Assembly: GCF_037042905.1 (NCBI RefSeq)
Contig: NC_087251.1
Location: forward strand, 40,984,001-41,048,000
DNA length: 64,000 nt
Direction: 5' to 3'
Source: Lytechinus pictus
Lineage: Eukaryota
The notes beneath the pieces were generated by a model that did not search any database, was not told where the DNA came from, and saw only the letters and a program-made list of their open reading frames with translations. Positions within the stretch are counted from its first letter, which is position 1; each line of letters begins with the position of its first letter. This document shows positions 1 through 64,000 of the stretch, one piece after another. The position numbers and the translations under genes were made by a program.

Positions 1-87
1 TTTAACTGAACTGTATTAAATTCTGAAATCTGAGCTGAAAAACAATCATGCTGAAAGATCACCTACACAGATACGCACATGTGGGTC

Positions 88-1618
88 CAAGCCTTGAAAT
101 AAGCACCTGTGAGCCGGGGGCAATTTTTTTTTTAAATTGACCCCGGCTCACGGGCTTTTTACAGGAACCGGGGCAATTTTTAAAAAATATATAACGGTGA
201 ACCACACCGCAAATTTGTTTATAGTAAGCGCAGCTCCTGCAATTTTTTAATTAGTACATGAATAGCATATGCTAAGTATTAGGCTTATTCAAACATTTAA
301 GAAATCAGATTTAAATGTTAAGTGTGTTTGGACACCCTCACTCCACATCCCCTTTACAACCACACACACATGGGCTTATTTATTTTTCATCTTTAATGAA
401 CCACGATCAATGAACCCCCCCCCCACAAAAAAAAAAATCTAAATAAATGAATAAAATAAAAATATAAAAAAAGAGAGAGAGATGGAGAAAGAGAGAATTC
501 AGATCAAATAATAATAAATTTAGAAAAAAAAATAATTTTTAAGGTTTTTTTTCATGGTTAGAATCACGGTGTGGGTGAGTGTTTGTGTGTGATTGTGACT
601 GTGAGGTGCACTTGGATTGCATATAAATTATGTTAAAGAAATGAAGAAATGAAATCAACATCTAACTCAGTCTATTCAAATTCCAGCACATAGCCACAGG
701 CAAGCTATGTACATGTATTGTAGGTTCATGAACCTTAAGTTTTTCACAAGTTATTTGAAAACGCAGATCTCCACAGAAGATGCCTTTCATTCTGGGAGAG
801 TCTAAATTCGGTGAAAATGTATTCATTAATAACTTAAATATTCATCACAATGAAGAAATCATAAAGTTTTTTGACAGTTTTCAAAAATTAACATGAAATC
901 TAAACTATATCTGAAACGGAAAATCACCATCACTTAGGCCATTACTGATAGAATTCTCACCCAGAGCTCTGGCAGAGAACATGAGCTCAAACTGGCTAGC
1001 TCTAACACCACACTCAAGTGTGGTGTTAGATGGAGCCTTGTTTGATGATTTATTGTCTGATATTTACCCCTCTCCAAGAAAGAAATTAAAAAGCTACAAT
1101 TCACAACTATAAGCTAAGTGATTTTGGATTATTAAGGCTCCGTTTTGACAAGCAAAGTCGGAGACTGTGAGGATAAAAGACTCGCACATCGTATGTGCTG
1201 TGAACAGGGATTTATCTCCTGTGCAATTCGAATTACTATATAGCAGAATAGTGATATCCCAACTGGAAATGTGTCCATTAGAAATTGCACATGGTGAAGT
1301 ATGGAAAAACCGCTACCGGAAGCACGCGCACATGTATTACAGAAGAAAAAAAAGACGGACGTAGCTCACTTTTTATGGTACAGAAAAAAAGACGCACTTA
1401 CGTGTTTATCGTAAATTGAAAGTTACTTGATTTTGGCTTTTCAGATATTTAAATTATATGTATGATATGGCTTCACTGCTCACTCACGGCGGGCGCAATT
1501 ACCTGGAAAATATTTGCGCCCGGTCGTCAAAATTTTGATGATTTGGGGGCTTTATGGGCGCAATTGATGGCTTTATAAGCGCGAATTTGCACTCAGCGCC
1601 CGCTTATTTCAAGGCTTG
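88..1618. mobile_element. hAT-like non-autonomous DNA transposon
   Basis: 17-bp TIR CAAGCCTTGAAATAAGC / GCTTATTTCAAGGCTTG; perfect 8-bp TSD TGTGGGTC (80-87, 1619-1626). Confidence 0.85.
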
Positions 1619-2188
1619 TGTGGGTCAGTGTATTGATATTGCTTGGATAAAGACCAGTTTGCTGGCATCACATCCTTACTTTGCCAATTTCTTCCTAAAT
1701 CCTATGGCACATATTTCTATTTATACAGACAGGCACTTTCATGGTCATTTGATTCTGTACAAACTCCTTTTGAACTTGTTACCACAAATGGCATTTATCT
1801 TTATACTGAAGATTTATTACAAGAACCAAATTAATTGATTTTTCAGTAAGCCTTGAAAATTGATGCAAAGTCTGTGTTAATGTCTTACAAATACAAGACA
1901 CATAAATAAGGAATTTGTTACAAATCCAATGTTACATCATCTCTGATTCTGTAGTATAAAAGTTGATAATTTTATAATTTCCCTAGTACTTGATTGAATA
2001 TTGATTTAAGATATTTTCCATGAGTAGATATTTACCCAAGAATTCCCTTGGTCCACTCATTCATTCTGTATGGGATACTTAGACAAAAATAAAGAAAGAG
2101 AAGCTGATGATTATGATATTCAGAATCATTTAAATTCACTCTTTCCGGTGACCATTATCATCAAATCTCTTTTCAAACTCTCATGCAG

Positions 2189-2445
2189 GAAAAAGCCTTA
2201 AAGAAGAAGGAGAGCTTCTCGGAGCATGTTGAAGCGACGAAAAGAAAGTTTGAGAACCTGCTGACGGACCTGGTAGCAAACCAAGGCAGAGTAGAGAGAA
2301 TAAATAAGATGGCCGACAGGTTTGTGGAGACGGGCCATAGCAAACAAGGTGACGTCAGGAGTAGACAGAAGGAAGTCAATCAACAGTGGCAGAGAGTTCA
2401 ACAACTAAAAGCTGATAAGGAAAAGATGCTTGAAGGAGCCTCAAG
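2189..2445 (+). CDS. SPTBN5: spectrin exon 1 (window numbering)
   Basis: cag|EKALKKKESF...LEGAS|gtacga. Confidence 0.9.
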
Positions 2446-5400
2446 GTACGAAATTAGTCCGGGGGCCCCCGTCGCACAAAGAGTTGCGATTAATCTGATC
2501 AACCACAACTATGGAAAGCCAGCAATGCCAACATCTCACAAGCATATTTGCTCAAATTGTTTTCGAAATATGATGTATACTCATACATTCATTGTTGTCT
2601 TAAAAATTCAGTGTGCTCCTCCTTGTTTAAAAAGGACATTTCTTGTAGCAAAATTACGACATTGATGGATTTCCATATATTTGAGATTGATCGGTTACAC
2701 CTCTTTGTAAGATGGGATCCAGGGGCTCATTTCATAAAGACTTTCAAGCCATTATGTTACCACGGTGGTTACCACAGTGGCAAAAATTACCATAATTGTA
2801 AGTTCTTGATGAAACGGGCCTAAATGATTTTAAAGAGTAATATTCTGCTTATTCAAAGCATCATGCTTCATTCAGTGATCATCAATACGTAGATCTCTGT
2901 TTGTTATGTTTATGTTTTTGTAGTAGTATTTTGCAATTCACGATTTCTTTGAATACCTCATCACATACTTTGTAGTTGATTATACTTTAAACCCTCAAGT
3001 CATTCATTTTTCACTGCATGATATTGGATTGCGAGTATATTAAATGATCATAGAACTAATATTGTCAAGTTGTTTATCAAAACATTTTCTTTTCAGAAAG
3101 GTATTCATATATTGAAGAAAGTTCATCACACATCAATATTCAAAATTAATTTCGATTTTCTTCATGATAGCAGATTTCATTAAAAAAAATGATCTCTTCA
3201 TTTGAAACTGTTTGATTATTTCATTTCAGTATTGAGCTTTACAATCATTCATGGGGTGAGACCAAGGAATGGATAATGGATAAATTCAAAGCTTTGACCT
3301 CCGACGACCCTGGCAACCAAACCCTACCGGCCGAGGCTTTACAAAGAAAGTATGAAAACCTACAGAGAGAACTCACACCCGTCATGGATAAACTACGCAA
3401 ACTGGGCCTCCTCGCCATAGCGTAAGTCTATCTTGAATCCTTGGGAGTGTTTCATGAAACAAATAATGATTTTTGCTGGAAAATCCCTGACAACTGTTAT
3501 AAGCTACTGAAATATTCATGTTTGATTGGCTGAGATCATATTAGTTGGTGAAAAATCACTGACTATTTGTTTTATGAAATGCTCCCCACATGGTTTAGGG
3601 ATATACTATTGCTTGCCAATGAAAAGGATTCTTTCATTTTTTATTCAGAAAGGAGATCGTATTGAAATTGATAATTGATGTAAAGTAATGATTTAACTAC
3701 ATTTAAAAGTTTTTGTTATTTAGATTGTTGGAATGCATTTTAATTTTTATCACCAGCTAATGAGGAAAGTCTTTTAACAGAAATTTGCTTTCTTTTGATA
3801 ATTCCCAGGCATTTTTTGGGTGTATTTTCTTTGTCTCCTGATATTGTATTCTGAATATTGTATTGATGATTGTTTTCAAAGTATTGATATTGACTATTGT
3901 TAGTGTATTCCTGGAAATCAAATAAATAGATAAATATAAAATGATTTTAAATTAATAGCACTTACATTTGCTGTAGATGAATCATATTTTTTTACCTGTT
4001 CAAATGCCCAAACTGGCCGTCATTGATTTGTTTCTCTTAGTGATATATTTTCCTACTAATGGTCTTGGGCCCATGTTTGTTGAAGTAGTATAATATCAAA
4101 ATTTTACATTTTACTTGGAAAAAATAATCATACTTTACCAAATCAAAAAAAAAATCTGTAATCTTCAGAATAACAAATTTTATGGACAATTCCAGAAATA
4201 ATCACCCTCTTTGTATGTACCCCTAATTTTCCCTATTATTACTTCCATATCATGAACTGCTCAAGCTGTTATATATATTAGGATCATTACAAGTTTTCAT
4301 ATTCAAATTCAATTTCCTTTCCAACAGATATGTCATGCAAATAATAACAACATGTATAATTATATTCAATCATATAAATTAAAATTATCATTTAAGGTAA
4401 TATTTGGGTTGATGTACAAAGAATATTTGGTAGACGATTTATAATACATATTTTAGATATAAATATATAAGCATCTGTTAAAAGTTGGGATTCACCGAAA
4501 ACATAGCTTCTACAAATGAAATAGAAAGCAAAGACTATGAACAAGAAATAAGAGATAAAGCATATTAGGGTCCCATATGTCCCATAAGGTCCCACTAGTG
4601 TCCTTTTTAAAAGATAAAAACTCCTGTGTTTATTTTACATCTATAAACTCTCCCTTGGATCATTAATGTACTCTAGTCAGAAAAATATAATTCTTGAATC
4701 ACTAAGAATATATTTTTTCTCTCAATGCAAATACCCTTTCTCATCAAACCTGCAGTCAATCTGATTTTCATATGCCCTCCGTCCGAACTACCTCTACTAA
4801 AAAAAACTATAATGTATTCAGGTCCCAAATTATGGAACTCTCCCCCCCCCCCACACACACACTCAAGAACAGTTTATTCCGTAATAATTTTCAGCATCAG
4901 TATAAAGACATTCTGTTAACCATGTGTCCATTCAGTAACAAATACGTAACTGTAAAATGTCTACGATTTCTGTGTTTGCCTTTCTCCTACACTTAATTAA
5001 ATTATTCTCACTAATTTTTTGTGACTCTCCACACACACTAGTCCTTTTCCTTTTTTCTATCATTCTTCCAGAAAGGCAAACACTTGATTAACACTTGAAT
5101 GATTTTTTTCCCCCTTACATGTTTGTGTCTTTGTATGTTCTATTTTGCATTCCTTCCCTGTTCCTTCTTTACTTGGCTGGAACTTCTAAGATCTATCAGA
5201 TCTCTAACGCCAGTCCACACTCGAAGACTTTTTTGTACATTATTCTACTGTATTGTCATTTTCTCTACCTTGTATTATCGTTCTTTCTTGCCATTATGTA
5301 AATTCTCAGTTACTAGTAGCCTATATATTATGTTATTTTTATCGAGTGGAAATAAATGAATTGAATTGAATTACAATGTATTATTATTACACACTTGTTT

Positions 5401-8400
5401 GAATTGCGATACTTCTTTTTATATTTTGTGATCTACAGTGTAAAAACTTCCTATCCTGATGAGGGTGACCATATCAGCAATCGTCAGGATGAGATTAGTA
5501 AGCTTTGGGATAATCTAGAAGATAAAGCTACTGAGAGGAAGACACAGCTGGCTCAGTCTAGGGATATCACTACATTTCACAATGAATCGAAAGAATTGGT
5601 GAGTGCCAAATGACACAGCCAAGTAACTGATTTGTTTATAAAACACCTATGATCTTGCAAGCATAATTACTTTATGAGGTATATATTAGATATTTGTATA
5701 GCATAGCAAAGGTACTTCCTGCTCTGCTCAGCTACCTTTTACAATGCTCATAGCATATAAAGAATTCCTTCTTGCTAATATCCGGTAATCCCTGTGTGGA
5801 GAATGGCAAGTGTAGATAAATGTCTTTTCTAAGGTCATTGGACTTCTCTCAGAGGATCATTTGAAATTAGAGTATTTGAAAAATTTTCAGGAATTGCATT
5901 GTTTTAGTCTCACCTGAACACAGTTCGGCAGAGACCTAGTGATCACTTTTTCTGTTAGTCTGTTGGTCAGTTAGTCTGTTATTCTGTTGGTCTGTCACAA
6001 AAATGGTAAAGTTTTTTGTTTAACTTGCTGAATTATGATCACATTTGGTACATGTGATCCTTGGGTAATACCACATGTGTGTTCATGAGGATGATAAGGT
6101 CAAGGGTCATCTAGGGATCAAAAGATCATATTGCTTGCATGTGCTATTGATCACAAAATCAGGCGAGACTCATGGTTTGCGAACCGCCTTGATTAATTAA
6201 AGAGAGAACTATTGAGTAAGATATATGATTAACTGAAAAAAGTCATTATGACAGAGCTGGCAAGTTTAAATTTTTTTAGTAAAATAGGTGGGGTTTTTTT
6301 TCATCGCAAAAAACAATTTTTTGAAATATCTTAAGTATGGTGCGAATGTGACAACACTGGCTGTGAGAATGACTGCATGCTTTGCTGTGTATTGTGTTGT
6401 GCCAGCAATTCTTACAATCATATACAGTGTGTACTTACTTGATTTGACCGTGTATAGATTACTTGGTGTAATGAGATGAATGGTAAACTCTTGGACACCG
6501 AGCTAGCTAAAGATGTAGTCGGTTCAGAAGACTTGCTGAAGAGACATGGTGATCTTCTACAGGACATTCAAGCTCATGAAGATAAGTGAGTCTTAGCAGC
6601 GGGTCTTTCATTGGAAATCAGATGATTTGTTTGTTTGTTGACAACTCAATTAAATTTTAATTTCCTCATTATTAAAAAAACTGATGTATATTCTAAATAT
6701 TTTTCCATGCCTCTGTTGCCATTCTTATTTTATACTTAAAAAAAGGGTAAATTCCCACTTGGTCAACACCTACTACTCTGTCTATTTTTTGTTTGTTCTC
6801 TTCCCTTGTGGTCTAATTCTAGTTTATATGTAACCAGTTCATGTAATAGCACTTTGGTTCAACATCACAAAATGAACTGTTTATGAATCAATTTTTCAAT
6901 AAAAATAGTGGAAATCAAACCATCTTGGCATTAGATGAAATGACAATGAGACCAAGCTTTTATTAGACTCAGTGATGGTCAGACCAAATTCATGAGTTCT
7001 GAAAAGATTTGAATTCATGTATTGTTTCTAATGTCACCCAAACAGTTTTAATTCAAATATTTGAAAAAGTATTCTTTTATATTATATTCTAAATTGATAC
7101 ATGGAGTTGACTTTTTTTTTTAGTTTCTGTTTCATAACTTACATTTATTCAGCATTTTCAAGGGTAATACTAGCCATTTATAATAACAACCTGTTTTCCT
7201 TTTTTTCACTAGATTCACCAAACTAAGCAAGCTAGGACAGCAGCTCCTGAAGACGTTGCCCGATTCAGTGACGATCGCACACAAAGTAGAGAAGCTTTCA
7301 ACGATGAAAGAGAGTTTGGCAACACGATGGGACAAGAGGAATAAGCAGCTTCAAGATGCTCTGGATTTAGCTGTGAGTTTATAAATGTTCTATCAGAGAT
7401 TAATGCATAACTATATTCATTGTTTTTTTTTTCTCAGCAACCGAGAAAAATTTCATAGGAATTAGTCATAAAATGCAATAATGTATAAAAAAAAAAACAT
7501 AGGATGAGCCGACCCTAGATGGATTGGGGGAAAAAATGAATAATTGTCATTAATAATGACTATCTGACCAAATCAGTGGATGGTTCCCCCCTTCCAAAAA
7601 AAAAGGGCAAACAAAATTAATTCAACTGAGCTGACACTTCAAAAAACAAAAACAAAACATAATTATGGAGTGGGTTAGCAGAATGTATGAAATTCCTCTA
7701 TTCAGGTTTCATGTCATTCAAAATATGCAAGATGACCTTTATGATCCATCCTTTGACCTCATGAAACTATTCACAAAGAAATCTCACCGCTTTGTTCTCA
7801 TTGGTTTATAGGCATTAGTCAATAACTGAGTGATTCTTTGCTATTTGAGGTCTTTTCAAATGTGTCAAGTTAATAAGAACGTTGAATCTATTCCTTATTT
7901 TTTATGGATTTAGTGCACATGGGTATGTTTATCCTTAATATGATGAAGAAAAAAATAAGGTTGATGATTCTTGAATTCGTTTTTGATTCTGCATCTATCA
8001 ATTATAAACAATTCCTTTTAAGCAGTGGTTCGTTGTGAATTATGAAATTGTCATCTTTGTTGATATATGACTTTCCAAATAAGTATGTGTATAAGAACAG
8101 TAGATCATGTATTTCAAGGGGAATTTTTTCACTCTGTCTCAGTTGATTGATGATTAATGATAATAATATACAACATTTCTTAAGCACATAAAGCAAGGTT
8201 TCTAAGTCTTGTATACAATTAAATAATAATATAGGATTTGTATAGCGCATGTATCCACCTTGCTAGGTGCTCAAGGTGCTCCTATATTACCCCGGCTAAG
8301 CTAGTCTACCAATTCTGGTGCGCACAGCTTTTTGAGGAATTACTTCCTGCCGGTACCCATTTACCTCACCTGGGTTGAGTGCAGCACAGTGTGTATAAAT

Positions 8401-11400
8401 TTCTTGCTGAAGGAAAACACGCCATGGCCCAGGATTCGAACTCACGACCCTCTGTTTGAAAGGCGAGAGTCAGAACCACTAGACCACTCTGGCTTTAGCA
8501 TGGCTATCCTGATCAGTTGCTCGAGCATTAATGAATTTCTTCCTAACAGGTATCTGTGTACTAAAACTGGGTGGAGAGTGGCAAATGTAGATAAAGACCT
8601 TTCCAAAATATGCTGCTTGCTACAGGATTTGAATCCCAGACCTTGTTCCAATCCCAATGTCTTATCCATTGAGTCACACCTAGTTATAACATTAGTATTA
8701 GCTCTATCATTAGTTCTTCCTTAATAATGCATGACTTTGATTTCATTCTTGTTGTGTGATAGATTTTAAATCGAGAGGCAGATCAGATTGACGTTACAAC
8801 CAGTGGTCATGAAGATTTCCTAGACTTCAATGATTTAGGGGTAAGTTTTACTTCTCGATCAGAATTTATTTTTGGTATGATGTCATTTTCATTCAATTCT
8901 TAATTTGAGATGAATAATATGAAAAAGAGTTAGAAAAATGATTGCAGTTTGATATGATATTGAGACAAAGTGATGTAATTGTAAGTTATTGTTCTTCCTT
9001 ATTGTCTTTCGATTTTCATGGGTTATGTGTTGGGTTTGTCCAGTGAAACGTGCTTTAACTTATACATGTTTATAGTATTACTATAATTATCAAATGATTT
9101 CAAGTATTGAATTTTATTTTAAATTAGCATTTTACCTAATTTGTCATTTCAATGTGGCTTATTTTATTTTATAAGGGTGGTTATCTCGACAAACCTTGAT
9201 AGGTTTTTATGACCACCCAATTCCAATATCGTATCTTTTTATTGTAATTTGTATCTCTTTAATACTTGTTTTACATGTACCTTACATTTTCTTGCCTTAT
9301 TCTTGTACATTGTATTATTACTGTATTCTATACTCCGTATTGATTTTTATTCGAATTAAATAAAACATTGAATTGAATTGAATGATTAGCATTCAACTAT
9401 ATTCAAAAGATTATTGAATACTTCAAAATTTTGTTTATGTGTTGCAGTCATATATCATCAGTGGATTGCTAAACCTTGTATCATAAAATTAAAATATTTC
9501 TGGACAGCTTGGGAAAAGCTGTTTCTTAGAATTTCAATTATGGTAATGATGGCAACATAAAATCAGTCTCTTAATTATTGAAGATAACTTGTCAAGCAAA
9601 AGGATGTTGCCATAATTCTGACATTTTAATGAGCTGTTTGAGATACATGATTTTAACAATGACTGGTGATACATATGTATCAGAGAAAATAAAATTAACC
9701 TACATCAAGTTCTTACCCACCTAGGTTTTGGACATAAATGTTCTTTCTGCCTTATTCGCTCTTTAAGATTTATCTATTGTCAGTTTCTTGAGTGATATGC
9801 ATCTTCAAAAATGTTCAAATATTTCTATGTATATATACTTCTACAGAGCACAGTGGAGAGTGTCATTTCGTTACTCAAAAGACATGAAGACTTCATGAAG
9901 AAGTTTGACCTTCAAGAGGAGAAGGTCAAAGGTCTGAAAGACATGGCTCAATCTCTCATTGACAGAAAACACTATGCAAAGAATTAGTGAGTATGCACAT
10001 TGAGTAGAAGATGGTAATTATCTTTACTTTTTAAAGCAGAAAACATAATATTCAATTTATCTCTAGATGAGTCATAATATTTTAATATTTTTGCATGTAT
10101 CTATAGTTATTAAGAAAGTCATATGAGAATAGAATAGCATAGCAATATTATTATTCATTTTTTAGCCTCCCTACCTATTATAATTCAGCTTCAAACTTTA
10201 AATATTGTAGTTATTCAACTATTGTAAAAATGGCAAATTCCATTAAAACCTATATTTAATGGCCTGTATTCTGAAGTCAGGTTTAACTTAGACCATGGTC
10301 TAACTCTGTGCTAAAATTATGGGAAGCCAAGTGTCAAAATTTTTATTAAGTTGTATGTTTCTTATGTTTACTGTGCTCTTTCCTGATTCATCAATGGTGA
10401 AGACAAATGTATATTTGTACTTCCTAGACAATTATGAATGATTTGAGAGCCAAATGAGCTGAAATATGATTTCTCAGCCGTTAGTGATTTATGTAACAAT
10501 TGGCTATCCATACTTAAACCACAACTTTAAACCTGAGTTTAAGTTAAACCTGACTTCAGAATATGGGCCATCATGTTTTAATCATTTGAAATGTCTGTGC
10601 CTCTTTGCAGTGTTGTTTCTCGGAGAGATGAAGTAACAGAACGGAGGATTGCAGTTAAAGAGAGAAGTGAGCAAAGATACCAAGCCCTTAAAGAATCGAA
10701 AGAACATCAAGAGTTTGTCAGAGATGCTGATGAGGTAATCCTATATCATTGCAGAATTTAATACGCCCTTCAATCTAGTAATAACCTTGGAAACAGAAAT
10801 TATTCTGTACATGATTTATTATCCAATTTAATCATCACTTCGAGAGTTTCTAGTTTATTTAGCAAGGAGGAAAAAATCTTATGTCTGGAAAATTTGGACT
10901 GAAGAAAACATACAGTTTTACACTGTTTTGCAGTCCTATTGAGATATTGTAATTGAAGAGAAATATCAAATACAGATACATGTATAGTCTCCAAGAATAT
11001 TGGAATCTGTTATATAGCTTTTTATAGTAGGTTCTTATGTATAATTATAATGCTTATTTCTGACATTCTTACTGCTCAAAATTATTACCTTGGCTTCAGT
11101 TTAGCTGCCAATAAGACCCTTGAGCATTTCAAGGAATAATTTCCTACTTAGTACCCGTTTACCTCACCTGGGTCAAGTGTGGCAATTGTAGATTAATTAC
11201 CTTGTTAACTTCTACAGAGGTAAATTCATTCAGTGTAGATTGTATTCATGTGAGATAGCAATTGAAATGTCTGTATGCATTGCATGTATCTCTTGTTACA
11301 GATATCTTCCTGGCTTGCTGAAAAGTTTGAAATAGCTGATGATGAATCATACAGAGAACTAACCAATATACCTGGGAAGGTTAAGAAACATCAAGCTTTT

Positions 11401-14400
11401 CAAGCCGAGATAATAGCAAACAAGGAAAGGCTAGATAAACTAAATGAGGTAGGTCTGATTATACTATTTAGTCAAAGAAATACCAGTTTACCTTATAAAA
11501 TTACAATTTATATAACAAACATAAGTAGGAAGAACAAGATTACAGTAAAAATTGGTCATATAAGAGAATGTAAAGATATATCACTTTTTCTGAAATAGGT
11601 AAATAGAAGTAAGTAATGCCTCAAGGTAATGCGTTATTACGATGAAATTATGTGAAGTGCTGTAAAGGAGATAGGAGTTCATCAAGTGCTTTAACCCTAA
11701 TTTAACTGGGCTTTTTCAGACCAGGATATACTGAGGAGGGGGGGGGGGGATAAAAAAAGGAAAAGTAAAATTTTCAAAAGATTGATTTTTTGTATATTTG
11801 ATTGATTAATTAATTATGCAAATAAGCATATGAAATTTGCCATAAGTATGTTTTTTGTGCATATTTTTGTCTTTAACTCACTTTATATAGCTAGAAGTTA
11901 ATTTTTGGTGAAAATATCAATTATTATATTTCTAACAGATATCTACAAAAAATGGCAAAAAAATAATTAATTTCCTATGTATTTAATTTTTATTTTTAAT
12001 TCTTATGTATTTTTTTTTTAACCTTTGTTTTCAATTGTTTTTTCAATGAAATTTGTCAGGGACCCTTTTGCAATCATAAATAGCATAAAATAAATACATT
12101 CAAACCAACAAAATTTAAAATGGTCATACATTTATGATTTTTTGTTGAAAACACAATTTGCATTGACTTTGTACACGGAATCTCGTTTTTGAGCAATTTT
12201 TGGGTCTGACATGCACTTTGGTCTTAAAAGATGCCCAAGAGTTTAAAGTAAAAGGTCTCTGAGCGGCACAGTAAAAAAATTTGCACGGCAGTGTAGTGAG
12301 TAAATTACTCAAGTAGGGGTCAAATTGCTCCCCCCCTCTAGTTAAGTAAGGGTCAAAATTCCACATTATATCCACCCCATTTATACAACAATCAGACTTG
12401 TATATCTTGACCATTTAAGGGAGACAAAGAAAAGTGATCTTTATTTTATAAGTAGGTAGTATTTTGGGACAAAGTGTCAAACTAAAAAAATAAAATAAAG
12501 GGAAACAAAACTGGTGGTCTTCATAGGCAGGGGTCCTTCTATACAGCTGGTGACTGTTGTAGGTTTGACTGTATGTTTCTTTCCATTAGACTGGGACTGC
12601 CCTTGTTGATTCTGTCAATGCCAACTCAGAGGAGATCCAGGTCTTGCTGCAGGCCATCAACTCCCGCTGGATGGACCTGAGCACCAGGGCTGACGAGAGA
12701 GGTGAGAAGCTCCAGCAAGCCGTGGAGGAGCAGGAGCTGATACGGGCGATGGAAGATTCAGCGGCGAACATCCAGGAGATCGAGATTGCTATGACATCAC
12801 AGGATGTGGGACATGATCTGAGGAGTGTCAAGAGTCTCCTTAAGAGACAACAGGTCAAGTATTGCGATGAATATGCAATTCAGTGGCGGACCGTGACCCG
12901 AAGGAGACAAATGATTGGAGGGGCACTGTATTCTTTGTGAACAATGCTGTGCCCCTCCAATGCTTTGTCTCCTCCGGGTCACGGTCCGCCACTGATGCAA
13001 TTTGTCTTACTTTCTTTTGCTGGGAAGTAGAGGCCTCACAATCCTGTCTCGGCCTCGTCCCTGTTTACGTATCGGAGGGACCAGGTTTCATCTTGGTAAT
13101 ACTGAGATACCTGCTCGATGTTCCGTAGCTGGGCTGTTCGGATGATGCTTTATTTTAAGTTGGAATGGGGTTATTATCAGTGCCAAATATCTTGCGTCCT
13201 CTGGTAAATTTACAATTTTATGAACGAAATCAAAAATCCAAATGAAATGCGTACGTAAATGTATGTGTGTCCATGTGCAGGAGTTGATCTGGTTGAAGTT
13301 CACAATCTTTGTGCTTTTAATCTTCAATATTACCCGAAGACGAAATAAGATTTGTTTATTTGCACATTGGATTTAATATGTCTTCTCTTTGATGTATACG
13401 ATGGCTCTGTTAGTATGATCTGATCAATGTGATGATGTTATGTGCCACATGCAGCTGGCGATTTAAGTGCAACTTCAAATCACACTTAATTCTATGTGAA
13501 ACAACCCCCTTTATTTGTATGCAAAGAGCATTCATGAGTGTGGAAATGCCGTCATTGTTCTCACTTGCATGTAGGTATTGGACGCAGAGATGTCTCTTCA
13601 GGCTGAGAGGATGAAGAAGCTATCCCAGAATTCCAAGAAACTGGCAGATCAAGGTCACTTTGACAAAGACAAGATCAAATCTGAGACAGCATATTTTACA
13701 CAGAGGTGAATGATATTTCATCATTGCATTATCTCTATGGTACAGGGAAACCCGTTTGTAAAGACCGCCCAAAGGAGACAAGAAAAACAGTCTTTATGAA
13801 TAGGTTGTCTTTGTGGAAAGATCCTGTGATAGGTGTTTCAATGGGAAAACTATAAGCCAGTTCGTAGTTCCATTCTGTGCATGATCAGAGGAAGGTCATC
13901 GGTACTAAAGTGACATGGTGGTTTAAAATTCATTGAGATAAGCACCAACTTCGGTGTCTTGATTATTCATGTATTCTTTTGAACTGTGTTTTTTCATTTA
14001 CATCCACAAAGAACAAAAAAGCGTCCAAGCAGGACTGGTATTTCACAGTTTGCCAAGTACATTGTACAGCATGCTATGATATGCATTCAAAGTAGAAATG
14101 CAACAAATACCTTCATGGAGTGTTCATTGGTGTGCTATTCTAGTCACCTGGTATAATTCAATTTCTTCATCCTGCTATGTAAGCCATGCTTACGTAATAT
14201 CTTGCTTTGAAATCTGCCTATCATAATGAAAGAAATGAAAGGTCATTTGACCAAAATTGTCCATGATTTAACTACGAACTGGTCTATAAAAGAGATACAA
14301 ATCTTGTGATTATTGTACCGTATATACAATTGGTTCTTCTGTACAGATGATAGTTGATGCAGGTTTGCTGTAATTCGATATAGAACATGGGATTATAATT

Positions 14401-17400
14401 TTATGTCAGTGTTCTATGCGATTGAAATTTTTGGAAGATAGGCTTTGTGACTGCTTAAGATATGTGCTCAGAATAAAGACTTGTAATAATTTGCTGAATC
14501 AGTATGATGAAGATGGCTATTAGATGATTATCTATCCTCCAATAGGATATCGATTATGAATATCTTTATAGTAAACAATCATTTTTGGTCATATGGGGTA
14601 TGGTTAGGAAAATGTTAAAAAGATTTAGCTCACATTTTTATTGAACAACTCCCCAGAAGAAGATTAACCATACAAAACTCATGAACCTGTTTCCAATAGC
14701 CTTTGATTGTCCTGTTCACGGGAGCAATCCATCAAAGAAATAATCTGTTAATTGAATTGTCTATTGTTATAAGCTACCAAAATCCTTGCATCTGATTGGC
14801 TGAGAGCAAATTTGTCAGTGAAAATCAATCACTGACTTGTGTTTTGTGAAACACTCCCCCAGGTTCAATGAGTTGGAAGGTCCAGCCGAGAAGAGGCGTA
14901 AGAAGCTGGAGGAATCCTTGAGGGTGCAGCAGTTCTACCACGATGTAGATACGGAGCTTCAGTGGATCAAAGACCACTCCCCTGCTGCAAGCTCCACCAA
15001 CTATGGAAGGGACTTTACTTCTACACAGAGCATGTTAAAGAAACATCAGGTATACTTTCAAGTTTCAAAATATATTGATCAAAATCCACACATATTGGAT
15101 CATTCTCAATTTTACAAACAAGCACTTATATGGACAATTACAGTGAGACACATAGTTACAATTCAAATATATAAATATATATAAATACGAAAAAAAGTAA
15201 AAATTATGGTTAACAATTTTCATGTTGAGCCCTAAAACATATTCGATACATATTCAAATCAATAATTGACCTCTTATAGCATAGGTAAAATTTTATGTTT
15301 TTTTTCTTTTCTTTTGAACGTTTCTTTGCCCGATTTTTAAATATGTAAATTATACTAGGCTCTAATCAAATTAAATATAATAAGACGGTATAAGAAGAGA
15401 AGTATAAGACCGGGGGGGGGGGGGGGGGGGGTCATGAAGAGTCTTTGTCGGTGATGTTCACTGAATACTGTTATTAAGTACCAAAATCCTTATGTCATTC
15501 TGATAGGCCAAGGGGAAATTTTGTAGTGAAATGGCAGAAAAGATGCTTTTTGTCGAAACACTAGCTTTGTATTGAGTGCATTTTCATCAACATTATAAGC
15601 ACCTGCCTTTGTTTTTTATATGTTAAATAGTGCATCTTATTCAACACTTAAATCATTCTTCCAGTGAACTCAGAGTCCAATATTGAATTGTATCTACATG
15701 TTCCTTTCATGTCTCCTAGCTTTTTCTTACTTTATACTTTTCCTATACTTAAAGTGCATAGGGACATGCAATTTGCTATGTGTGATGCGCTATAAAAGAA
15801 CCAAGTATTATTATGATTATTATTACTATCTTCTCAGGTTAAAAAATTGTTTTAGAACAAAATGAATAAATTCCTTGAAACCTATGTATTCTGTATATGA
15901 TGTGTAATTTTATTTATTCATATCCAAAACTTTTTTCTTTTTCTAGAGCTCTTTTGAGCATTTCTGGGGGTAAAATCGCTCCAGAGCCCCCACGTTACTT
16001 ATTCCCTTGTATGTTCTATTCTTAAGAAAAAACACTACCTTAGAAATCATGTTCTCTCATGAAAATTCATTATTTTTTGTATGTTTGATATTGTGATGAT
16101 TTTTTTTTGTATGTAACACTCAGAAACTTGAAGCAGAGATAACTGGGCACCAGCCTGTTATTGACAAGGTCCTTAGTACGGGTCAGCATCTTATTGACTC
16201 TGGTCACTTTGCCTTACATGAAGTCCAGGAACGGTGTCAGGATCTGTCCCTGTCATGGGACCAGTTACTAGACCAGGCCTTGGCAAGAAAGAACCATCTA
16301 GATATGGCATTTGAAGCACAGAAAGTAAGCACAGCTATGATAACATAATATTGTTAGCAATCCGAATTTGCTGGGAAAACAAACCACAAAAAGTATCAAG
16401 AACCCCCCCCCCCCCCATTTGCAGAACAATTTGGCAGTGCTTGCATTGGATACATAACAAACAAGAAGTTCACTATACTTTAATGTGTTGCTTTTTTGAA
16501 CCCCCCCCTGAAAAAAAATGAATTGATAACATAAATAAATGAATATATGAATTAATAAATAATAATTCTAATAATGTGAATCAAGTTCAGATACATTCTA
16601 AAAACATTTTTGCAAGTAAAAATTTTGATCAATGACATGGATCATAAACATCAAGCAAACTGTATGGAATTCGAAGAAAACAACATTGATCATATCTTAG
16701 TATTTTAGATGATATAGTATAGTCCTATCTTACAATTTATGTATTTGGCAGTTATGGAAGTATGATCTTGTTTTCGCTGCGAAAGCTAACTTAGATTGGT
16801 ATTTTTGCTTGTTTCCAGTACTATTCTGAAGCAGTTGAAGCAGAATCTTGGATGACTGAGAAACTCTCCTTGGTTATGATCACTGACTATGGCAAAGATG
16901 AAGATGCTACTGAAAAGATGCTTGCAAAGAATAAGGTGAATTACTCTTCTACTTCCCTTTTTATGCCCCAGCAGACGAAGTCCGGAGGGGGCATTAAGCG
17001 TTGCCCCTGTCCGTCCGTTCCCCCACTTGGTTTCCGTGTAATAACTCGAAAAATATTTAATGGATTAAAAAAAAATTTAGTGTGAAGGTAGATGACACCA
17101 AAATGCAGGCTAGGTCCGAATTTGGAGTCCGCAGGTCAAAGATCATAGGTCACAGCTCATTAAATATGCAAGTTGGTTCAAAGGTCTAAAATATATTGGT
17201 TTCTGCACGATATTAAGTTTAATCATATTGAATGAATTTCTGATCGCGTTAAGCGGGGGCATCTGTGTCCTTTGGACACGTCAAATTTCTAGTTTTCCCT
17301 TAAAGTTAAAAGCGGTGTTTCGTCCAAGAGCAAGACCAAGTCCAGCAATTTTGAGATTAAGAACAAGAATGAGTTCAAGATCAATCTCGAGATTTCCAAC

Positions 17401-20400
17401 ACTAGTTAAAAGGTACATTTCCTGAAATTTTCAATTGTCGTCAAGTTTGTAAGACATTGACAAATTATTGTTGTTGTATTTGTGTGTAAGTTCCAAGGAG
17501 AATGCAAGACTTATAGGTACAGTGTAGGAATGTTGCCAGGTATCTTATGTTGAGTGTTGGCAGCATGTATAATTTTCAAGATATTTCCCGTAAAAGACAA
17601 GGGAAATGTGATTATTTCTATATCGAAGCTGCAAGACTGACATGAATGTTTGTACTTCACAGGCTCTTGAACTGAACATAGAACACTATGAGAGTGTGAT
17701 CAGGTCACTGGGAGACAGGAAGAATCGGATGGTATCATCAAGAAACCCTGAGGCTGAAGGCATCACTGAAAAACAGGTACGTCTAGTCGTGAGTTAATGG
17801 CTATTCAGTTGCCCCTTGGGATGTTTCACTGAGAGTTATGTGTGACTTAAAGGAAAATGAAACCCTTGAAACAGGTTTAGATCATTATTGTAATGTAAAT
17901 CCTCACATTGGCAATGCGACAAAGATGTGTGATGTCACATGTGAACGACTTTCCCATTACTTTTCTATATATTTCACTTGAAATGCCTTTTTTCTCACAT
18001 CTATCAATCAGTAGATCATGTATTCTTTCTATAGGAGGACATGTAACACAGATTTTCAAAGAAAACATTATGGATAAAGAGTTTGTATCACCCTAAAAAA
18101 GAGAAAAAAATTGAAATTTTTTGGTATTTTATAGTCCATCAATGGTAAAGTTGTTCACATGTGACATCACAAATATTTGTCGCATTGCCAATAGGAAAAT
18201 CTCCATATCATTAGTGATCGCAATATTCAAAAGCTCATAAATTTCTCATTATTTGTCTGATTTTTCTCAAACTTGTTTTGATCTTATTCTTTGATTTTTC
18301 TGTTTTCAAAAAAGCCAACTTGTTCCAAAGGTTTCATTCCCCCTTTAAAATCATGCTTAGTGCCGTTGCTCACATGATATTAATCACTCTATCTCATGAT
18401 CTGATTAATTTGTCGATATGTGTTATACTGCATCAGTCAGACGGCAGGTCCCAAGAAAGTGGCTTCTTTCATCCAAGTGATATTCATGACTTGAGATGTT
18501 TTGCATATTTAATGAGCCTGATGCAGACCAAAACACCTCTTTTCATTCGGTCATTGCTGCTCTAATTGTGCATCAAATTTCATGAATTTGGTGTCATTGT
18601 AAAGAAGAAGAAATATTCTTTCAGGTCATGTGTTTGAATTTATTCAAAGATTTTGTAATATAGGTTAAAATTTTGATCTAAAATATGCTACAAAATAATT
18701 ATTTTCACCTGACAAAAGCTGCTATTTTCACACTTTATTTTTGTTTGAGCCCAAATGATTTTTAGATCATGATAAAGCTGAATATGTATGCTTTAAAATG
18801 ATATAGGTTTCAAAATAAGAATTGGTTTAATCGAGTCAAGATCACACTTTTCATTTGCCAAGTACATAAAGCAGCTTGAAAACAAGAATACTGCACTCTG
18901 ATTGGTCAAAGAGACCACACAGTGGCAAATTCCAACGGTTCCTAGTGCCTGTGTTCATGGGAAGGTCACACTTCCCATGTGGTAATCTCCTCAAATACCC
19001 CGCGCCTGTTGTTCTGTGAACCTTATCCAGCCAATCAGAACTCTGGATTTCATGCAAGTACAACATTTCAGAAATCTCGTCTTGTACCTTGGTAGGAAAA
19101 GTGTGATCTTGACCCGATTAAAAGGTGCCGCATATCAAGAGTGGCATTGTGAAAAAGTACAGAAGTTCAGCTTTATGGTGATATAGATATCATTGAGGCT
19201 CAAAATAAAAAGTTTTGCACAATTTGCAAAAGAAAACAGAGGAAGAAAATTCAGTTTTGAGGCACATTTTCAGGCCAGAAATTTACTTTTTTAACGAAAT
19301 ATTGTATACAAAATAAATGACCAATATGAAAGAGTAACATTTACTCTATCTGATGGTGCAATAATATTTCATTTAACTTGAGGTTAAAACAGGTAAATTC
19401 TTAGAGAAAGAAAATCTCACGAATCACGAGATTTTGCAAGGAGGAGGATTCAGCCACGAGATGATTTGGATGAATCTGGCCTTTTTGCTCATTAGCATAG
19501 GGACCTGCTGTCTGACTGGCATGCATATGGTAATTTAAGTGCCATCTCCAGTCAAACTTATTCCTTTGTGAAACAGCCCCCTGGTTTAAAAAAATACAGC
19601 TACCCTTGGTCTTGCATAACTAGAATCTATGACAGAATATTTATTTATTAAATTCATGCCAAATAACCATTGTCCTTGGAAAGGCATTCATTTGTTTTTG
19701 CCACATGACCCAGGTGGGGTACCTGGCTGGTATTTAATTCCTTGAAAAGCTTGTTCACTGTTAAGGACTGTCAGATTACAGCCAATGTTATAATATCCAG
19801 ATGATAATGTGATGTGTTCTGTACAATAATGGAATATTATTATTAACGTTATTGATATCATTGGGTTGAGTGTGGGCACAAATTTAAATAATTCACTTTT
19901 GTTTTTCTTAATGTGAGCCTTTCCTTAGTCTTGAAACGAAATGTGTCATTTCTTCTTGTACATCTCTAGGTTGAGGTCTATCTTTTCTAAATTTGTTTGT
20001 TTTGTCTTTATTTCTTTCTCTTTGTCTTAGTCTTGATATTGGTTCAGAGACGAAGTAAAAATATTTTAGTTCTGAATTCTCCATATAACTAAACGATTAT
20101 GAAAAATAAATCAAATCAAATAGGCAAATTAAGAGGTTTCACAGTACACCGTGGATCTCTCTTAGGCATGTGTTTCATTCTACAAAAAGACCACCCAAAC
20201 ATTATATTCCGGCAGGTATGTTATTGCCATCTGGAAATGGGGATAATCAAATCAAATCAAATCATGTATTGTGATGTTTTAATAAATGAGTGAAATAAAA
20301 TGAAAGGGGTGGTGTCACCGGAATGTATGATGTTTTTCTTCACCTCAGGAAGAGCTTGTTAACCAGTACAAGAATGTGATGGACCAGGGATCCCACAGAA

Positions 20401-23400
20401 CGTTCAAACTAGAACAGACCAAGCTGATGCATCAGTATGTACGTGAGAGTGATGAGCTTGGGGAATGGATCGAAGAACAGTATCAGGTGGCCAGCTCAGA
20501 GGAATATGGTCAGGATTATGAACACTTGGAGGTAATGCAGCATTTCTTGTAGTGTAATAATAATGATAATAAAAATAGTCAGTTCTTGTGTAGCCCATAA
20601 CACATTATGAATAACGTCTCTATGCGCTTCCAAAGGACTTGGATATTATTACCCCCGCTGTAGCTCAAGCATCCTTTCCAGCGCTCTGCATTTCAAGGAA
20701 TAAATTCCTGCCAGGTACCCATTCACTTCACCTGGGTTGAGTGCAGCACAATGTGGATGAATTTCTTGCTGAAGGAAACTACGCCGTGGCTGCATTTTGA
20801 ACCCACGACCCTCTGTTTCAAAGTCCGGAGACTAATCCACTGGGCCACAATGCTCCGTCACTAGACATCACTTTTCATATGAATTGTTTAGCTATTAGAT
20901 TTTGATTTATTTTTTGTACAATAAATGCAGAACTTAATTTCCCTTTATTGTTCTTCAGAACAATAAAGCTAGAAATGGTTGACGATGAAACATGGACAAA
21001 GAAATGCAATGAAAATTGGTAGTGGATTCGTACTAGTACTCTGTATTCTGCATGTTCAGTTACATGAGGTAATATATATTTGGTGACTAGCATTGATATA
21101 TTTAATGAAAAAACAGTAAACATTTTTATTTTATTTTTTTTATTGTAGTATAGAAGAACAGATAAATGCATTAATTTTTACACTAATCTATTTCAATTGA
21201 TGCCTAGATATTATTATTTTGGTGGAGGCAAAACGATTATTAGAATTGAATTTAAAAGGGTTTATTATTGTTTTTTTACTTACAGGAGCTGAGCAAGAAG
21301 TTTGATGAGTTTTGTCGGCATGTAGATTCTGGCATGGATCAGTTTAAGAGATGTGATAAGCAAGTCCAGAGTCTGGTTGCGGAAAGATATGAGCAGAGTG
21401 ATTCATTAATAGAAAAACAGGATAGTTTGCAGTGAGTAGTCCACCTAATAAGATGCCTAACATATGTTTGAGTAAAGATTGACAGATACATGAAGAGTTG
21501 ATTGCTGACAGAATGGTGAATTGAAATATCATGCATTTCATTCGACATCAATGTTCACTATCATGCCAGGGTGATGTTTCACAAAGATTTAAGTGTGATT
21601 TAGAGTCACACTTAAATGCCGAAGCGTACATGATATGCAAAACGCAATCTTATTGATCACTAGTGCACGTTCTCTTGGCGTGATCTGACCAATGCAGTCA
21701 TGCCTTTTATAATGCACGCAACCAAGCATTTACTGTAAGTGCGACTTCAATCTTTGTGAAACATCCCCCCACCCCCGGTCTACTTTTCCTTATGGGCCGA
21801 CTGTTTTCTCTTAGATAGCATGCATTGCAAGTTAGAGTTGAAAAATGAAAGAAACATTCAATTGAATGATGAATTCCAAGGGTAGTAAGTAATAATCAAC
21901 TAGTACAAGTGAGGTCCTGTGAAAACTGGGCCCCGACTTACAAAGAGTTATGATTGATATGATCAACCACAACTGTATGGAAATCTATCAATGTTATAAT
22001 TTTTTCTACAAGAAATTTGTCCAATGTCCTTTGTATGAAATAAAGAGAAGTACACTAAATTTTCATGAAAATTATGAATACATGAATATACAGTATCTAG
22101 AGAACATTTTGAACAAACATACAGGTTGTGGTTGAACGGATCAATCATAACTCTTTGTAAGATGGGGTACTGGATTGTTTAAACGAGGTTTATAGTCACT
22201 TTGAAAGAGAAACACTGTGATTAATGCATGGTGTTTACTATAATTTTGTCCTCCAATATCTCAATATTGATGCAATGAATGATATCACAATAACGGCACA
22301 ACTTGCCCTCATTTATTATTAGATGCACAAATTGGAATGAGAAGTGGAATTCAGGGGCTTAATCACAGTTCTAAAGAAATGAAGAATATATATATATTTT
22401 TTCAATATTTACAGATTTGTGACGTTTGGGAGGTCATTTGAGATAGAGTCTTTGGCCCGTATTCTGAACTCGGTTTTAAATTAAACCCTGGTTTAAAGTT
22501 GTGGTTTAAGTATGGAGAGCCAATTTGAGCACAAATCCCTTACAATGCACATTCAATTAACTCATTTGACACCCAAATTGTCTATAATTGTCTGGGAATG
22601 GTAGCTGAAGTATTTTTCTTCCTTATGAAAGCAAAATGAAACAAAATAATAAACATAAGAAATATACAATATAAGCAAATTTTTTTGGATTTGTGGCTGC
22701 CCAATATTTTAGCACAGAGTTAGACCGTGGTCTAAGTTAAACCTGACTTCAGAATACGGGCCTTTGTATTTGGTTAAATACATGGCAAAGTTAAAAACAT
22801 GGCATTGACAGGTTGTATATTACACAGGAAATCCTAAGGTGATATTTACTTGAGAAGGTGTGTAACCTACAAGGTTGACAATTACCGTGTTTACACATGC
22901 ATCGGCACACGGTTCAAAACCAAAAGCCGATGCAGAATCGGCTTTTGGTTTATCTTGCACCGCGTTTACACGCTGTCACAGCTTGCGGTGCAGAATCGGC
23001 TTGCGTGGCAAAAACCTGAAATGATCCGCGCACCAACAATATACGTCATAATAAAGACAACGCTGGATCCGTGCGCTTACAAGTACATCATAATGGTAAA
23101 GTAAATGAAATGCACGCCAATTGCCGATGCAGAATCGGCTTTTTGTTTGCATGTAGAAAAAAAGCCGATCCTGCATTAGCTCGCGGTTCTGAACCTACTA
23201 CTTTGGTAGTGCAAAATTGCTGATTCTGCACCGAGAGCCGATGCAAGTTAATCGCGTTTACACGCAACAAAAAAGCCGATGCAACGTGTAAACACGGTAT
23301 ATTTTTAGATTGCAATCTACGAGATATCTACATTAAATTAATAAGGATTGAATGTCATAGTCAATAATCTGTAAACAAGGAGGAATGTGTAATTCACGAC

Positions 23401-26400
23401 CCGATTTAAGTTGCTGTGAACTTTTAAAAACAAGCCAGCTTGATTTATAGGCCCGTATTCTGAAATCGGGTTTAACTTTAAAAGCTCTGGTTTAAAGTTG
23501 TGGTTTAAGTATGGATAGCCAATTGTTACATAAATCACTAACAGTAGAGATATCATACTTCAGCTCATTTGGCTCTCAAATCATTCATAATTGTCTAGGA
23601 AGTATAAATAGATGCTTGTCTTCACCATCGATGAATCAGGAAAGAGCACAGTAAACATAAGAAACATACAACTTAATAAAAATTTCGACACTTATGGCTA
23701 TCCATAATTCTAGCACAGAGTTAGACCGTGGTCTAAGTTAAACCTGACTTCAGAATACGGGCAATAGGGTACTGAAGTGATAAGGTCACAATAATTAGAA
23801 CCAGGCTAAAAAATACATTTTCTTCACTGGGACTAATTTGGTGTTCATATGGTTATATCTTGGCTCCTATTCCTACTATTGCTTGGCTTTGTATGTTTTT
23901 TGCCATGCTCCTCTGTCATACAAAATGAAAAACAGTGAATTACGAAATCGGTTTTGATGACTTTGCACCTTAGTACTTGCTAGTATGAAAGATAATTTCA
24001 GATACTATGCCAAACAATTGATTTCAATGTTTGGTCTATCTTGTTTTCAACTTGTGTACTAGAACTGACATTATCATTGTAATCATTTTCTCATCATATT
24101 AATAACAAACTTCCAACTGAAAAAGATATTGAAATATTGAAAATGAGAGTAATTTGATTGAATACGATGTGTATTGACCATCCTTTAATGGTAACATGCT
24201 TCGATATTGGTTCGATACTGTAACTTTCAGACAAGCTTTGGACATGCTAATGGATAGGATTAGTAGTAGGAGAGAGAAGTTAGAAGCGGCAAGACAGATC
24301 CATCAGTTTAACAGGGATTATGAAGAAGCTATGTCAAGGATACAGGTAAGCTCCTCTCTATACAATATAATATAAGTATTTATATAGCGCTCTTCACAAT
24401 GATTGTATCACAGCGCTTTACAAAATGAGCAAAATCAAAATTGTGAAAGAAAAAAAAAATACATACATAATCTAAATAACAAGTTAATTAACTATTTAAA
24501 AAAAATCTCTTTAATGACTGCTGAAATGCTCCCAGAGATGATGATTCATGAATGTAGTTGCAGCAAACGTTCGGTCCCCTGAGGAGGTAGCAGTTCTTGG
24601 TCTTGCCAACAGAGTGGTATCATTGCCTGATCGTAGTCCACGCCTTTCACTCTGGTACAGAGAAATTGGGTCATTAAGATAGGATGGAGTACTTTTATGG
24701 AGGCATTTGTAGGCAATGGTTAGGATTTTATATGTGACATGCTTATGGACAGGGAGCCAGTGTAATTGATGTAGAAGGGGAGATGCATGATCACGCTTCT
24801 TGGCAAGGAATACCAACTTGGCTGCCCCATTCTGAGCTCGTTGAAGTTGCTTGATGTTTGCCGAAGATGTACCACATACCTATCTCATCCACTTTCTTGA
24901 ACTGGTTTTCCTTCAATCAGTTTAGAAGATCGGTTTGCTATTATTCTCATCACCATTTTGCTGGTTTCCAGAACCACTTCACTTAAAGTAGTCTTGTGTC
25001 TCGGTGTGGTCACATGTTTTTGACAGAATCTGAAACCGCAGCGTTGCGAGGATTGCTTTCCGAAGAATGGTTGTGTCCTCACCTAAGCTTAAACCCGTTT
25101 ATCGAGGCAAGGCGATCTTGAAAACCACATTGCGAGATGGTTTTCCAAACTGGTTTGGAAGTCCATCGAGGTCGCTTCCAAGACCGCTTCAAGCATTCCC
25201 ATACATGTTAAACTGGTTTCCTTTAAACTAGTTTGAAGGAAGTAGATGAGAATGAGGTCTTAGTCATCTACTTCACAACCAGGCACAGATCCAGGGGGAG
25301 GGGCAAATTGGACATGTACACTTTTAGAGATGGGATGTCAGGATATTTTTTTTAGAGGGGTTGGGGCTCCAACGGGAACGGGCTTCTGGAAAAGTTGGTC
25401 TCCTTAGAACTCTTTTTATTTTGCTTGCTTGCTGGATACACCCCTTTCCCCAACCTATTATTATAAAAAAAATTATAAGGACATGTAAGATAACTTTTCA
25501 GTCACTGTATTGATGTGTATTTTGTATTCACTGTAATTTCTGCATTTATGCTTGTTTTGTGTTCTAGCTAGACTGGATATTTTTTAGCTGGCAAAAATCA
25601 AATTTTTGCAGAAAAAAAGAAGTTTTATTCCATTGCTCCGGATATGTATTACAAAATTATCAGTTGAATAAACAATATTCAGGTTATGATTAATGGAATA
25701 TTACCCTTTTATGTTCAAACACACATTATCATCTTGAGGATGATAATAATAATGAGTGATGTAAACAAATTTCTTGTTACAACTAAATGTATATTGATAC
25801 TTTGTTCTCAAACATTTTCATCTAAATGTTAATGAGTAATCACCCAAACTTTAAGTTTGTGTTTATATTTTCAATATTTTATATATTTTTTTCCTAACAG
25901 GAGAAGTATGCTATCATACCTGATGAGCTAGGTAAAGATGTAAACTCAGTACAGTCATTAGTGAGAAAGCATGAGGCCTTCGAGAATGATCTAGTAGCTC
26001 TGGAACAACAGGTGAGACCCGTTGTCCTTCTTGTTTAATTCTCTTTCTGATAGAGGCACTTGTGCATAACCTAATCTGTATTCTAGATTTTTTCCTGAAG
26101 GACGTTCCATGTTCATTTTTTTCATTCTTCTGTGAGAAGAAGCGTAAAATGAGAAAAAGGCATGTATCGTGATTTAGAAATTATATACATGTTTATATAT
26201 CCTGTGTTAAACTGTAAAACTTAATTGCTGTCACAGCTGTAAAAATAAATGTTTTATTATTTAAAAATGTACGATATTCCTGTAAAAGAGAATAGTGCAT
26301 TCTGTGTAAATTTTAGATATTTTGCATGTAAGGTATGATTATAAGATTAAAGGAAAGCACCGCATATTCAATGTGATAATACAAGACCATACAGTACCAC

Positions 26401-29400
26401 ACTCTAATAATAATGATAATAATAGCCAATTTTTATAAAGCGCTTTTCCCAGAATGGCTCAAAGCGCGTTACAGCATATTATTACCCCGGTCATTGGGTT
26501 CATTTCAATCCCGCATGAAAAGTGCACAATTTCCACACCCTGGGAAGCATTCCTTGCATTCATCGCAGCCTCATTTTGGCGCTGGCAAATTCAAACATAC
26601 AATATCTCTCGCATCCTACCGGTAGATAATGGTAGATAATGACTGATCGACTTTTCATTATCTCCTATACAGTTACAAAGCCTAGTGAATGAAGCCGTTC
26701 GTCTACAAGACGAGTATCCTGGAGAGAATGCTATGCAGCTTGAAGAACAACAAGGTGTGATGGTAGCTGACTGGAATCTCCTACAGGAGAGGGCTACAGA
26801 GAGAAGATCAAGTCTTCAAGCAGCCAATGACTTCCACAGACTCATGGCTACGGTAAGCATTTAACCTTCGCCTCTGATTGACTAGAAAATGAATCTTGGA
26901 AACCCTTATAGCTCACGCTGATTGTAAATAAGATTAATATTCTAAAATGATCAAAACGGAGACAGCCAACTTTGTATTTTACATGTATATGAAGTGTTAT
27001 TGCGAATTTTTATTCTTTTTTTTCTGGTACACGACAAAGAAATGAAAAGTCACTATGTTTACACCTCTTGAACAAATATCTTTTTGAATGACTAAACTGT
27101 ACATTGCAATACTATTTCAAGATTGATTTAAATGATATTTCCAATTCTTTCCTTTTCACCTCCAATGCAAGGACTTGATAAAATGGTCAAAGAACATGAA
27201 TGCAGAGATACTGCACATTGTGATATGATTTTGTTTGAAGTTGTCTTAGAGATTGATTCAAGTCATATGTCCAATTCTTACATTTTCACAATCAGTGAAA
27301 AGTTTTGAACCAATTGTGTGATGTCATGAATACAGAAATATTGCATATTATGATACAATTTTGAAATAAGTTATTTTAGACTTTGATCGAAGAGATTTTT
27401 CCGAACCTTTCATTTTCACCTCCAGTGCAAAGACTTGATCAAATGGTCTGACAACATGAATGCAGAGATACAATCTGAGGAGCCCATAAAGGATGTTTAT
27501 ACTACAATGAGTATGATTAACAACCACGCCCAACTGAGGTCAGAGATTGAAGCTAGAGAAGATAACTTTAGTTCCTTGGTTCAGGCTGGAGAGATTCTCA
27601 TTCAACAGGGTCACTTTGCTCGTCAAGAGGTAGATATCTACTGTGTTTACAATGAGATTCTCATTCAACAGGGTCACTTTGCTAGTCAAGAGTTAGATAT
27701 CTACTATGTGTAAACATGTGTAAACACAATGAGCTTCTCATTCAACAGGGTCACTTTGTTAGTCAAGAGGTAGATATCTACTATGTTTACAGTGAGATTC
27801 TCGTTCAACAAGGTCACTTTGCTAGTCAAGAGGTTGATATCTATTATGTTAACAATGAGATTCTCATTCAACAAGGTCACTTTGCTAGTCAAGAGTTAGA
27901 TATCTACTATGTGTAAACATGTGTAAACACAATGAGCTTCTCATTCAACAGGGTCACTTTGCTAGTCAAGAGGTCGATATCTACTATGTTTACAATGAGA
28001 TTCTCATTCAACAATGTCACTTAGCTAGTCAAGAGGTAGATATCTACTCTGTTTACAATGAGATTCTCATTTAACAAGGTCACTTTGCTAGTCAAGGGGT
28101 AGATATCTACTGTGTTTACAATGATATGAACAAAAGTATGGAATTTTGACTGCTACAGTTGGCATTGTTTGCTTGATGATTCATGTTAGATGTAAATATG
28201 AAGTCGGTAGATGTGAGAGGAAATAAGGAGATTTAGCAGGGCTCGAATTAAGAATTCAAAGGGGGCAAGGCCATCTTTTAACAAGGCACTTTGACTAAAG
28301 GGAAAGTGGTGCTCACTTTAGGGGGCATCCAAGGCTACTAAAAAGGGGATCAATAGTAAAATATACTTTTCAATGGGACACATGCACTAGATTGCCACAG
28401 AGCATTAAGGCGACATGCAAAAAGGGCACTTATTCTGGCCGTTAAGTCTACAAATATTCGGAAGGGCATCAAGGCCATTCTGAGGCTGTTGGAGGCCATG
28501 ACCTTGGGTGACGTTGGATTAATTTGAGCTCTGATGTAATAGGAAATATTTTTGCATTTTCTTCACAAAGTTATTGATATTTCAGATAAAATCACAATGG
28601 AAAAATGCTACATCAATTCTTTTGATACTTTTGCAATCATTTGTGTATAGGCCTACTTATTATTTAAACTTTAATTGTTTGGGTTGATTTTCAAATAGTG
28701 TAAAGTAAGATGAGAGAATTTGAGTTGTATGATGAATATTGTTAAGACTTTAAAATGTGTTAAAGATTATTGAAAAGTTGTTAGTGAGGATGGAAATAAC
28801 TATACTTTTCAAGATATTTAAGAAAATTTTCGTAAGAATTCACCCTCTGCAAAGGATTTCTCTTCCAGTTCTTTCAGATTCAAAATATAACAATTTAAAC
28901 CAAAACTGTCATGCAAACATTTTGGGGGTAGTCCCATACGTGCTTATCTGTGTGCAGTGCTTGTGACCTCTGGAAGAATGAAGTGAATTTTTCATTCTGG
29001 ACATTCCATCGCTTTTCAGCAAACATCGGTTCTTTGGTGCATCCTAAACACCCTATCACAATCACTTAGAGACAGTAAAATCCATTATTCAAAATTTACT
29101 ACTAGGACAAAATGTTATCATAATGAAGTTGCTCAGTAAAGCAGTGGTAATGAGAGAGTGTTTATTTCTTTTGAAGATTCAAGAGAGAATAGAGGCAGTG
29201 CTGCAAGCCAGAGAGGATCTCCATGGAGGATGGCAGAATAAGAAAGTCAAACTAGATCAATCCCATCAACAGCAGCAGTTCTATAGAGAAGCTAAGATTC
29301 TTGAAACACTTAGCAGCCAACAAGAGGTAGGTCATCAAAGCTTAAAGGGATGGTCCAGGCTGGAAATATTTATATCTCAATAAATAGAGTAAAATTCACA

Positions 29401-32400
29401 GAGCAAAATTCTGAAAATTTGATCAAAACCCGGATAACAAATAACAAAGTTATTGAATTTTAAAGATTTGAATTATTTCGGTGAAATAGTTCTAGACATG
29501 TCTTTATGAATATTCATTTGGTGGGCTGATGATGTCATATCCCCACTTGTTCTTTTGTATTTTATTTTATGAAATTAGGTTTATTCAAAAATTTTCTACC
29601 AAGAACTAAAACAATGATATTGACAACTGATTATGTGCATTAGTTATTTATTGCCGCAACTTCTTTCATTATAATGGAGACACATCATTTACACGTGTAT
29701 GAAAAATGAAACATTTAGGATTTAATGTAATAACATAAGAAAAAGGAAAGTGGAGATGTGACATTATCAGCCCACCTAATGAATATTCATGATGATGTGC
29801 ATACATGTATAAGTGTTTTCGCAAAATATTGATAAACTTTAAAATTCAATTACTTTGTAATTTGTTATCCGATTTTGATGAAATTTTCAGCATTTTGCTC
29901 TGTGAATTTTACTCTATTTATTTAGATATATATATTCTCAGCCCGGACCATCCCTTTAATTAATGATCCAAAGTTGAGCAAATTCTGCTTTTTTTTCCTT
30001 TGCACCACGATGCTGAATTAGTTCTAGAACATAGTAAAGGTATTGAAAATGCATGTCATATGACAAGGAACAGCTGGGAGGTCTTTGACGAAAATTGGTG
30101 AAATGGGAGAGCAATTTTGTATTACGTTTTGGAGCTGACGAAAAATTGCAAATATATCATTTGTCCAGAGACACGGACAAAAATGCTGTTTTGATTCACC
30201 AATTTTCAACAAAGACTTCTTTGTTGCTCTTTTTCATGAAAGGCTTTCGACAGGACATTTTCTATGTCCTTGATTTTTTTCTACGTCGCAGTGCGAAAAC
30301 TTCCAAAGACTCCACTCAAATGTAGAATAGGAGAGAGAAAGTAGACCAGTCTCATTAACAACAACAATGCTATCAAGAAGCTGATCTCCTCGCGAAACCT
30401 TACAAGCCTCAAAAAAAGGCGGGCTTATTTTTTTTTCCTCTGAAAATTTCCAATGAAAATTGGACCTTATATTTTGTAAAATGACATCAATGTGTACAAG
30501 TGCCATAAGCAACTCTTATTTGCAGATTAATGTAGAGACATTTGTGATTTGCACCCAGTGAATTAAATTGCATGTTAGATGTGTAAAGAATCCAGTTTAC
30601 CGCAAAGTGTGAATGGATAAGGCTAGATACTGGTATCAATTCATTCAGAACTAAACCATGTACACTGAAATTTAGTAAATCTGATAATTGGAAAAAAAAT
30701 TAACATAATAATAATAATAATAATAGGCATTTATATAGCGCCATCTATCTAGAAATATTTTATTCCGAGGAGCGATGTTATTATTATTATTACCCCGGCT
30801 TTAGCTTGAGCTGCCTTTCAGCGCTCATGCATTCAAAGAATTAATCCTGCCGGGTACCCATTCACCTCACCTGGGTTGAGTGCAGCACAATGTGGATAAA
30901 TTTCTTGCTGAAAGAAATTACACCATGGCTGGGAATCGAACCCACGACCCTCTGTTTCAAAGTCAGAAGACTATTCCACTGGGCCACAACGCTCCACACA
31001 TTGGTGAGGTAGTGTTGAGCTTTCATTATCTTTTGTCTGTGTCTATTCAGGTGTATCTCCAAAGCAGTGATATGGGAGCTACTGTGGAAGAAGTTGAAGC
31101 GCAGATCAAGAAACACGAAGCATTTGAGAAAGTACTTGCAACTCAAGAAGAGAAGGTTTGTACAAACCCTTGCAGTGTTTTCTGTAAAATGGCATCAACG
31201 TAATAGGGGTGGCAAGTAGATGAAGATAAACCTGTACAATGTTCCATAGGGAGAGAATATTGTGCGGATTTTGTGGCACAGTGAATGAATCTAATGACCG
31301 GGCTTGGTTCGGTTTGGTTTGGGTTTATTCACGATTGAATAAATATATAAAATAGTGGAGGTGCCGTGGCCGAGTGGTCTAAGGCGCCTGGCTATACATT
31401 GAAAGTCCGGGGTTCGATCCTGGCCGCGGCACTTATGCCTGTGAGCAAGGCATTTAATCTACAAAGCTCTTTTATCCTGCTTTCAAATAAATGGAAATGC
31501 TATATGCATTATTGGTAACTAGGTGTGCACGTGTTTTAAAAAAATATATATATATATATAAACAAAATATACATTGCATGATGAAATGATTATATACAAC
31601 AGTATTAAAAAATAACATGAATGTAATACAAAATATAGAAATCATATCACATGGATGAAACAATCGTTTCAGATTTGCTATGAATAGCCAATCTGTTCTT
31701 CCCCGGGGTCCCTAAAAGTAAGTAAATTAAATTGATATTGCAATATCTAATAATGATAACATGTTTAAAGTAATTAGAAATGCAGTTTCATTCCCTACGT
31801 AGATGTAGCTATTATTTTTCCTCTTCTTATGAAGAGACTGCAATCAACTAGCTTCTTATTAGGTCACTTTAAAGGAAAAGTAAATTAAATAAATAGTAAA
31901 TTGCAGTGGTGTTTTTATTTGTAAAACTGGAATTCTCTTTCTTGTGATTTTACCAAATTTATAGATAGATTTATAGATTTGAAGAAAAAAATTGCAAATG
32001 AAAAATGCTGCTGGTTGGTTGAGCTGACTCCCGCCCCTTGACTCAAAAGTGTTGATGGCGATATGTTAAAGTAGCCCCTTATGACAAAACATGCTGCTCG
32101 TCTTTGGACAGCTTCTAGCATGATGTTCCTGTTGGTGTTACCGTTGTTTTTGTTGTTGTTTTTATTTTTCTAAACTGTAATTATTTTAGTAGTATTAGTA
32201 GTAGTATTGTAATTATTATTGTCATTATTTTCAAAATTTATTTTTAGGAGGAATACTATTTTTTTCTTTTGTTTTCTTATAGACAAGCACACTTCAGGTC
32301 TTTGGTAGTCAGTTGATGGAAGAAGGACATTTTGATTCACCTGGTATCCAAGAGAAACTCAAAGAAGTCACTAAAAGGTGAGAAGTGATTAACTAAATTA

Positions 32401-35400
32401 AATCCGTTCTTCTATTGCCCTTTCTACAGTTTTCTCCGATCCACTCAATTCATTCCTTCATGTGTATTGTTTGGTTTGTGATCACCCGGTAGATATTTTG
32501 TTATTCCCAGGCCCCGTCTTACGAAGAGTTACGATTGATCCGATCAATCGTAACTATGGAAATCCATCAGTGTCATAATTTTTTCTTCGAAAAATATGCA
32601 CGACCTTTGTATGCAAGGGTAAGCGCAGTGAATTTTCAAGAAAACAATGAATGCATGAATATACGTCATAGCTAAAAAATATTTTGAACAAACATGCATA
32701 ATAGATGTTGACGTTGCTGGCCGTCCATATTTGCGATTGATTGGATCAATAGTAACTCTTTGTATAAAGATGGGCCCCTGTTTTCTTGAGTTTTCTTGTT
32801 CCATTATCTTGGTGTTTTTGTAGCTGTTGTATTTCAGGAAGTAACTAGACACTGATTTTCACTGATTATTGTTATAAGCTACTGAAATTCCTAACATCTG
32901 ATTGGCTAAGTGAAAAAATTAATCTTATCTTGACACACTCTCCAGAACTTTACTATCTTTGTCATTATTCTTGTAGACGAGCAAGGCTTCGGGATCTGAG
33001 TGCTGAAAGGAGGCATAAGTTATCAACTGCTAAGCTGTACGCTCAGTTCAATAGAGACATTGCAGAAGTTAGTGACCCCCATGTTTTGGGGTTTTTTTGT
33101 CTTGAAAATCTCAATAAAATTTCCTTAATTCCTTAAAAGAGTGTTTGTAGTTGGTCTACGTAGAAAAGTAAACTGTGTACCATATTTGTCTCCATGGATC
33201 AATTCCAGGTATTAATAAACACATTTTGCCCCACCCCTAAAAAAGGAATAACTTAACTCAATGTGATTAGAAATATATTAATTATATTTTGAACAGGAAT
33301 AACTCCAATCAACTCAAAAATTATTATGATTTTGACCCTTCTTTGGGGGCTTTCATTAGTTTCTCATGACGACTTTCATTGTCCTGTCTGCATTTATAGA
33401 TTTTTTCAAATATTTTTAAATTCAGTTTCAGTTTACCGGTATCTACATGTACTACCTTTTAAAGCAATGATATTGGTGAATATGTCAGCTATGTGCAATC
33501 CAGATATTCCTTTTTTGTTTTTTTAATTGTTGATATTTGTATTTTGATATGATTTGTGTATTATTTTGATGTTAGGCCTTTTTAGGCCAGCTGTCTATGG
33601 CTTTGTAATTTTTTTAGTAAATAAATAAACCAACCTGAACTTTGTCTTTGTCTTAGGCTCAGGCATGGATTGGTGAGAAATGGAAGACGTTCGGAGATGG
33701 TGGTTTTGAATCATGTAGTAATCTGAGGGAGAAAATGAAGAGACTTCAGAAACATCAAGCCTTTGAAGCTGAAATCAAAGCCAATGAAAAGCTCATCTCA
33801 GATGTTAAACAGGTAATTACAAGCCTCATGATGATACCAGTTTTTGAATATCAATGACAAAGACGCCATTTTGACAAAGAAGGGTTTTTCCACCCAATGT
33901 TGATATAGTTAATTATTATATATAAAATGTAGAATGCATATCAAACAGTTCAGTGTCTTCAACCCCTTTCCATTCCCACTCACACATTTTTTTCAATAAA
34001 ACAAAGAAAAACATTTTAAAATTAGTTTTCTTGAGCATTCATGGGAAGTAGATTACAATTTAATGACACCAGATACTGTGATGAGTAAGCAAAACATTTT
34101 CACTTATTTGAGGCTCATTCAATTGTGCTATAATTGATTACTGATATTTCTTTGCCTGATTTGTCAAATATTGGAGAAGAAATGATGAGATAATCACCCT
34201 ACCATAAGAGGCACAGAGAATAATAAACATCATGCTATTCCATGAAGTATGTACTTACTTTGCCATTCTTCGCCTTTTGACACTATCTTAACCTGTCTTA
34301 TCTCATGTAAGAAGTATTACATTATGTAGTTCAACTAACCTATATCAACATCTTTTTTTGTTTCCCTTTTTCTGTATCCTGACACAGTAGATATATATTA
34401 TTTTCAATTCTATAAACAAATACCTTTTTTTTTATAATTTCTGTTTCTGGTTTTACTCAACCACATATCAAGATACTTTGTCTGTACCCATAGAATTTTA
34501 TTAAGGTAAAAAATATCTTAAGTTACTGTTAACCCATATATAACCTATTCACCTTTAAACAGTGATTGTATTATATTCATATGTCATTTTTTTTTGCTAT
34601 GATTATTGATATTGTATGTATTTGTGCTTTACTTTGTGAAAGGTTTTCCAATTCATCATTGTCTGCAATTAAATTTTCTTATGGAACCATTCCAGTTCAA
34701 TACATCTGATCTTCTATATGTGAGACTTTCTTGAAATGATTTGGCTCTGTTTTCTAATGTATATGAAAGGTACACATTTTACAAGCTTTGCTTTTCAGTG
34801 GACCCCTCCATTCTTCTCATGATATATGATTATATTGATTTGATTATATTGAATTATATTGATTATATTGATTTAAATTTGACATGCATATTAATTTATA
34901 TTTGAATCACTTATTGAATATGTATATTATATATTCAATGTTGAATTTTGTTCATGCTTTTATTTAAATTGAAATAATTTATCTTGTAATTATTTGTATT
35001 ATGTTGAAGAATGAAAAATAAATTGAATTGAATTGAAAGGTTATAATGCTTTAAAAATATGATAGCCTTAGGAGTTTATGAAACGTGGTACGTAAAATTT
35101 AAAAAGATAAAATGTGGGATGACTGTACAAAAACATTGATTATTTCATGGGATTGCCCAATTACATTTACATTATATCTATTGTCTAAAAAGTCAATTCC
35201 ATTCATATTTGATGAGAACACATATTTATGTATAAAATTGCTAATGGTATCCTTCATGAAATGTGATGCTGGACAGTCTAAAGATGATTAAGAAACTAGG
35301 TAATAATTTCACTTTTTTTTCCTTTGATTTAGGTTCCCCAAAATTAGTGAGTGTGATGTCTTTTATTTATTATTTGTTTACTTTTATCAGGAGGGGGAAT

Positions 35401-38400
35401 CCCTATTGAAGCAGCAGCATTCCGACTCGGTAAACATCAAGCAGAGAATGTCCGATATGATGAAATCCTGGAACGACGTTAGACAAGCATCCGCCAAGAG
35501 AGGGCAGCATTTAGAAGAAGTGCGAGACTTGTTGGAGTACAACCAAATGGCAGAGAAGACTGAGAAGTGGACAAGAGAGAAGGTAAATGAAATTCAAACT
35601 GTGGAGTGATTGATAATGTAGATAATTCATTCATTTAACCCTGAATTCATTCATTCAACCCTGTTGCAAGAAAATATTTGCAATCAATCGCAAATATTCT
35701 GTTGCAATTTTACAGTTAATCGATCTCTTTTAACTTCAGTAAATCAGATTACACTTCTTGTTTCATGGAGCAGATTAGCAATCAATCGCAAATTAGCAAT
35801 TAATTGCACGGCATATGCTTGATTTCGGGAACGAAAATAGACTTGCAATTGATCGCAAGTTTCTTGCAACGCCCCATTAGTCATCTTCTGTAGAGGAGTC
35901 TCCCAGCTGTACACAATCGGTACATTTAAGAGTATGTACAAGCACCAATGTGGATGTCAAGCAGTTTCAGAATGCTTTTTGACTCAAAAGAACCTAACCA
36001 ATGTTAAAATGAATGAAGTATTAATGAATATATCAATATTAAAAGATTATGAGAGTTGATGACACTATACTTGTTTTTATTTGTTTGATCAATCTTTTAT
36101 CCGAGTTTGCCATGGTTTAATTTGCTTGTAACTCTAACAGGAAGTGATGGTATCTGCCCATGATGTTGGTAATGACTATGAGCACTGTATGGAACTACAG
36201 AAGAAACTCAATGACATCGGTTCAGTAAGTATTTCATAAAGTATTCATAAAGTAAACTCTAAATCAATTGGCACCTGAATACCTCAACAGTACCATCAAA
36301 GTATACACACCCTCTCGCAATCTTCGTTCAACCACTGACACATGCAGACTTTACATTCCCTTGTCAAAACTATCCTCTGCCGAAAAACGTTTTGCTGTAG
36401 CAGCTGCCAAGACTTGGAATGCCATCCCTCTTCCAATAAGAAATGCTTCCAGTATTCTTGGCTTCAAATCTTCCCTTAAGACACCTTTTTCCTCAATAAT
36501 TAATTTAACTTTTTATCTTGAATATTGTGGTTATTATTGGAAATGTTAAATGATTATTCATACATTGTACGCGCTATGGTACTTTCTGTTTTTAGCGCCT
36601 CTAAATATCCATTATTATTATTATTATTAAAGTATTTGCGAACCGGGATGGTTAGATTCACCTCAAACTCATGGCCATTGTCAGTGTCCCCTCTCTCCAC
36701 TTTGCATGATTCAGTGCATTCTCCCATCCTCAACCCAATCATCTTACACCCCACCGCTTACTTCCATGTCTTCTTTGGCTGGTCCCCCCCCCTTCCTGAA
36801 CCACCCTCCTTGAATTCAAAATCCATAACAACTATTTGATACATGATAGTAAGTGGGATTTTATAAATATACCATGGGTTTGCCTGATGTTGATGGAGTA
36901 CTTATAGGCTGCTAGTAACTTTCTAAAAGCCTACATGGATAATTTTCTGAATTCTTATGTCCGTGGCATGTAATTATTTTCAGATGGATAGAGGAAGAAC
37001 CATGAATATGAAGGTTATGAAAGGAACAATCTCATTTAGATATCTGACCGATTGGTGACAAGACATTTTCTCCAGCGACAATCGCTCCAGACTTTATCTC
37101 GTCTGAGTTATAGGGTTAGGGTTGCAGTTGCAATAGGGTTGTATGTTAGGTTAGGTTTAGGATAGGGTATAGTGTTAAATCCGGGGCTGAAGTTGGTCAT
37201 TCCATTAATGTATGGAATTTGCAGCGGAGCAATTGTCGCTGGAGAAAATGTCATGGAACCGACTGAATAGTGTCTCTGCAGTGAAAAATTTTCTGTGGTA
37301 CCCTTGGATAACACTGCAGTCTATTATTGAAAACCACCTGGAACATTCGGGTCACTTATACATATCAAAGTCATTTGAAGCACACCTGATGATACTTTAA
37401 CATTAATTTCTATGACTTCATCTTTAAATAACAATATGTGACATGCATTTATAGCGTGTAGGGTTATACAGCTCTCATTTTTCAAAGTTACTAAATAACA
37501 CTTAAACTAGTATCCGTGACTTAACTTTAGTTGCTCTCCCTCAGACATCAAATGACTCGTATATTTGGCACAAATAAAGTTGATGGAAGAAAATAATCAT
37601 ACAATATTTGAATATCTAAATATTATTATCAAATGTATGTTGATGTATTTTTATATTTATTTTGTTCTTTGTTATTTATATTTTTTATTTTCATTATTTC
37701 ATTTATGTGGTAGAGGGTTTGAGGAATGTGTTGTTCATGTTATTATACTCACATGTGAGTATAATAACAAATGAAAACAATATATTGTAATTTTGAGATA
37801 TTATATTATTTCATTTCTTGCTAAAAAGTTTTGTTAAAATGCAAATTTTAACTTGCATATGTAATTTCAATGTATTTATTTTACAGGATCTATCAGTGGA
37901 TGATGTGTATGTAAATCAGATGTGTGATTTGGGTGAAAGACTCGTGAAAGATAATAACCCTGATCAGACGAACAATATCAGAAAGAGGACTGAGGATATC
38001 AAAACAAGGTAAAGGAAAAATAACAAAATTAACAATATTTCTACTCTACATAGAGAATATTTTGTTCTGAAATTCAAAGACATGTTAATGCGTTCTGTAT
38101 AAGTTTTGCACTAAAAAGAATAGGCTTTTTATTATTTTTCCTAGAGCGACCAACATGGATCTTCCTAAGGAATTCACTAAGAACTCTTCAAAATGAAGAA
38201 GTATTGCAAAATGTACCTATTCTCAGTTTGATATTTCCAGATTATGTTCGTAGTTTTGAAGTTTTAAACTACCTATTTATATTTGTCTTTTTTTCATTTG
38301 TTGTTCAATGTGCTTTCTATTTTATCAAAAGGCTCTTTATGAATGAAAAGTACTACTATAGATATTATTACTATTGTGGTAAATGAGTTTTGTCAATATT

Positions 38401-41400
38401 TATTATGTTATCCCATTCTTGAAAATGTAAAATCTATTGTTGATACATGTACAACAGAAAATGAATTTTTCATCAGGTTTAATCGATTCTCTTGATGATG
38501 TTTGTTTCTGTAGCTGGCAAGCTCTTCAGTCTGGTCTGACCAAGTATCGTAAAGAATTGACCGACGCTGCTGATATACATGCATTCAATAGAGATATTGA
38601 TGATGTCATGGAGAGAATCAGTGAAAAGGTATCAAAATATATTAATTGAGAGCCTTAAGGCCACCGCACACTTTACGACTGTTCGCGATCCGAATTTGGA
38701 ACAAATCACATTTTGCTCATTTTCTGAAAATGTCAATGGAACATATCATTTTATTTGAGGCTAAAATTAATTGAAAGAATACTTTTATTTGCCTTTATTT
38801 CGGAGTAAGGCATAATTAGTTTCAAATCGTAGCCAATCGTACGACTGCTATGACGTCATTACGACTAGATATTAAATTTGCTTTTATTCTAAGAAGGATG
38901 ATAGCATAGTCACAGATTTGAATATAGGTATTCCTACGATGATTTAGAACATTACACAGTAAGATATTCCAAGTCTCAATATTAGCATCAAATTCTACTA
39001 CATTTTATTCTGAAATCAGGTCGCAGACCAATTGTAAGGTGTGCGATGGCCTTTAGATTTTTCATCCATGACCCAGAATCTTCTTTAGGAGAAATCAACT
39101 GCATATGAAATAGGAGGATAGTGCAGCGCTAAGGGGGGGGGGGGTATTTTGTGTCTTGGACTAGGTTGTTGATGCTTTCTTATAGACTGAAATAGTGATA
39201 CATTTATGAAGCATTTGCCACAAAATATTTTAATGGCACCTTAGTGAGTACAATCTGAAAACCTACCAAATCATATTGTATATAACTTTATAATTGTAAA
39301 CTAGCATTTATTTTATACAACTTGCTTAAATTTTGTGAGATATGGTCTATTGAACACAGAGATATGAGCCTTCTTTCAGTACTCATCAGAAAACCTCTCA
39401 ATACAAGGTTCATTATTACATGTATGTTGAATAAAGTATGTAGTCTACTTACATGTAAGTCTTCTTTCACTCTTATGTTTTTTCCTTTTTTTAGAATTTG
39501 GGCCCACAAGTCACACTTACTTTAATTTAAAAATATGAAGGTTTAAGAAAGCTGGAATGATATCTTTTAATCAAACATGAAAATTATACTTATCAATATC
39601 TACAAGGAAATCAATTAAAACATTATTTTTAATCCATGATCTCATCTTGAACAGTTCTGTTTCTTTTTTCTTGTTGTTTTAGGTTGTTTTACATTATTTG
39701 CATTTATTCTTTTCACAAGCAAACCTAAATAATGTTTAGAAAAGAAGAAGTCTAACATAAAATCCAGAAATGCTTCATCCATGCACTCTTTGTTTTGTTA
39801 TCATCATAATTATTGGTGACTTTTTCCAAGACTGGGGAAATTTACATGTTGAAAGATTTCTTTTCCTGTACCAAATTATGGCCTTCAACTTGATGCCCAT
39901 CAAGGCACAGTCATGTCTCTGCGCATGCAACAGCCATGTGGAGGACAGCACGACAGTTCTTGTCCTGACAACACATGTTAGTTTATACAAACTTGGATGG
40001 AGAGGTTTCCTGATATGTAATGCAAAAATGCTCATGTCTTTGTCATTATTGAACCACATAAAATTTCATCCAGTTACAGAAAATGACTTGAGTTTATGGC
40101 TGTAAAGATGAAAACAGTATGATATTGTAATTTTAATATTTCTAATGTGCCATTGACATTTTTTTATGTGGGACACTGTATACTTTATGTAAATTTTACC
40201 CTGAGAGCATCCAAATGTGATTGATAGAAACACTACAAAATTATCCATAAATAAATCTGGGGGGTGTTTCACAAAGATTTAATTATGATTAGAGTCGCAC
40301 GTAAATGCCTAGTTGGGTGCGGTATAAAAGGCATTGCCGCATTGATCAGATCATGCCAAGAGGACGTGCACTACTGCGTATTGATCAATAAGATCGTGCA
40401 TTGCGTACCTTGTACGCGTCGGCATTTAAGTACGACTCTAAGTCATTCTTAACTTTGTGAAACACCCCCTGGTGTTTTGATGATTTACTCATGTGTATTA
40501 TAACTTTCCTAAGAGAATCCTTTTCTTTTTTTAACTCCCTTAAATTCATCTCCACGTTATCACGTTCTTAATTTGATGAGTTTTACCTGAACTTTGAAAG
40601 GATTGGAAGGGAGGCATGTAGATAGGGATGTAATTGAATAGTTATGTACCCGTTTGTGTATTTCAGAGGAATGCTATGGATATAGATGAGGTAGGTAAAG
40701 ATGTGAGCTCAGTAGAATCACTTCAAAGAAGACATGGCGAGATCGTCAGGGATTCTACAGTGATACAAACCAGACTCAAGGTAGGATTATTTCTATTTAA
40801 TTCATGATTAGGGCTAACAATATCAGAAGAGGCTAATATTTAATTGATTCAAGACCTGTTTAGAATAAATGTATAAGAGGATAATTACGTCTTTTGGAGG
40901 GCCGATAGTTGTTGGGCGAAAAGATCTTGGATACTAATAGAGAAAAGGAGAAAGAGAGCGATATAGGGGCAATAACTTTGTATCTCTCTCTCTCACTCTC
41001 TCTTTCTCATCTTTTGTATTTTCCTCCAAGATCCTCAATAAAAGGAAGAAGATGGATGCAAAATTTAATTGGCTGCTTAAAATCTTCTATGCATGGAGAA
41101 TTGATCGCTATAAAGTAAAACTACTTGTCGCTTATTTTTAATTCTTTCTCGGGACTTTAAGATAGCAATAAGGCAGTGTAATGTGATGACATTATGACCT
41201 AAGTTATCTACATTTCTTCTCTCAGTGGCTTATGTAAAATGTGAAGCAGGTGGATCAGGTATGAATTTGCCTGCATACAATTTCCCCTCATTTGATACAA
41301 GAGAAACGCTCCAGCAAATTGTAATGGTCAGGGATGAGTAATAGGCTTCAAATAATGAGTTGATTTTCGGTGATGACATTACTTTAATAACTTTGATTTA

Positions 41401-44400
41401 ATTAGGAGTTGAAGAATGCTGCTGCAGTTCTGGGCAGGAAGCAACCCTCCCAGAAGGCAGCAGTCCTAGCAACGGAACAGGAAGCAGAGAGGCAGTGGGA
41501 TGCCCTATGTGAACTTAGCCAGCAGCGGCAGGAGAAGCTAGCCAGCTCCCTCAATCTACAACAATTCTACAAGGACTATAGAGAAATGGTAAGCAAACGA
41601 CATTGTTTCCAAACAGAAATAATTTGTTGTAATGATTTTGACTTCAAGTGTCATTTATCAATGATATAAGCTCACTCCTTGAATGGTTTGAGCCCTTTAA
41701 AAAATAGTTCTGCAGTTCTAACCTCACTGTAATATATATTAAAATGTGCATACATAATTGATTTAGTAATGGGGAATGAATTTAGTGATCTGAAAAAAAT
41801 CTTGGATTTTATTCCTATTTACAAAGTGTAATAGGTTAATTAATCATCCGTGTTATTGTCTTCTGTGACAGATGAGTTGGACTGGTCAGGTGATCAATCA
41901 CATGACTTCTGGTGAGCTTGCCAAAGCATCAAGTGAAGTGGAGAATTTATGTGAGCTTCATAAGGAGAGAAAGGTAATTCAATTAATGTAGGATAAATCA
42001 GATACCTGTACTTATATCATTGTCCATCTATTCAATGCTATGTTTTGTCTTCAAATTCATTGGATCATTTTGTATTGGATCCTGATGGTTGAAAAAAAAT
42101 TCTAAAGACCCAGACCGGACCCAAAAGTGAAATTTACAAATTATTTACCAATCAAAAACTTACAAACTACTTAACACAGCAATGCAAGCTTTATGTGTTT
42201 AACTGCTTACCAGCTGAGTATTTGGTTTAAGAATTGCTCCAATTATTGGGCTTCAAAAATATTATTTCTTTTGCATTTCACCAGCCTCAAACCCATGACA
42301 TCATGTTGTGTTAGAAACGTTGTGATTCCATAGATTTGTACACAGACATACAGTAAGTTCGTATTCTTATTCATCCATGCTGAAATAGGTTTTGGCAATG
42401 TCAAGTTTCTGAGCAAAACCTGGTCTTCCTTGTAAGACCAGGGGCCCATAACACAAAGCTTAGCAATGATCGTAGAACATTTTTCTATGATTGATTGCAT
42501 TGACTATAATGTACAATCAATCGTAAAAATCAAGCGTACGATTAATCGCTAACCTTAGTGTTACGGGACCCAGGTAGGTGTTTTATAAAGCTGTTATAAG
42601 TTATGTAAGTTATGAGCGTCTTTACTTGTGACTGGTGATCATTTTTTAGGCACTGAATCAATATCAATGAAAATTTGGTGTGTATCATTTACCACAAAAA
42701 AGATCACCAGTCTTTCATAAAGTCGCTTGTAACTCAAAACAGCTTTATGAAATTCCTACCTGGTCATTAAGCCTTTCTACGCTTAATTCTTTTGTACTTT
42801 TATTCTCTCAGGCTGAAATAGATGGTCGCAATGCCAAGTTCGAGTCTCTGCATGAGACCGGGTCTTCCTTGGTAGATGAAGGTCACTACGCTGCTGCTGA
42901 TATCAAACAATGCTTGGAGGAGCTGACCGCAAGCAAGGCTCAGGTAGAGACAGGCTGGGAGCAACGCAAGACACTCCTGGCTCAGTGTTTGGATCTTCAA
43001 GTGTTCAAGGAGTACATGGAACAAGCAGATAGCTGGCTGGCAACCAAGGAAGCCTTTATTACACAGGAGGATGCAGGGGTGAGTGATTGTCAATAGGAGG
43101 AGGGCAAGTCAATCAACCTTTGTGCATCTTCCACCCACATTTTTCTCAAGTTAATTACACAGCAACAGAAAAGTCAAATATAACACTGGGAGCGACAATG
43201 TATGTCAGAATCAAGTAACGCTATCGTGAAAATTGAGGAATCTAAACATGCTGTTGCTAATATTAAAAGCATGAGATGTATCAATCAAACTTACGATAGA
43301 ATGAGAGTTTTTCTGGATGTATTTATTTATTTATTTAGTTATTTATTTATTTATCTATTTTTTTAAAATTTATTTATTTATATATTTATTCATTTATTTA
43401 TTTATTTATCTATTTTTTTTAATTTATTAATTTATATATTTATTCATTTATTTATTCATTCATTTATTTCTTTATTTATTTATTTATTTTTTCTGTATCA
43501 TGACTGTGTAATGGAATAAATCATGAAACATGATAGAAGAATTTTAAAATAAATTAAAAATAAAATAAAGTACATTGAGTAGAGTAAAGCTCAAATATAT
43601 CATCAGTGGCCTGGAAGGGGAGAGGAACAGAGTCATAGAACAGTCATATTCATGTTGACTTTATAATGCAGCCAAGATCGGTGTAATATGTGTTTTTATT
43701 GTGATAGTATGCAATGAATAACTTCTTATGTCATCAACATGTCTGATTTGATTCACAATGTATGGATGTGTTTTAGGATTCCCTCACCATGGTGGAATCT
43801 ATGGCCAGAAAACATGAAGGGTTTGAGAAGACGTTAGAGAGCCAGGTAGAGAAGATAGATGAGCTACAGGTCTTTGCGTCTCAGCTTGTATCAGGAGGAC
43901 ATTATGATTCTGGATGGGTACAGTCTAAATGTCAGGCCATTGCAGACAGGTTAGTGGAGGGAAAATAATCAAATAGTCTACAAACAATAAGATGATGGGG
44001 TGAACAGCATGTATGTGCAAAAAAAAAATATTCAAAAGCGCCGGCTCCCCAATATGTCACACGTTATTGTGGGGGCGACGTGGTCTAGTGGTTAAGACTC
44101 GTCTTTCAATCTGAAGGACGTGGGTACGATTCCAAGCCATGGCGTGTTTTCCTTCAGCAAGAAATTTACCCAAATTGTGCTGCACTCAACCCAGGTGAGG
44201 TAAATGGGTACCAGCAGGAAGTAATTTTTCAAAAACCTTAGCTTAGCCGGGGTAATATAAGAGCGCATTGAGCACCTGGCAAGATGGATACGTGTGCTAT
44301 AAAAATCCTAAATTATTATTTATATTATTTTATTAATGAAGTTGCTTAAATAGATGGGTCTTTTGTTCAGATTTGATGATCTTAATGTTAACAATTATAA

Positions 44401-47400
44401 AGTTGGAACGGAAGAGAATTCCAAAGACGAGTAGCAACTGAAGAAAAAGCTCCATCCCCGTAAACTTTCAGACAATACACATGATTGAGGGCCTTAGTAA
44501 GTATTACACTCATGAGGTACCTTGGGAACAGTTGTAACATGCCAGCAGGCATGATTCCATGACATTTGCTCTGGCGACAATTACTCCTCCGTAAATCCAT
44601 TCACTATTTGAATTGATTGTGCACAGGCAACCAATTATATCACTAGGATGTACTTCACCATTTTATAAGAAATCACTTTGATCAAGATATTTTTATAGAA
44701 AAAAAGGTATGTGGAAAAAAAGAACATACATAACTGTATTCAAAAGCTGTGGTCATTTTGACTATCGTGGATTTAGCACATTGCTTTGGGATTAATATGA
44801 GATTTAAGATTTAGTCTGTAAAAAATAGTCCCCATTGGTATGCTATATATGGGCATTTTCACGGTAACTGACGTTACACGGCACAATTTTACACACTTTT
44901 CATTGTGTGTATGATTATCTCTAAAACAACAAATGATGGGAGTTTGCTTTTCATATATAGACTATAAGAAGTCAAAATGCAGAAATAAATTTTTAATTCT
45001 TTCATTCGTATGCTTGATTTGGCCATTAGGTTTATGGGTTCTTGGCATTTTCAAGTATAAAATAAGTTTTTCTTGTGTGACACAAATAGGAGAGACAAAC
45101 TCTACAATGAGACAGAAGCGAGGAGGAAACGTTTGACTGAATCCCTTGAGATGCATCAGTTTCTACAGGACATCTATGAGGTTGGGTCGTGGATCAGCGA
45201 AAAGACTCAGATTGCTTGTGATGAGTCGTTCCGTGATGAGAGCAATCTAACCCACAAACTGCAGAAACATCAAGCCTTTGAAGCAGAGCTACTCTCCAAC
45301 AGAGGAAGGGTTGATTCCATTCAACAGGTTTGTATAAAGGCCACCGCACACCTCAAGACCCGACTGGTCTATGACTGATCTGCGACTGGGTGAACGGAAA
45401 TGTGACGTCACAGCTCTTGTCAGCTTGAGAGTCGCAGACCGGCCAGAGACAAATCGCAAGGAAACTCGTAAGGACTCGACATGTTGAATCCTTACAACTG
45501 GATCGCAAGCTCAATCCAACTTCCAGCCAATCAGACAGCAGGGTCGCACTTAGATACCAACACGTTCATGATAATTATGCAACGGCATAGGCAGTAGAAA
45601 GCGTCATTTTCTCAGTTGCTATGGCAAAAAGCAAAATGCACGTGCGTGAATCGCTGACAGCAGGGTGGTCGGATCACAAGGTGTTTGGTATCGGGGCTTA
45701 TGACTACCTTGCGATTCATCTCCCCACAATCAGTTACAGACCAGTCGTAGACCAAGCGGGTTGTAAGGTGTGCAGTGGCCTTTAGAAGTATTGGTAAATT
45801 GCTGATTGGTCTACTCTGCCTCATCTTCTTTCCGTTAGGTCTCATCCCACATGGTCAATTCAAGTTCATCTACATGTACAACCTGTTTGTCTACTTACTG
45901 ATTATTTGGTCTAAATGCCATTTAGCCAATTTTCCTTTTGTTTAATTTCCAGTTAGGCTTTACCAATTTAGTCTAATATCTACTTGATCTGACACCACTA
46001 AGTCGATATGGTTGGATGATAATCAACCAAAGTTTAATTTGAAAAAGTAAAAACTAATAAGTAGACAAAGTGGTAATAAGACTAACTGAATATTAGACGT
46101 AATGAGAATTAGACTAAGTGGGTAGTAGACCAGTGTAGTGTAGGCCAAATAGTCCAAACCAATAGTAGACTGAGTGGCCCGTATTCTGAACTCGGGTTTA
46201 AATTAAACCCTGGTTTAAAGTTGTGGTTTAAATATGGAGAGCCAATTGGAGCACAAATCCCTAACAGTACACATCCAATCTATTAACTCATTTGACACTC
46301 AAATTGTCTGTGAATGATATCTGAAGTATTTTTCTTCACTATGAAAGCAAAAGGAAACAAAATAGTAAGCATAAGAAATATACAATTTAAACAGAATTTT
46401 TGAATTTTGGCTCCCCATAATTTTAGTACAGATTTAGACCATGGTCTAAGTTAAACCTGACTTCAGAATACGGGCCAATGAGTTTAACTCATGTGGTATA
46501 AGACTATCTAAGAAATAGACCAATTACTTGAATACCAAGTGAATGATCAATAAATAAATGTTGATTGTCTTTCAGACTTCATAGTTAGATTATGACCAAA
46601 GATTCTTGGGATGTCAGCACCATTTAAAAGGCAGTTTTATGTGTTCTGTACTGTTTCATCTATCTGTAGAGCTACTATACTCGGCACTTGATTATTCAAC
46701 ATTTACAGACATCTTTGCCAGACATTGTATGGAAAATATTCAGGAACACCCCCCCCCCCCCTCCTCTTTGTTTTACAACTTTGCAAAATATATCTATAGC
46801 TGTTTTCTCCAATCTACTGCTTAAAAATGAGTGATCTAAACTATTGGAAGATGAAAATATCTGAATTCTGTTTACATTGTATGTTTCTTATGTTTGCATG
46901 ATTTGAGTGTCAAATGAGCTCATGAATTGAACCCGTACTGTTAATGATTAGTGTCCCAATAGGTTATCCGTAAGTAAGTCATAACCTTACACCCAATTAA
47001 AACTGAAGTGCTAAATATTGACCATTAGCTCAATCATTAGAATTCTCGTGATGTAACCATGATTACTCTGTAATTATACTAATGTAATAAGATGTATTGT
47101 TTATCACAGCGTGGTGAAGCTATGATTGAAAAGGAGCACCATGCAGCTGCTGATATCAGAGAGAAACTGACCGAACTTGAACAGAGATGGCAGCATCTAA
47201 TGGATAGGTGTGCTTGGAAGCAAGATCATCTACAACAAGCTTACAAGGTAGGAACAGGATTGTACAGGTTGAATATTACCTTTCCCAGAAGAAGTTCAAT
47301 TTTTCCCATGGGATTATGTATCGCCTAAAGCTCACAGTGCTGAGGGAATACCTGTTCTTGAGGTGAGGAGAGTTCTAATATTATTTATGAAACAGATAGA

Positions 47401-50400
47401 CCAGGCAATATCTGTTTTATTTCTGTAATCCACGTAGATTCACCGTTAGAGTGTGCGTTGGGATTATGATAAAATTGCAATACGGCGGCAGCTCGGATCC
47501 GTCTATGACCTAATAAAAAACACAGCTAGTGCATGCTTCATGTATTTTATACATACACGCTAAAGCGTACTTTACGCAAACTACCTGATAAGCAGCTTAC
47601 AAGCAGCGCGTGATGTCGCCTCAGTGCATATCATGCTGCTATTTAGAATATAGCAGAGTTATATTCACTCAGGTGACTTCAAAACCTAGAATATGACCAA
47701 TGTGCTCCCTGGATCTAACATCACTGATTTGAATCTATGTAACCTGTGTAGTATAATATAGATATTGTCAACTTATTATCATACACATGATCAACACAGT
47801 ATGGTTTGCTTGGAAAATCAGCATTTATAGAAATAAATGTGTGTCATAAGCAGAGCTTCCAAGTCTCCCGGATCCTGCGGGAGAATACTGGATTGCGATC
47901 CAATCTCCCGTTCTCCCGACCCCATGCCAAAATCTCCCGGATAATCAAGATTTTTAGCTGTTAAATTGTAAAATTCATACAAACGACTGTTTAACGAGTC
48001 TAGCATGTTCAACTCCCTAGCACCCACGTGGAACCTCCTTATCACATTTTCATTTTACCCAGTAAATTCTACCAGTTTTTGTATAATCGTACATTGATTT
48101 CCTATGTAAATGAAGATAATTTTACTGAACGACTGGTGAAGTAGTCTAACAAGCCATTTTATTTCCGGGTTCTGAAATGTGTGTGATGAAAACTCTTCAG
48201 CGGTACTCCATGCACATGGCCCCCGATGCGCCCCGGCGCGGCTCCAGCCGGCCGCGCTGCGCCTGCAAGCTCCGAGAAGGAAAGTTCACGAGCACTGCGA
48301 GGCATTTTTCGTAAGCTTGCTTGCGCCTTATTCGAGCTGAAACTGTGGATCAACGATGGGATTAAAAAGTGGATTACTTTTACACCTCGACTTTCAGTTT
48401 CAGGAATAATTCTATTGACAATCCTGAAGAATTAGAAGCAAAGTGGAGTTTTTTTCGCCTACTTTCACTTGGGTTGATCGGATTCGAACATTTTCTCTTT
48501 CGTGAGTGAGCTAGCCTGGCGCTGGCTGGCTGAGCTGTGCGAAGCACGCCCGTACGTCCCGATTCATCCACACTACAGTACAATCGCATCGCCAGTGACC
48601 ATGGAGATCATGGAGATGGAGTCATCCAAGACCAAGACGACAAAATACTTGTCGAAGTATAAAGATACTTTTCAAGCAGAATGGGACTGTGTGACAATTT
48701 TCACAGGAATCCCTCAGAGACCTTAAACAGTCCACAGATAAAGCTAATTTACCATGTTTACCACTACTGCAGCCCCTTCCCCTCTGGCCAAAGGTATTTT
48801 CATGTTGAATGCATTATTTTATGAATTATTTAAAAAATCGCCTGAAGTGTATATTTAGACAATGACAATTCATGAATTCTCTCTAATGTGCATTTAATCT
48901 ATCAGAATTTTTTTTGATGGCTTAGACAGCTGTTGGTTACTATCAAATGCTGTTTCTTAATGTGTTTTGCTACCCAAAACTCCCATCCGTGGGACAACGT
49001 TCCGCCGCTCCCTCACAAAATCATACCTCCGCGAAATCTACTGGATTCTATCATCCCAATGTTGGCAGCTCTGCATAAGCATTGTAACCCAGATATTGTA
49101 TACAGAAGGGATATTGTCAATATTGAAGAGTGTTAAAATACTCTGTGCAAATTTTGTGGAAGGGGATTGAGTGACTTTAATAAATGTCAACTTTGATTGC
49201 TGTCAGCTGTTTAGAAGATAGATTTGAAGAAGAGAAAAAAATACACTCTAGAATGGCATTGAGCAAGAAAATATGATTAGTCTTTTGTTAAATTCCATTC
49301 TTGAAGGATATCTTAATGTGAAATTAAATTCACAGAAGTAGGTACAAGTATCTCGTGGTAGGTGATGGTTATGATGACGATCATAATGATGATTTTGATG
49401 AAGTCCATGAACACCTTTCGAACAGCGCCATTTATCTGTTATGAACATTCAAAGGCACTGGCTCCCAAAACACATCGCATAGTATTCATGTAGTTGCTGG
49501 AAAAGATAGGTCTTTAGTTCAGTGTTGAAGGTCTCAAGGTTGTTACAAGTGCAAAGATATTGCCGACTTCATATCTTGATTTTCTTGTCCGTTGCTCTTT
49601 AATAATCCAAGGCCTAATGTTCTTCAGCATACTATAGATATTATTACTTTACTGTGAGAATCATTTCTATTATTTCATCTTTCAAGGCCCATGTTCTTCA
49701 GCGTACTATTGATGAAATGAGTGATTGGTTGAATGAGGTTGAGAATCATCTTCAGACCAGTGATGTAGGCAAAGACATGGCTAGTGTCAAACATCTTATC
49801 AAGAAACATCAGGTAGGTTTCTTCTTTACTAGCCCAGTACCATTACATCTTTGGTTGCCTTGAACAGTGAAACCTCAATGTTCAGCTACAAATATACGGT
49901 AGACTCTGCTCAAGTCAACCTTCCATATGCCAAAGATTTTTTTCGGACTGAAATATGCAAATATGGGTTATTTCCATCTACTCAGTAAATTTTTTTGCCA
50001 AAGTTAGAACAGATTTATGTGGTCCCAAATGATTTCTCTAAGGCAAGGTCACCTGTATGTATAGATTTTAAGAGTGGTTATTTGTGCATAGACTGGAATG
50101 AGGATAGAGATTTCTATAAACCTGATGCACATGACATCAAACTGGTTTAAGCGTAGGTGAGGACATGGCCGTTCTTCAGGAAGCGATTTTCTCATGGAAA
50201 TACAAGGGTGTACATGTTTGGTGCACTACTGTGTGCAGAATGAATATGCTACGGTTTCAAATTTTGCTCAAACACATGTGACTCCACTGAGAGCATTCCC
50301 ATAGCAACAAGACCAGTTTACATGCCGTGGTTCTATCGAAACCAGTTCAGGAGATGGTGATGAGAATGCTAGCAAAGTGATCTTCTAAACCGGTCTCCTA

Positions 50401-53400
50401 AACTGGTTGAGGGAAATCAGTTCAAGAAAGTATACTGAGAACGGGGTCTTTGTTGGATATCGGCACTTCGAGCAATATATAATCTGATTCTGCACAGGAA
50501 AATTAATGCAGACAAAAAATATGCAGTTTAACGTATCGCTAAAGTGCCCTTTATTGATGTATAATTAATTTCCCTTCATGTATTTCTAGGCTGTGAATCT
50601 TGATGTTGAATCATACGAGGAGAAAGTGATTGAAATCAAACAAACAGCTGAGACATTCAAAGGAGAGGAAAACTTCCTAGCTGATGACATGATTGAGAAA
50701 ACAGATACGGTCTACCAAAGGTAAGGGTTCAGTTTTTTTTTAGTTTTTTTATTTATATTTTTCCCCTGAATATCTTATCCAAAATGACTGCAATAAAAGT
50801 ACACAAGAGAGAGATTTCAAAGAGATATAAATCAGTTTCTTCTACTTTTTATTAAGTTTTCCCCCATTGTTTTGTACGTACACATTTTTCTTATATAATG
50901 AACAGATTCCATTAAGTATTATAATTAGGTATATCTTTTTCAAATTTTTGTTAAAATAAACAGTTCTTGTTCATATAATATTGATAATGATAATGTTTTT
51001 ATTTCATACATCACATCAGCATAACGCCCTCAACATTTAAAAGATTAATCATTACCCTTTCATGTGATTCTGGCTTTCTCCACTCCCTGGGGAGCATTCC
51101 AACAAGGGTTTCCTTTATACATAGGGTTTTCAACCCTTCCGGGTACCCATTTCACTCCATCAGGAGATTTTGATATATACAGTTAATGAGGAAATACAAA
51201 ATTGTCACTCTCTCATTTCTCATTTTTCTTCCTGCTTTCATGACAAGGTATGATGCTGTCAATGAGTTGGCTGCGAAGAGACAGAAGCAGCTCGATGATG
51301 CCTTCACTCTTTACAAGTTCTTGCGGGATGTTGATGATGAGTTGTCATGGATACAAGAGAAGATGACGTTAGCATCATCTACCGACTATGGCAGCTCATT
51401 GACTGCTGTACAAAACCTTTTCAAGAGACATCAGGTTAGGAGTCACTTAGATCATGATGATAATATATGTGATCTGTGAAGTGCTAATACTCATATGGAA
51501 ATTATTAACTTTCTTGATCTTCAAATTGATCTTCAGATGAAAATATCTCTTATTATGGAATTAATACTTTTCAATCCTGTCTTTGAATACTGATTTTGAT
51601 TGTTTTATCATTTACCACTTTAAACTGAAGAATTGATGTTAATGTATTCTTTAAAAACGTAATTGTTGCATTTTATGTTCTATTTTGTTAGACTTATTTC
51701 TGTTTATAAAATTGCAAAAATAACATACTTGGTAACAATTTGGGATGTTGGTGCATTTTGACATACATGTATTCAGCAATCATTGTTATCTCGCCTGCAT
51801 TGCAGAGTGAGACTATAGACACTGCTCTAGATCAAAGGTCATTTAGGGTTAATGAAGTTTGACCATGTTTTCAATATCAACATTGAAATCTAAACCGAGG
51901 TCAAGCTTTTGTAATGTTTTCGTAACTAAGGAAGTATATGGACGTAGTTAATGAAACTTGAATGCAAGCAAGACTGCCAGAGGCATTCCATTTGTTTAAT
52001 ATTATGTTGTTTTTTTCCTCTGGTAGATTTTGGAGAGTGAGATAACAGCTCATGAGCAGTTGATTAGTGCTGTGTCGAACACAGCTCATCAGCTGGTGGA
52101 TACCAATCACTATGGCAGCAATGAAATCAAAGACCAGGAAACAGTTCTGAATTCAAGATGGAGTCAACTCAAAGAGGCTGCTACGGGCAGAAAGAGGAAA
52201 CTCTCTTCTGCATTGGATATTCAGAAGGTAAGAATAGCCTCTATGAATGTAGATAGGTAGATAAATTGATTTTATATAAAAACAATGGCCCGAATTCACA
52301 AAGGTGGTTTTGAAAACCCACGGTTGAGTCCATGGTTTATGCAGATTTCCTGTATTAATTACACTTAATTTAGCGCGTATCGGGCGTGTGAATAAAAAAT
52401 GTCCAATGCTGATGCGCACTTTTGTCACAGTGACGCCTGTTACCATGGTTAGATACGCCATTTTATTAACGAGTCCACTGTTTGAAGAGTAGATTAATTA
52501 TTCAAAACAGTGGACTCATAAATAAAATAGCATGGATAACCACGGCAACAGGCGTTGATTTGGCGCACTGGCAACAGCGGGCATCAGCTTTGGACATTTT
52601 TCAACATACGTGGTAAAATGAGCGTAATTTATACAGGAAATCTGCATAAACCATGGACTCAACCGTGGGTTTTCAAAACCACCTTTGTGAATTCGGGCCA
52701 TGTCTGGTAGTTACAAATGAAATGAACATAAATTACAAACCAAAGGAATCTCAGGACATTAAACATGCAGCATTGGACATCAATAGGTCACTTTCATAGT
52801 GCACTTGTATAGAAAAAAAAAAAAGAGCTCTTCATTTCCTTGTATACAAATAATGCATGCAGCCGAGTGCGTTAGTGGAAATGCAGAGCACGCGATGTTT
52901 CTTTAGATAGGTGCCGCACTATGCACGAGCCGCTGGCGGTGAGTGCCCAGTGTGCACCATCTGAAGAAACCAAGCTTTCTCTGCATTTACTTTTACACAC
53001 GACAGAGCAAGTGCATTATTTGTTTTACAAAATAGCAACACAGAAACAAATTCTTAAAAAGTTACAGTACAGTTTTGTTGGACTTCTCCCGGGACTTCTC
53101 CTGCACTGGTCTGCTTGAGCGTGCAATGTCAATTTTCGTTGCGCACCTTTTGCACTGCCGTGCGTGCACAAAAAAAGTTGGATGTCATGTGACGCGTATT
53201 GGCCAATCGCGATGCTTGAAATAATACACCTATTTTATAATTAGCAATATGCAGCTTGTTATCTGGCAAGACGGGGCCTGTCAAAATAAAGTGCATTATA
53301 AAAGTTCTTGCATGTAATACTAATACTGTATCCAGGCAATTTATAAGGGTTGCAGTATCTCAGGTTGTCGAGGAGTGATCTCATAAACATGTAATCCAGT

Positions 53401-56400
53401 TAAGATATCAAACCAGTGTGCTAGTAAGCTATTTCTCTGTATTACCCGGTCCTTTGGAGAAGATTCTAAGCTATCCATCTTCTGATTACTTACTTACATG
53501 CACCCATGTTTTCTGAGCAATTAACTTAAATCTCCACCACCAAAAGTTGTTTTTAGACCACCTTTTAGTCAAGTTAGAATATGTCACAACTTGCCATCAG
53601 TAAACCTGGAGGCAATAGCCCGTATTCTGAAGTCAGGTTTAACTTTGACCGCGGTCTAACTCAGTGCTAAAATTATGGGGAGCCAAAAATTCTGTTTATA
53701 TTGTATATTTCTTAGGTTTACTATTTTGTTTCCTTTTGCTTTGATACGGAAGAAAAATATGTCAGTTGTCATGCCCAGACAATTATGAACTATTTGGGTG
53801 TCATGTGAGTTAATAAATTGAATGTGTACTGTTAGGGATTTCCTGCCCCAATCGGCTCTCCATAGTTAAACCGCAACTTTAAACCAGGGTTTAATTTAAA
53901 CCCAAGTTCAGAATATGGGCCTATGATTCATTTGTATTTTGGGATCTTTATTTGCAGAATTTCATATCGTAAAATCAATTAATTCATTGCTTTTTGTAGC
54001 AAGTTCTGTGTAAGGTCATGTATGGCCACTTTGCAGTTGATAATTTATCTTATCGCAATACATTTACATAAATTGAATCAGATTAAAATTGAATTAAACC
54101 AAGGATGTTGAAAAAAGGTGAGTATACAGATGCAAAAAAGGTATGAATATCTAGAACAGAAACATATCAAGTTCTTCTAATACATCTTTCTTTTTTTTGT
54201 ATTTCCACTTAACATAATATCTGAAATCATTTTTCAATACCATCCAAATTGACAATTAAACAATTTATTACTAAAGTAATTTAACATACATGTATATACC
54301 TTGTAAACTGCATTTTGCGCATAAACTAATAATAGGTTAATCAAATTATATTTGGACTCACTGATGTTAACCAAGGAAGATAATGTTATGCTGATCATGA
54401 GATGGAAAATTGTGAATAGAAAAAAAAAATTTAACAGTGGAGGTGCTGGATATGGAATGATTAATAATTGATGTACACTGTGATAATTTGATGACAATGT
54501 TTTTTCTTATATTCTCCAGTTTTTCTCTGACCTGATGGAAGCTGAATCCTGGATGAATGACAGGCGCCCTCTCGTGACCAGCACAGATTATGGCAAGAAT
54601 GAAGACTCGGTAGTGTCTTTATTGAAGAAGCTAGATGGTTTGGAGCTTGATCTAGAGGGTTACTCAGGAACCCTACAAGCTTTAGCAACAACTGCCAGCA
54701 ATCTATCTGATCCATCTAACCCTGCTGTGAAGGATGTAAAGAAAAGACAGGTTTGGTTTGGAATTTTGATCTTTTTTCTGTGAGGTTCATGTAAATGGTA
54801 TATTCTGATGGTAATGAATATGTGGTTGATTTTTTTAAAAATTCATTTTAGATTAAAAAGGTGATGGGATTGTTTTCACTCTCACAATTCCATGTACCAT
54901 ATTCATTCAGGTGGTTGGTGATTCAATAAAAATTTGTTTTCTTTCTTTGAAATATACTGTTTGATTGTAACTGATATTCTAATGTTTTATTTCAGTAAAT
55001 GGAACTGTACAGTTCTTTTAGCAATAATGTATGCTCTTTGGGCTTGAATAACTGAACAGTCTGTAATATATGTCCATCACTGAACTGGGGATATGAGTAG
55101 CTTTATTTTCCCTAAATAAAGAAGAAAACAATGTGAGCCAATTGAAGGCATTCACCTTCGAAAGTTTCCTCTCTGTTTTAAATTGTTTTTTTTAATGATG
55201 ATATATTACAATGAGAAATATAAAATAGTAAGATTTGATTTTTTTTTATAGTAGTATAGTTTGTAGAGTGATTAGTATCACTAAAATGGTAGGGTGGTAT
55301 GTTTACCAAGTTAAGCATAATTCTGATGCTTTAAAGTTGTACTGTACTTTACTACTTGTAATTTTATTGAGATCATACACTCTCAAAACACTCATTGAAA
55401 TAATGTGCCAGTCGTTGGGAGGTTTTTTTTTCTGGTTATTGGCTCAGTGGGTTTTGCAATGTTAATGCTGGATGAAGTTTTAAATAAACTGGTATTTTTT
55501 CTGGGAGTGTATTCTTATTTTCACTTTGTCGGTGCTGTATTTATTGTTTTGCATATTTAGCTATATGTATTGTAAATTTGTTCTTGAGATTTTCAAATTC
55601 TGGATTGGGGGTCGATAAGAGTTTGATAAATGGGTAATTTCATTGGGTTGGATTCATTTTTGTGTCCCAATTAAATATCTTTCAATGATCACTTCCGTTA
55701 AAAAAAATTGATGTCCCACTCAGGTTTACTAATCAAACATATTGCAATTGCATATTGACGTATTGCAGTTCTAGACCTGACAGTCTATTGCCAAAGATAT
55801 ATGAATGTGATGTCCATGTAATGTTGTTTAAATAATTAATTTGAACTATAACGAATCAAGAAAGATTTTAAGATCAAACCTGAATTACTATGTCAGGATA
55901 CCATCCTCTTATTGACCTTTCAAAACTTAGCCACATCTGAATTGATCTTCATTCAGATAGCATTAGTGATAATACGTTACATGACCGGTTGTGTTGGCTC
56001 AGTTGATAGAGCGTCCGTCTCACAACGGGGAGGTTGGGGGTTCAAACCCCAGCCGCTTCAGACCAAAAGACGTTAAAAGTTTCTGCTACCCTGTTGGCGT
56101 TCAATGATTAAAGGGATAGAGCCTCGTCGATCTGGCGCTGCGCAGCGGCTGCCGGGCTCACGATCAATTGGGGCAAAGCAAATTTTCGGAGTATTTCATT
56201 TCATGTCTATTTCGAACAATAAATTATGGATTTTCATTTTTTTTTTCTGATTTTTTTTTAACCCAATCCGATGGAATTTACCCAAATCTTGTCTCCTCTT
56301 ATCTTAGACTGAGATAGAGAATGAGTATCAGGAGATTCTGGACCTACTTGAGTCGAGGAAACAAGTGTTGATGGGCCATCTTAAACAGTTTGAGTTTCTA

Positions 56401-59400
56401 AGAGAGATGGATGAGATGATGGATTGGATCCAGGAGAAAGAGGTCCTGGCCCTGTCTGAGGACTATGGAAAGGACCTGGAACATGTTGAGGTAAACAGTA
56501 TGAGTCAATCTAATTCCCTATTTTATTTGTTTGATGTTGGGCAAGGATGCAAGTCATGTGATAAAGCTCTGATGTGTCTGTAAAAAGAGGATCTTCTTGA
56601 TAAGGAATGCAACATACAATTAAGATGTTTTTCAATAACGTTTTTAAGACCATCTTTGTTTGATGATTTATGATAATTTACATCAATAACTGGGATATAC
56701 TCATTTGATTTGCTTGTTCATTACGATGAACCAGCACGCCGAATATACAGTACACAATTTTCCTGCGCGCGCGCTACATCTCCCTATGAACGCACTATCC
56801 CAAGATCATCGCGCAATTTGGCATCCATTTCCTCTTTTACTTTCGCCTGCCGCCGTGATCAGACGTTAGCTAAGTACACTCCCACTTTACTATAAAAGTG
56901 TCCGTTGTTTACATATTTATCTATGTATTTACAGCCTATTTCAATCCTTTGCCTTTCGGCTTTAGATTGATTTCATTTATATCATAGTGCATGGAGCATT
57001 CGTGTTATTATTCACGTTTTTCTTTAAATAAACTTGTGAGTTCCGTTTTTCTCACAGACGGGTTGCTTCCGCTTCCCTTACCCGTAGCTCCGCGCACTCT
57101 TCCTGCGTTGCCGCAGGCATTGATACGACGCCAAATCCTTTTTAATTCTTTATTATTCTTGACTTGCACCTTTGCCTCGTCTTGAATTGAATTGATTTTA
57201 TTTCCTCCCCACAGCTTAGGCTATGGGACAGATAGGAGCGTCGTCCTTGTTTGTTCTCAAACTTGTTTTCAACTTGTTCCTTTGTGAGTCGGTTGATTGT
57301 CTCAATCAATCTTTTGTTTGATTAATTGATTGATTGATAATTGTTAATTAACCAATTGGTTAATTGTTTAATTATTAATTAATTTCAATAATTATTTTTG
57401 TATTGAAATTTTTTTTTAGACTTATTGTCTTTAAAAAAAATTTCTCTTAAAATTTTTGGGAAGCCCCCCTGTTATCTATTAGCGTCCTTTAAAAAAATTT
57501 TCGCTAATGAGTTGTCGGCTTTCCAGTTTAAGGGAAGTAAGTTTTTACTTCTTCCTTTCAGATCAGCTCCTTTACTTATTCCTTTGACCCTTGTCAAAAA
57601 AAAAAAAAAAAAACCTTGTTTTTTTTTTTTTTTCTTAGCTGATCCTGGTCTTCGTCCTTGGACTTAGATGTTTCTGTTTTTAATTAATTAACGTCATGTA
57701 TACGTGTAATTGATTAAAAAAAAAAAAAAACTCAGTTTTTTTTTTCCTCACTTCAGCTTCTTAACTTTGTTTGATCTCATGTTTAAGAAGTCGGTCCTGT
57801 TCTTTCCGAAGTTAATTTAATTAATTTTATTATTAATATTTCTGATAAGGATCTTGCTTTGTCACCTTTCTTGTCCACCCACCCCTCCGCCCCCTCTCTG
57901 TTTTCGACCCTCCTTTTGTTCTTTCAGCTAAGAACTTACCAGGTAGATCAGCTCTTTTGACTCCAAACCTGCCGCTGGGAGAGAACCAGACATGGTATTA
58001 TTGTTCCCGTGATCAGCGGCGTTGAGTATGAGGGCAAGAGAGTGAGACCCTTTGCGATGGGCGCTATAAAGGGTGGAACCGTGGAGTTGCGTCCACGTGC
58101 CTTGGAAAAAGGAGGGTGGAACCGTGGAGTTGCGTCCACGTGCCCAAGAGGGTGGAACCGTGGAACCGCGCCCACGTGCCCGAGCGTTTTAGGGTGGAAC
58201 CGTGGCGCAGCGGCCACGTGCCTGAAAGGTGATAGCCAAGGCTCCCTCGACGGGACCTGAACCTATTTTGGGGAGTGTTGTACTAGTATAGAAAACTTCA
58301 CTCCTCCAGGGCTGCTTTACCCACCGGCTATCGGGTCCAACAAGTCCGGGTTAAGAGCATGGGACTCTTTTCCCGGCACAGACTAGGCTCGATGCTTTGT
58401 CAGTCTCCTTCAGGGAGCATTAGCAAAGGGCTACCAGCCCCTAGTCGCTAGAGACACGTGAGCTCGACTCCGTCAATCTCACGATTATCTGATCAGGGTG
58501 GAACCGTGGAATCGCGTCCACGTGCCCTTAAAGGTGGAACCGTGGAATTAGCGTTCATGTGCCTAAACGGCTTGATCAGATTTGGGTGATTTTTTCTCAT
58601 GCGAGATATCACGTCCCCCCTGTCTCTTGTGCCCTCTTCTGCCCCCCGGAAGGGGCCGCATAGAAGAGGAAGAAGAAGAAATTCTAGGTTGCTAACCCCG
58701 CTTGGCGGGCAGACCCTTTCTTTCTGATTCTTGTGCCGATGGTCAGGCGTCGTAACTTCATGTTACAACAGAACGCCCTCGAGCATCACAGATTTTTATC
58801 CTCATGCTCTCTGTCAGCTAAAACCGCCGTGTCTAACACCGGGCAGGTCAAGCAGACTTTCGCCATCTCACACCTCGGAGAGTCACCGGCAATTTCATGA
58901 TTCGCCGGCTCACGCACCTGCAAGGGAAATTCCCGCTAATACACAGGTGTTATCGACATACGGGCATCGTCCCCCATTATGTCACCAGACTCCCGCTTCA
59001 TGTCAGCTTCAGCCGCCGTGCTAAGCACCGTGCGGTTCAAGCAGTCACCTGCCCTCTCACGCCGGGCTTTTATTGAAACGCTGTTCACCTACACGGTGAC
59101 CCCGTTTCCATGCAGGTGCTTCCAACATACGGCTTTCAAGCCAACATGTCGGCAAGCTCTCGATGACCGACGGCTGGACGTTGCATCCTTACAGGTTGCA
59201 TCAACACGTCCCGAGCATTACGGGTTCTTACCCTCGTGTTCTCCATCATTACAGACCGCCGCTACGCGACGGCCGGGCTTATCAACAGCCTCGCACCAGC
59301 CACCGGCCCCTTTCTTTGAAATTGCCGGCCCTTTCACCCGCACGGGTGTTTTCATGATATGCACAGGTGCTGCTGACGTATGGGTCTCACCCAGCAAGTC

Positions 59401-62400
59401 GGCAAGCCCCCGTATGTCGCTGGTTGGACGCTGTAGCCGCTTGGCTGTTTTCTGTCGGTCTTATTGCCGGTGACGGGCATTGAGCGGATTGAGTTTCTCC
59501 CGCCAGCCCGCACTCCGGGGAGCCGTCGGCGAGTTCACCTGCATGGGTATCCCCCATTAATATGCAGGTACTCCCGAATTCGCCCTCTACAGTACGTCAA
59601 GCCTCACAGTTTGACCGGGCATCGCTTACTGCAACGGCTCTTTCAGCGGTAACTCTCTCCATTCTACCCCCTAGGCGGGCCTGTAGATTGGAGGTAAGAA
59701 TTTCTAACATACCGCATGCCTTCCTTCTCTCATGAGAATGTTTGGCTGTTTTTGAAAGGGCAACCTATCACGCCCGCGGACCGTCCGCCCAGGCGACGGG
59801 ACCGTCAGCTTTTGGCTTGAACCTCACTTTCTATACGAAAGTAAGGGTGCCCTGTCTTTACTTTTAACTCCTTCTCTTCCTTGTAAGGTTAGAGTCAGGG
59901 CTAGTACAGACACCCGTCCTCCAGCGATCGCCGCTGTAGTGAGGGCGACTCTGATATTAGCACCATCACCACTCAGCGGTATGTCTCACTATCTCATAGC
60001 TCTGCCGAGCTTATGAGCATAAATATCGGATCTGAATGTCACGGCGATTAATAGTTCTCCTATACTTAATAATCGCTATGCCTTCACCACCCGGTGCATT
60101 ATGGTTATTTTGTAACCTATTTGTCTCGTATTTGGGCGGCTCGTGCGAGCCCTGCCCGAGCTGCCATCATCGGTCGTCCCCCCGGACCCCGCCGGCAGCA
60201 CCCGCACCGAACGCCCGGAGGGAATCGGCTATTTATATGCCAGATACCCCTCCTGTTGACATTCACAACTTGTTCCCCGAGTCTTTCCCGGTCGGGTAAG
60301 CATCATCTCGGTGGAAAGAAACAGCAATATATATCTCTTTAGATTGTCGGCTGTGTGCTTGCGTTCAGGCTTGTTTCAAGCCCCAGGTTTTTTCTGTCGG
60401 CATTTCTATGCCTACTTCCTGGGCGCACCCACCGTGCCGGGTCGGCGAGTTCACACCAAACTGTCCGCCACCAGGCCATCGGTCGAGCTCAAACAGTCTA
60501 TCCGATAGACTGCCCTCTATGTGGGTCAAGCTTGCGGGCGTCTCCGCCGCTTCCTCGTGTGGAGTGGGCTACGGTCGATGCATTTACCGTGCCCGTGTGT
60601 CGAGTTGTCTTCTTTTTAGAAGCTTTTTCACTCGGCACACTTGAGTCGCCTCGCAGGCTGCTTTCATCCTCCTTCCATGCTATGTATGTGACCATGGTCA
60701 CTGAGTGACCGAGGATGATGTAATCGTGGTGGATATACATTTATGTATAAAATGTATACGTGTGTGTATGCATACTTATGCCTGTCTAGCCATGATCACC
60801 ACGACCCGCTTTCTCTCGGGCCGACTGTGGATGAGTCCCTCCATGAAAGTGATTTACTTCACTGGAGTTCTTCTTTTTAGAAGCTTAGATTCTCATCCCC
60901 CGCTGCTTAGGGCGTCATTTTTGCCGCCCTCCGCAGCTTCTCGGAACTCCTTATCTTTCCGATATCGGACTGTTCCATGTTGTTGCAACCAGCGCCGGCG
61001 GTGCTTGCCCTTGCGATCACCAGAGAAACCAGGCCTTGTGGCTGTTTTCGTAAACAACTGGTTCTCATCGCAGACTGAGGGAAATATTGGTGATTATTTT
61101 CCTCAAGTCGCCTTTCTCCTCCGCTTGTTTCGTCAAGCGAGGACTTAGACACTCTTAGCCAGTTTCCGTCCCTAACCTTGATAGGACAGGGCCGTTGTTA
61201 CCTTACTCGATTCCGTTGGGAACGTAACTGTTGAGGTATCATGTCTGGCGTTGTCTGTTGGTTCAGAACATCTTGACCGACATCTCTTGATCATCGTTTA
61301 CACGTAAGATCATGACAGAGACATTGTTCGCCAGCTCATCTCTGGCGTACGCTTGCTGCGACTAGGGATTACTCCGCTCAGCGGACATCCATCGTAGCCT
61401 AGTCTTACGGGCCCTCTCGGCGATGGTGGCTTCAGCCAAACCACCGCCCACCTCTCCCGCCGCGGGCACTGCACCCTCGGGCGGGTGTTTTATTTAGTAC
61501 GGGAGAAAAGGGATCCGCTGTCTATCACACTTATTATGTCGTGATGCGTGCCGCGTTTTGCTCCGACACGCCCGTTTGAGCTGCTTTGACCAGACTGTTC
61601 TATCCTACATAGACAGCAGGTCCGTGGCAATTTCTTATTAACAGGATGGCACTCAGTCGCTTTTCTCGACACATTGACTGCCTTACGAGTGGTTTACTTC
61701 AACCTTACTCTCTGTCGTTCCATGTCCTTATCGGACCGCTGGAAACGTCCTGCCACAGCTCTCTATCAGAATTCTGCAGATGTTCTGCCCTCACGCATTT
61801 GAGACAGATATCGAATTCTGGGCACCTTCTCCCACGCGGGGGCTTCTGAGATATCTCGCATTCCTTACGTTTGCATGGTTGCGGCTTGGCTTAAATTATT
61901 AAGCCGGTGACTTGACCGTGGCTTTTATTAGCCCCGCTGTCGCCTTCTCAGATTGATTGATTGATCACTTACTGAACCGTACAAGTTTCAGTCTTCCGAT
62001 CACGATTCTTGTCGAAATTTTCAACAAAATCGGATCGTTTTTTGATCATCGGCAATTATCATCCCTCCGGTTACGGATGATTAATACCTTCAATCCGAAT
62101 CTTACAACCTCTTAAGTTCTTCTCAAACGTTGAGCTTGTATGGCCTAGTCCGTCATGGCACCTGTCGGTCGTTCTTGACGCTTGACTAACTCCCTCTGGG
62201 ATCGGTATTCAGGGTATCTTTTGTCTGTCTATCAGCCGAGATCCCTCCTGTATCTGTTTATATATAACCATTTACAGTACTAAGCTTTGCATACTTATGC
62301 ATCGCTCCCGGACCGTTGCCGGGATTGGCTTAGATTAGGTGTGACTTCTAACCCTCTTCTTTGTTTGCCATTCTTCAGACAATTCCCAACTCTGTGAAGT

Positions 62401-63829
62401 TGGTTGTTTTGTCGCGCAAGCCGTTTGCGGCAGCTTCTCGAGACATCTTTCACGCTGGATTGTTGAAACGATCAAGTCAGTTGGTGATGATGTTCTCCTT
62501 CAGACACTAGGCCGAGGGCCCATGATATTATAGTATCATTCTTCTTGGGCTCTTTCTATGGAATCGTCGTATACGACATCTTGAGGACCGCCTTTTTGGC
62601 GCTCTTCTAATTCCTTGTTCTTAAGGACCTTTCTTCACATGAGGCCTTATTTGCCTCCTCTGTCCTTAAGGCAGCGGCCTTTCGTGTCTTCATCTCCCTA
62701 TTTTTGTACGCACTTTCTTAGTCTAGACATGCCTCCCTTCACGTTGAATCCGTGTTGGTCTAGCAAATCAAATGAGTATATCCCAGTTATTGATGTAAAT
62801 TATGAAAATACTTACGTTTATTTTCTTATTTACAAGATAAATGGATATACTCATTTGAACCCTCCCACCTACCCCTCGCCTTGCGTGGCAACATGTCTTG
62901 CGTGCAGGCTCATGAGAGGAAATGGACGCCAAATTGCGCGATGATCTTGGGATAGTGCGTTCATAGGGAGATGTAGCGCGCGCGCAGGAAAATTGTGGAC
63001 TGTATATTCGGCGTGCTGGTTCATCGTAATGAACAAGCAAATCAAATGAGTATATCCAGTTATCTCGTAAATAAGAAAATAAACGTAAGTATTTTCATAT
63101 TTCTTGACAATGTTATCATTAAGTTCATTGTATCTTACAAAGTTAGAAATGGTAAATAAAATAACAAGGATTTCTGAGGCCCAGTTCTGATAAATTATCT
63201 CTTAGGGTTTAAGGCTGCTCTGAACTAGTCACTGTTGCATCTGCACCCGACCACGCCATGGAACTTTCGTTCTGTTGCTGTGTACCCGTGAGGATGATGA
63301 GGGTGCTACTGTACATTTAAAGAGATATTTTCCCTCCTGTTTTAAATAATTCTGAATAATTGATAGTGCTACTTGTGGATCTGAAATGTCTTGCATACTT
63401 TTTAATAACGTTTATTAGGCATTTAATCTTCATTTGCCACTCTCCACCCAGGTGTAGTAAATGGGTACCTGGCAGGAAGGAATTTCTTGAATGCTCGAGC
63501 GTCTGATCAGGGTAGCCGTGCTTAAGCCGGGGTAATAGTATGCAGCGCTTAGAAACATTTATATTAAGCGCTTTATACATGTTGCATATTATTAGCATTA
63601 TTATTAATAACATTTTTTCCTCTCTTGTATTAATCAGATATTGCAGACAAGGTTCAATAGTTTCACTAAAGACATCCTGACCAACGAAGGTCGTATCAGA
63701 GCTATAGGTAACAAGGCAAACACCCTTATCAAGAGCGGTATTGATGAGGATGATACCGTAGCAACGAGATGCCAAGAGCTTGAGATCAGATGGGATGAAC
63801 TCAAGGAGGCTACTAATGCCAGAACACAG
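2189..63829 (+). CDS. SPTBN5: Beta-heavy spectrin (SPTBN5/karst-like), partial spliced CDS: 44 exons, about 22 spectrin repeats; gene extends beyond both window ends
   Basis: Exons join in frame to 2305 codons with recurring spectrin motifs (W..EK, DYGKD..SV..LLKKH, KHQAFEAE). More than 17 uninterrupted repeats argues against conventional beta-spectrin; no SH3 in about 22 repeats argues against alpha-spectrin. Orthology is inferred, not searched. Confidence 0.85.
2463..2720. mobile_element. MITE family C (GGCCCCGTCTTACAAAGAG-type TIR)
   Basis: Imperfect TIRs; internal sequence similar to the copies at 21928-22170 and 32511-32777. Confidence 0.7.
2722..2820. mobile_element. short MITE
   Basis: GGGGCTCATTTCATAAAGACTT ... 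AAGTTCTTGATGAAACGGGCC imperfect TIR, directly adjacent to the preceding MITE. Confidence 0.55.
3230..3421 (+). CDS. SPTBN5: spectrin exon 2
   Basis: cag|IELYNHSWGETKEWIMDK...LGLLAI|gtaagt. Confidence 0.9.
3443..3587. mobile_element. MITE family F (GGGAGTGTTTCA TIR)
   Basis: TIR plus core GTTATAAGCTACTGAAAT..TGATTGGCTGAG shared with 14720-14859 and about 32825-32945. Confidence 0.7.
5439..5598 (+). CDS. SPTBN5: spectrin exon 3
   Basis: cag|VKTSYPDEG...FHNESKEL|gtgagt. Confidence 0.9.
5902..6193 (+). mobile_element. Helentron/HINE-like non-autonomous element
   Basis: AGTCTCACCT subterminal repeat mirrored by AGGCGAGACT, TCTG-type microsatellite, GGTCAAGGGTCA, 3' hairpin GGTTTGCGAACC. Confidence 0.5.
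6458..6585 (+). CDS. SPTBN5: spectrin exon 4
   Basis: tag|ITWCNEMNG...DIQAHED|gtgagt. Confidence 0.9.
7213..7372 (+). CDS. SPTBN5: spectrin exon 5
   Basis: tag|FTKLSKLGQQL...LQDALDLA|gtgagt. Confidence 0.9.
8222..8490 (-). mobile_element. tRNA-derived SINE (family S1)
   Basis: Reverse strand shows A/B-box head (GTTCGAATCC) and the shared core TGCACTCAACCCAGGTGAGGTAAATGGGTACC; copies at 20560, 30710, 44077, 63420. Confidence 0.8.
8763..8840 (+). CDS. SPTBN5: spectrin exon 6
   Basis: tag|ILNREADQIDVTTSGHEDFLDFNDLG|gtaagt. Confidence 0.9.
9847..9986 (+). CDS. SPTBN5: spectrin exon 7
   Basis: cag|STVESVISLLKRHEDF...KHYAKN|gtgagt. Confidence 0.9.
10261..10569. mobile_element. MITE family A (GGCCCGTATTCTGAAGTCAGGTTTAA TIR)
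   Basis: TIR of about 28 bp; six related copies in the window. Confidence 0.88.
10611..10734 (+). CDS. SPTBN5: spectrin exon 8
   Basis: cag|VVSRRDEV...FVRDADE|gtaatc. Confidence 0.9.
11302..11448 (+). CDS. SPTBN5: spectrin exon 9
   Basis: cag|ISSWLAEK...KHQAFQAE...LNE|gtaggt. Confidence 0.92.
11695..12352. mobile_element. piggyBac-like MITE
   Basis: TTAA|CCCTAATTTAACTGG ... CTAGTTAAGTAAGGG|TCAA. Confidence 0.65.
12590..12853 (+). CDS. SPTBN5: spectrin exon 10
   Basis: tag|TGTALVDS...DVGHDLRSVKSLLKRQQ|gtcaag. Confidence 0.9.
12881..12994. mobile_element. 114-bp hAT-like MITE
   Basis: TIR of about 30 bp CAGTGGCGGACCGTGACCCG(A/G)AGGAGACAAA; perfect 8-bp TSD ATGCAATT. Confidence 0.9.
13575..13705 (+). 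CDS. SPTBN5: spectrin exon 11
   Basis: tag|VLDAEMSLQ...GHFDKDKI...FTQ|gtgaat. Confidence 0.9.
13743..14370. mobile_element. TA-flanked (Tc1/mariner-like) MITE with a nested TIR element at 13855-14284
   Basis: TA|CAGGGAAACCCG ... CAGGTTTGCTG|TA; inner CCAGTTCGTAGTT / AACTACGAACTGG flanked by TATA. Confidence 0.6.
14720..14859. mobile_element. MITE family F abutting the exon 12 acceptor
   Basis: Same core as 3443-3587; right TIR GTGAAACACTCCCC directly precedes the acceptor CAG. Confidence 0.7.
14863..15049 (+). CDS. SPTBN5: spectrin exon 12
   Basis: cag|FNELEGPAEKRR...MLKKHQ|gtatac. Confidence 0.9.
16124..16324 (+). CDS. SPTBN5: spectrin exon 13
   Basis: cag|KLEAEITGHQPVI...AFEAQK|gtaagc. 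Confidence 0.92.
16819..16935 (+). CDS. SPTBN5: spectrin exon 14
   Basis: cag|YYSEAVEAESWMTEK...DYGKDEDAT...KNK|gtgaat. Confidence 0.92.
16958..17294 (+). mobile_element. Helentron/HINE (DINE-1-like) element
   Basis: TTTTATGCCCC subTIR, internal GGGGGCAT, GTCC microsatellite, 3' GCGGGGGCAT plus hairpin GTGTCC-TTT-GGACAC and CTAG end, in a T-rich site. Confidence 0.65.
17663..17776 (+). CDS. SPTBN5: spectrin exon 15
   Basis: cag|ALELNIEHYE...ITEKQ|gtacgt. Confidence 0.9.
17851..18344. mobile_element. TTAA-flanked (Kolobok-like) MITE
   Basis: TTAA|AGGAAAATGAAACCCTTGAAACAGGTT ... AACTTGTTCCAAAGGTTTCATTCCCCCT|TTAA. Confidence 0.8.
18434..19518. mobile_element. TIR DNA element with 4-bp TSD
   Basis: GCAT|CAGTCAGACGGCAGGTCCC ... 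GGGACCTGCTGTCTGACTG|GCAT; internal inverted repeat about 18830-18850 / 19097-19119. Confidence 0.8.
20349..20531 (+). CDS. SPTBN5: spectrin exon 16
   Basis: cag|EELVNQYK...SSEEYGQDYEHLE|gtaatg. Confidence 0.92.
20560..20855 (-). mobile_element. SINE family S1
   Basis: Same core and tRNA-like head as 8222-8490; (TAA)n tail. Confidence 0.8.
21286..21431 (+). CDS. SPTBN5: spectrin exon 17
   Basis: cag|ELSKKFDEF...EKQDSL|gtgagt. Confidence 0.9.
21569..21769. mobile_element. MITE family D
   Basis: GATGTTTCACAAAG ... CTTTGTGAAACATC TIR; inverted relative to 40260-40468. Confidence 0.75.
21928..22170. mobile_element. MITE family C
   Basis: CCCCGACTTACAAAGAGTTATGATTGAT / ATCAATCATAACTCTTTGTAAGATGGGG, CTG-flanked. 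Confidence 0.8.
22454..22762. mobile_element. MITE family A
   Basis: Same TIR as 10261; reverse orientation. Confidence 0.88.
22885..23297. mobile_element. TA-flanked MITE with internal GCCGATGCAGAATCGGC repeats
   Basis: TA|CCGTGTTTACAC ... GTGTAAACACGG|TA. Confidence 0.82.
23450..23763. mobile_element. MITE family A
   Basis: Close reverse complement of 10261-10569. Confidence 0.88.
24231..24345 (+). CDS. SPTBN5: spectrin exon 18
   Basis: cag|QALDMLM...IHQFNRDYEEAMSRIQ|gtaagc. Confidence 0.9.
24370..24875 (-). mobile_element. LINE (L2/CR1-group) 3' fragment
   Basis: ORF2 C-terminal motif HASPLLHQLHWLPV...YKCLH...PSYL...LRS...GDRTF on the minus strand. Confidence 0.8.
24878..25259. mobile_element. 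MITE family E
   Basis: CTCATCCACTTTCTTGAACTGG / CTAGTTTGAAGGAAGTAGATGAG; related partial copy at about 50090-50448. Confidence 0.6.
25901..26011 (+). CDS. SPTBN5: spectrin exon 19
   Basis: cag|EKYAIIPDELGKDVNSV...KHEAFENDLVALEQQ|gtgaga. Confidence 0.92.
26673..26852 (+). CDS. SPTBN5: spectrin exon 20
   Basis: cag|LQSLVNEAVRLQDEYPGEN...FHRLMAT|gtaagc. Confidence 0.92.
27120..27471 (+). repeat. Degenerate 130-bp tandem triplication across the exon 21 acceptor
   Basis: Acceptor-equivalent positions at 27165, 27295 and 27425, exactly 130 apart. Confidence 0.8.
27426..27629 (+). CDS. SPTBN5: spectrin exon 21
   Basis: cag|CKDLIKWS...LIQQGHFARQE|gtagat. Confidence 0.9.
27591..28124 (+). repeat. 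8-unit 63/77-bp minisatellite built from the exon 21 3' end and donor
   Basis: Units start at 27591, 27654, 27731, 27794, 27857, 27934, 27997, 28060. Confidence 0.95.
29177..29326 (+). CDS. SPTBN5: spectrin exon 22
   Basis: aag|IQERIEAVL...LSSQQE|gtaggt. Confidence 0.88.
29346..29955. mobile_element. TTAA-flanked (Kolobok-like) MITE
   Basis: TTAA|AGGGATGGTCCAGGCTG ... CAGCCCGGACCATCCCT|TTAA with long subterminal inverted repeats. Confidence 0.88.
30710..30996 (-). mobile_element. SINE family S1
   Basis: tRNA-like head, shared core and (TAA)n tail. Confidence 0.82.
31051..31155 (+). CDS. SPTBN5: spectrin exon 23
   Basis: cag|VYLQSSDMGATVEEVEAQIKKHEAFEKVLATQEEK|gtttgt. Confidence 0.92.
31357..31535 (+). 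mobile_element. tRNA-headed SINE (second family)
   Basis: GTGGCCGAGTGGTCTAAGGCG A box and GGTTCGATCC B box, followed by GTGAGCAAGGCATTTAA body. Confidence 0.7.
32283..32377 (+). CDS. SPTBN5: spectrin exon 24
   Basis: tag|TSTLQVFGSQLMEEGHFDS...EVTK|gtgaga. Confidence 0.9.
32511..32777. mobile_element. MITE family C
   Basis: GGCCCCGTCTTACGAAGAGTTACGATTGATCC TIR; CAG/CTG flanks. Confidence 0.8.
32977..33067 (+). CDS. SPTBN5: spectrin exon 25
   Basis: tag|RARLRDLSAERR...QFNRDIAE|gttagt. Confidence 0.9.
33657..33812 (+). CDS. SPTBN5: spectrin exon 26
   Basis: tag|AQAWIGEK...LQKHQAFEAEIKAN...VKQ|gtaatt. Confidence 0.92.
35391..35582 (+). CDS. SPTBN5: spectrin exon 27
   Basis: cag|EGESLLKQQH...EKWTREK|gtaaat. 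Confidence 0.9.
35660..35875. mobile_element. MITE
   Basis: GTTGCAAGAAA..TTGCAATCAATCGCAA / TTGCAATTGATCGCAAGTTTCTTGCAAC. Confidence 0.6.
36141..36224 (+). CDS. SPTBN5: spectrin exon 28
   Basis: cag|EVMVSAHDVGNDYEHCMELQKKLNDIGS|gtaagt. Confidence 0.9.
36255..36630 (+). mobile_element. LINE (L2-like) 3' fragment
   Basis: APEYL...YTPSRNLRS...RFAVAAAKTWNAIP...FKSSLKT followed by an (ATT)n tail. Confidence 0.8.
37053..37261. mobile_element. MITE with TTAGGG-like internal tract
   Basis: GACATTTTCTCCAGCGACAATCGCTCC / GGAGCAATTGTCGCTGGAGAAAATGTC; half copy at about 44553-44600. Confidence 0.75.
37887..38008 (+). CDS. SPTBN5: spectrin exon 29
   Basis: cag|DLSVDDVYVNQM...EDIKT|gtaaag. Confidence 0.9.
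38514..38628 (+). CDS. SPTBN5: spectrin exon 30
   Basis: tag|WQALQSGL...IHAFNRDIDDVMERISEK|gtatca. Confidence 0.92.
38658..39052. mobile_element. Harbinger-like MITE (AGGCCACCGCACAC TIR)
   Basis: TTA|AGGCCACCGCACAC ... GTGTGCGATGGCCT|TTA. Confidence 0.8.
40260..40468. mobile_element. MITE family D
   Basis: GGGGTGTTTCACAAAG / CTTTGTGAAACACCCC, CTG-flanked. Confidence 0.85.
40667..40780 (+). CDS. SPTBN5: spectrin exon 31
   Basis: cag|RNAMDIDEVGKDVSSVESLQRRH...TRLK|gtagga. Confidence 0.9.
41406..41588 (+). CDS. SPTBN5: spectrin exon 32
   Basis: tag|ELKNAAAVL...FYKDYREM|gtaagc. Confidence 0.87.
41872..41973 (+). CDS. SPTBN5: spectrin exon 33
   Basis: cag|MSWTGQVINHMTSGELAK...LHKERK|gtaatt. 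Confidence 0.9.
42442..42570. mobile_element. CAG-flanked short MITE
   Basis: CAG|GGGCCCATAACACAAAGCTTAGC ... GCTAACCTTAGTGTTACGGGACC|CAG. Confidence 0.8.
42812..43078 (+). CDS. SPTBN5: spectrin exon 34
   Basis: cag|AEIDGRNAKF...WLATKEAFITQEDAG|gtgagt. Confidence 0.92.
43320..43490. repeat. (TTTA)n microsatellite, degenerate
   Basis: Direct inspection. Confidence 0.9.
43777..43949 (+). CDS. SPTBN5: spectrin exon 35
   Basis: tag|DSLTMVESMARKHEGFEK...QAIAD|gttagt. Confidence 0.92.
44075..44333 (+). mobile_element. SINE family S1
   Basis: GTGGTCTAGTGGTTAAG head, core TGCACTCAACCCAGGTGAGGTAAATGGGTACC, ATT tail. Confidence 0.82.
44340..44500 (-). mobile_element. LINE (L2-like) 3' fragment
   Basis: YGDGAFSSVATRLWNSLP on the minus strand. 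Confidence 0.7.
45090..45327 (+). CDS. SPTBN5: spectrin exon 36
   Basis: tag|RDKLYNETE...KLQKHQAFEAEL...SIQQ|gtttgt. Confidence 0.92.
45338..45781. mobile_element. Harbinger-like MITE (same TIR as 38658)
   Basis: TAA|AGGCCACCGCACACCT ... AGGTGTGCAGTGGCCT|TTA; starts 10 nt after the end of exon 36. Confidence 0.8.
46176..46476. mobile_element. MITE family A
   Basis: Same TIR; closely matches 22454-22762. Confidence 0.88.
47110..47247 (+). CDS. SPTBN5: spectrin exon 37
   Basis: cag|RGEAMIEKEHHAA...LQQAYK|gtagga. Confidence 0.92.
47851..49073 (+). mobile_element. hAT-like deletion derivative with 6-bp TSD
   Basis: CATAAG|CAGAGCTTCCAAG ... GTTGGCAGCTCTG|CATAAG; subterminal CTCCCG repeats; GC-rich interior followed by a possible transposase N-terminal stub at 48601-48690. 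Confidence 0.75.
49687..49812 (+). CDS. SPTBN5: spectrin exon 38
   Basis: aag|AHVLQRTIDEMSDWL...DVGKDMASVKHLIKKHQ|gtaggt. Confidence 0.88.
50590..50720 (+). CDS. SPTBN5: spectrin exon 39
   Basis: tag|AVNLDVESYEEK...TVYQ|gtaagg. Confidence 0.9.
51248..51434 (+). CDS. SPTBN5: spectrin exon 40
   Basis: aag|YDAVNELAAKR...DYGSSLTAVQNLFKRHQ|gttagg. Confidence 0.9.
52027..52227 (+). CDS. SPTBN5: spectrin exon 41
   Basis: tag|ILESEITAHEQLI...ALDIQK|gtaaga. Confidence 0.92.
52287..52699. mobile_element. MITE with long, near-perfect TIRs
   Basis: About 70-bp TIR GGCCCGAATTCACAAAGGTGGTTTTGAAAACCCACGG...TTTCCTGTA, matching at both ends. Confidence 0.92.
53617..53921. mobile_element. MITE family A
   Basis: Same TIR; forward orientation. 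Confidence 0.88.
54520..54750 (+). CDS. SPTBN5: spectrin exon 42
   Basis: cag|FFSDLMEAESWM...DYGKNEDSV...VKKRQ|gtttgg. Confidence 0.92.
55984..56240 (+). mobile_element. tRNA-headed SINE (third family)
   Basis: TGGCTCAGTTGATAGAGCG A box and GGTTCAAACCC B box, followed by non-tRNA body CAGACCAAAAGACGTTAAAA. Confidence 0.7.
56308..56490 (+). CDS. SPTBN5: spectrin exon 43
   Basis: tag|TEIENEYQE...SEDYGKDLEHVE|gtaaac. Confidence 0.92.
56677..56835 (+). repeat. DIRS left inverted terminal repeat
   Basis: Reverse complement of 62915-63063 with two substitutions and one 1-nt indel, read by eye. Confidence 0.92.
62415..62632 (+). pseudogene. Frameshifted C-terminal remnant of the DIRS tyrosine recombinase
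   Basis: KPFAAASRD / LSRWIVETIK ... RAHDI ... ILRTAF / WRSSNS in shifting frames; resembles the DIRS YR box II region, with the HxxR arginine lost. Confidence 0.7.
62762..62858 (+). other. DIRS internal complementary region (ICR)
   Basis: First half is the reverse complement of the left end (TTTACATCAATAACTGGGATATACTCATTTGATTTGCT); second half is the reverse complement of the right end (TCAAATGAG...CGTAAGTATTTTCATA). Confidence 0.92.
62915..63102 (+). repeat. DIRS right inverted terminal repeat plus right extension
   Basis: Inverted copy of the left ITR followed by a unique extension of about 40 nt that the ICR matches. Confidence 0.9.
63420..63610 (+). mobile_element. SINE S1-related 3' part
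   Basis: CTCTCCACCCAGGTGTAGTAAATGGGTACC core, GCCGGGGTAATA, ATT tail. Confidence 0.7.
63638..63829 (+). CDS. SPTBN5: spectrin exon 44
   Basis: cag|ILQTRFNSF...ATNARTQ|gtgaga. Confidence 0.9.
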
Positions 63830-63881
63830 GTGAGAAGCAGATAAAATCCTGTGATGGATGTAAATATCTGTAAATCACAAA

Positions 63882-64000
63882 GGCCCGTATTCTTAAGTCA
63901 GGTTAAACTTAGACCATGGTCTAACTCTGTGCTAAAATTATGGGAAGCCAAAAGTCTCAATTTTTATTAAGTTGCATTTTTTTTTAATGTTTACTGTGCT
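63882..64000. mobile_element. MITE family A (truncated by window end)
   Basis: Matches the first about 120 nt of 10261-10569. Confidence 0.85.

Follow-up and report, generated by a model that had tools for sequence, protein, structure and literature searches.

A non-coding DIRS1-type element in a spectrin intron of Lytechinus pictus belongs to a multi-copy lineage probably mobilised by an intact family that shares its ends

The 64,000-nucleotide stretch of Lytechinus pictus DNA that we analysed (hereafter the window) carries a host spectrin intron which is occupied, in sense orientation, by a DIRS1-type retroelement devoid of intact coding sequence (Table 1). The intron is spliced out whole, as the exon join is present in one X17 read, nine X19 reads and one X13 contig. 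In approximately 6% of each of three raw RNA runs, the depth over the element was 0-3x, mostly in sense orientation and possibly intronic, and the coding part of the likely helper (family A, see below) was hardly covered. The X13 contigs, which report presence only, cover nearly all bins of the element with a summed depth that rises to the 3' end, and the coding parts of family A thinly. The spectrin introns on both sides also contain very high-copy host repeats with heavy read pile-ups (55990-56230, 63426-63600 and 63880-63960), the first of which looks tRNA-derived and SINE-like by eye.

The ends of many copies define a non-autonomous element of 6424 bp that starts with ATT and whose internal complementary region (ICR) has an AAT junction, as in most DIRS1-like elements according to the available text of PMC3266345. 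A first-pass annotation of the window, made from the sequence alone, had placed the element at 56677-63102, an extent that is corrected here (Table 1). Its description of the repeats was accurate: the 143-nt arms of the inverted terminal repeats (ITRs) differ at 56752 and 56823 only, and the ICR matches both ends of the element, with its left part identical to the first 38 nt (38/38, 100%) and its right part 95% identical to the right end (58/61). The TTT termini that it had reported are not those of the element, because the base preceding TTTAC was A in 42/42 left ends read (40 distinct, two being re-reads or duplicates), whereas the triplet following ...TTTTCATA was ATT in 23, TTT in 10, ACT in 7 and another triplet in 13 of 53 cases (including one false hit and one duplicate). 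Since the left ATT is fixed and the right triplet varies, the element starts with ATT and the right TTT is target DNA; an NTT triplet is thus found at both ends, one of them target-derived, with no target duplication. The expected empty site should accordingly read GATA-TTT-CTTGAC rather than GATAA-TTT-CTTGAC.

The polarity of insertion is strict over 40-50 loci, in that the left triplet is always the ATT of the element and the right one always the variant of the target. A staggered two-strand exchange with random resolution would yield both outcomes, and the polarity fits a cut to the left of the triplet or a one-strand exchange. No terminal direct-repeat arrangement of the kind seen in the split direct repeats of PAT-like, Ngaro or VIPER elements was found in the element, just a 33-nt overlap between ICR and ITR, and an Rfam search of 55500-64000 gave a single chance match, to MIR828 on the ICR (27.5 of 69 bits).

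Table 1. Features of the element and its host intron (positions in the window)
Feature	Position	Strand	Basis
Host spectrin intron (GT..AG, 7147 bp), element in sense orientation	56491-63637	+	Pfam Spectrin in both flanking exons
Whole non-autonomous DIRS1-type element	56676-63099	+	Homology between copies ends here; flanks unlike between copies
Left terminal triplet ATT, element-derived	56676-56678	+	Complementary to ICR junction AAT; A precedes TTTAC in 42/42 left ends
Left conserved ITR	56693-56835	+	143 nt, 2 mismatches to right arm; 94-100% to likely helper in first three 50-column windows
AT-rich 5' untranslated region, apparently old and vertically inherited	56853-57960	+	Colinear with likely helper 1-1959, ~63% overall; 94-100% between the two young subfamilies
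Decayed gag-derived region	57994-60072	+	tblastn to gag of likely helper, E 5e-22 and 0.004; sliding alignments; self-BLAST
Six GTGG-loop-CCAC hairpin repeats at gag start	58070-58575	+	Three in likely helper; candidate cis signal
Tandem-duplication relics lengthening the gag-derived region	58736-58995, 59167-59412	+	Self-BLAST
Decayed RT/RNaseH/methyltransferase and YR N-terminal region	60460-62376	+	Global alignment to likely helper; no motif intact
YR C-terminal segment, apparently captured from the helper lineage and since decayed to ~79%	62377-62721	+	Tree and AU test
Internal complementary region (ICR)	62762-62858	+	Left part 62762-62800, right part 62798-62858, junction AAT 62798-62800
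Right conserved ITR	62915-63057	+	98-100% to current likely helper
Right divergent ITR and extension	63058-63099	+	Copied in right ICR
Target-site triplet TTT, host DNA	63100-63102	+	Varies between copies

The longest stop-free frame of the interior is 177 aa, well within the range of 200 shuffled sequences (median 161, 95th percentile 229), and none of eight interior frames gave a Pfam match that reached or neared the cut-off, in line with the earlier remark that no long ORF remains. The catalytic motifs and the open reading frames for gag, RT/RH/MT and YR that characterise an autonomous DIRS1-like element are missing here and present in L058, an intact copy of family A. Sliding local alignments to family A are nonetheless colinear, with z values of 56-97 at the very ends and of 3-15 in most interior windows (6/32 windows were not above controls), and a global alignment of the RT-YR part reached a score of 735 (controls 2 +/- 49) with 135 gaps, 104 of which are not multiples of 3 and shift the frame. 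Colinear alignment above controls in most windows, together with the interior tree described below, indicates that the interior descends from a DIRS1-like element.

The first-pass annotation had also listed seven peptide traces in canonical order, and all seven lie at the positions given, but they are not of equal worth. The three YR words (LSRWIVETIK at 62447, RAHDI at 62515 and WRSSN at ~62597) are real (tblastn E 3e-13 and 4e-7), ATVDAF (60568) aligns to ITDDAF at the start of the helper RT frame, and LVLIA (61058) adjoins the YLDD position, where no DD remains. By contrast, PGFY (59062) and RVF (59343) are not RT motifs: they lie between stretches that align to the gag of family A and are chance words in gag-derived DNA; RT homology begins near 60460. 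The strongest coding trace, the gag start at 58109-58490 (tblastn E 5e-22), had been overlooked. Most sister copies carry a further 254-bp duplication in the gag region that is absent from the window copy.

A search of the genome with the whole element returned 511 candidates, and all 22 that were scored (window copy included) were ~92-97% identical; the 3' 403 bp returned 451 candidates, with 40/40 scored at 93% or more. The 20 fetched 3'-end matches are of two kinds, non-coding copies and loci that share the ends only (L055-L063). Two of the latter, L058 and L061 (family A), have three open frames of 692, 665 and 970 aa, one of them gag-like, with matches to RVT_1 (E 3e-24), RNaseH, Phage_integrase and, weakly, a Dam-like domain, and the closest named relatives of their RT are Lytechinus proteins (88-95%). 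The ends of the element are 94-100% identical to those of family A and the interior ~50-66%, at which level the alignments are gappy, whereas young non-coding copies are 96-99% alike. By marker 22-mers (up to one mismatch), of which that for the non-coding family lies in the interior, the non-coding family has 110 hits and family A 17 (0 for reversed controls), and two exact ICR variants occur at 55 and 52 places, parasite and helper together. What was found is therefore a set of dispersed copies with distinct flanks and common lesions (21 shared deletion blocks, see below), and not a single copy with private lesions, along with an autonomous DIRS family in the same genome that has the matching cis ends. 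For the end variant of a second young subfamily, no autonomous partner was found among the fetched groups.

Several further observations concern these loci. The YR frame of L058 (5206-8207), open over 970 codons, overlaps almost the whole RT/RH/MT frame (~640 codons), and the genome contains other RT groups of the DIRS order, at least three in number, whose open frames measure 600-950 aa and which are 28-42% identical to family A. Parasite, helper and fossil copies cluster in the genome (G000 C2:39.7-44.5 Mb, C5:35.6-38.2 Mb and several contig ends), and some of the clustered copies are nested or in tandem (L055, L101, L103 and L133); the clusters are possibly pericentromeric sinks or reflect a preference for older DIRS copies. 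A further copy, of an intermediate subfamily, lies ~15 kb past the end of the window (G000:C7:41061698-41063361). Foreign insertions interrupt two copies (L032:1493-3413 and L049:2309-5675, oriented coordinates), the one in L032 having long terminal inverted arrays of a 15-bp unit and a foldback-like appearance. L065 and L148 (on C27 and C9) have the same element, internal deletion and flanks; they represent either an uncollapsed haplotype or a segmental duplication, and the copy numbers given here may be slightly too high for that reason.

Older members of the lineage were reached through L117, a locus from the RT search that matches both family A and the element weakly. A search with L117 gave 243 candidates whose best non-self matches were 65-88%, showing that L117 has no young siblings. 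We fetched 16 L117 matches and four copies of the intermediate subfamily and computed a tree of element positions 4400-5650 from 72/82 loci (3 failed the cover filter and 7 partial ones were dropped). The interior tree has one non-coding clade (support 100) in the form of a ladder that climbs from 58-67% up to 99% identity, and a careful 20-row tree repeats the ladder with high support, with terminal branches falling from 0.08-0.11 to 0.003-0.006. From the deepest nodes to the window copy the backbone measures 0.40-0.46 substitutions per site, against 0.08-0.135 for the branches of those fossils themselves; for family A the corresponding values are 0.11 for the backbone, measured from a node of similar depth, and 0.13-0.14 for the fossil branches (deep branch lengths are approximate, the alignments being gappy). 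Set against the autonomous groups, deep, middle and young copies have 21 deletion blocks (444 bp) in common, 14 of these blocks not being multiples of three as the aligner cut them, so coding capacity was gone before the oldest fossils.

Composition points the same way. CpG observed/expected is 1.06-1.10 in young copies and 0.65-0.84 in the four deepest fossils measured and L137-L138, young copies have 52% GC compared to 35% for the host, and T has risen from 0.26 to 0.31-0.33 on the sense strand only, which is not the pattern of a long rest in host DNA. From these trees and compositions we infer that the lineage replicated while non-coding, gaining its changes over many copying cycles rather than in a resting copy, and that coding was lost early in an autonomous relative that would be sister to the fossils L115 and L100. 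The long-lived non-autonomous lineage proposed in the first-pass annotation is thereby supported, and the mobilisation in trans that it also proposed would, under the published DIRS model, be the work of family A proteins. In that model each round of replication copies the ends anew from one another, and the identity between the two ITRs therefore dates this insertion only.

The ends have a history of their own. In a 26-row tree of the YR tail (the C-terminal segment of Table 1), middle and young copies nest inside the A lineage and old copies do not, and monophyly with the old non-coding copies is rejected (p-AU 9e-51); over this non-coding tail of 330 bp, identity to family A rises abruptly, from 61-64% to 82-84%. 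For the last 426 bp, a clade uniting all non-coding rows is likewise rejected (AU, p = 0.012), and the subfamily of the window copy pairs with current family A (support 100/99), while a single clade of the two young subfamilies is not rejected in this segment (AU, p = 0.26). The distribution of informative sites speaks for a recent exchange: sites that group the two young subfamilies to the exclusion of A number in the hundreds in the interior but are absent from element positions 1-176 and 6046-6426, where 13 and 20 sites, respectively, unite the subfamily of the window copy with A (the two ITRs are not independent). The ends of the oldest copies form their own clade, with 62-70% identity to every autonomous group fetched (L115, L100, L114, A and B), among which their original helper was not found. 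The trees make a clear case that the 3' 750 bp were captured once from the A lineage in mid-history, and the ITR and ICR of the window's subfamily were probably refreshed later from current A, although the direction of this exchange is not fixed. Template switching between co-packaged RNAs is the likeliest route of capture, with gene conversion in a master copy as the alternative. The first-pass annotation had taken pristine ends on an eroded interior as an argument against decay in place; this interpretation is supported, but the ends appear to match the helper because they were replaced by recombination, beyond mere conservation.

We therefore consider it highly likely that the element is a recent copy of a multi-copy, protein-less DIRS1-type lineage that was copied and inserted by the enzymes of intact family A, with which it shares its ends, that kept replicating after the loss of coding and whose ends were swapped in from A. 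Following the published DIRS model, the Gag of the helper would package a sense transcript and its RT would reverse-transcribe it, both ends would be restored by means of the ICR, and the helper tyrosine recombinase would insert the element at an ATT-like triplet. Historically, an autonomous relative would have lost its coding early and gone on replicating, its interior drifting at several times the rate at which copies decay at rest; an exchange with helper RNA or cDNA by template switching would then have replaced the 3' 750 bp once, with the DIRS cycle re-making the left ITR, and a probable refresh of ITR and ICR in the window's subfamily would have followed.

The likeness of the ends could instead have come from selection for recognition by the helper or from gene conversion in the genome, in a lineage that is non-autonomous all the same. 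The ends are functionally constrained, both kinds of copy cluster in the same regions (e.g. C2:40-44 Mb and C5:35-38 Mb) and the AU test for a recent refresh is not decisive, but a non-coding YR tail that nests inside the A lineage is beyond the reach of selection, and we regard this account as unlikely compared to exchange during replication. That the true helper is another DIRS family, B or a further one, with A merely sharing the ends, is very unlikely: additional RT groups (at least three) do exist and B scores slightly above A against two interior segments, but the 3' and 5' ends of B are just 66-74% identical to the element, compared to 94-96% for A, on which ground B was rejected as helper, and the fetched B copies have partial frames only whereas A copies have all three open.

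Even less credible is a scenario in which one dead copy, long decayed in place, was given working ends by a single recombination and amplified in one burst. The abrupt passage from helper-like ends to a ruined interior and the near-identity of the young copies would both fit, yet intermediates at every level from 99% to 58% make up a ladder-shaped series, which refutes a burst unless misalignment has created the ladder; the backbone also exceeds the fossils' own branches by a factor of 3-5, and young copies have retained the CpG that old ones have lost. Semi-autonomy, in the form of a short protein encoded by gag-derived sequence, is also highly improbable. In the second young subfamily a frame of 264-297 aa free of stops does recur, but its changes fall 30/32/34 by codon position, the fraction of them that is synonymous (0.29) is close to expectation (0.28), both the window copy and older copies have it disrupted, and BLASTP finds no match to helper gag at E<1; the recurrent frame (272 aa) was rejected as a gene for its neutral pattern of change. 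Assembly errors in an otherwise intact element are hardly conceivable as the source of the frameshifts, as the lesions are common to dozens of loci, contigs from an independent run (X13) align to 250-514 nt stretches of the interior, showing 1-4 differences and at most one gap, and helper copies are intact in the same assembly.

The interior is also of interest as RNA. It folds with a mean z of -1.85 +/- 0.26 (41 windows), where a shuffled copy gives +0.09 and host DNA -0.29 (50 windows), and a random change of 0.2 per site erases this signal; the 1.25-kb test region taken alone is noisy (-0.64 sense, -1.97 antisense). The element is thus hairpin-rich, as had been proposed, but no more so than the intact helper (-1.53, 44 windows). 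With the window copy as reference, paired columns are conserved at 0.844 and unpaired ones at 0.762 in middle fossils (permuted 0.81 and 0.80), and double changes keep pairing in 49/90 cells (0.54; permuted 0.40 +/- 0.06, maximum 0.49), while L142 as reference gives no excess (paired cells 0.78 versus 0.77, double changes 0.48 versus 0.46). Since the permutation understates variance, pair conservation gives moderate support to a selected fold. GTGG-loop-CCAC motifs number 6 in the window copy, 3 in L058 and 2-7 in loci of the non-coding lineage, and the hairpin stretch at the gag start is the best conserved of the interior (75-77% to helper).

Length has been kept with gains and losses: the RT-YR part lost several hundred bases and the gag region gained tandem duplications. 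In a set of 26 two-ended non-coding copies, biased to long ones, 14 measure 6.3-6.8 kb, 4 are longer and 8 measure 2.9-6.0 kb, whereas 5/8 two-ended copies picked by the 3' end alone are internally deleted; one internal deletion is common to two copies, the L065/L148 pair with its common flanks. The near-full length noted in the first-pass annotation is therefore a feature of the main line, next to which copies with internal deletions occur often. It is plausible that a rule of length or fold governs the element, the interior probably being still selected as folded RNA, although copying errors that perfect palindromes could also make hairpins. We tentatively raise the possibility that the dead interior is a selected RNA scaffold, in which case DIRS particles would require genomes similar to the helper's in length and fold, the RT-YR deletions would be offset by gag duplications, the gag hairpins would have gone from three to six, folding at helper level would have been kept through at least 0.4 substitutions per site, and a change of helper would have been survived by end capture. 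If so, the lineage would amount to a defective-interfering genome that has long persisted beside a tyrosine-recombinase retroelement, and the ladder would chart both the cis rules of DIRS replication and its mutation rate in the absence of constraint.

DIRS elements are widespread, and the experimental tests that we found concern Dictyostelium only, with no packaging signal, size limits or recombination described. The locus offers a natural donor/helper pair and a fossil series in one animal genome, in which the features kept by the parasite (ends, gag hairpins, folding and rough length) form a shortlist of candidate cis needs, and the ladder serves as a relative clock, with the non-coding line running at 3-5 times the rate of resting copies and the coding helper at ~1 time. 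A switch of helper through capture of ends, a process known in the LTR elements of plants, is here extended to elements with inverted ends. Such families escape protein-based repeat annotation despite outnumbering their helpers.

The element shares with DIRS1-like elements, as presented in the available text of PMC3266345, PMC7192593 and PMC9210276, a conserved and a divergent ITR, a right extension, an ICR with AAT junction and an ATT start, as well as the gag / RT-RH-MT / YR order, traceable here by alignment to family A. It differs in having no encoded protein, a separate long history and, by marker count, a majority of ~6 to 1 over its helper. In Dictyostelium, DIRS-1 has been shown to require its ICR and to have an RT that works in trans (PMC7192593, available text). 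In the openly accessible literature searched, we found no account of a DIRS lineage of the ITR/ICR type that is full-length, non-autonomous and paired with a helper, and the available portions of PMC9210276, PMC8498967 and a sugar beet preprint contain nothing on such a lineage.

The nearest parallel is the wheat Copia family RLC_Angela, for which the accessible text of PMC9744471 describes full-size degenerate partners whose LTRs cluster with those of the helper, and a helper switch. Helper-like size, degenerate coding, a monophyletic interior, terminal repeats that group with the helper and the helper switch are common to both, whereas Angela is a plant LTR/integrase system with partners >85% identical (here ~50-66%). 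Compared to Angela, the ladder of single fossils here dates the steps and shows the contrast in rates. TOC1 of Chlamydomonas has split direct repeats and is ~5.7 kb long. It has been called a non-autonomous DIRS retrotransposon (PMC9940879, available text) and, like SIRE/VIPER of trypanosomes (PMC6681497, available text), resembles our element as a protein-less member of DIRS order that depends on a helper; SIRE differs as a short deletion derivative. A zebrafish repeat is named DIRS-N1 in the part of PMC5400779 available and was compared by name alone. Non-autonomous endogenous pararetroviruses of grasses have non-coding ends homogenised with their partner by recombination (PMC5491270, available text), and LARDs (the same sugar beet preprint, in part) are likewise long non-coding retro-derivatives, both with other replication and insertion chemistry. 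The general phenomenon thus has precedents, and the feature described here works like a DIRS1 donor rather than an autonomous member.

Follow-up and report, generated by a model that had tools for sequence, protein, structure and literature searches.

DIRS1-like elements carry inverted terminal repeats, a right extension and an internal complementary region (ICR) with a 3-base overlap (PMC3266345, PMC7192593), and sizes of 3,974–6,283 bp have been reported for them (PMC3266345). The reverse transcriptase (RT) of DIRS-1 works in trans and its primer is unknown, as are RNA selection and the priming of reverse transcription by DIRS-order retrotransposons in general (PMC7192593). In Dictyostelium, a DIRS-1 element from which ORF1 and half of ORF2/3 are missing still underwent reverse transcription; for this step, that element can therefore do without any signal in the deleted part (PMC7192593). 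For Ty1, structured cis signals for packaging are located near the 5′ end of the RNA (PMC5454406, PMC8396678), and the 5′ cis region of mini-Ty1 comprises roughly 380 nt (PMC7192593). No description of a hairpin or packaging signal in a DIRS element was found in our literature searches, and an internal hairpin array is not mentioned for DIRS1-like elements in the available part of PMC3266345.

The window (the whole stretch of 64,000 nucleotides of Lytechinus pictus analysed here) contains a gene-less element of the DIRS1 type. Its flanking exons match Pfam Spectrin, so that the element sits inside an intron of a spectrin-repeat gene. The following parts were distinguished:

56673..63099, + strand: gene-less DIRS1-type element, 6,427 bp; both termini match the ICR; starts and stops with ATA
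56686..56835, + strand: conserved part of the left inverted terminal repeat, 98% alike to 62915–63063 over 150 nt
57290..57800, + strand: AT-rich leader of long predicted hairpins, several of them A-runs paired with T-runs
58735..59600, + strand: second repeat array, far older, with four copies of a ~150–280-nt unit, 50–65% alike
60250..62650, + strand: likely decayed RT/RNase H/recombinase region, seen by eye in the translation; tool searches negative
62762..62858, − strand: ICR, in which inverted copies of the two termini meet over ATA
62915..63063, − strand: conserved part of the right inverted terminal repeat; the right extension follows up to 63099

Thus, the element at 56673–63099 shares with DIRS1-like elements the inverted terminal repeats, the right extension and an ICR complementary to both termini with a 3-base circle-junction overlap (ATA). 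The ICR matched the left end (56673–56714) in 42/42 nt and the right end at 95% over 61 nt. We place the element near the top of the reported size range. Dispersed copies were also found, namely left ends beside different flanks in the public runs X23 and X1, and 1,945 contigs of run X9 on 56250–59450, ranging from 99+% to under 90% alike. The repeat family is large and varied. In contrast to DIRS1-like elements, no intact or detectable ORF for gag, RT/RNase H, methyltransferase or tyrosine recombinase was found in 56673–63099. No Pfam family was detected in any of the six frames, a search of 16 pieces gave one weak unrelated match and none that was relevant, and protein searches revealed no RT or recombinase match. 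The longest ATG-initiated ORF (164 aa) had no family match, and one frame of 60200–62750 had a single match among 1.84 billion proteins, namely an unnamed 95-aa piece that is frame-switched relative to the window. The string RAHDII at 62515 is presumably an RT/RNase H/recombinase-like motif within the decayed region. Because it has no recognisable genes, the element was filed as a non-autonomous derivative and not as a coding member of the DIRS family. The element body shows no CpG depletion (o/e 0.8–1.1). The sequence suggests a recent insertion from a coding lineage that has been dead for long, and such an element would therefore have to move in trans. In a coding-dead, recently inserted family free of protein constraint, anything conserved is for that reason a candidate cis signal.

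Other non-autonomous elements were compared with this one. TOC1 of Chlamydomonas contains an internal array of 76-bp tandem repeats and has split direct repeats rather than inverted terminal repeats and an ICR. Like the element described here, it is a non-autonomous DIRS-order element, and no hairpin function is described for it in the available part of PMC9940879. LARDs and TRIMs have a large non-coding internal domain and depend on trans-complementation, and well-conserved RNA secondary structure has been reported for them; they differ in having direct LTRs and integrase-type partners, whereas our element has DIRS ends and a short motif present six times (PMC7215508). The internal domain of our element is non-coding and predicted to be structured, but its terminal repeats are inverted, and direct LTRs with a primer-binding site and a polypurine tract are absent. 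The element would work like a LARD but is not one. VL30 elements of mouse and rat are, similarly, full-length with stops throughout all genes and are packaged and moved in trans; rat VL30 has a short purine-rich packaging signal, and repeated protein-binding motifs (PSF) occur in VL30 (PMC4859993). Unlike our element, they are retrovirus-derived, have direct LTRs, and their packaging signal is single and experimentally defined (PMC4859993).

The short motif consists of 32 bases with a predicted 11-pair helix and a 4-base GAAC bulge. All six unit starts given by the first-pass annotation (58071, 58114, 58150, 58192, 58496 and 58532) were borne out:

58071..58102, + strand: hairpin unit 1, loop GTTGCG, outer G-U pair
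58114..58145, + strand: hairpin unit 2, loop GTTGCG
58150..58181, + strand: hairpin unit 3, loop ACCGCG; closing pair broken (A·C)
58192..58223, + strand: hairpin unit 4, loop GCAGCG; closing pair C-G
58496..58527, + strand: hairpin unit 5, loop ATCGCG
58532..58564, + strand: hairpin unit 6, loop ATTAGCG (7 nt), two G-U pairs, outer A-U pair; the weakest, −5.0 kcal/mol
58487–58497 with 58571–58581, + strand: 11-bp stem around units 5 and 6; pair probability 0.96 (0.77 in local folding)

The 13-mer GGTGGAACCGTGG is exact in 6/6 units and is absent elsewhere in the 64 kb on both strands at up to two mismatches. A covariance model built from the six units revealed no seventh full copy in the window; with a threshold of E ≤ 5, nine matches were obtained, namely the six units and three fragments (E 2.9–4.9). 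The annotated consensus, with T or G before CCACG, fails in copy 3, where a C stands in this place and forms an A·C closing mismatch that the annotation had omitted. The C-G closing pair of copy 4 in place of A-T, the two G-U changes and outer A-U pair of copy 6, and the variability of loops and linkers were all confirmed. The GAAC bulge is indeed invariant within the window; related copies carry TAAC, GAGC and AAAC, each of these being a single loose-end or junction string. The linkers (4, 4, 10 and 11 nt) do not align. The arms of units 1–5 are identical at 23–24 of 24 positions, and the five variable loop and closing columns match at 0–5 of 5. In units 1–5, 7/8 minimum changes fall in 8/32 columns (binomial p 4e-4); with unit 6 added, 7/11 minimum changes fall in those eight columns (p 0.008). 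The steadiness of the arms, the GAAC bulge and the loop GCG, as against the divergent rest of the loops and the linkers, points to constraint at the nucleotide level. The decay of the neighbouring repeat array to 50–65%, while the units were kept, would also count for constraint on the units.

Folding of each unit alone gave the annotated bulged stem-loop as the minimum free energy (MFE) structure in all six cases (−5.0 to −13.4 kcal/mol). The consensus fold was better on the plus strand (−12.6, 11 pairs) than on the minus strand (−9.7, 8 pairs, with A·C breaks), where little of the lower stem remains and the fold of unit 6 is broken. Single units were not more stable than their own dinucleotide shuffles (z −1.3 to +0.4 on the plus strand), and few parts of the element are as unexceptional in their folding as the cluster (z −0.7 to −2.6). 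At equilibrium, ViennaRNA predicted that the arms pair across units and not as six local hairpins. In the predicted ensemble, the upper helix is formed in some register with a probability of 0.68–0.98, GAAC is unpaired with a probability of 0.67–0.93, and the lower stem is formed by 3/6 units. When co-transcriptional folding was approximated by prefix folding, units 1 and 2 were the only ones whose local upper stems gained support. In these models, the predicted bulged helix arises with the arms paired either inside one unit or between units.

All eight strings of the four annotated enclosing stems were found in place (CCCGT at 58006), but only ATCTGATCAG/TTGATCAGAT, the stem around units 5 and 6, was supported in the ensemble of 57990–58640 (0.96). 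The other three (ACGTGA/TCACGT, AGAGACA/TGTCTCT and CCCGT/ACGGG) had values of 0.0 there; AGAGACA/TGTCTCT is present in the MFE structure of the shorter piece 58440–58635. A long rod of units 1–4 with loop–loop pairing was weighed as the true fold but discarded as nothing out of the ordinary, since 8/12 loop orders gave equal energy, the native order folded no better than randomised loops, and 131/400 loop-randomised versions folded equally well. Counting G·T against A·C mismatches in perfect stems as a test of strand gave 2 vs 1, which are too few cases.

The annotated covariation is weak: two pairs show a double change, and 35/500 shuffles do equally well, which is not significant for a test that took in only the six paralogous units of one element. 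In the six-unit alignment, 65/66 cells pair on the plus strand, and 7/11 pairs never vary. The changes that keep a pair as G-U are C-to-T transitions, and this class is the most frequent one among the differences in X9 (41/234 places). Two loose ends read CATGG, which hints at a change from G-C to A-U at the CGTGG/CCACG position.

In run X9, the summed depth over the cluster was 5,000–17,000 vs ~50 in the host flank, which is not a copy number. The number and arrangement of the units differ among contigs (joints 58181–58496, 58179–58244 and 58163–58300), and one partial deletion of a unit was seen in related copies; copies with bulge variants or with this partial deletion may be dead. In the raw run X23, the summed depth over 57748–58603 was 29.7 in sense and 2.8 in antisense orientation, the read strand having been calibrated on a spectrin exon; this RNA evidence comprises 54 reads of mixed identity from one run. 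The sense reads start upstream of the hairpin cluster. The proposal that plus-strand RNA structure is under selection is, thus, favoured by the confinement of variation to loops and linkers, by the better plus-strand fold and by the mostly sense reads, but not by covariation or by most of the enclosing stems. The best fit is some nucleotide-level constraint on plus-strand RNA structure.

Downstream of the cluster, the copies of the second array share predicted helices (e.g., CACCTG/CAGGTG); their offsets include multiples of three (189, 243, 420, 432 and 621) and others (251, 431, 640 and 641). This array separates the hairpins from the RT-like decay. The first-pass annotation had placed an RT remnant directly behind the hairpins; no tool detected an RT, and the decay seen by eye lies ~1.7 kb downstream (near 60300–61200). 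It was also found, unexpectedly, that structure is predicted for most of the element, with z ≤ −2 in 40/70 windows vs 5/70 in host DNA.

Searches beyond the window were also performed. An Rfam search of 56500–63200 (E ≤ 5) gave eight matches, all under the gathering score and none inside 58002–58627. Scans with the unit pattern gave 0 and 0 matches in viral contigs and 0 and 0 in prokaryote genomes. Three single matches were found in metagenomes; these were lone units in GC-rich DNA without likeness to the element and were taken as chance. A search across sequencing runs gave none recorded as RNA that contains the sequence, which counts neither way. Protein searches found no intact partner element or Gag, and an atlas search yielded no match of use.

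These characteristics allow us to assume, with a rough probability of 0.45, that the units are a multivalent cis docking signal for trans-mobilisation by an intact DIRS relative. The six units would act together as a docking site, through which the plus-strand RNA would draw in proteins of that relative for particle formation and copying, probably Gag. We infer the role in Gag binding or packaging from context alone. The conservation of the units would then reflect selection, their reader would be a protein of an element and not of the host, extra copies may raise avidity and help the non-coding RNA to compete with the helper's own mRNA, and the number of units may grow and shrink via template switching in reverse transcription. 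Against the docking reading stand the non-significant covariation, the ordinary stability of the units, the broken pair of copy 3, the weakness of copy 6, the bulge variants and the partial deletion among related copies, the small number of RNA reads, the failure of the searches to find an intact partner or its Gag, and the Dictyostelium DIRS-1 element that was reverse transcribed despite its deletions. As in the Ty1 packaging/dimerisation domain and retroviral Psi/DIS, a structured cis region would lie in the 5′ part of the genomic RNA (PMC5454406, PMC8396678). The SL1 hairpin of HIV-1 has an internal loop, is bound by nucleocapsid and can be converted into an extended duplex, as the tandem units likewise could (PMC516450, PMC8396678). 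However, the units have no conserved palindromic loop, none of the six apical loops is self-complementary or contains GACG, and the 4-base CGCG occurs in 2/6 loops only. In addition, there are six copies of the predicted hairpin here, located 1.4–1.9 kb from the element end; the cluster begins 1.4 kb from the left end, which is deeper than the ~380-nt region of mini-Ty1 (PMC7192593).

A reader supplied by the host is an unlikely alternative to such docking. The hairpins, selected on plus-strand RNA, would be bound by a host RNA-binding protein for nuclear export, stabilisation or transport into germ-line cytoplasm, and the structural and strand evidence fits this as well as it fits an element protein. 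The Drosophila I-factor provides a precedent, namely a bulged stem-loop on retrotransposon RNA that is read by Egl-BicD, two stem-loops per RNA being needed for efficient transport (PMC13186709); the units here form groups of four and two. However, that signal belongs to a coding LINE, and Egl-BicD signals share shape rather than sequence (PMC13186709), whereas the 24 arm and bulge positions here are nearly invariant.

It is likewise improbable that the units are a neutral by-product, in which a hairpin-prone 32-mer was recently duplicated by template switching and its tips and junctions are mutation-prone. The absence of significant covariation, the ordinary unit stability, the unspecial rod, the variable number and arrangement of units among contigs and the existence of bulge variants agree with this explanation. 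It is opposed by units 2 and 5, which are 382 nt apart and keep 24/24 arm positions between unrelated linkers, by the loop GCG, invariant in 6/6 units next to three saturated loop positions, and by the contigs only 84–93% alike, which still span the units.

An internal enhancer, that is, a DNA-level cluster of transcription-factor sites, is very unlikely. Each 3′ arm contains an E-box CACGTG (CATGTG in copy 6), and six CACGTG are found in 58000–58640 (five in units and one outside) vs none in the remaining 5.8 kb of the element, while the 56.7 kb upstream of it contain four. Composite sites typically have two conserved blocks at a fixed distance from each other, and the undepleted CpG of the element body also fits. 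This reading leaves unexplained the complementarity of the 5′ and 3′ blocks, the A-T to C-G double change and the better plus-strand fold; moreover, the sense reads start upstream of the cluster, and the DIRS-1 promoter was placed in the left terminal repeat (PMC7192593).

We give just as little credence to the idea that the units are left over from a tandem repeat that coded for GGTVExRPRA at the beginning of gag. G+C rises from ~0.35 to 0.55 directly before the cluster, as where coding begins, three of the five spacings (36, 42 and 36) are multiples of three with the others (43 and 304) one base off, and the most variable closing-pair base would be a synonymous third position of Arg. On the other hand, 7/8 four-fold sites are invariant in units 1–5, yet the loop codon changes (L/L/P/Q/S), and the two remaining frames show the same behaviour. 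Weak searches of 6,290 and of 122 candidates yielded no protein carrying such repeats. Even if the units were once coding, they could have taken on an RNA role later.

An IRES-like element, also put forward by the first-pass annotation, or a recombinase or primer site on single-stranded minus cDNA is highly improbable: although DIRS-1 passes through a linear single-stranded antisense cDNA whose primer is unknown (PMC7192593), and the upper stem of units 1–5 also forms as minus-strand DNA (−4.5 to −6.4 kcal/mol), neither the lower stem nor the geometry of the bulge survives there, the cluster matches no IRES or other Rfam family at E ≤ 5 and does not adjoin the RT-like decay, and an IRES would not be maintained because nothing translatable lies downstream, with no frame worth translating.

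The docking reading can be extended, although we consider this extension somewhat unlikely. The GAAC-bulged helix would be the first sequence-defined protein-recruitment signal of the DIRS order, multiplied six-fold by a parasite of a retrotransposon, and the entire 6.4-kb RNA of this parasite, dead genes included, would have turned into a folded, satellite-like molecule. Recruitment here may mean packaging by Gag, or loading and priming of RT as in epsilon. In the epsilon-type hairpin of hepadnaviruses, protein-primed cDNA synthesis starts by copying its first bases from the bulge, and the units may resemble such a priming hairpin in their order of lower stem, bulge, upper stem and loop.

Should a larger alignment of copies reveal no constraint, the array would be a commonplace internal repeat in a decayed transposon. 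Should the excess of predicted structure across the element prove real and be missing from intact DIRS elements, this would be a clear case of a retrotransposon becoming a structured RNA parasite. The 32-base motif, kept six times, is a small and directly testable handle on the cis signals of DIRS elements.

Three of three exon pieces of a spectrin-repeat gene on the + strand of the window matched Pfam Spectrin. An insertion that is G+C-richer than its surroundings was found between two exons of this gene. It is a gene-less DIRS1-type retrotransposon (the element), in which self-comparison revealed the following features:

56686-56835 and 62915-63063: inverted terminal repeats, 98% identical over 150 nt
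62762-62858: internal complementary region (ICR), an inverted copy of both termini (left end 42/42 nt, right end 95%)

The two ICR halves overlap in ATA, which is also present at both element ends (56673 and 63097-63099), and the element length was therefore set at 6,427 bp. This arrangement of terminal repeats and ICR is DIRS1-like according to passages in PMC3266345 and PMC7192593. Since the terminal repeats are near-identical, the insertion appears to be young. At the left end (56655-56690), the window copy is 9 bases longer after ATAATTTAC than the loose ends of other copies, and its ICR also contains the longer form; the flanks of the other copies are similar to the right end of the element itself, which hints at a target preference. 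The CpG observed/expected ratio (58000-62800) was 0.8-1.1 in the element body versus 0.43-0.91 in four flank windows, so gene decay would not have proceeded mainly via CpG loss. To the right of the element, dispersed repeats (63417-63600) were noted, probably short interspersed repeats, with 72-87% matches elsewhere in the window by self-comparison:

5791-5825, 8155-8595, 11083-11202, 20640-20761, 26411-26490, 30785-30900 and 44185-44227: matches to the 63417-63600 repeats

Translation showed that every reading frame of the element is broken, the longest ATG-initiated ORF comprising 164 aa. No Pfam family was found in the element across six frames with stops read as X, and 16 shorter element pieces gave one weak, unrelated Pfam match. 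Word-based protein searches and atlas searches with the element yielded no match. When one frame of 60200-62750 was compared with 1.84 billion proteins, the single match was an unnamed 95-aa ORF without a Pfam family; it aligns to the window in three different frames (57-81% identity) and would most simply be another decayed copy. Motifs seen by eye near 60300-61200 and 62500, which we take to be RT-like and recombinase-like, were confirmed by no tool; the RT remnant, placed by the first-pass annotation just behind the hairpins, is plausible by eye only and lies ~1.7 kb away.

The six 32-base hairpin units were found at the annotated starts (58071, 58114, 58150, 58192, 58496 and 58532) in a part of the element referred to as the cluster (58002-58627). 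A 13-base core is identical in all six and occurs nowhere else in the window with up to two mismatches. A covariance model of the units detected no additional full copy in the window, and an Rfam search returned nothing at the cluster. Folded alone, each unit gave a lower stem GGGUG/UGCCC, in which two pairs are G-U, followed by the GAAC bulge and an upper stem CGUGG(A)/(U)CCACG closed by a loop of 6-7 bases ending in GCG. The C-G pair of copy 4 and the changes in copy 6 are as first described, while an A.C mismatch in copy 3 had been omitted. Across the units, 65 of 66 cells are paired and 7 of the 11 pairs are invariant. Two pairs are changed on both sides, but the proposed covariation is weak and not significant, with the same values in 35 of 500 shuffles. 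Unit folding energy is ordinary for the composition (z -1.3 to +0.4). One metagenome contig (L003, 6995-7035), otherwise unlike the element, contains a single perfect instance of the unit pattern bordered by extra complementary bases, which was attributed to chance.

The position of the changes is a stronger signal than formal covariation or unit energy. Pairwise difference rates among the units were 0.07-0.09 in the stems, 0.47 at the closing pair, 0.64 at the three free loop bases and 0 in the loop GCG and the bulge, in agreement with the description of variable loops beside an invariant GAAC. Seven of the eight minimum changes in units 1-5 fall in 8 loop/closing columns of 32 (p about 4e-4), as do 7 of 11 when unit 6 is included (p 0.008); these p values are guides only, as the units are not independent. 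The linkers (11, 4, 10 and 4 bases) are unrelated, and copies within the adjoining repeat array (58735-59600) have drifted apart to 50-65% identity. Because the seven unpaired bases per unit are as invariant as the stems, sequence-specific recognition beyond pairing alone is suggested. The consensus fold comprised 11 pairs (-12.6 kcal/mol) for the + strand and 8 pairs (-9.7 kcal/mol) for the - strand; the + strand is favoured in this model.

In longer pieces, ViennaRNA preferred arms paired across units. The upper helix was predicted with P 0.68-0.98 (all registers summed), GAAC was predicted to be unpaired at 0.67-0.93, and the lower stem formed in three of six units. In modelling, such a cross-unit rod is the expected outcome of a repeated hairpin without special tuning, and 131 of 400 loop-randomised versions folded equally well. 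Four enclosing stems had been placed around units 1-4 and 5-6; in the 57990-58640 ensemble, 58487-58497/58571-58581 was supported (0.96) and the other three scored 0.0, AGAGACA/TGTCTCT being seen only when a shorter piece was folded.

Along nearly its whole length the element is predicted to be more structured than shuffled sequence. Folding z scores against shuffles (180-nt windows) were at or below -2 in 40/70 windows on the + strand and 43/70 on the - strand of the element (56700-63089), and in 5/70 and 9/70 in host DNA. For non-overlapping element windows the count was 20/35 (Mann-Whitney p<=1e-7), and for the body excluding leader, cluster and ICR it was 15/22. The signal names no strand, and the cluster is among the weaker-structured parts. 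The predicted structure may be a property of the DIRS group, because the comparison comprised host DNA only, which is more AT-rich. The AT-rich leader (57290-57800) is made up of long predicted hairpins, with z down to -7.7 and A-runs paired with T-runs (57596-57633, 57716-57745). The array at 58735-59600 has four copies, which retain 50-65% identity to one another. They have predicted helices such as CACCTG/CAGGTG in common, with side changes (3/23 pairs with double changes), and a QVL(S/P/L)TYG reading recurs in shifting frames. It could be either a coding relic or a structural repeat.

Four of 24 listed public sequencing runs were compared with 56250-59450. The contig run X9 gave 1,945 contigs:

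X9 contigs by identity
99+%: 394
95-99%: 610
90-95%: 724
under 90%: 217

Summed X9 depth, which is not copy number, was 5,000-17,000 over the cluster versus about 50 for the flanking host DNA, and the element family is shown to be large and varied. Left ends with unlike flanks were found in X23 and X1, and contigs of 84-93% identity span the units, some of which are lost or rearranged at contig joints. Single strings of related copies carry the bulge variants TAAC, GAGC and AAAC; CATGG, found twice in the 5' arm (only 5' arms being visible), would allow A-U pairing to CATG as present in window copy 6. Differences between copies were covered in 40 of 314 difference rows. Over 58711-59031 the summed X9 depth reaches about 120,000. 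In several contigs 58993-58995 is linked back to 58627-58632, and together these observations suggest tandem amplification of a roughly 365-bp piece (58627-58995) in that organism. In the raw RNA run X23, 54 reads aligned, with strand calibrated by a spliced spectrin exon; summed depth over 57748-58603 was 29.7 sense and 2.8 antisense, and sense reads are present upstream of the cluster too. Though thin, these data indicate that some members of the family have sense transcripts containing the units.

A coding-dead, high-copy, young DIRS derivative would have to be copied by another element's proteins, and the RT of DIRS-1 acts in trans, as stated in part of PMC7192593. Since only cis signals would be expected to persist in such a lineage, the cluster is tentatively read as a multivalent RNA docking site for a helper's Gag or RT (probability about 0.45), modelled on packaging regions of Ty1 and retroviruses (passages in PMC5454406, PMC8396678 and PMC516450) and on VL30 (PMC4859993, in part). 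Two main rivals are equally doubtful: reading of the units by a host RNA-binding protein, with a precedent in the I-factor (a passage in PMC13186709), and neutral duplication. An E-box array fits less well and is improbable, as is a relic of a gag peptide repeat, against which 7 of 8 four-fold sites are invariant; an IRES or cDNA-level role is the least credible.

Non-autonomous retroelements with conserved structure are already known, namely LARD and TRIM (passages in PMC7215508) and likewise TOC1 (PMC9940879, in part). In the literature covered, with few subscription journals and without Repbase or Dfam, no DIRS internal hairpin array or packaging signal was described. The repeat is real, and its units are probably a selected RNA motif with a putative function.
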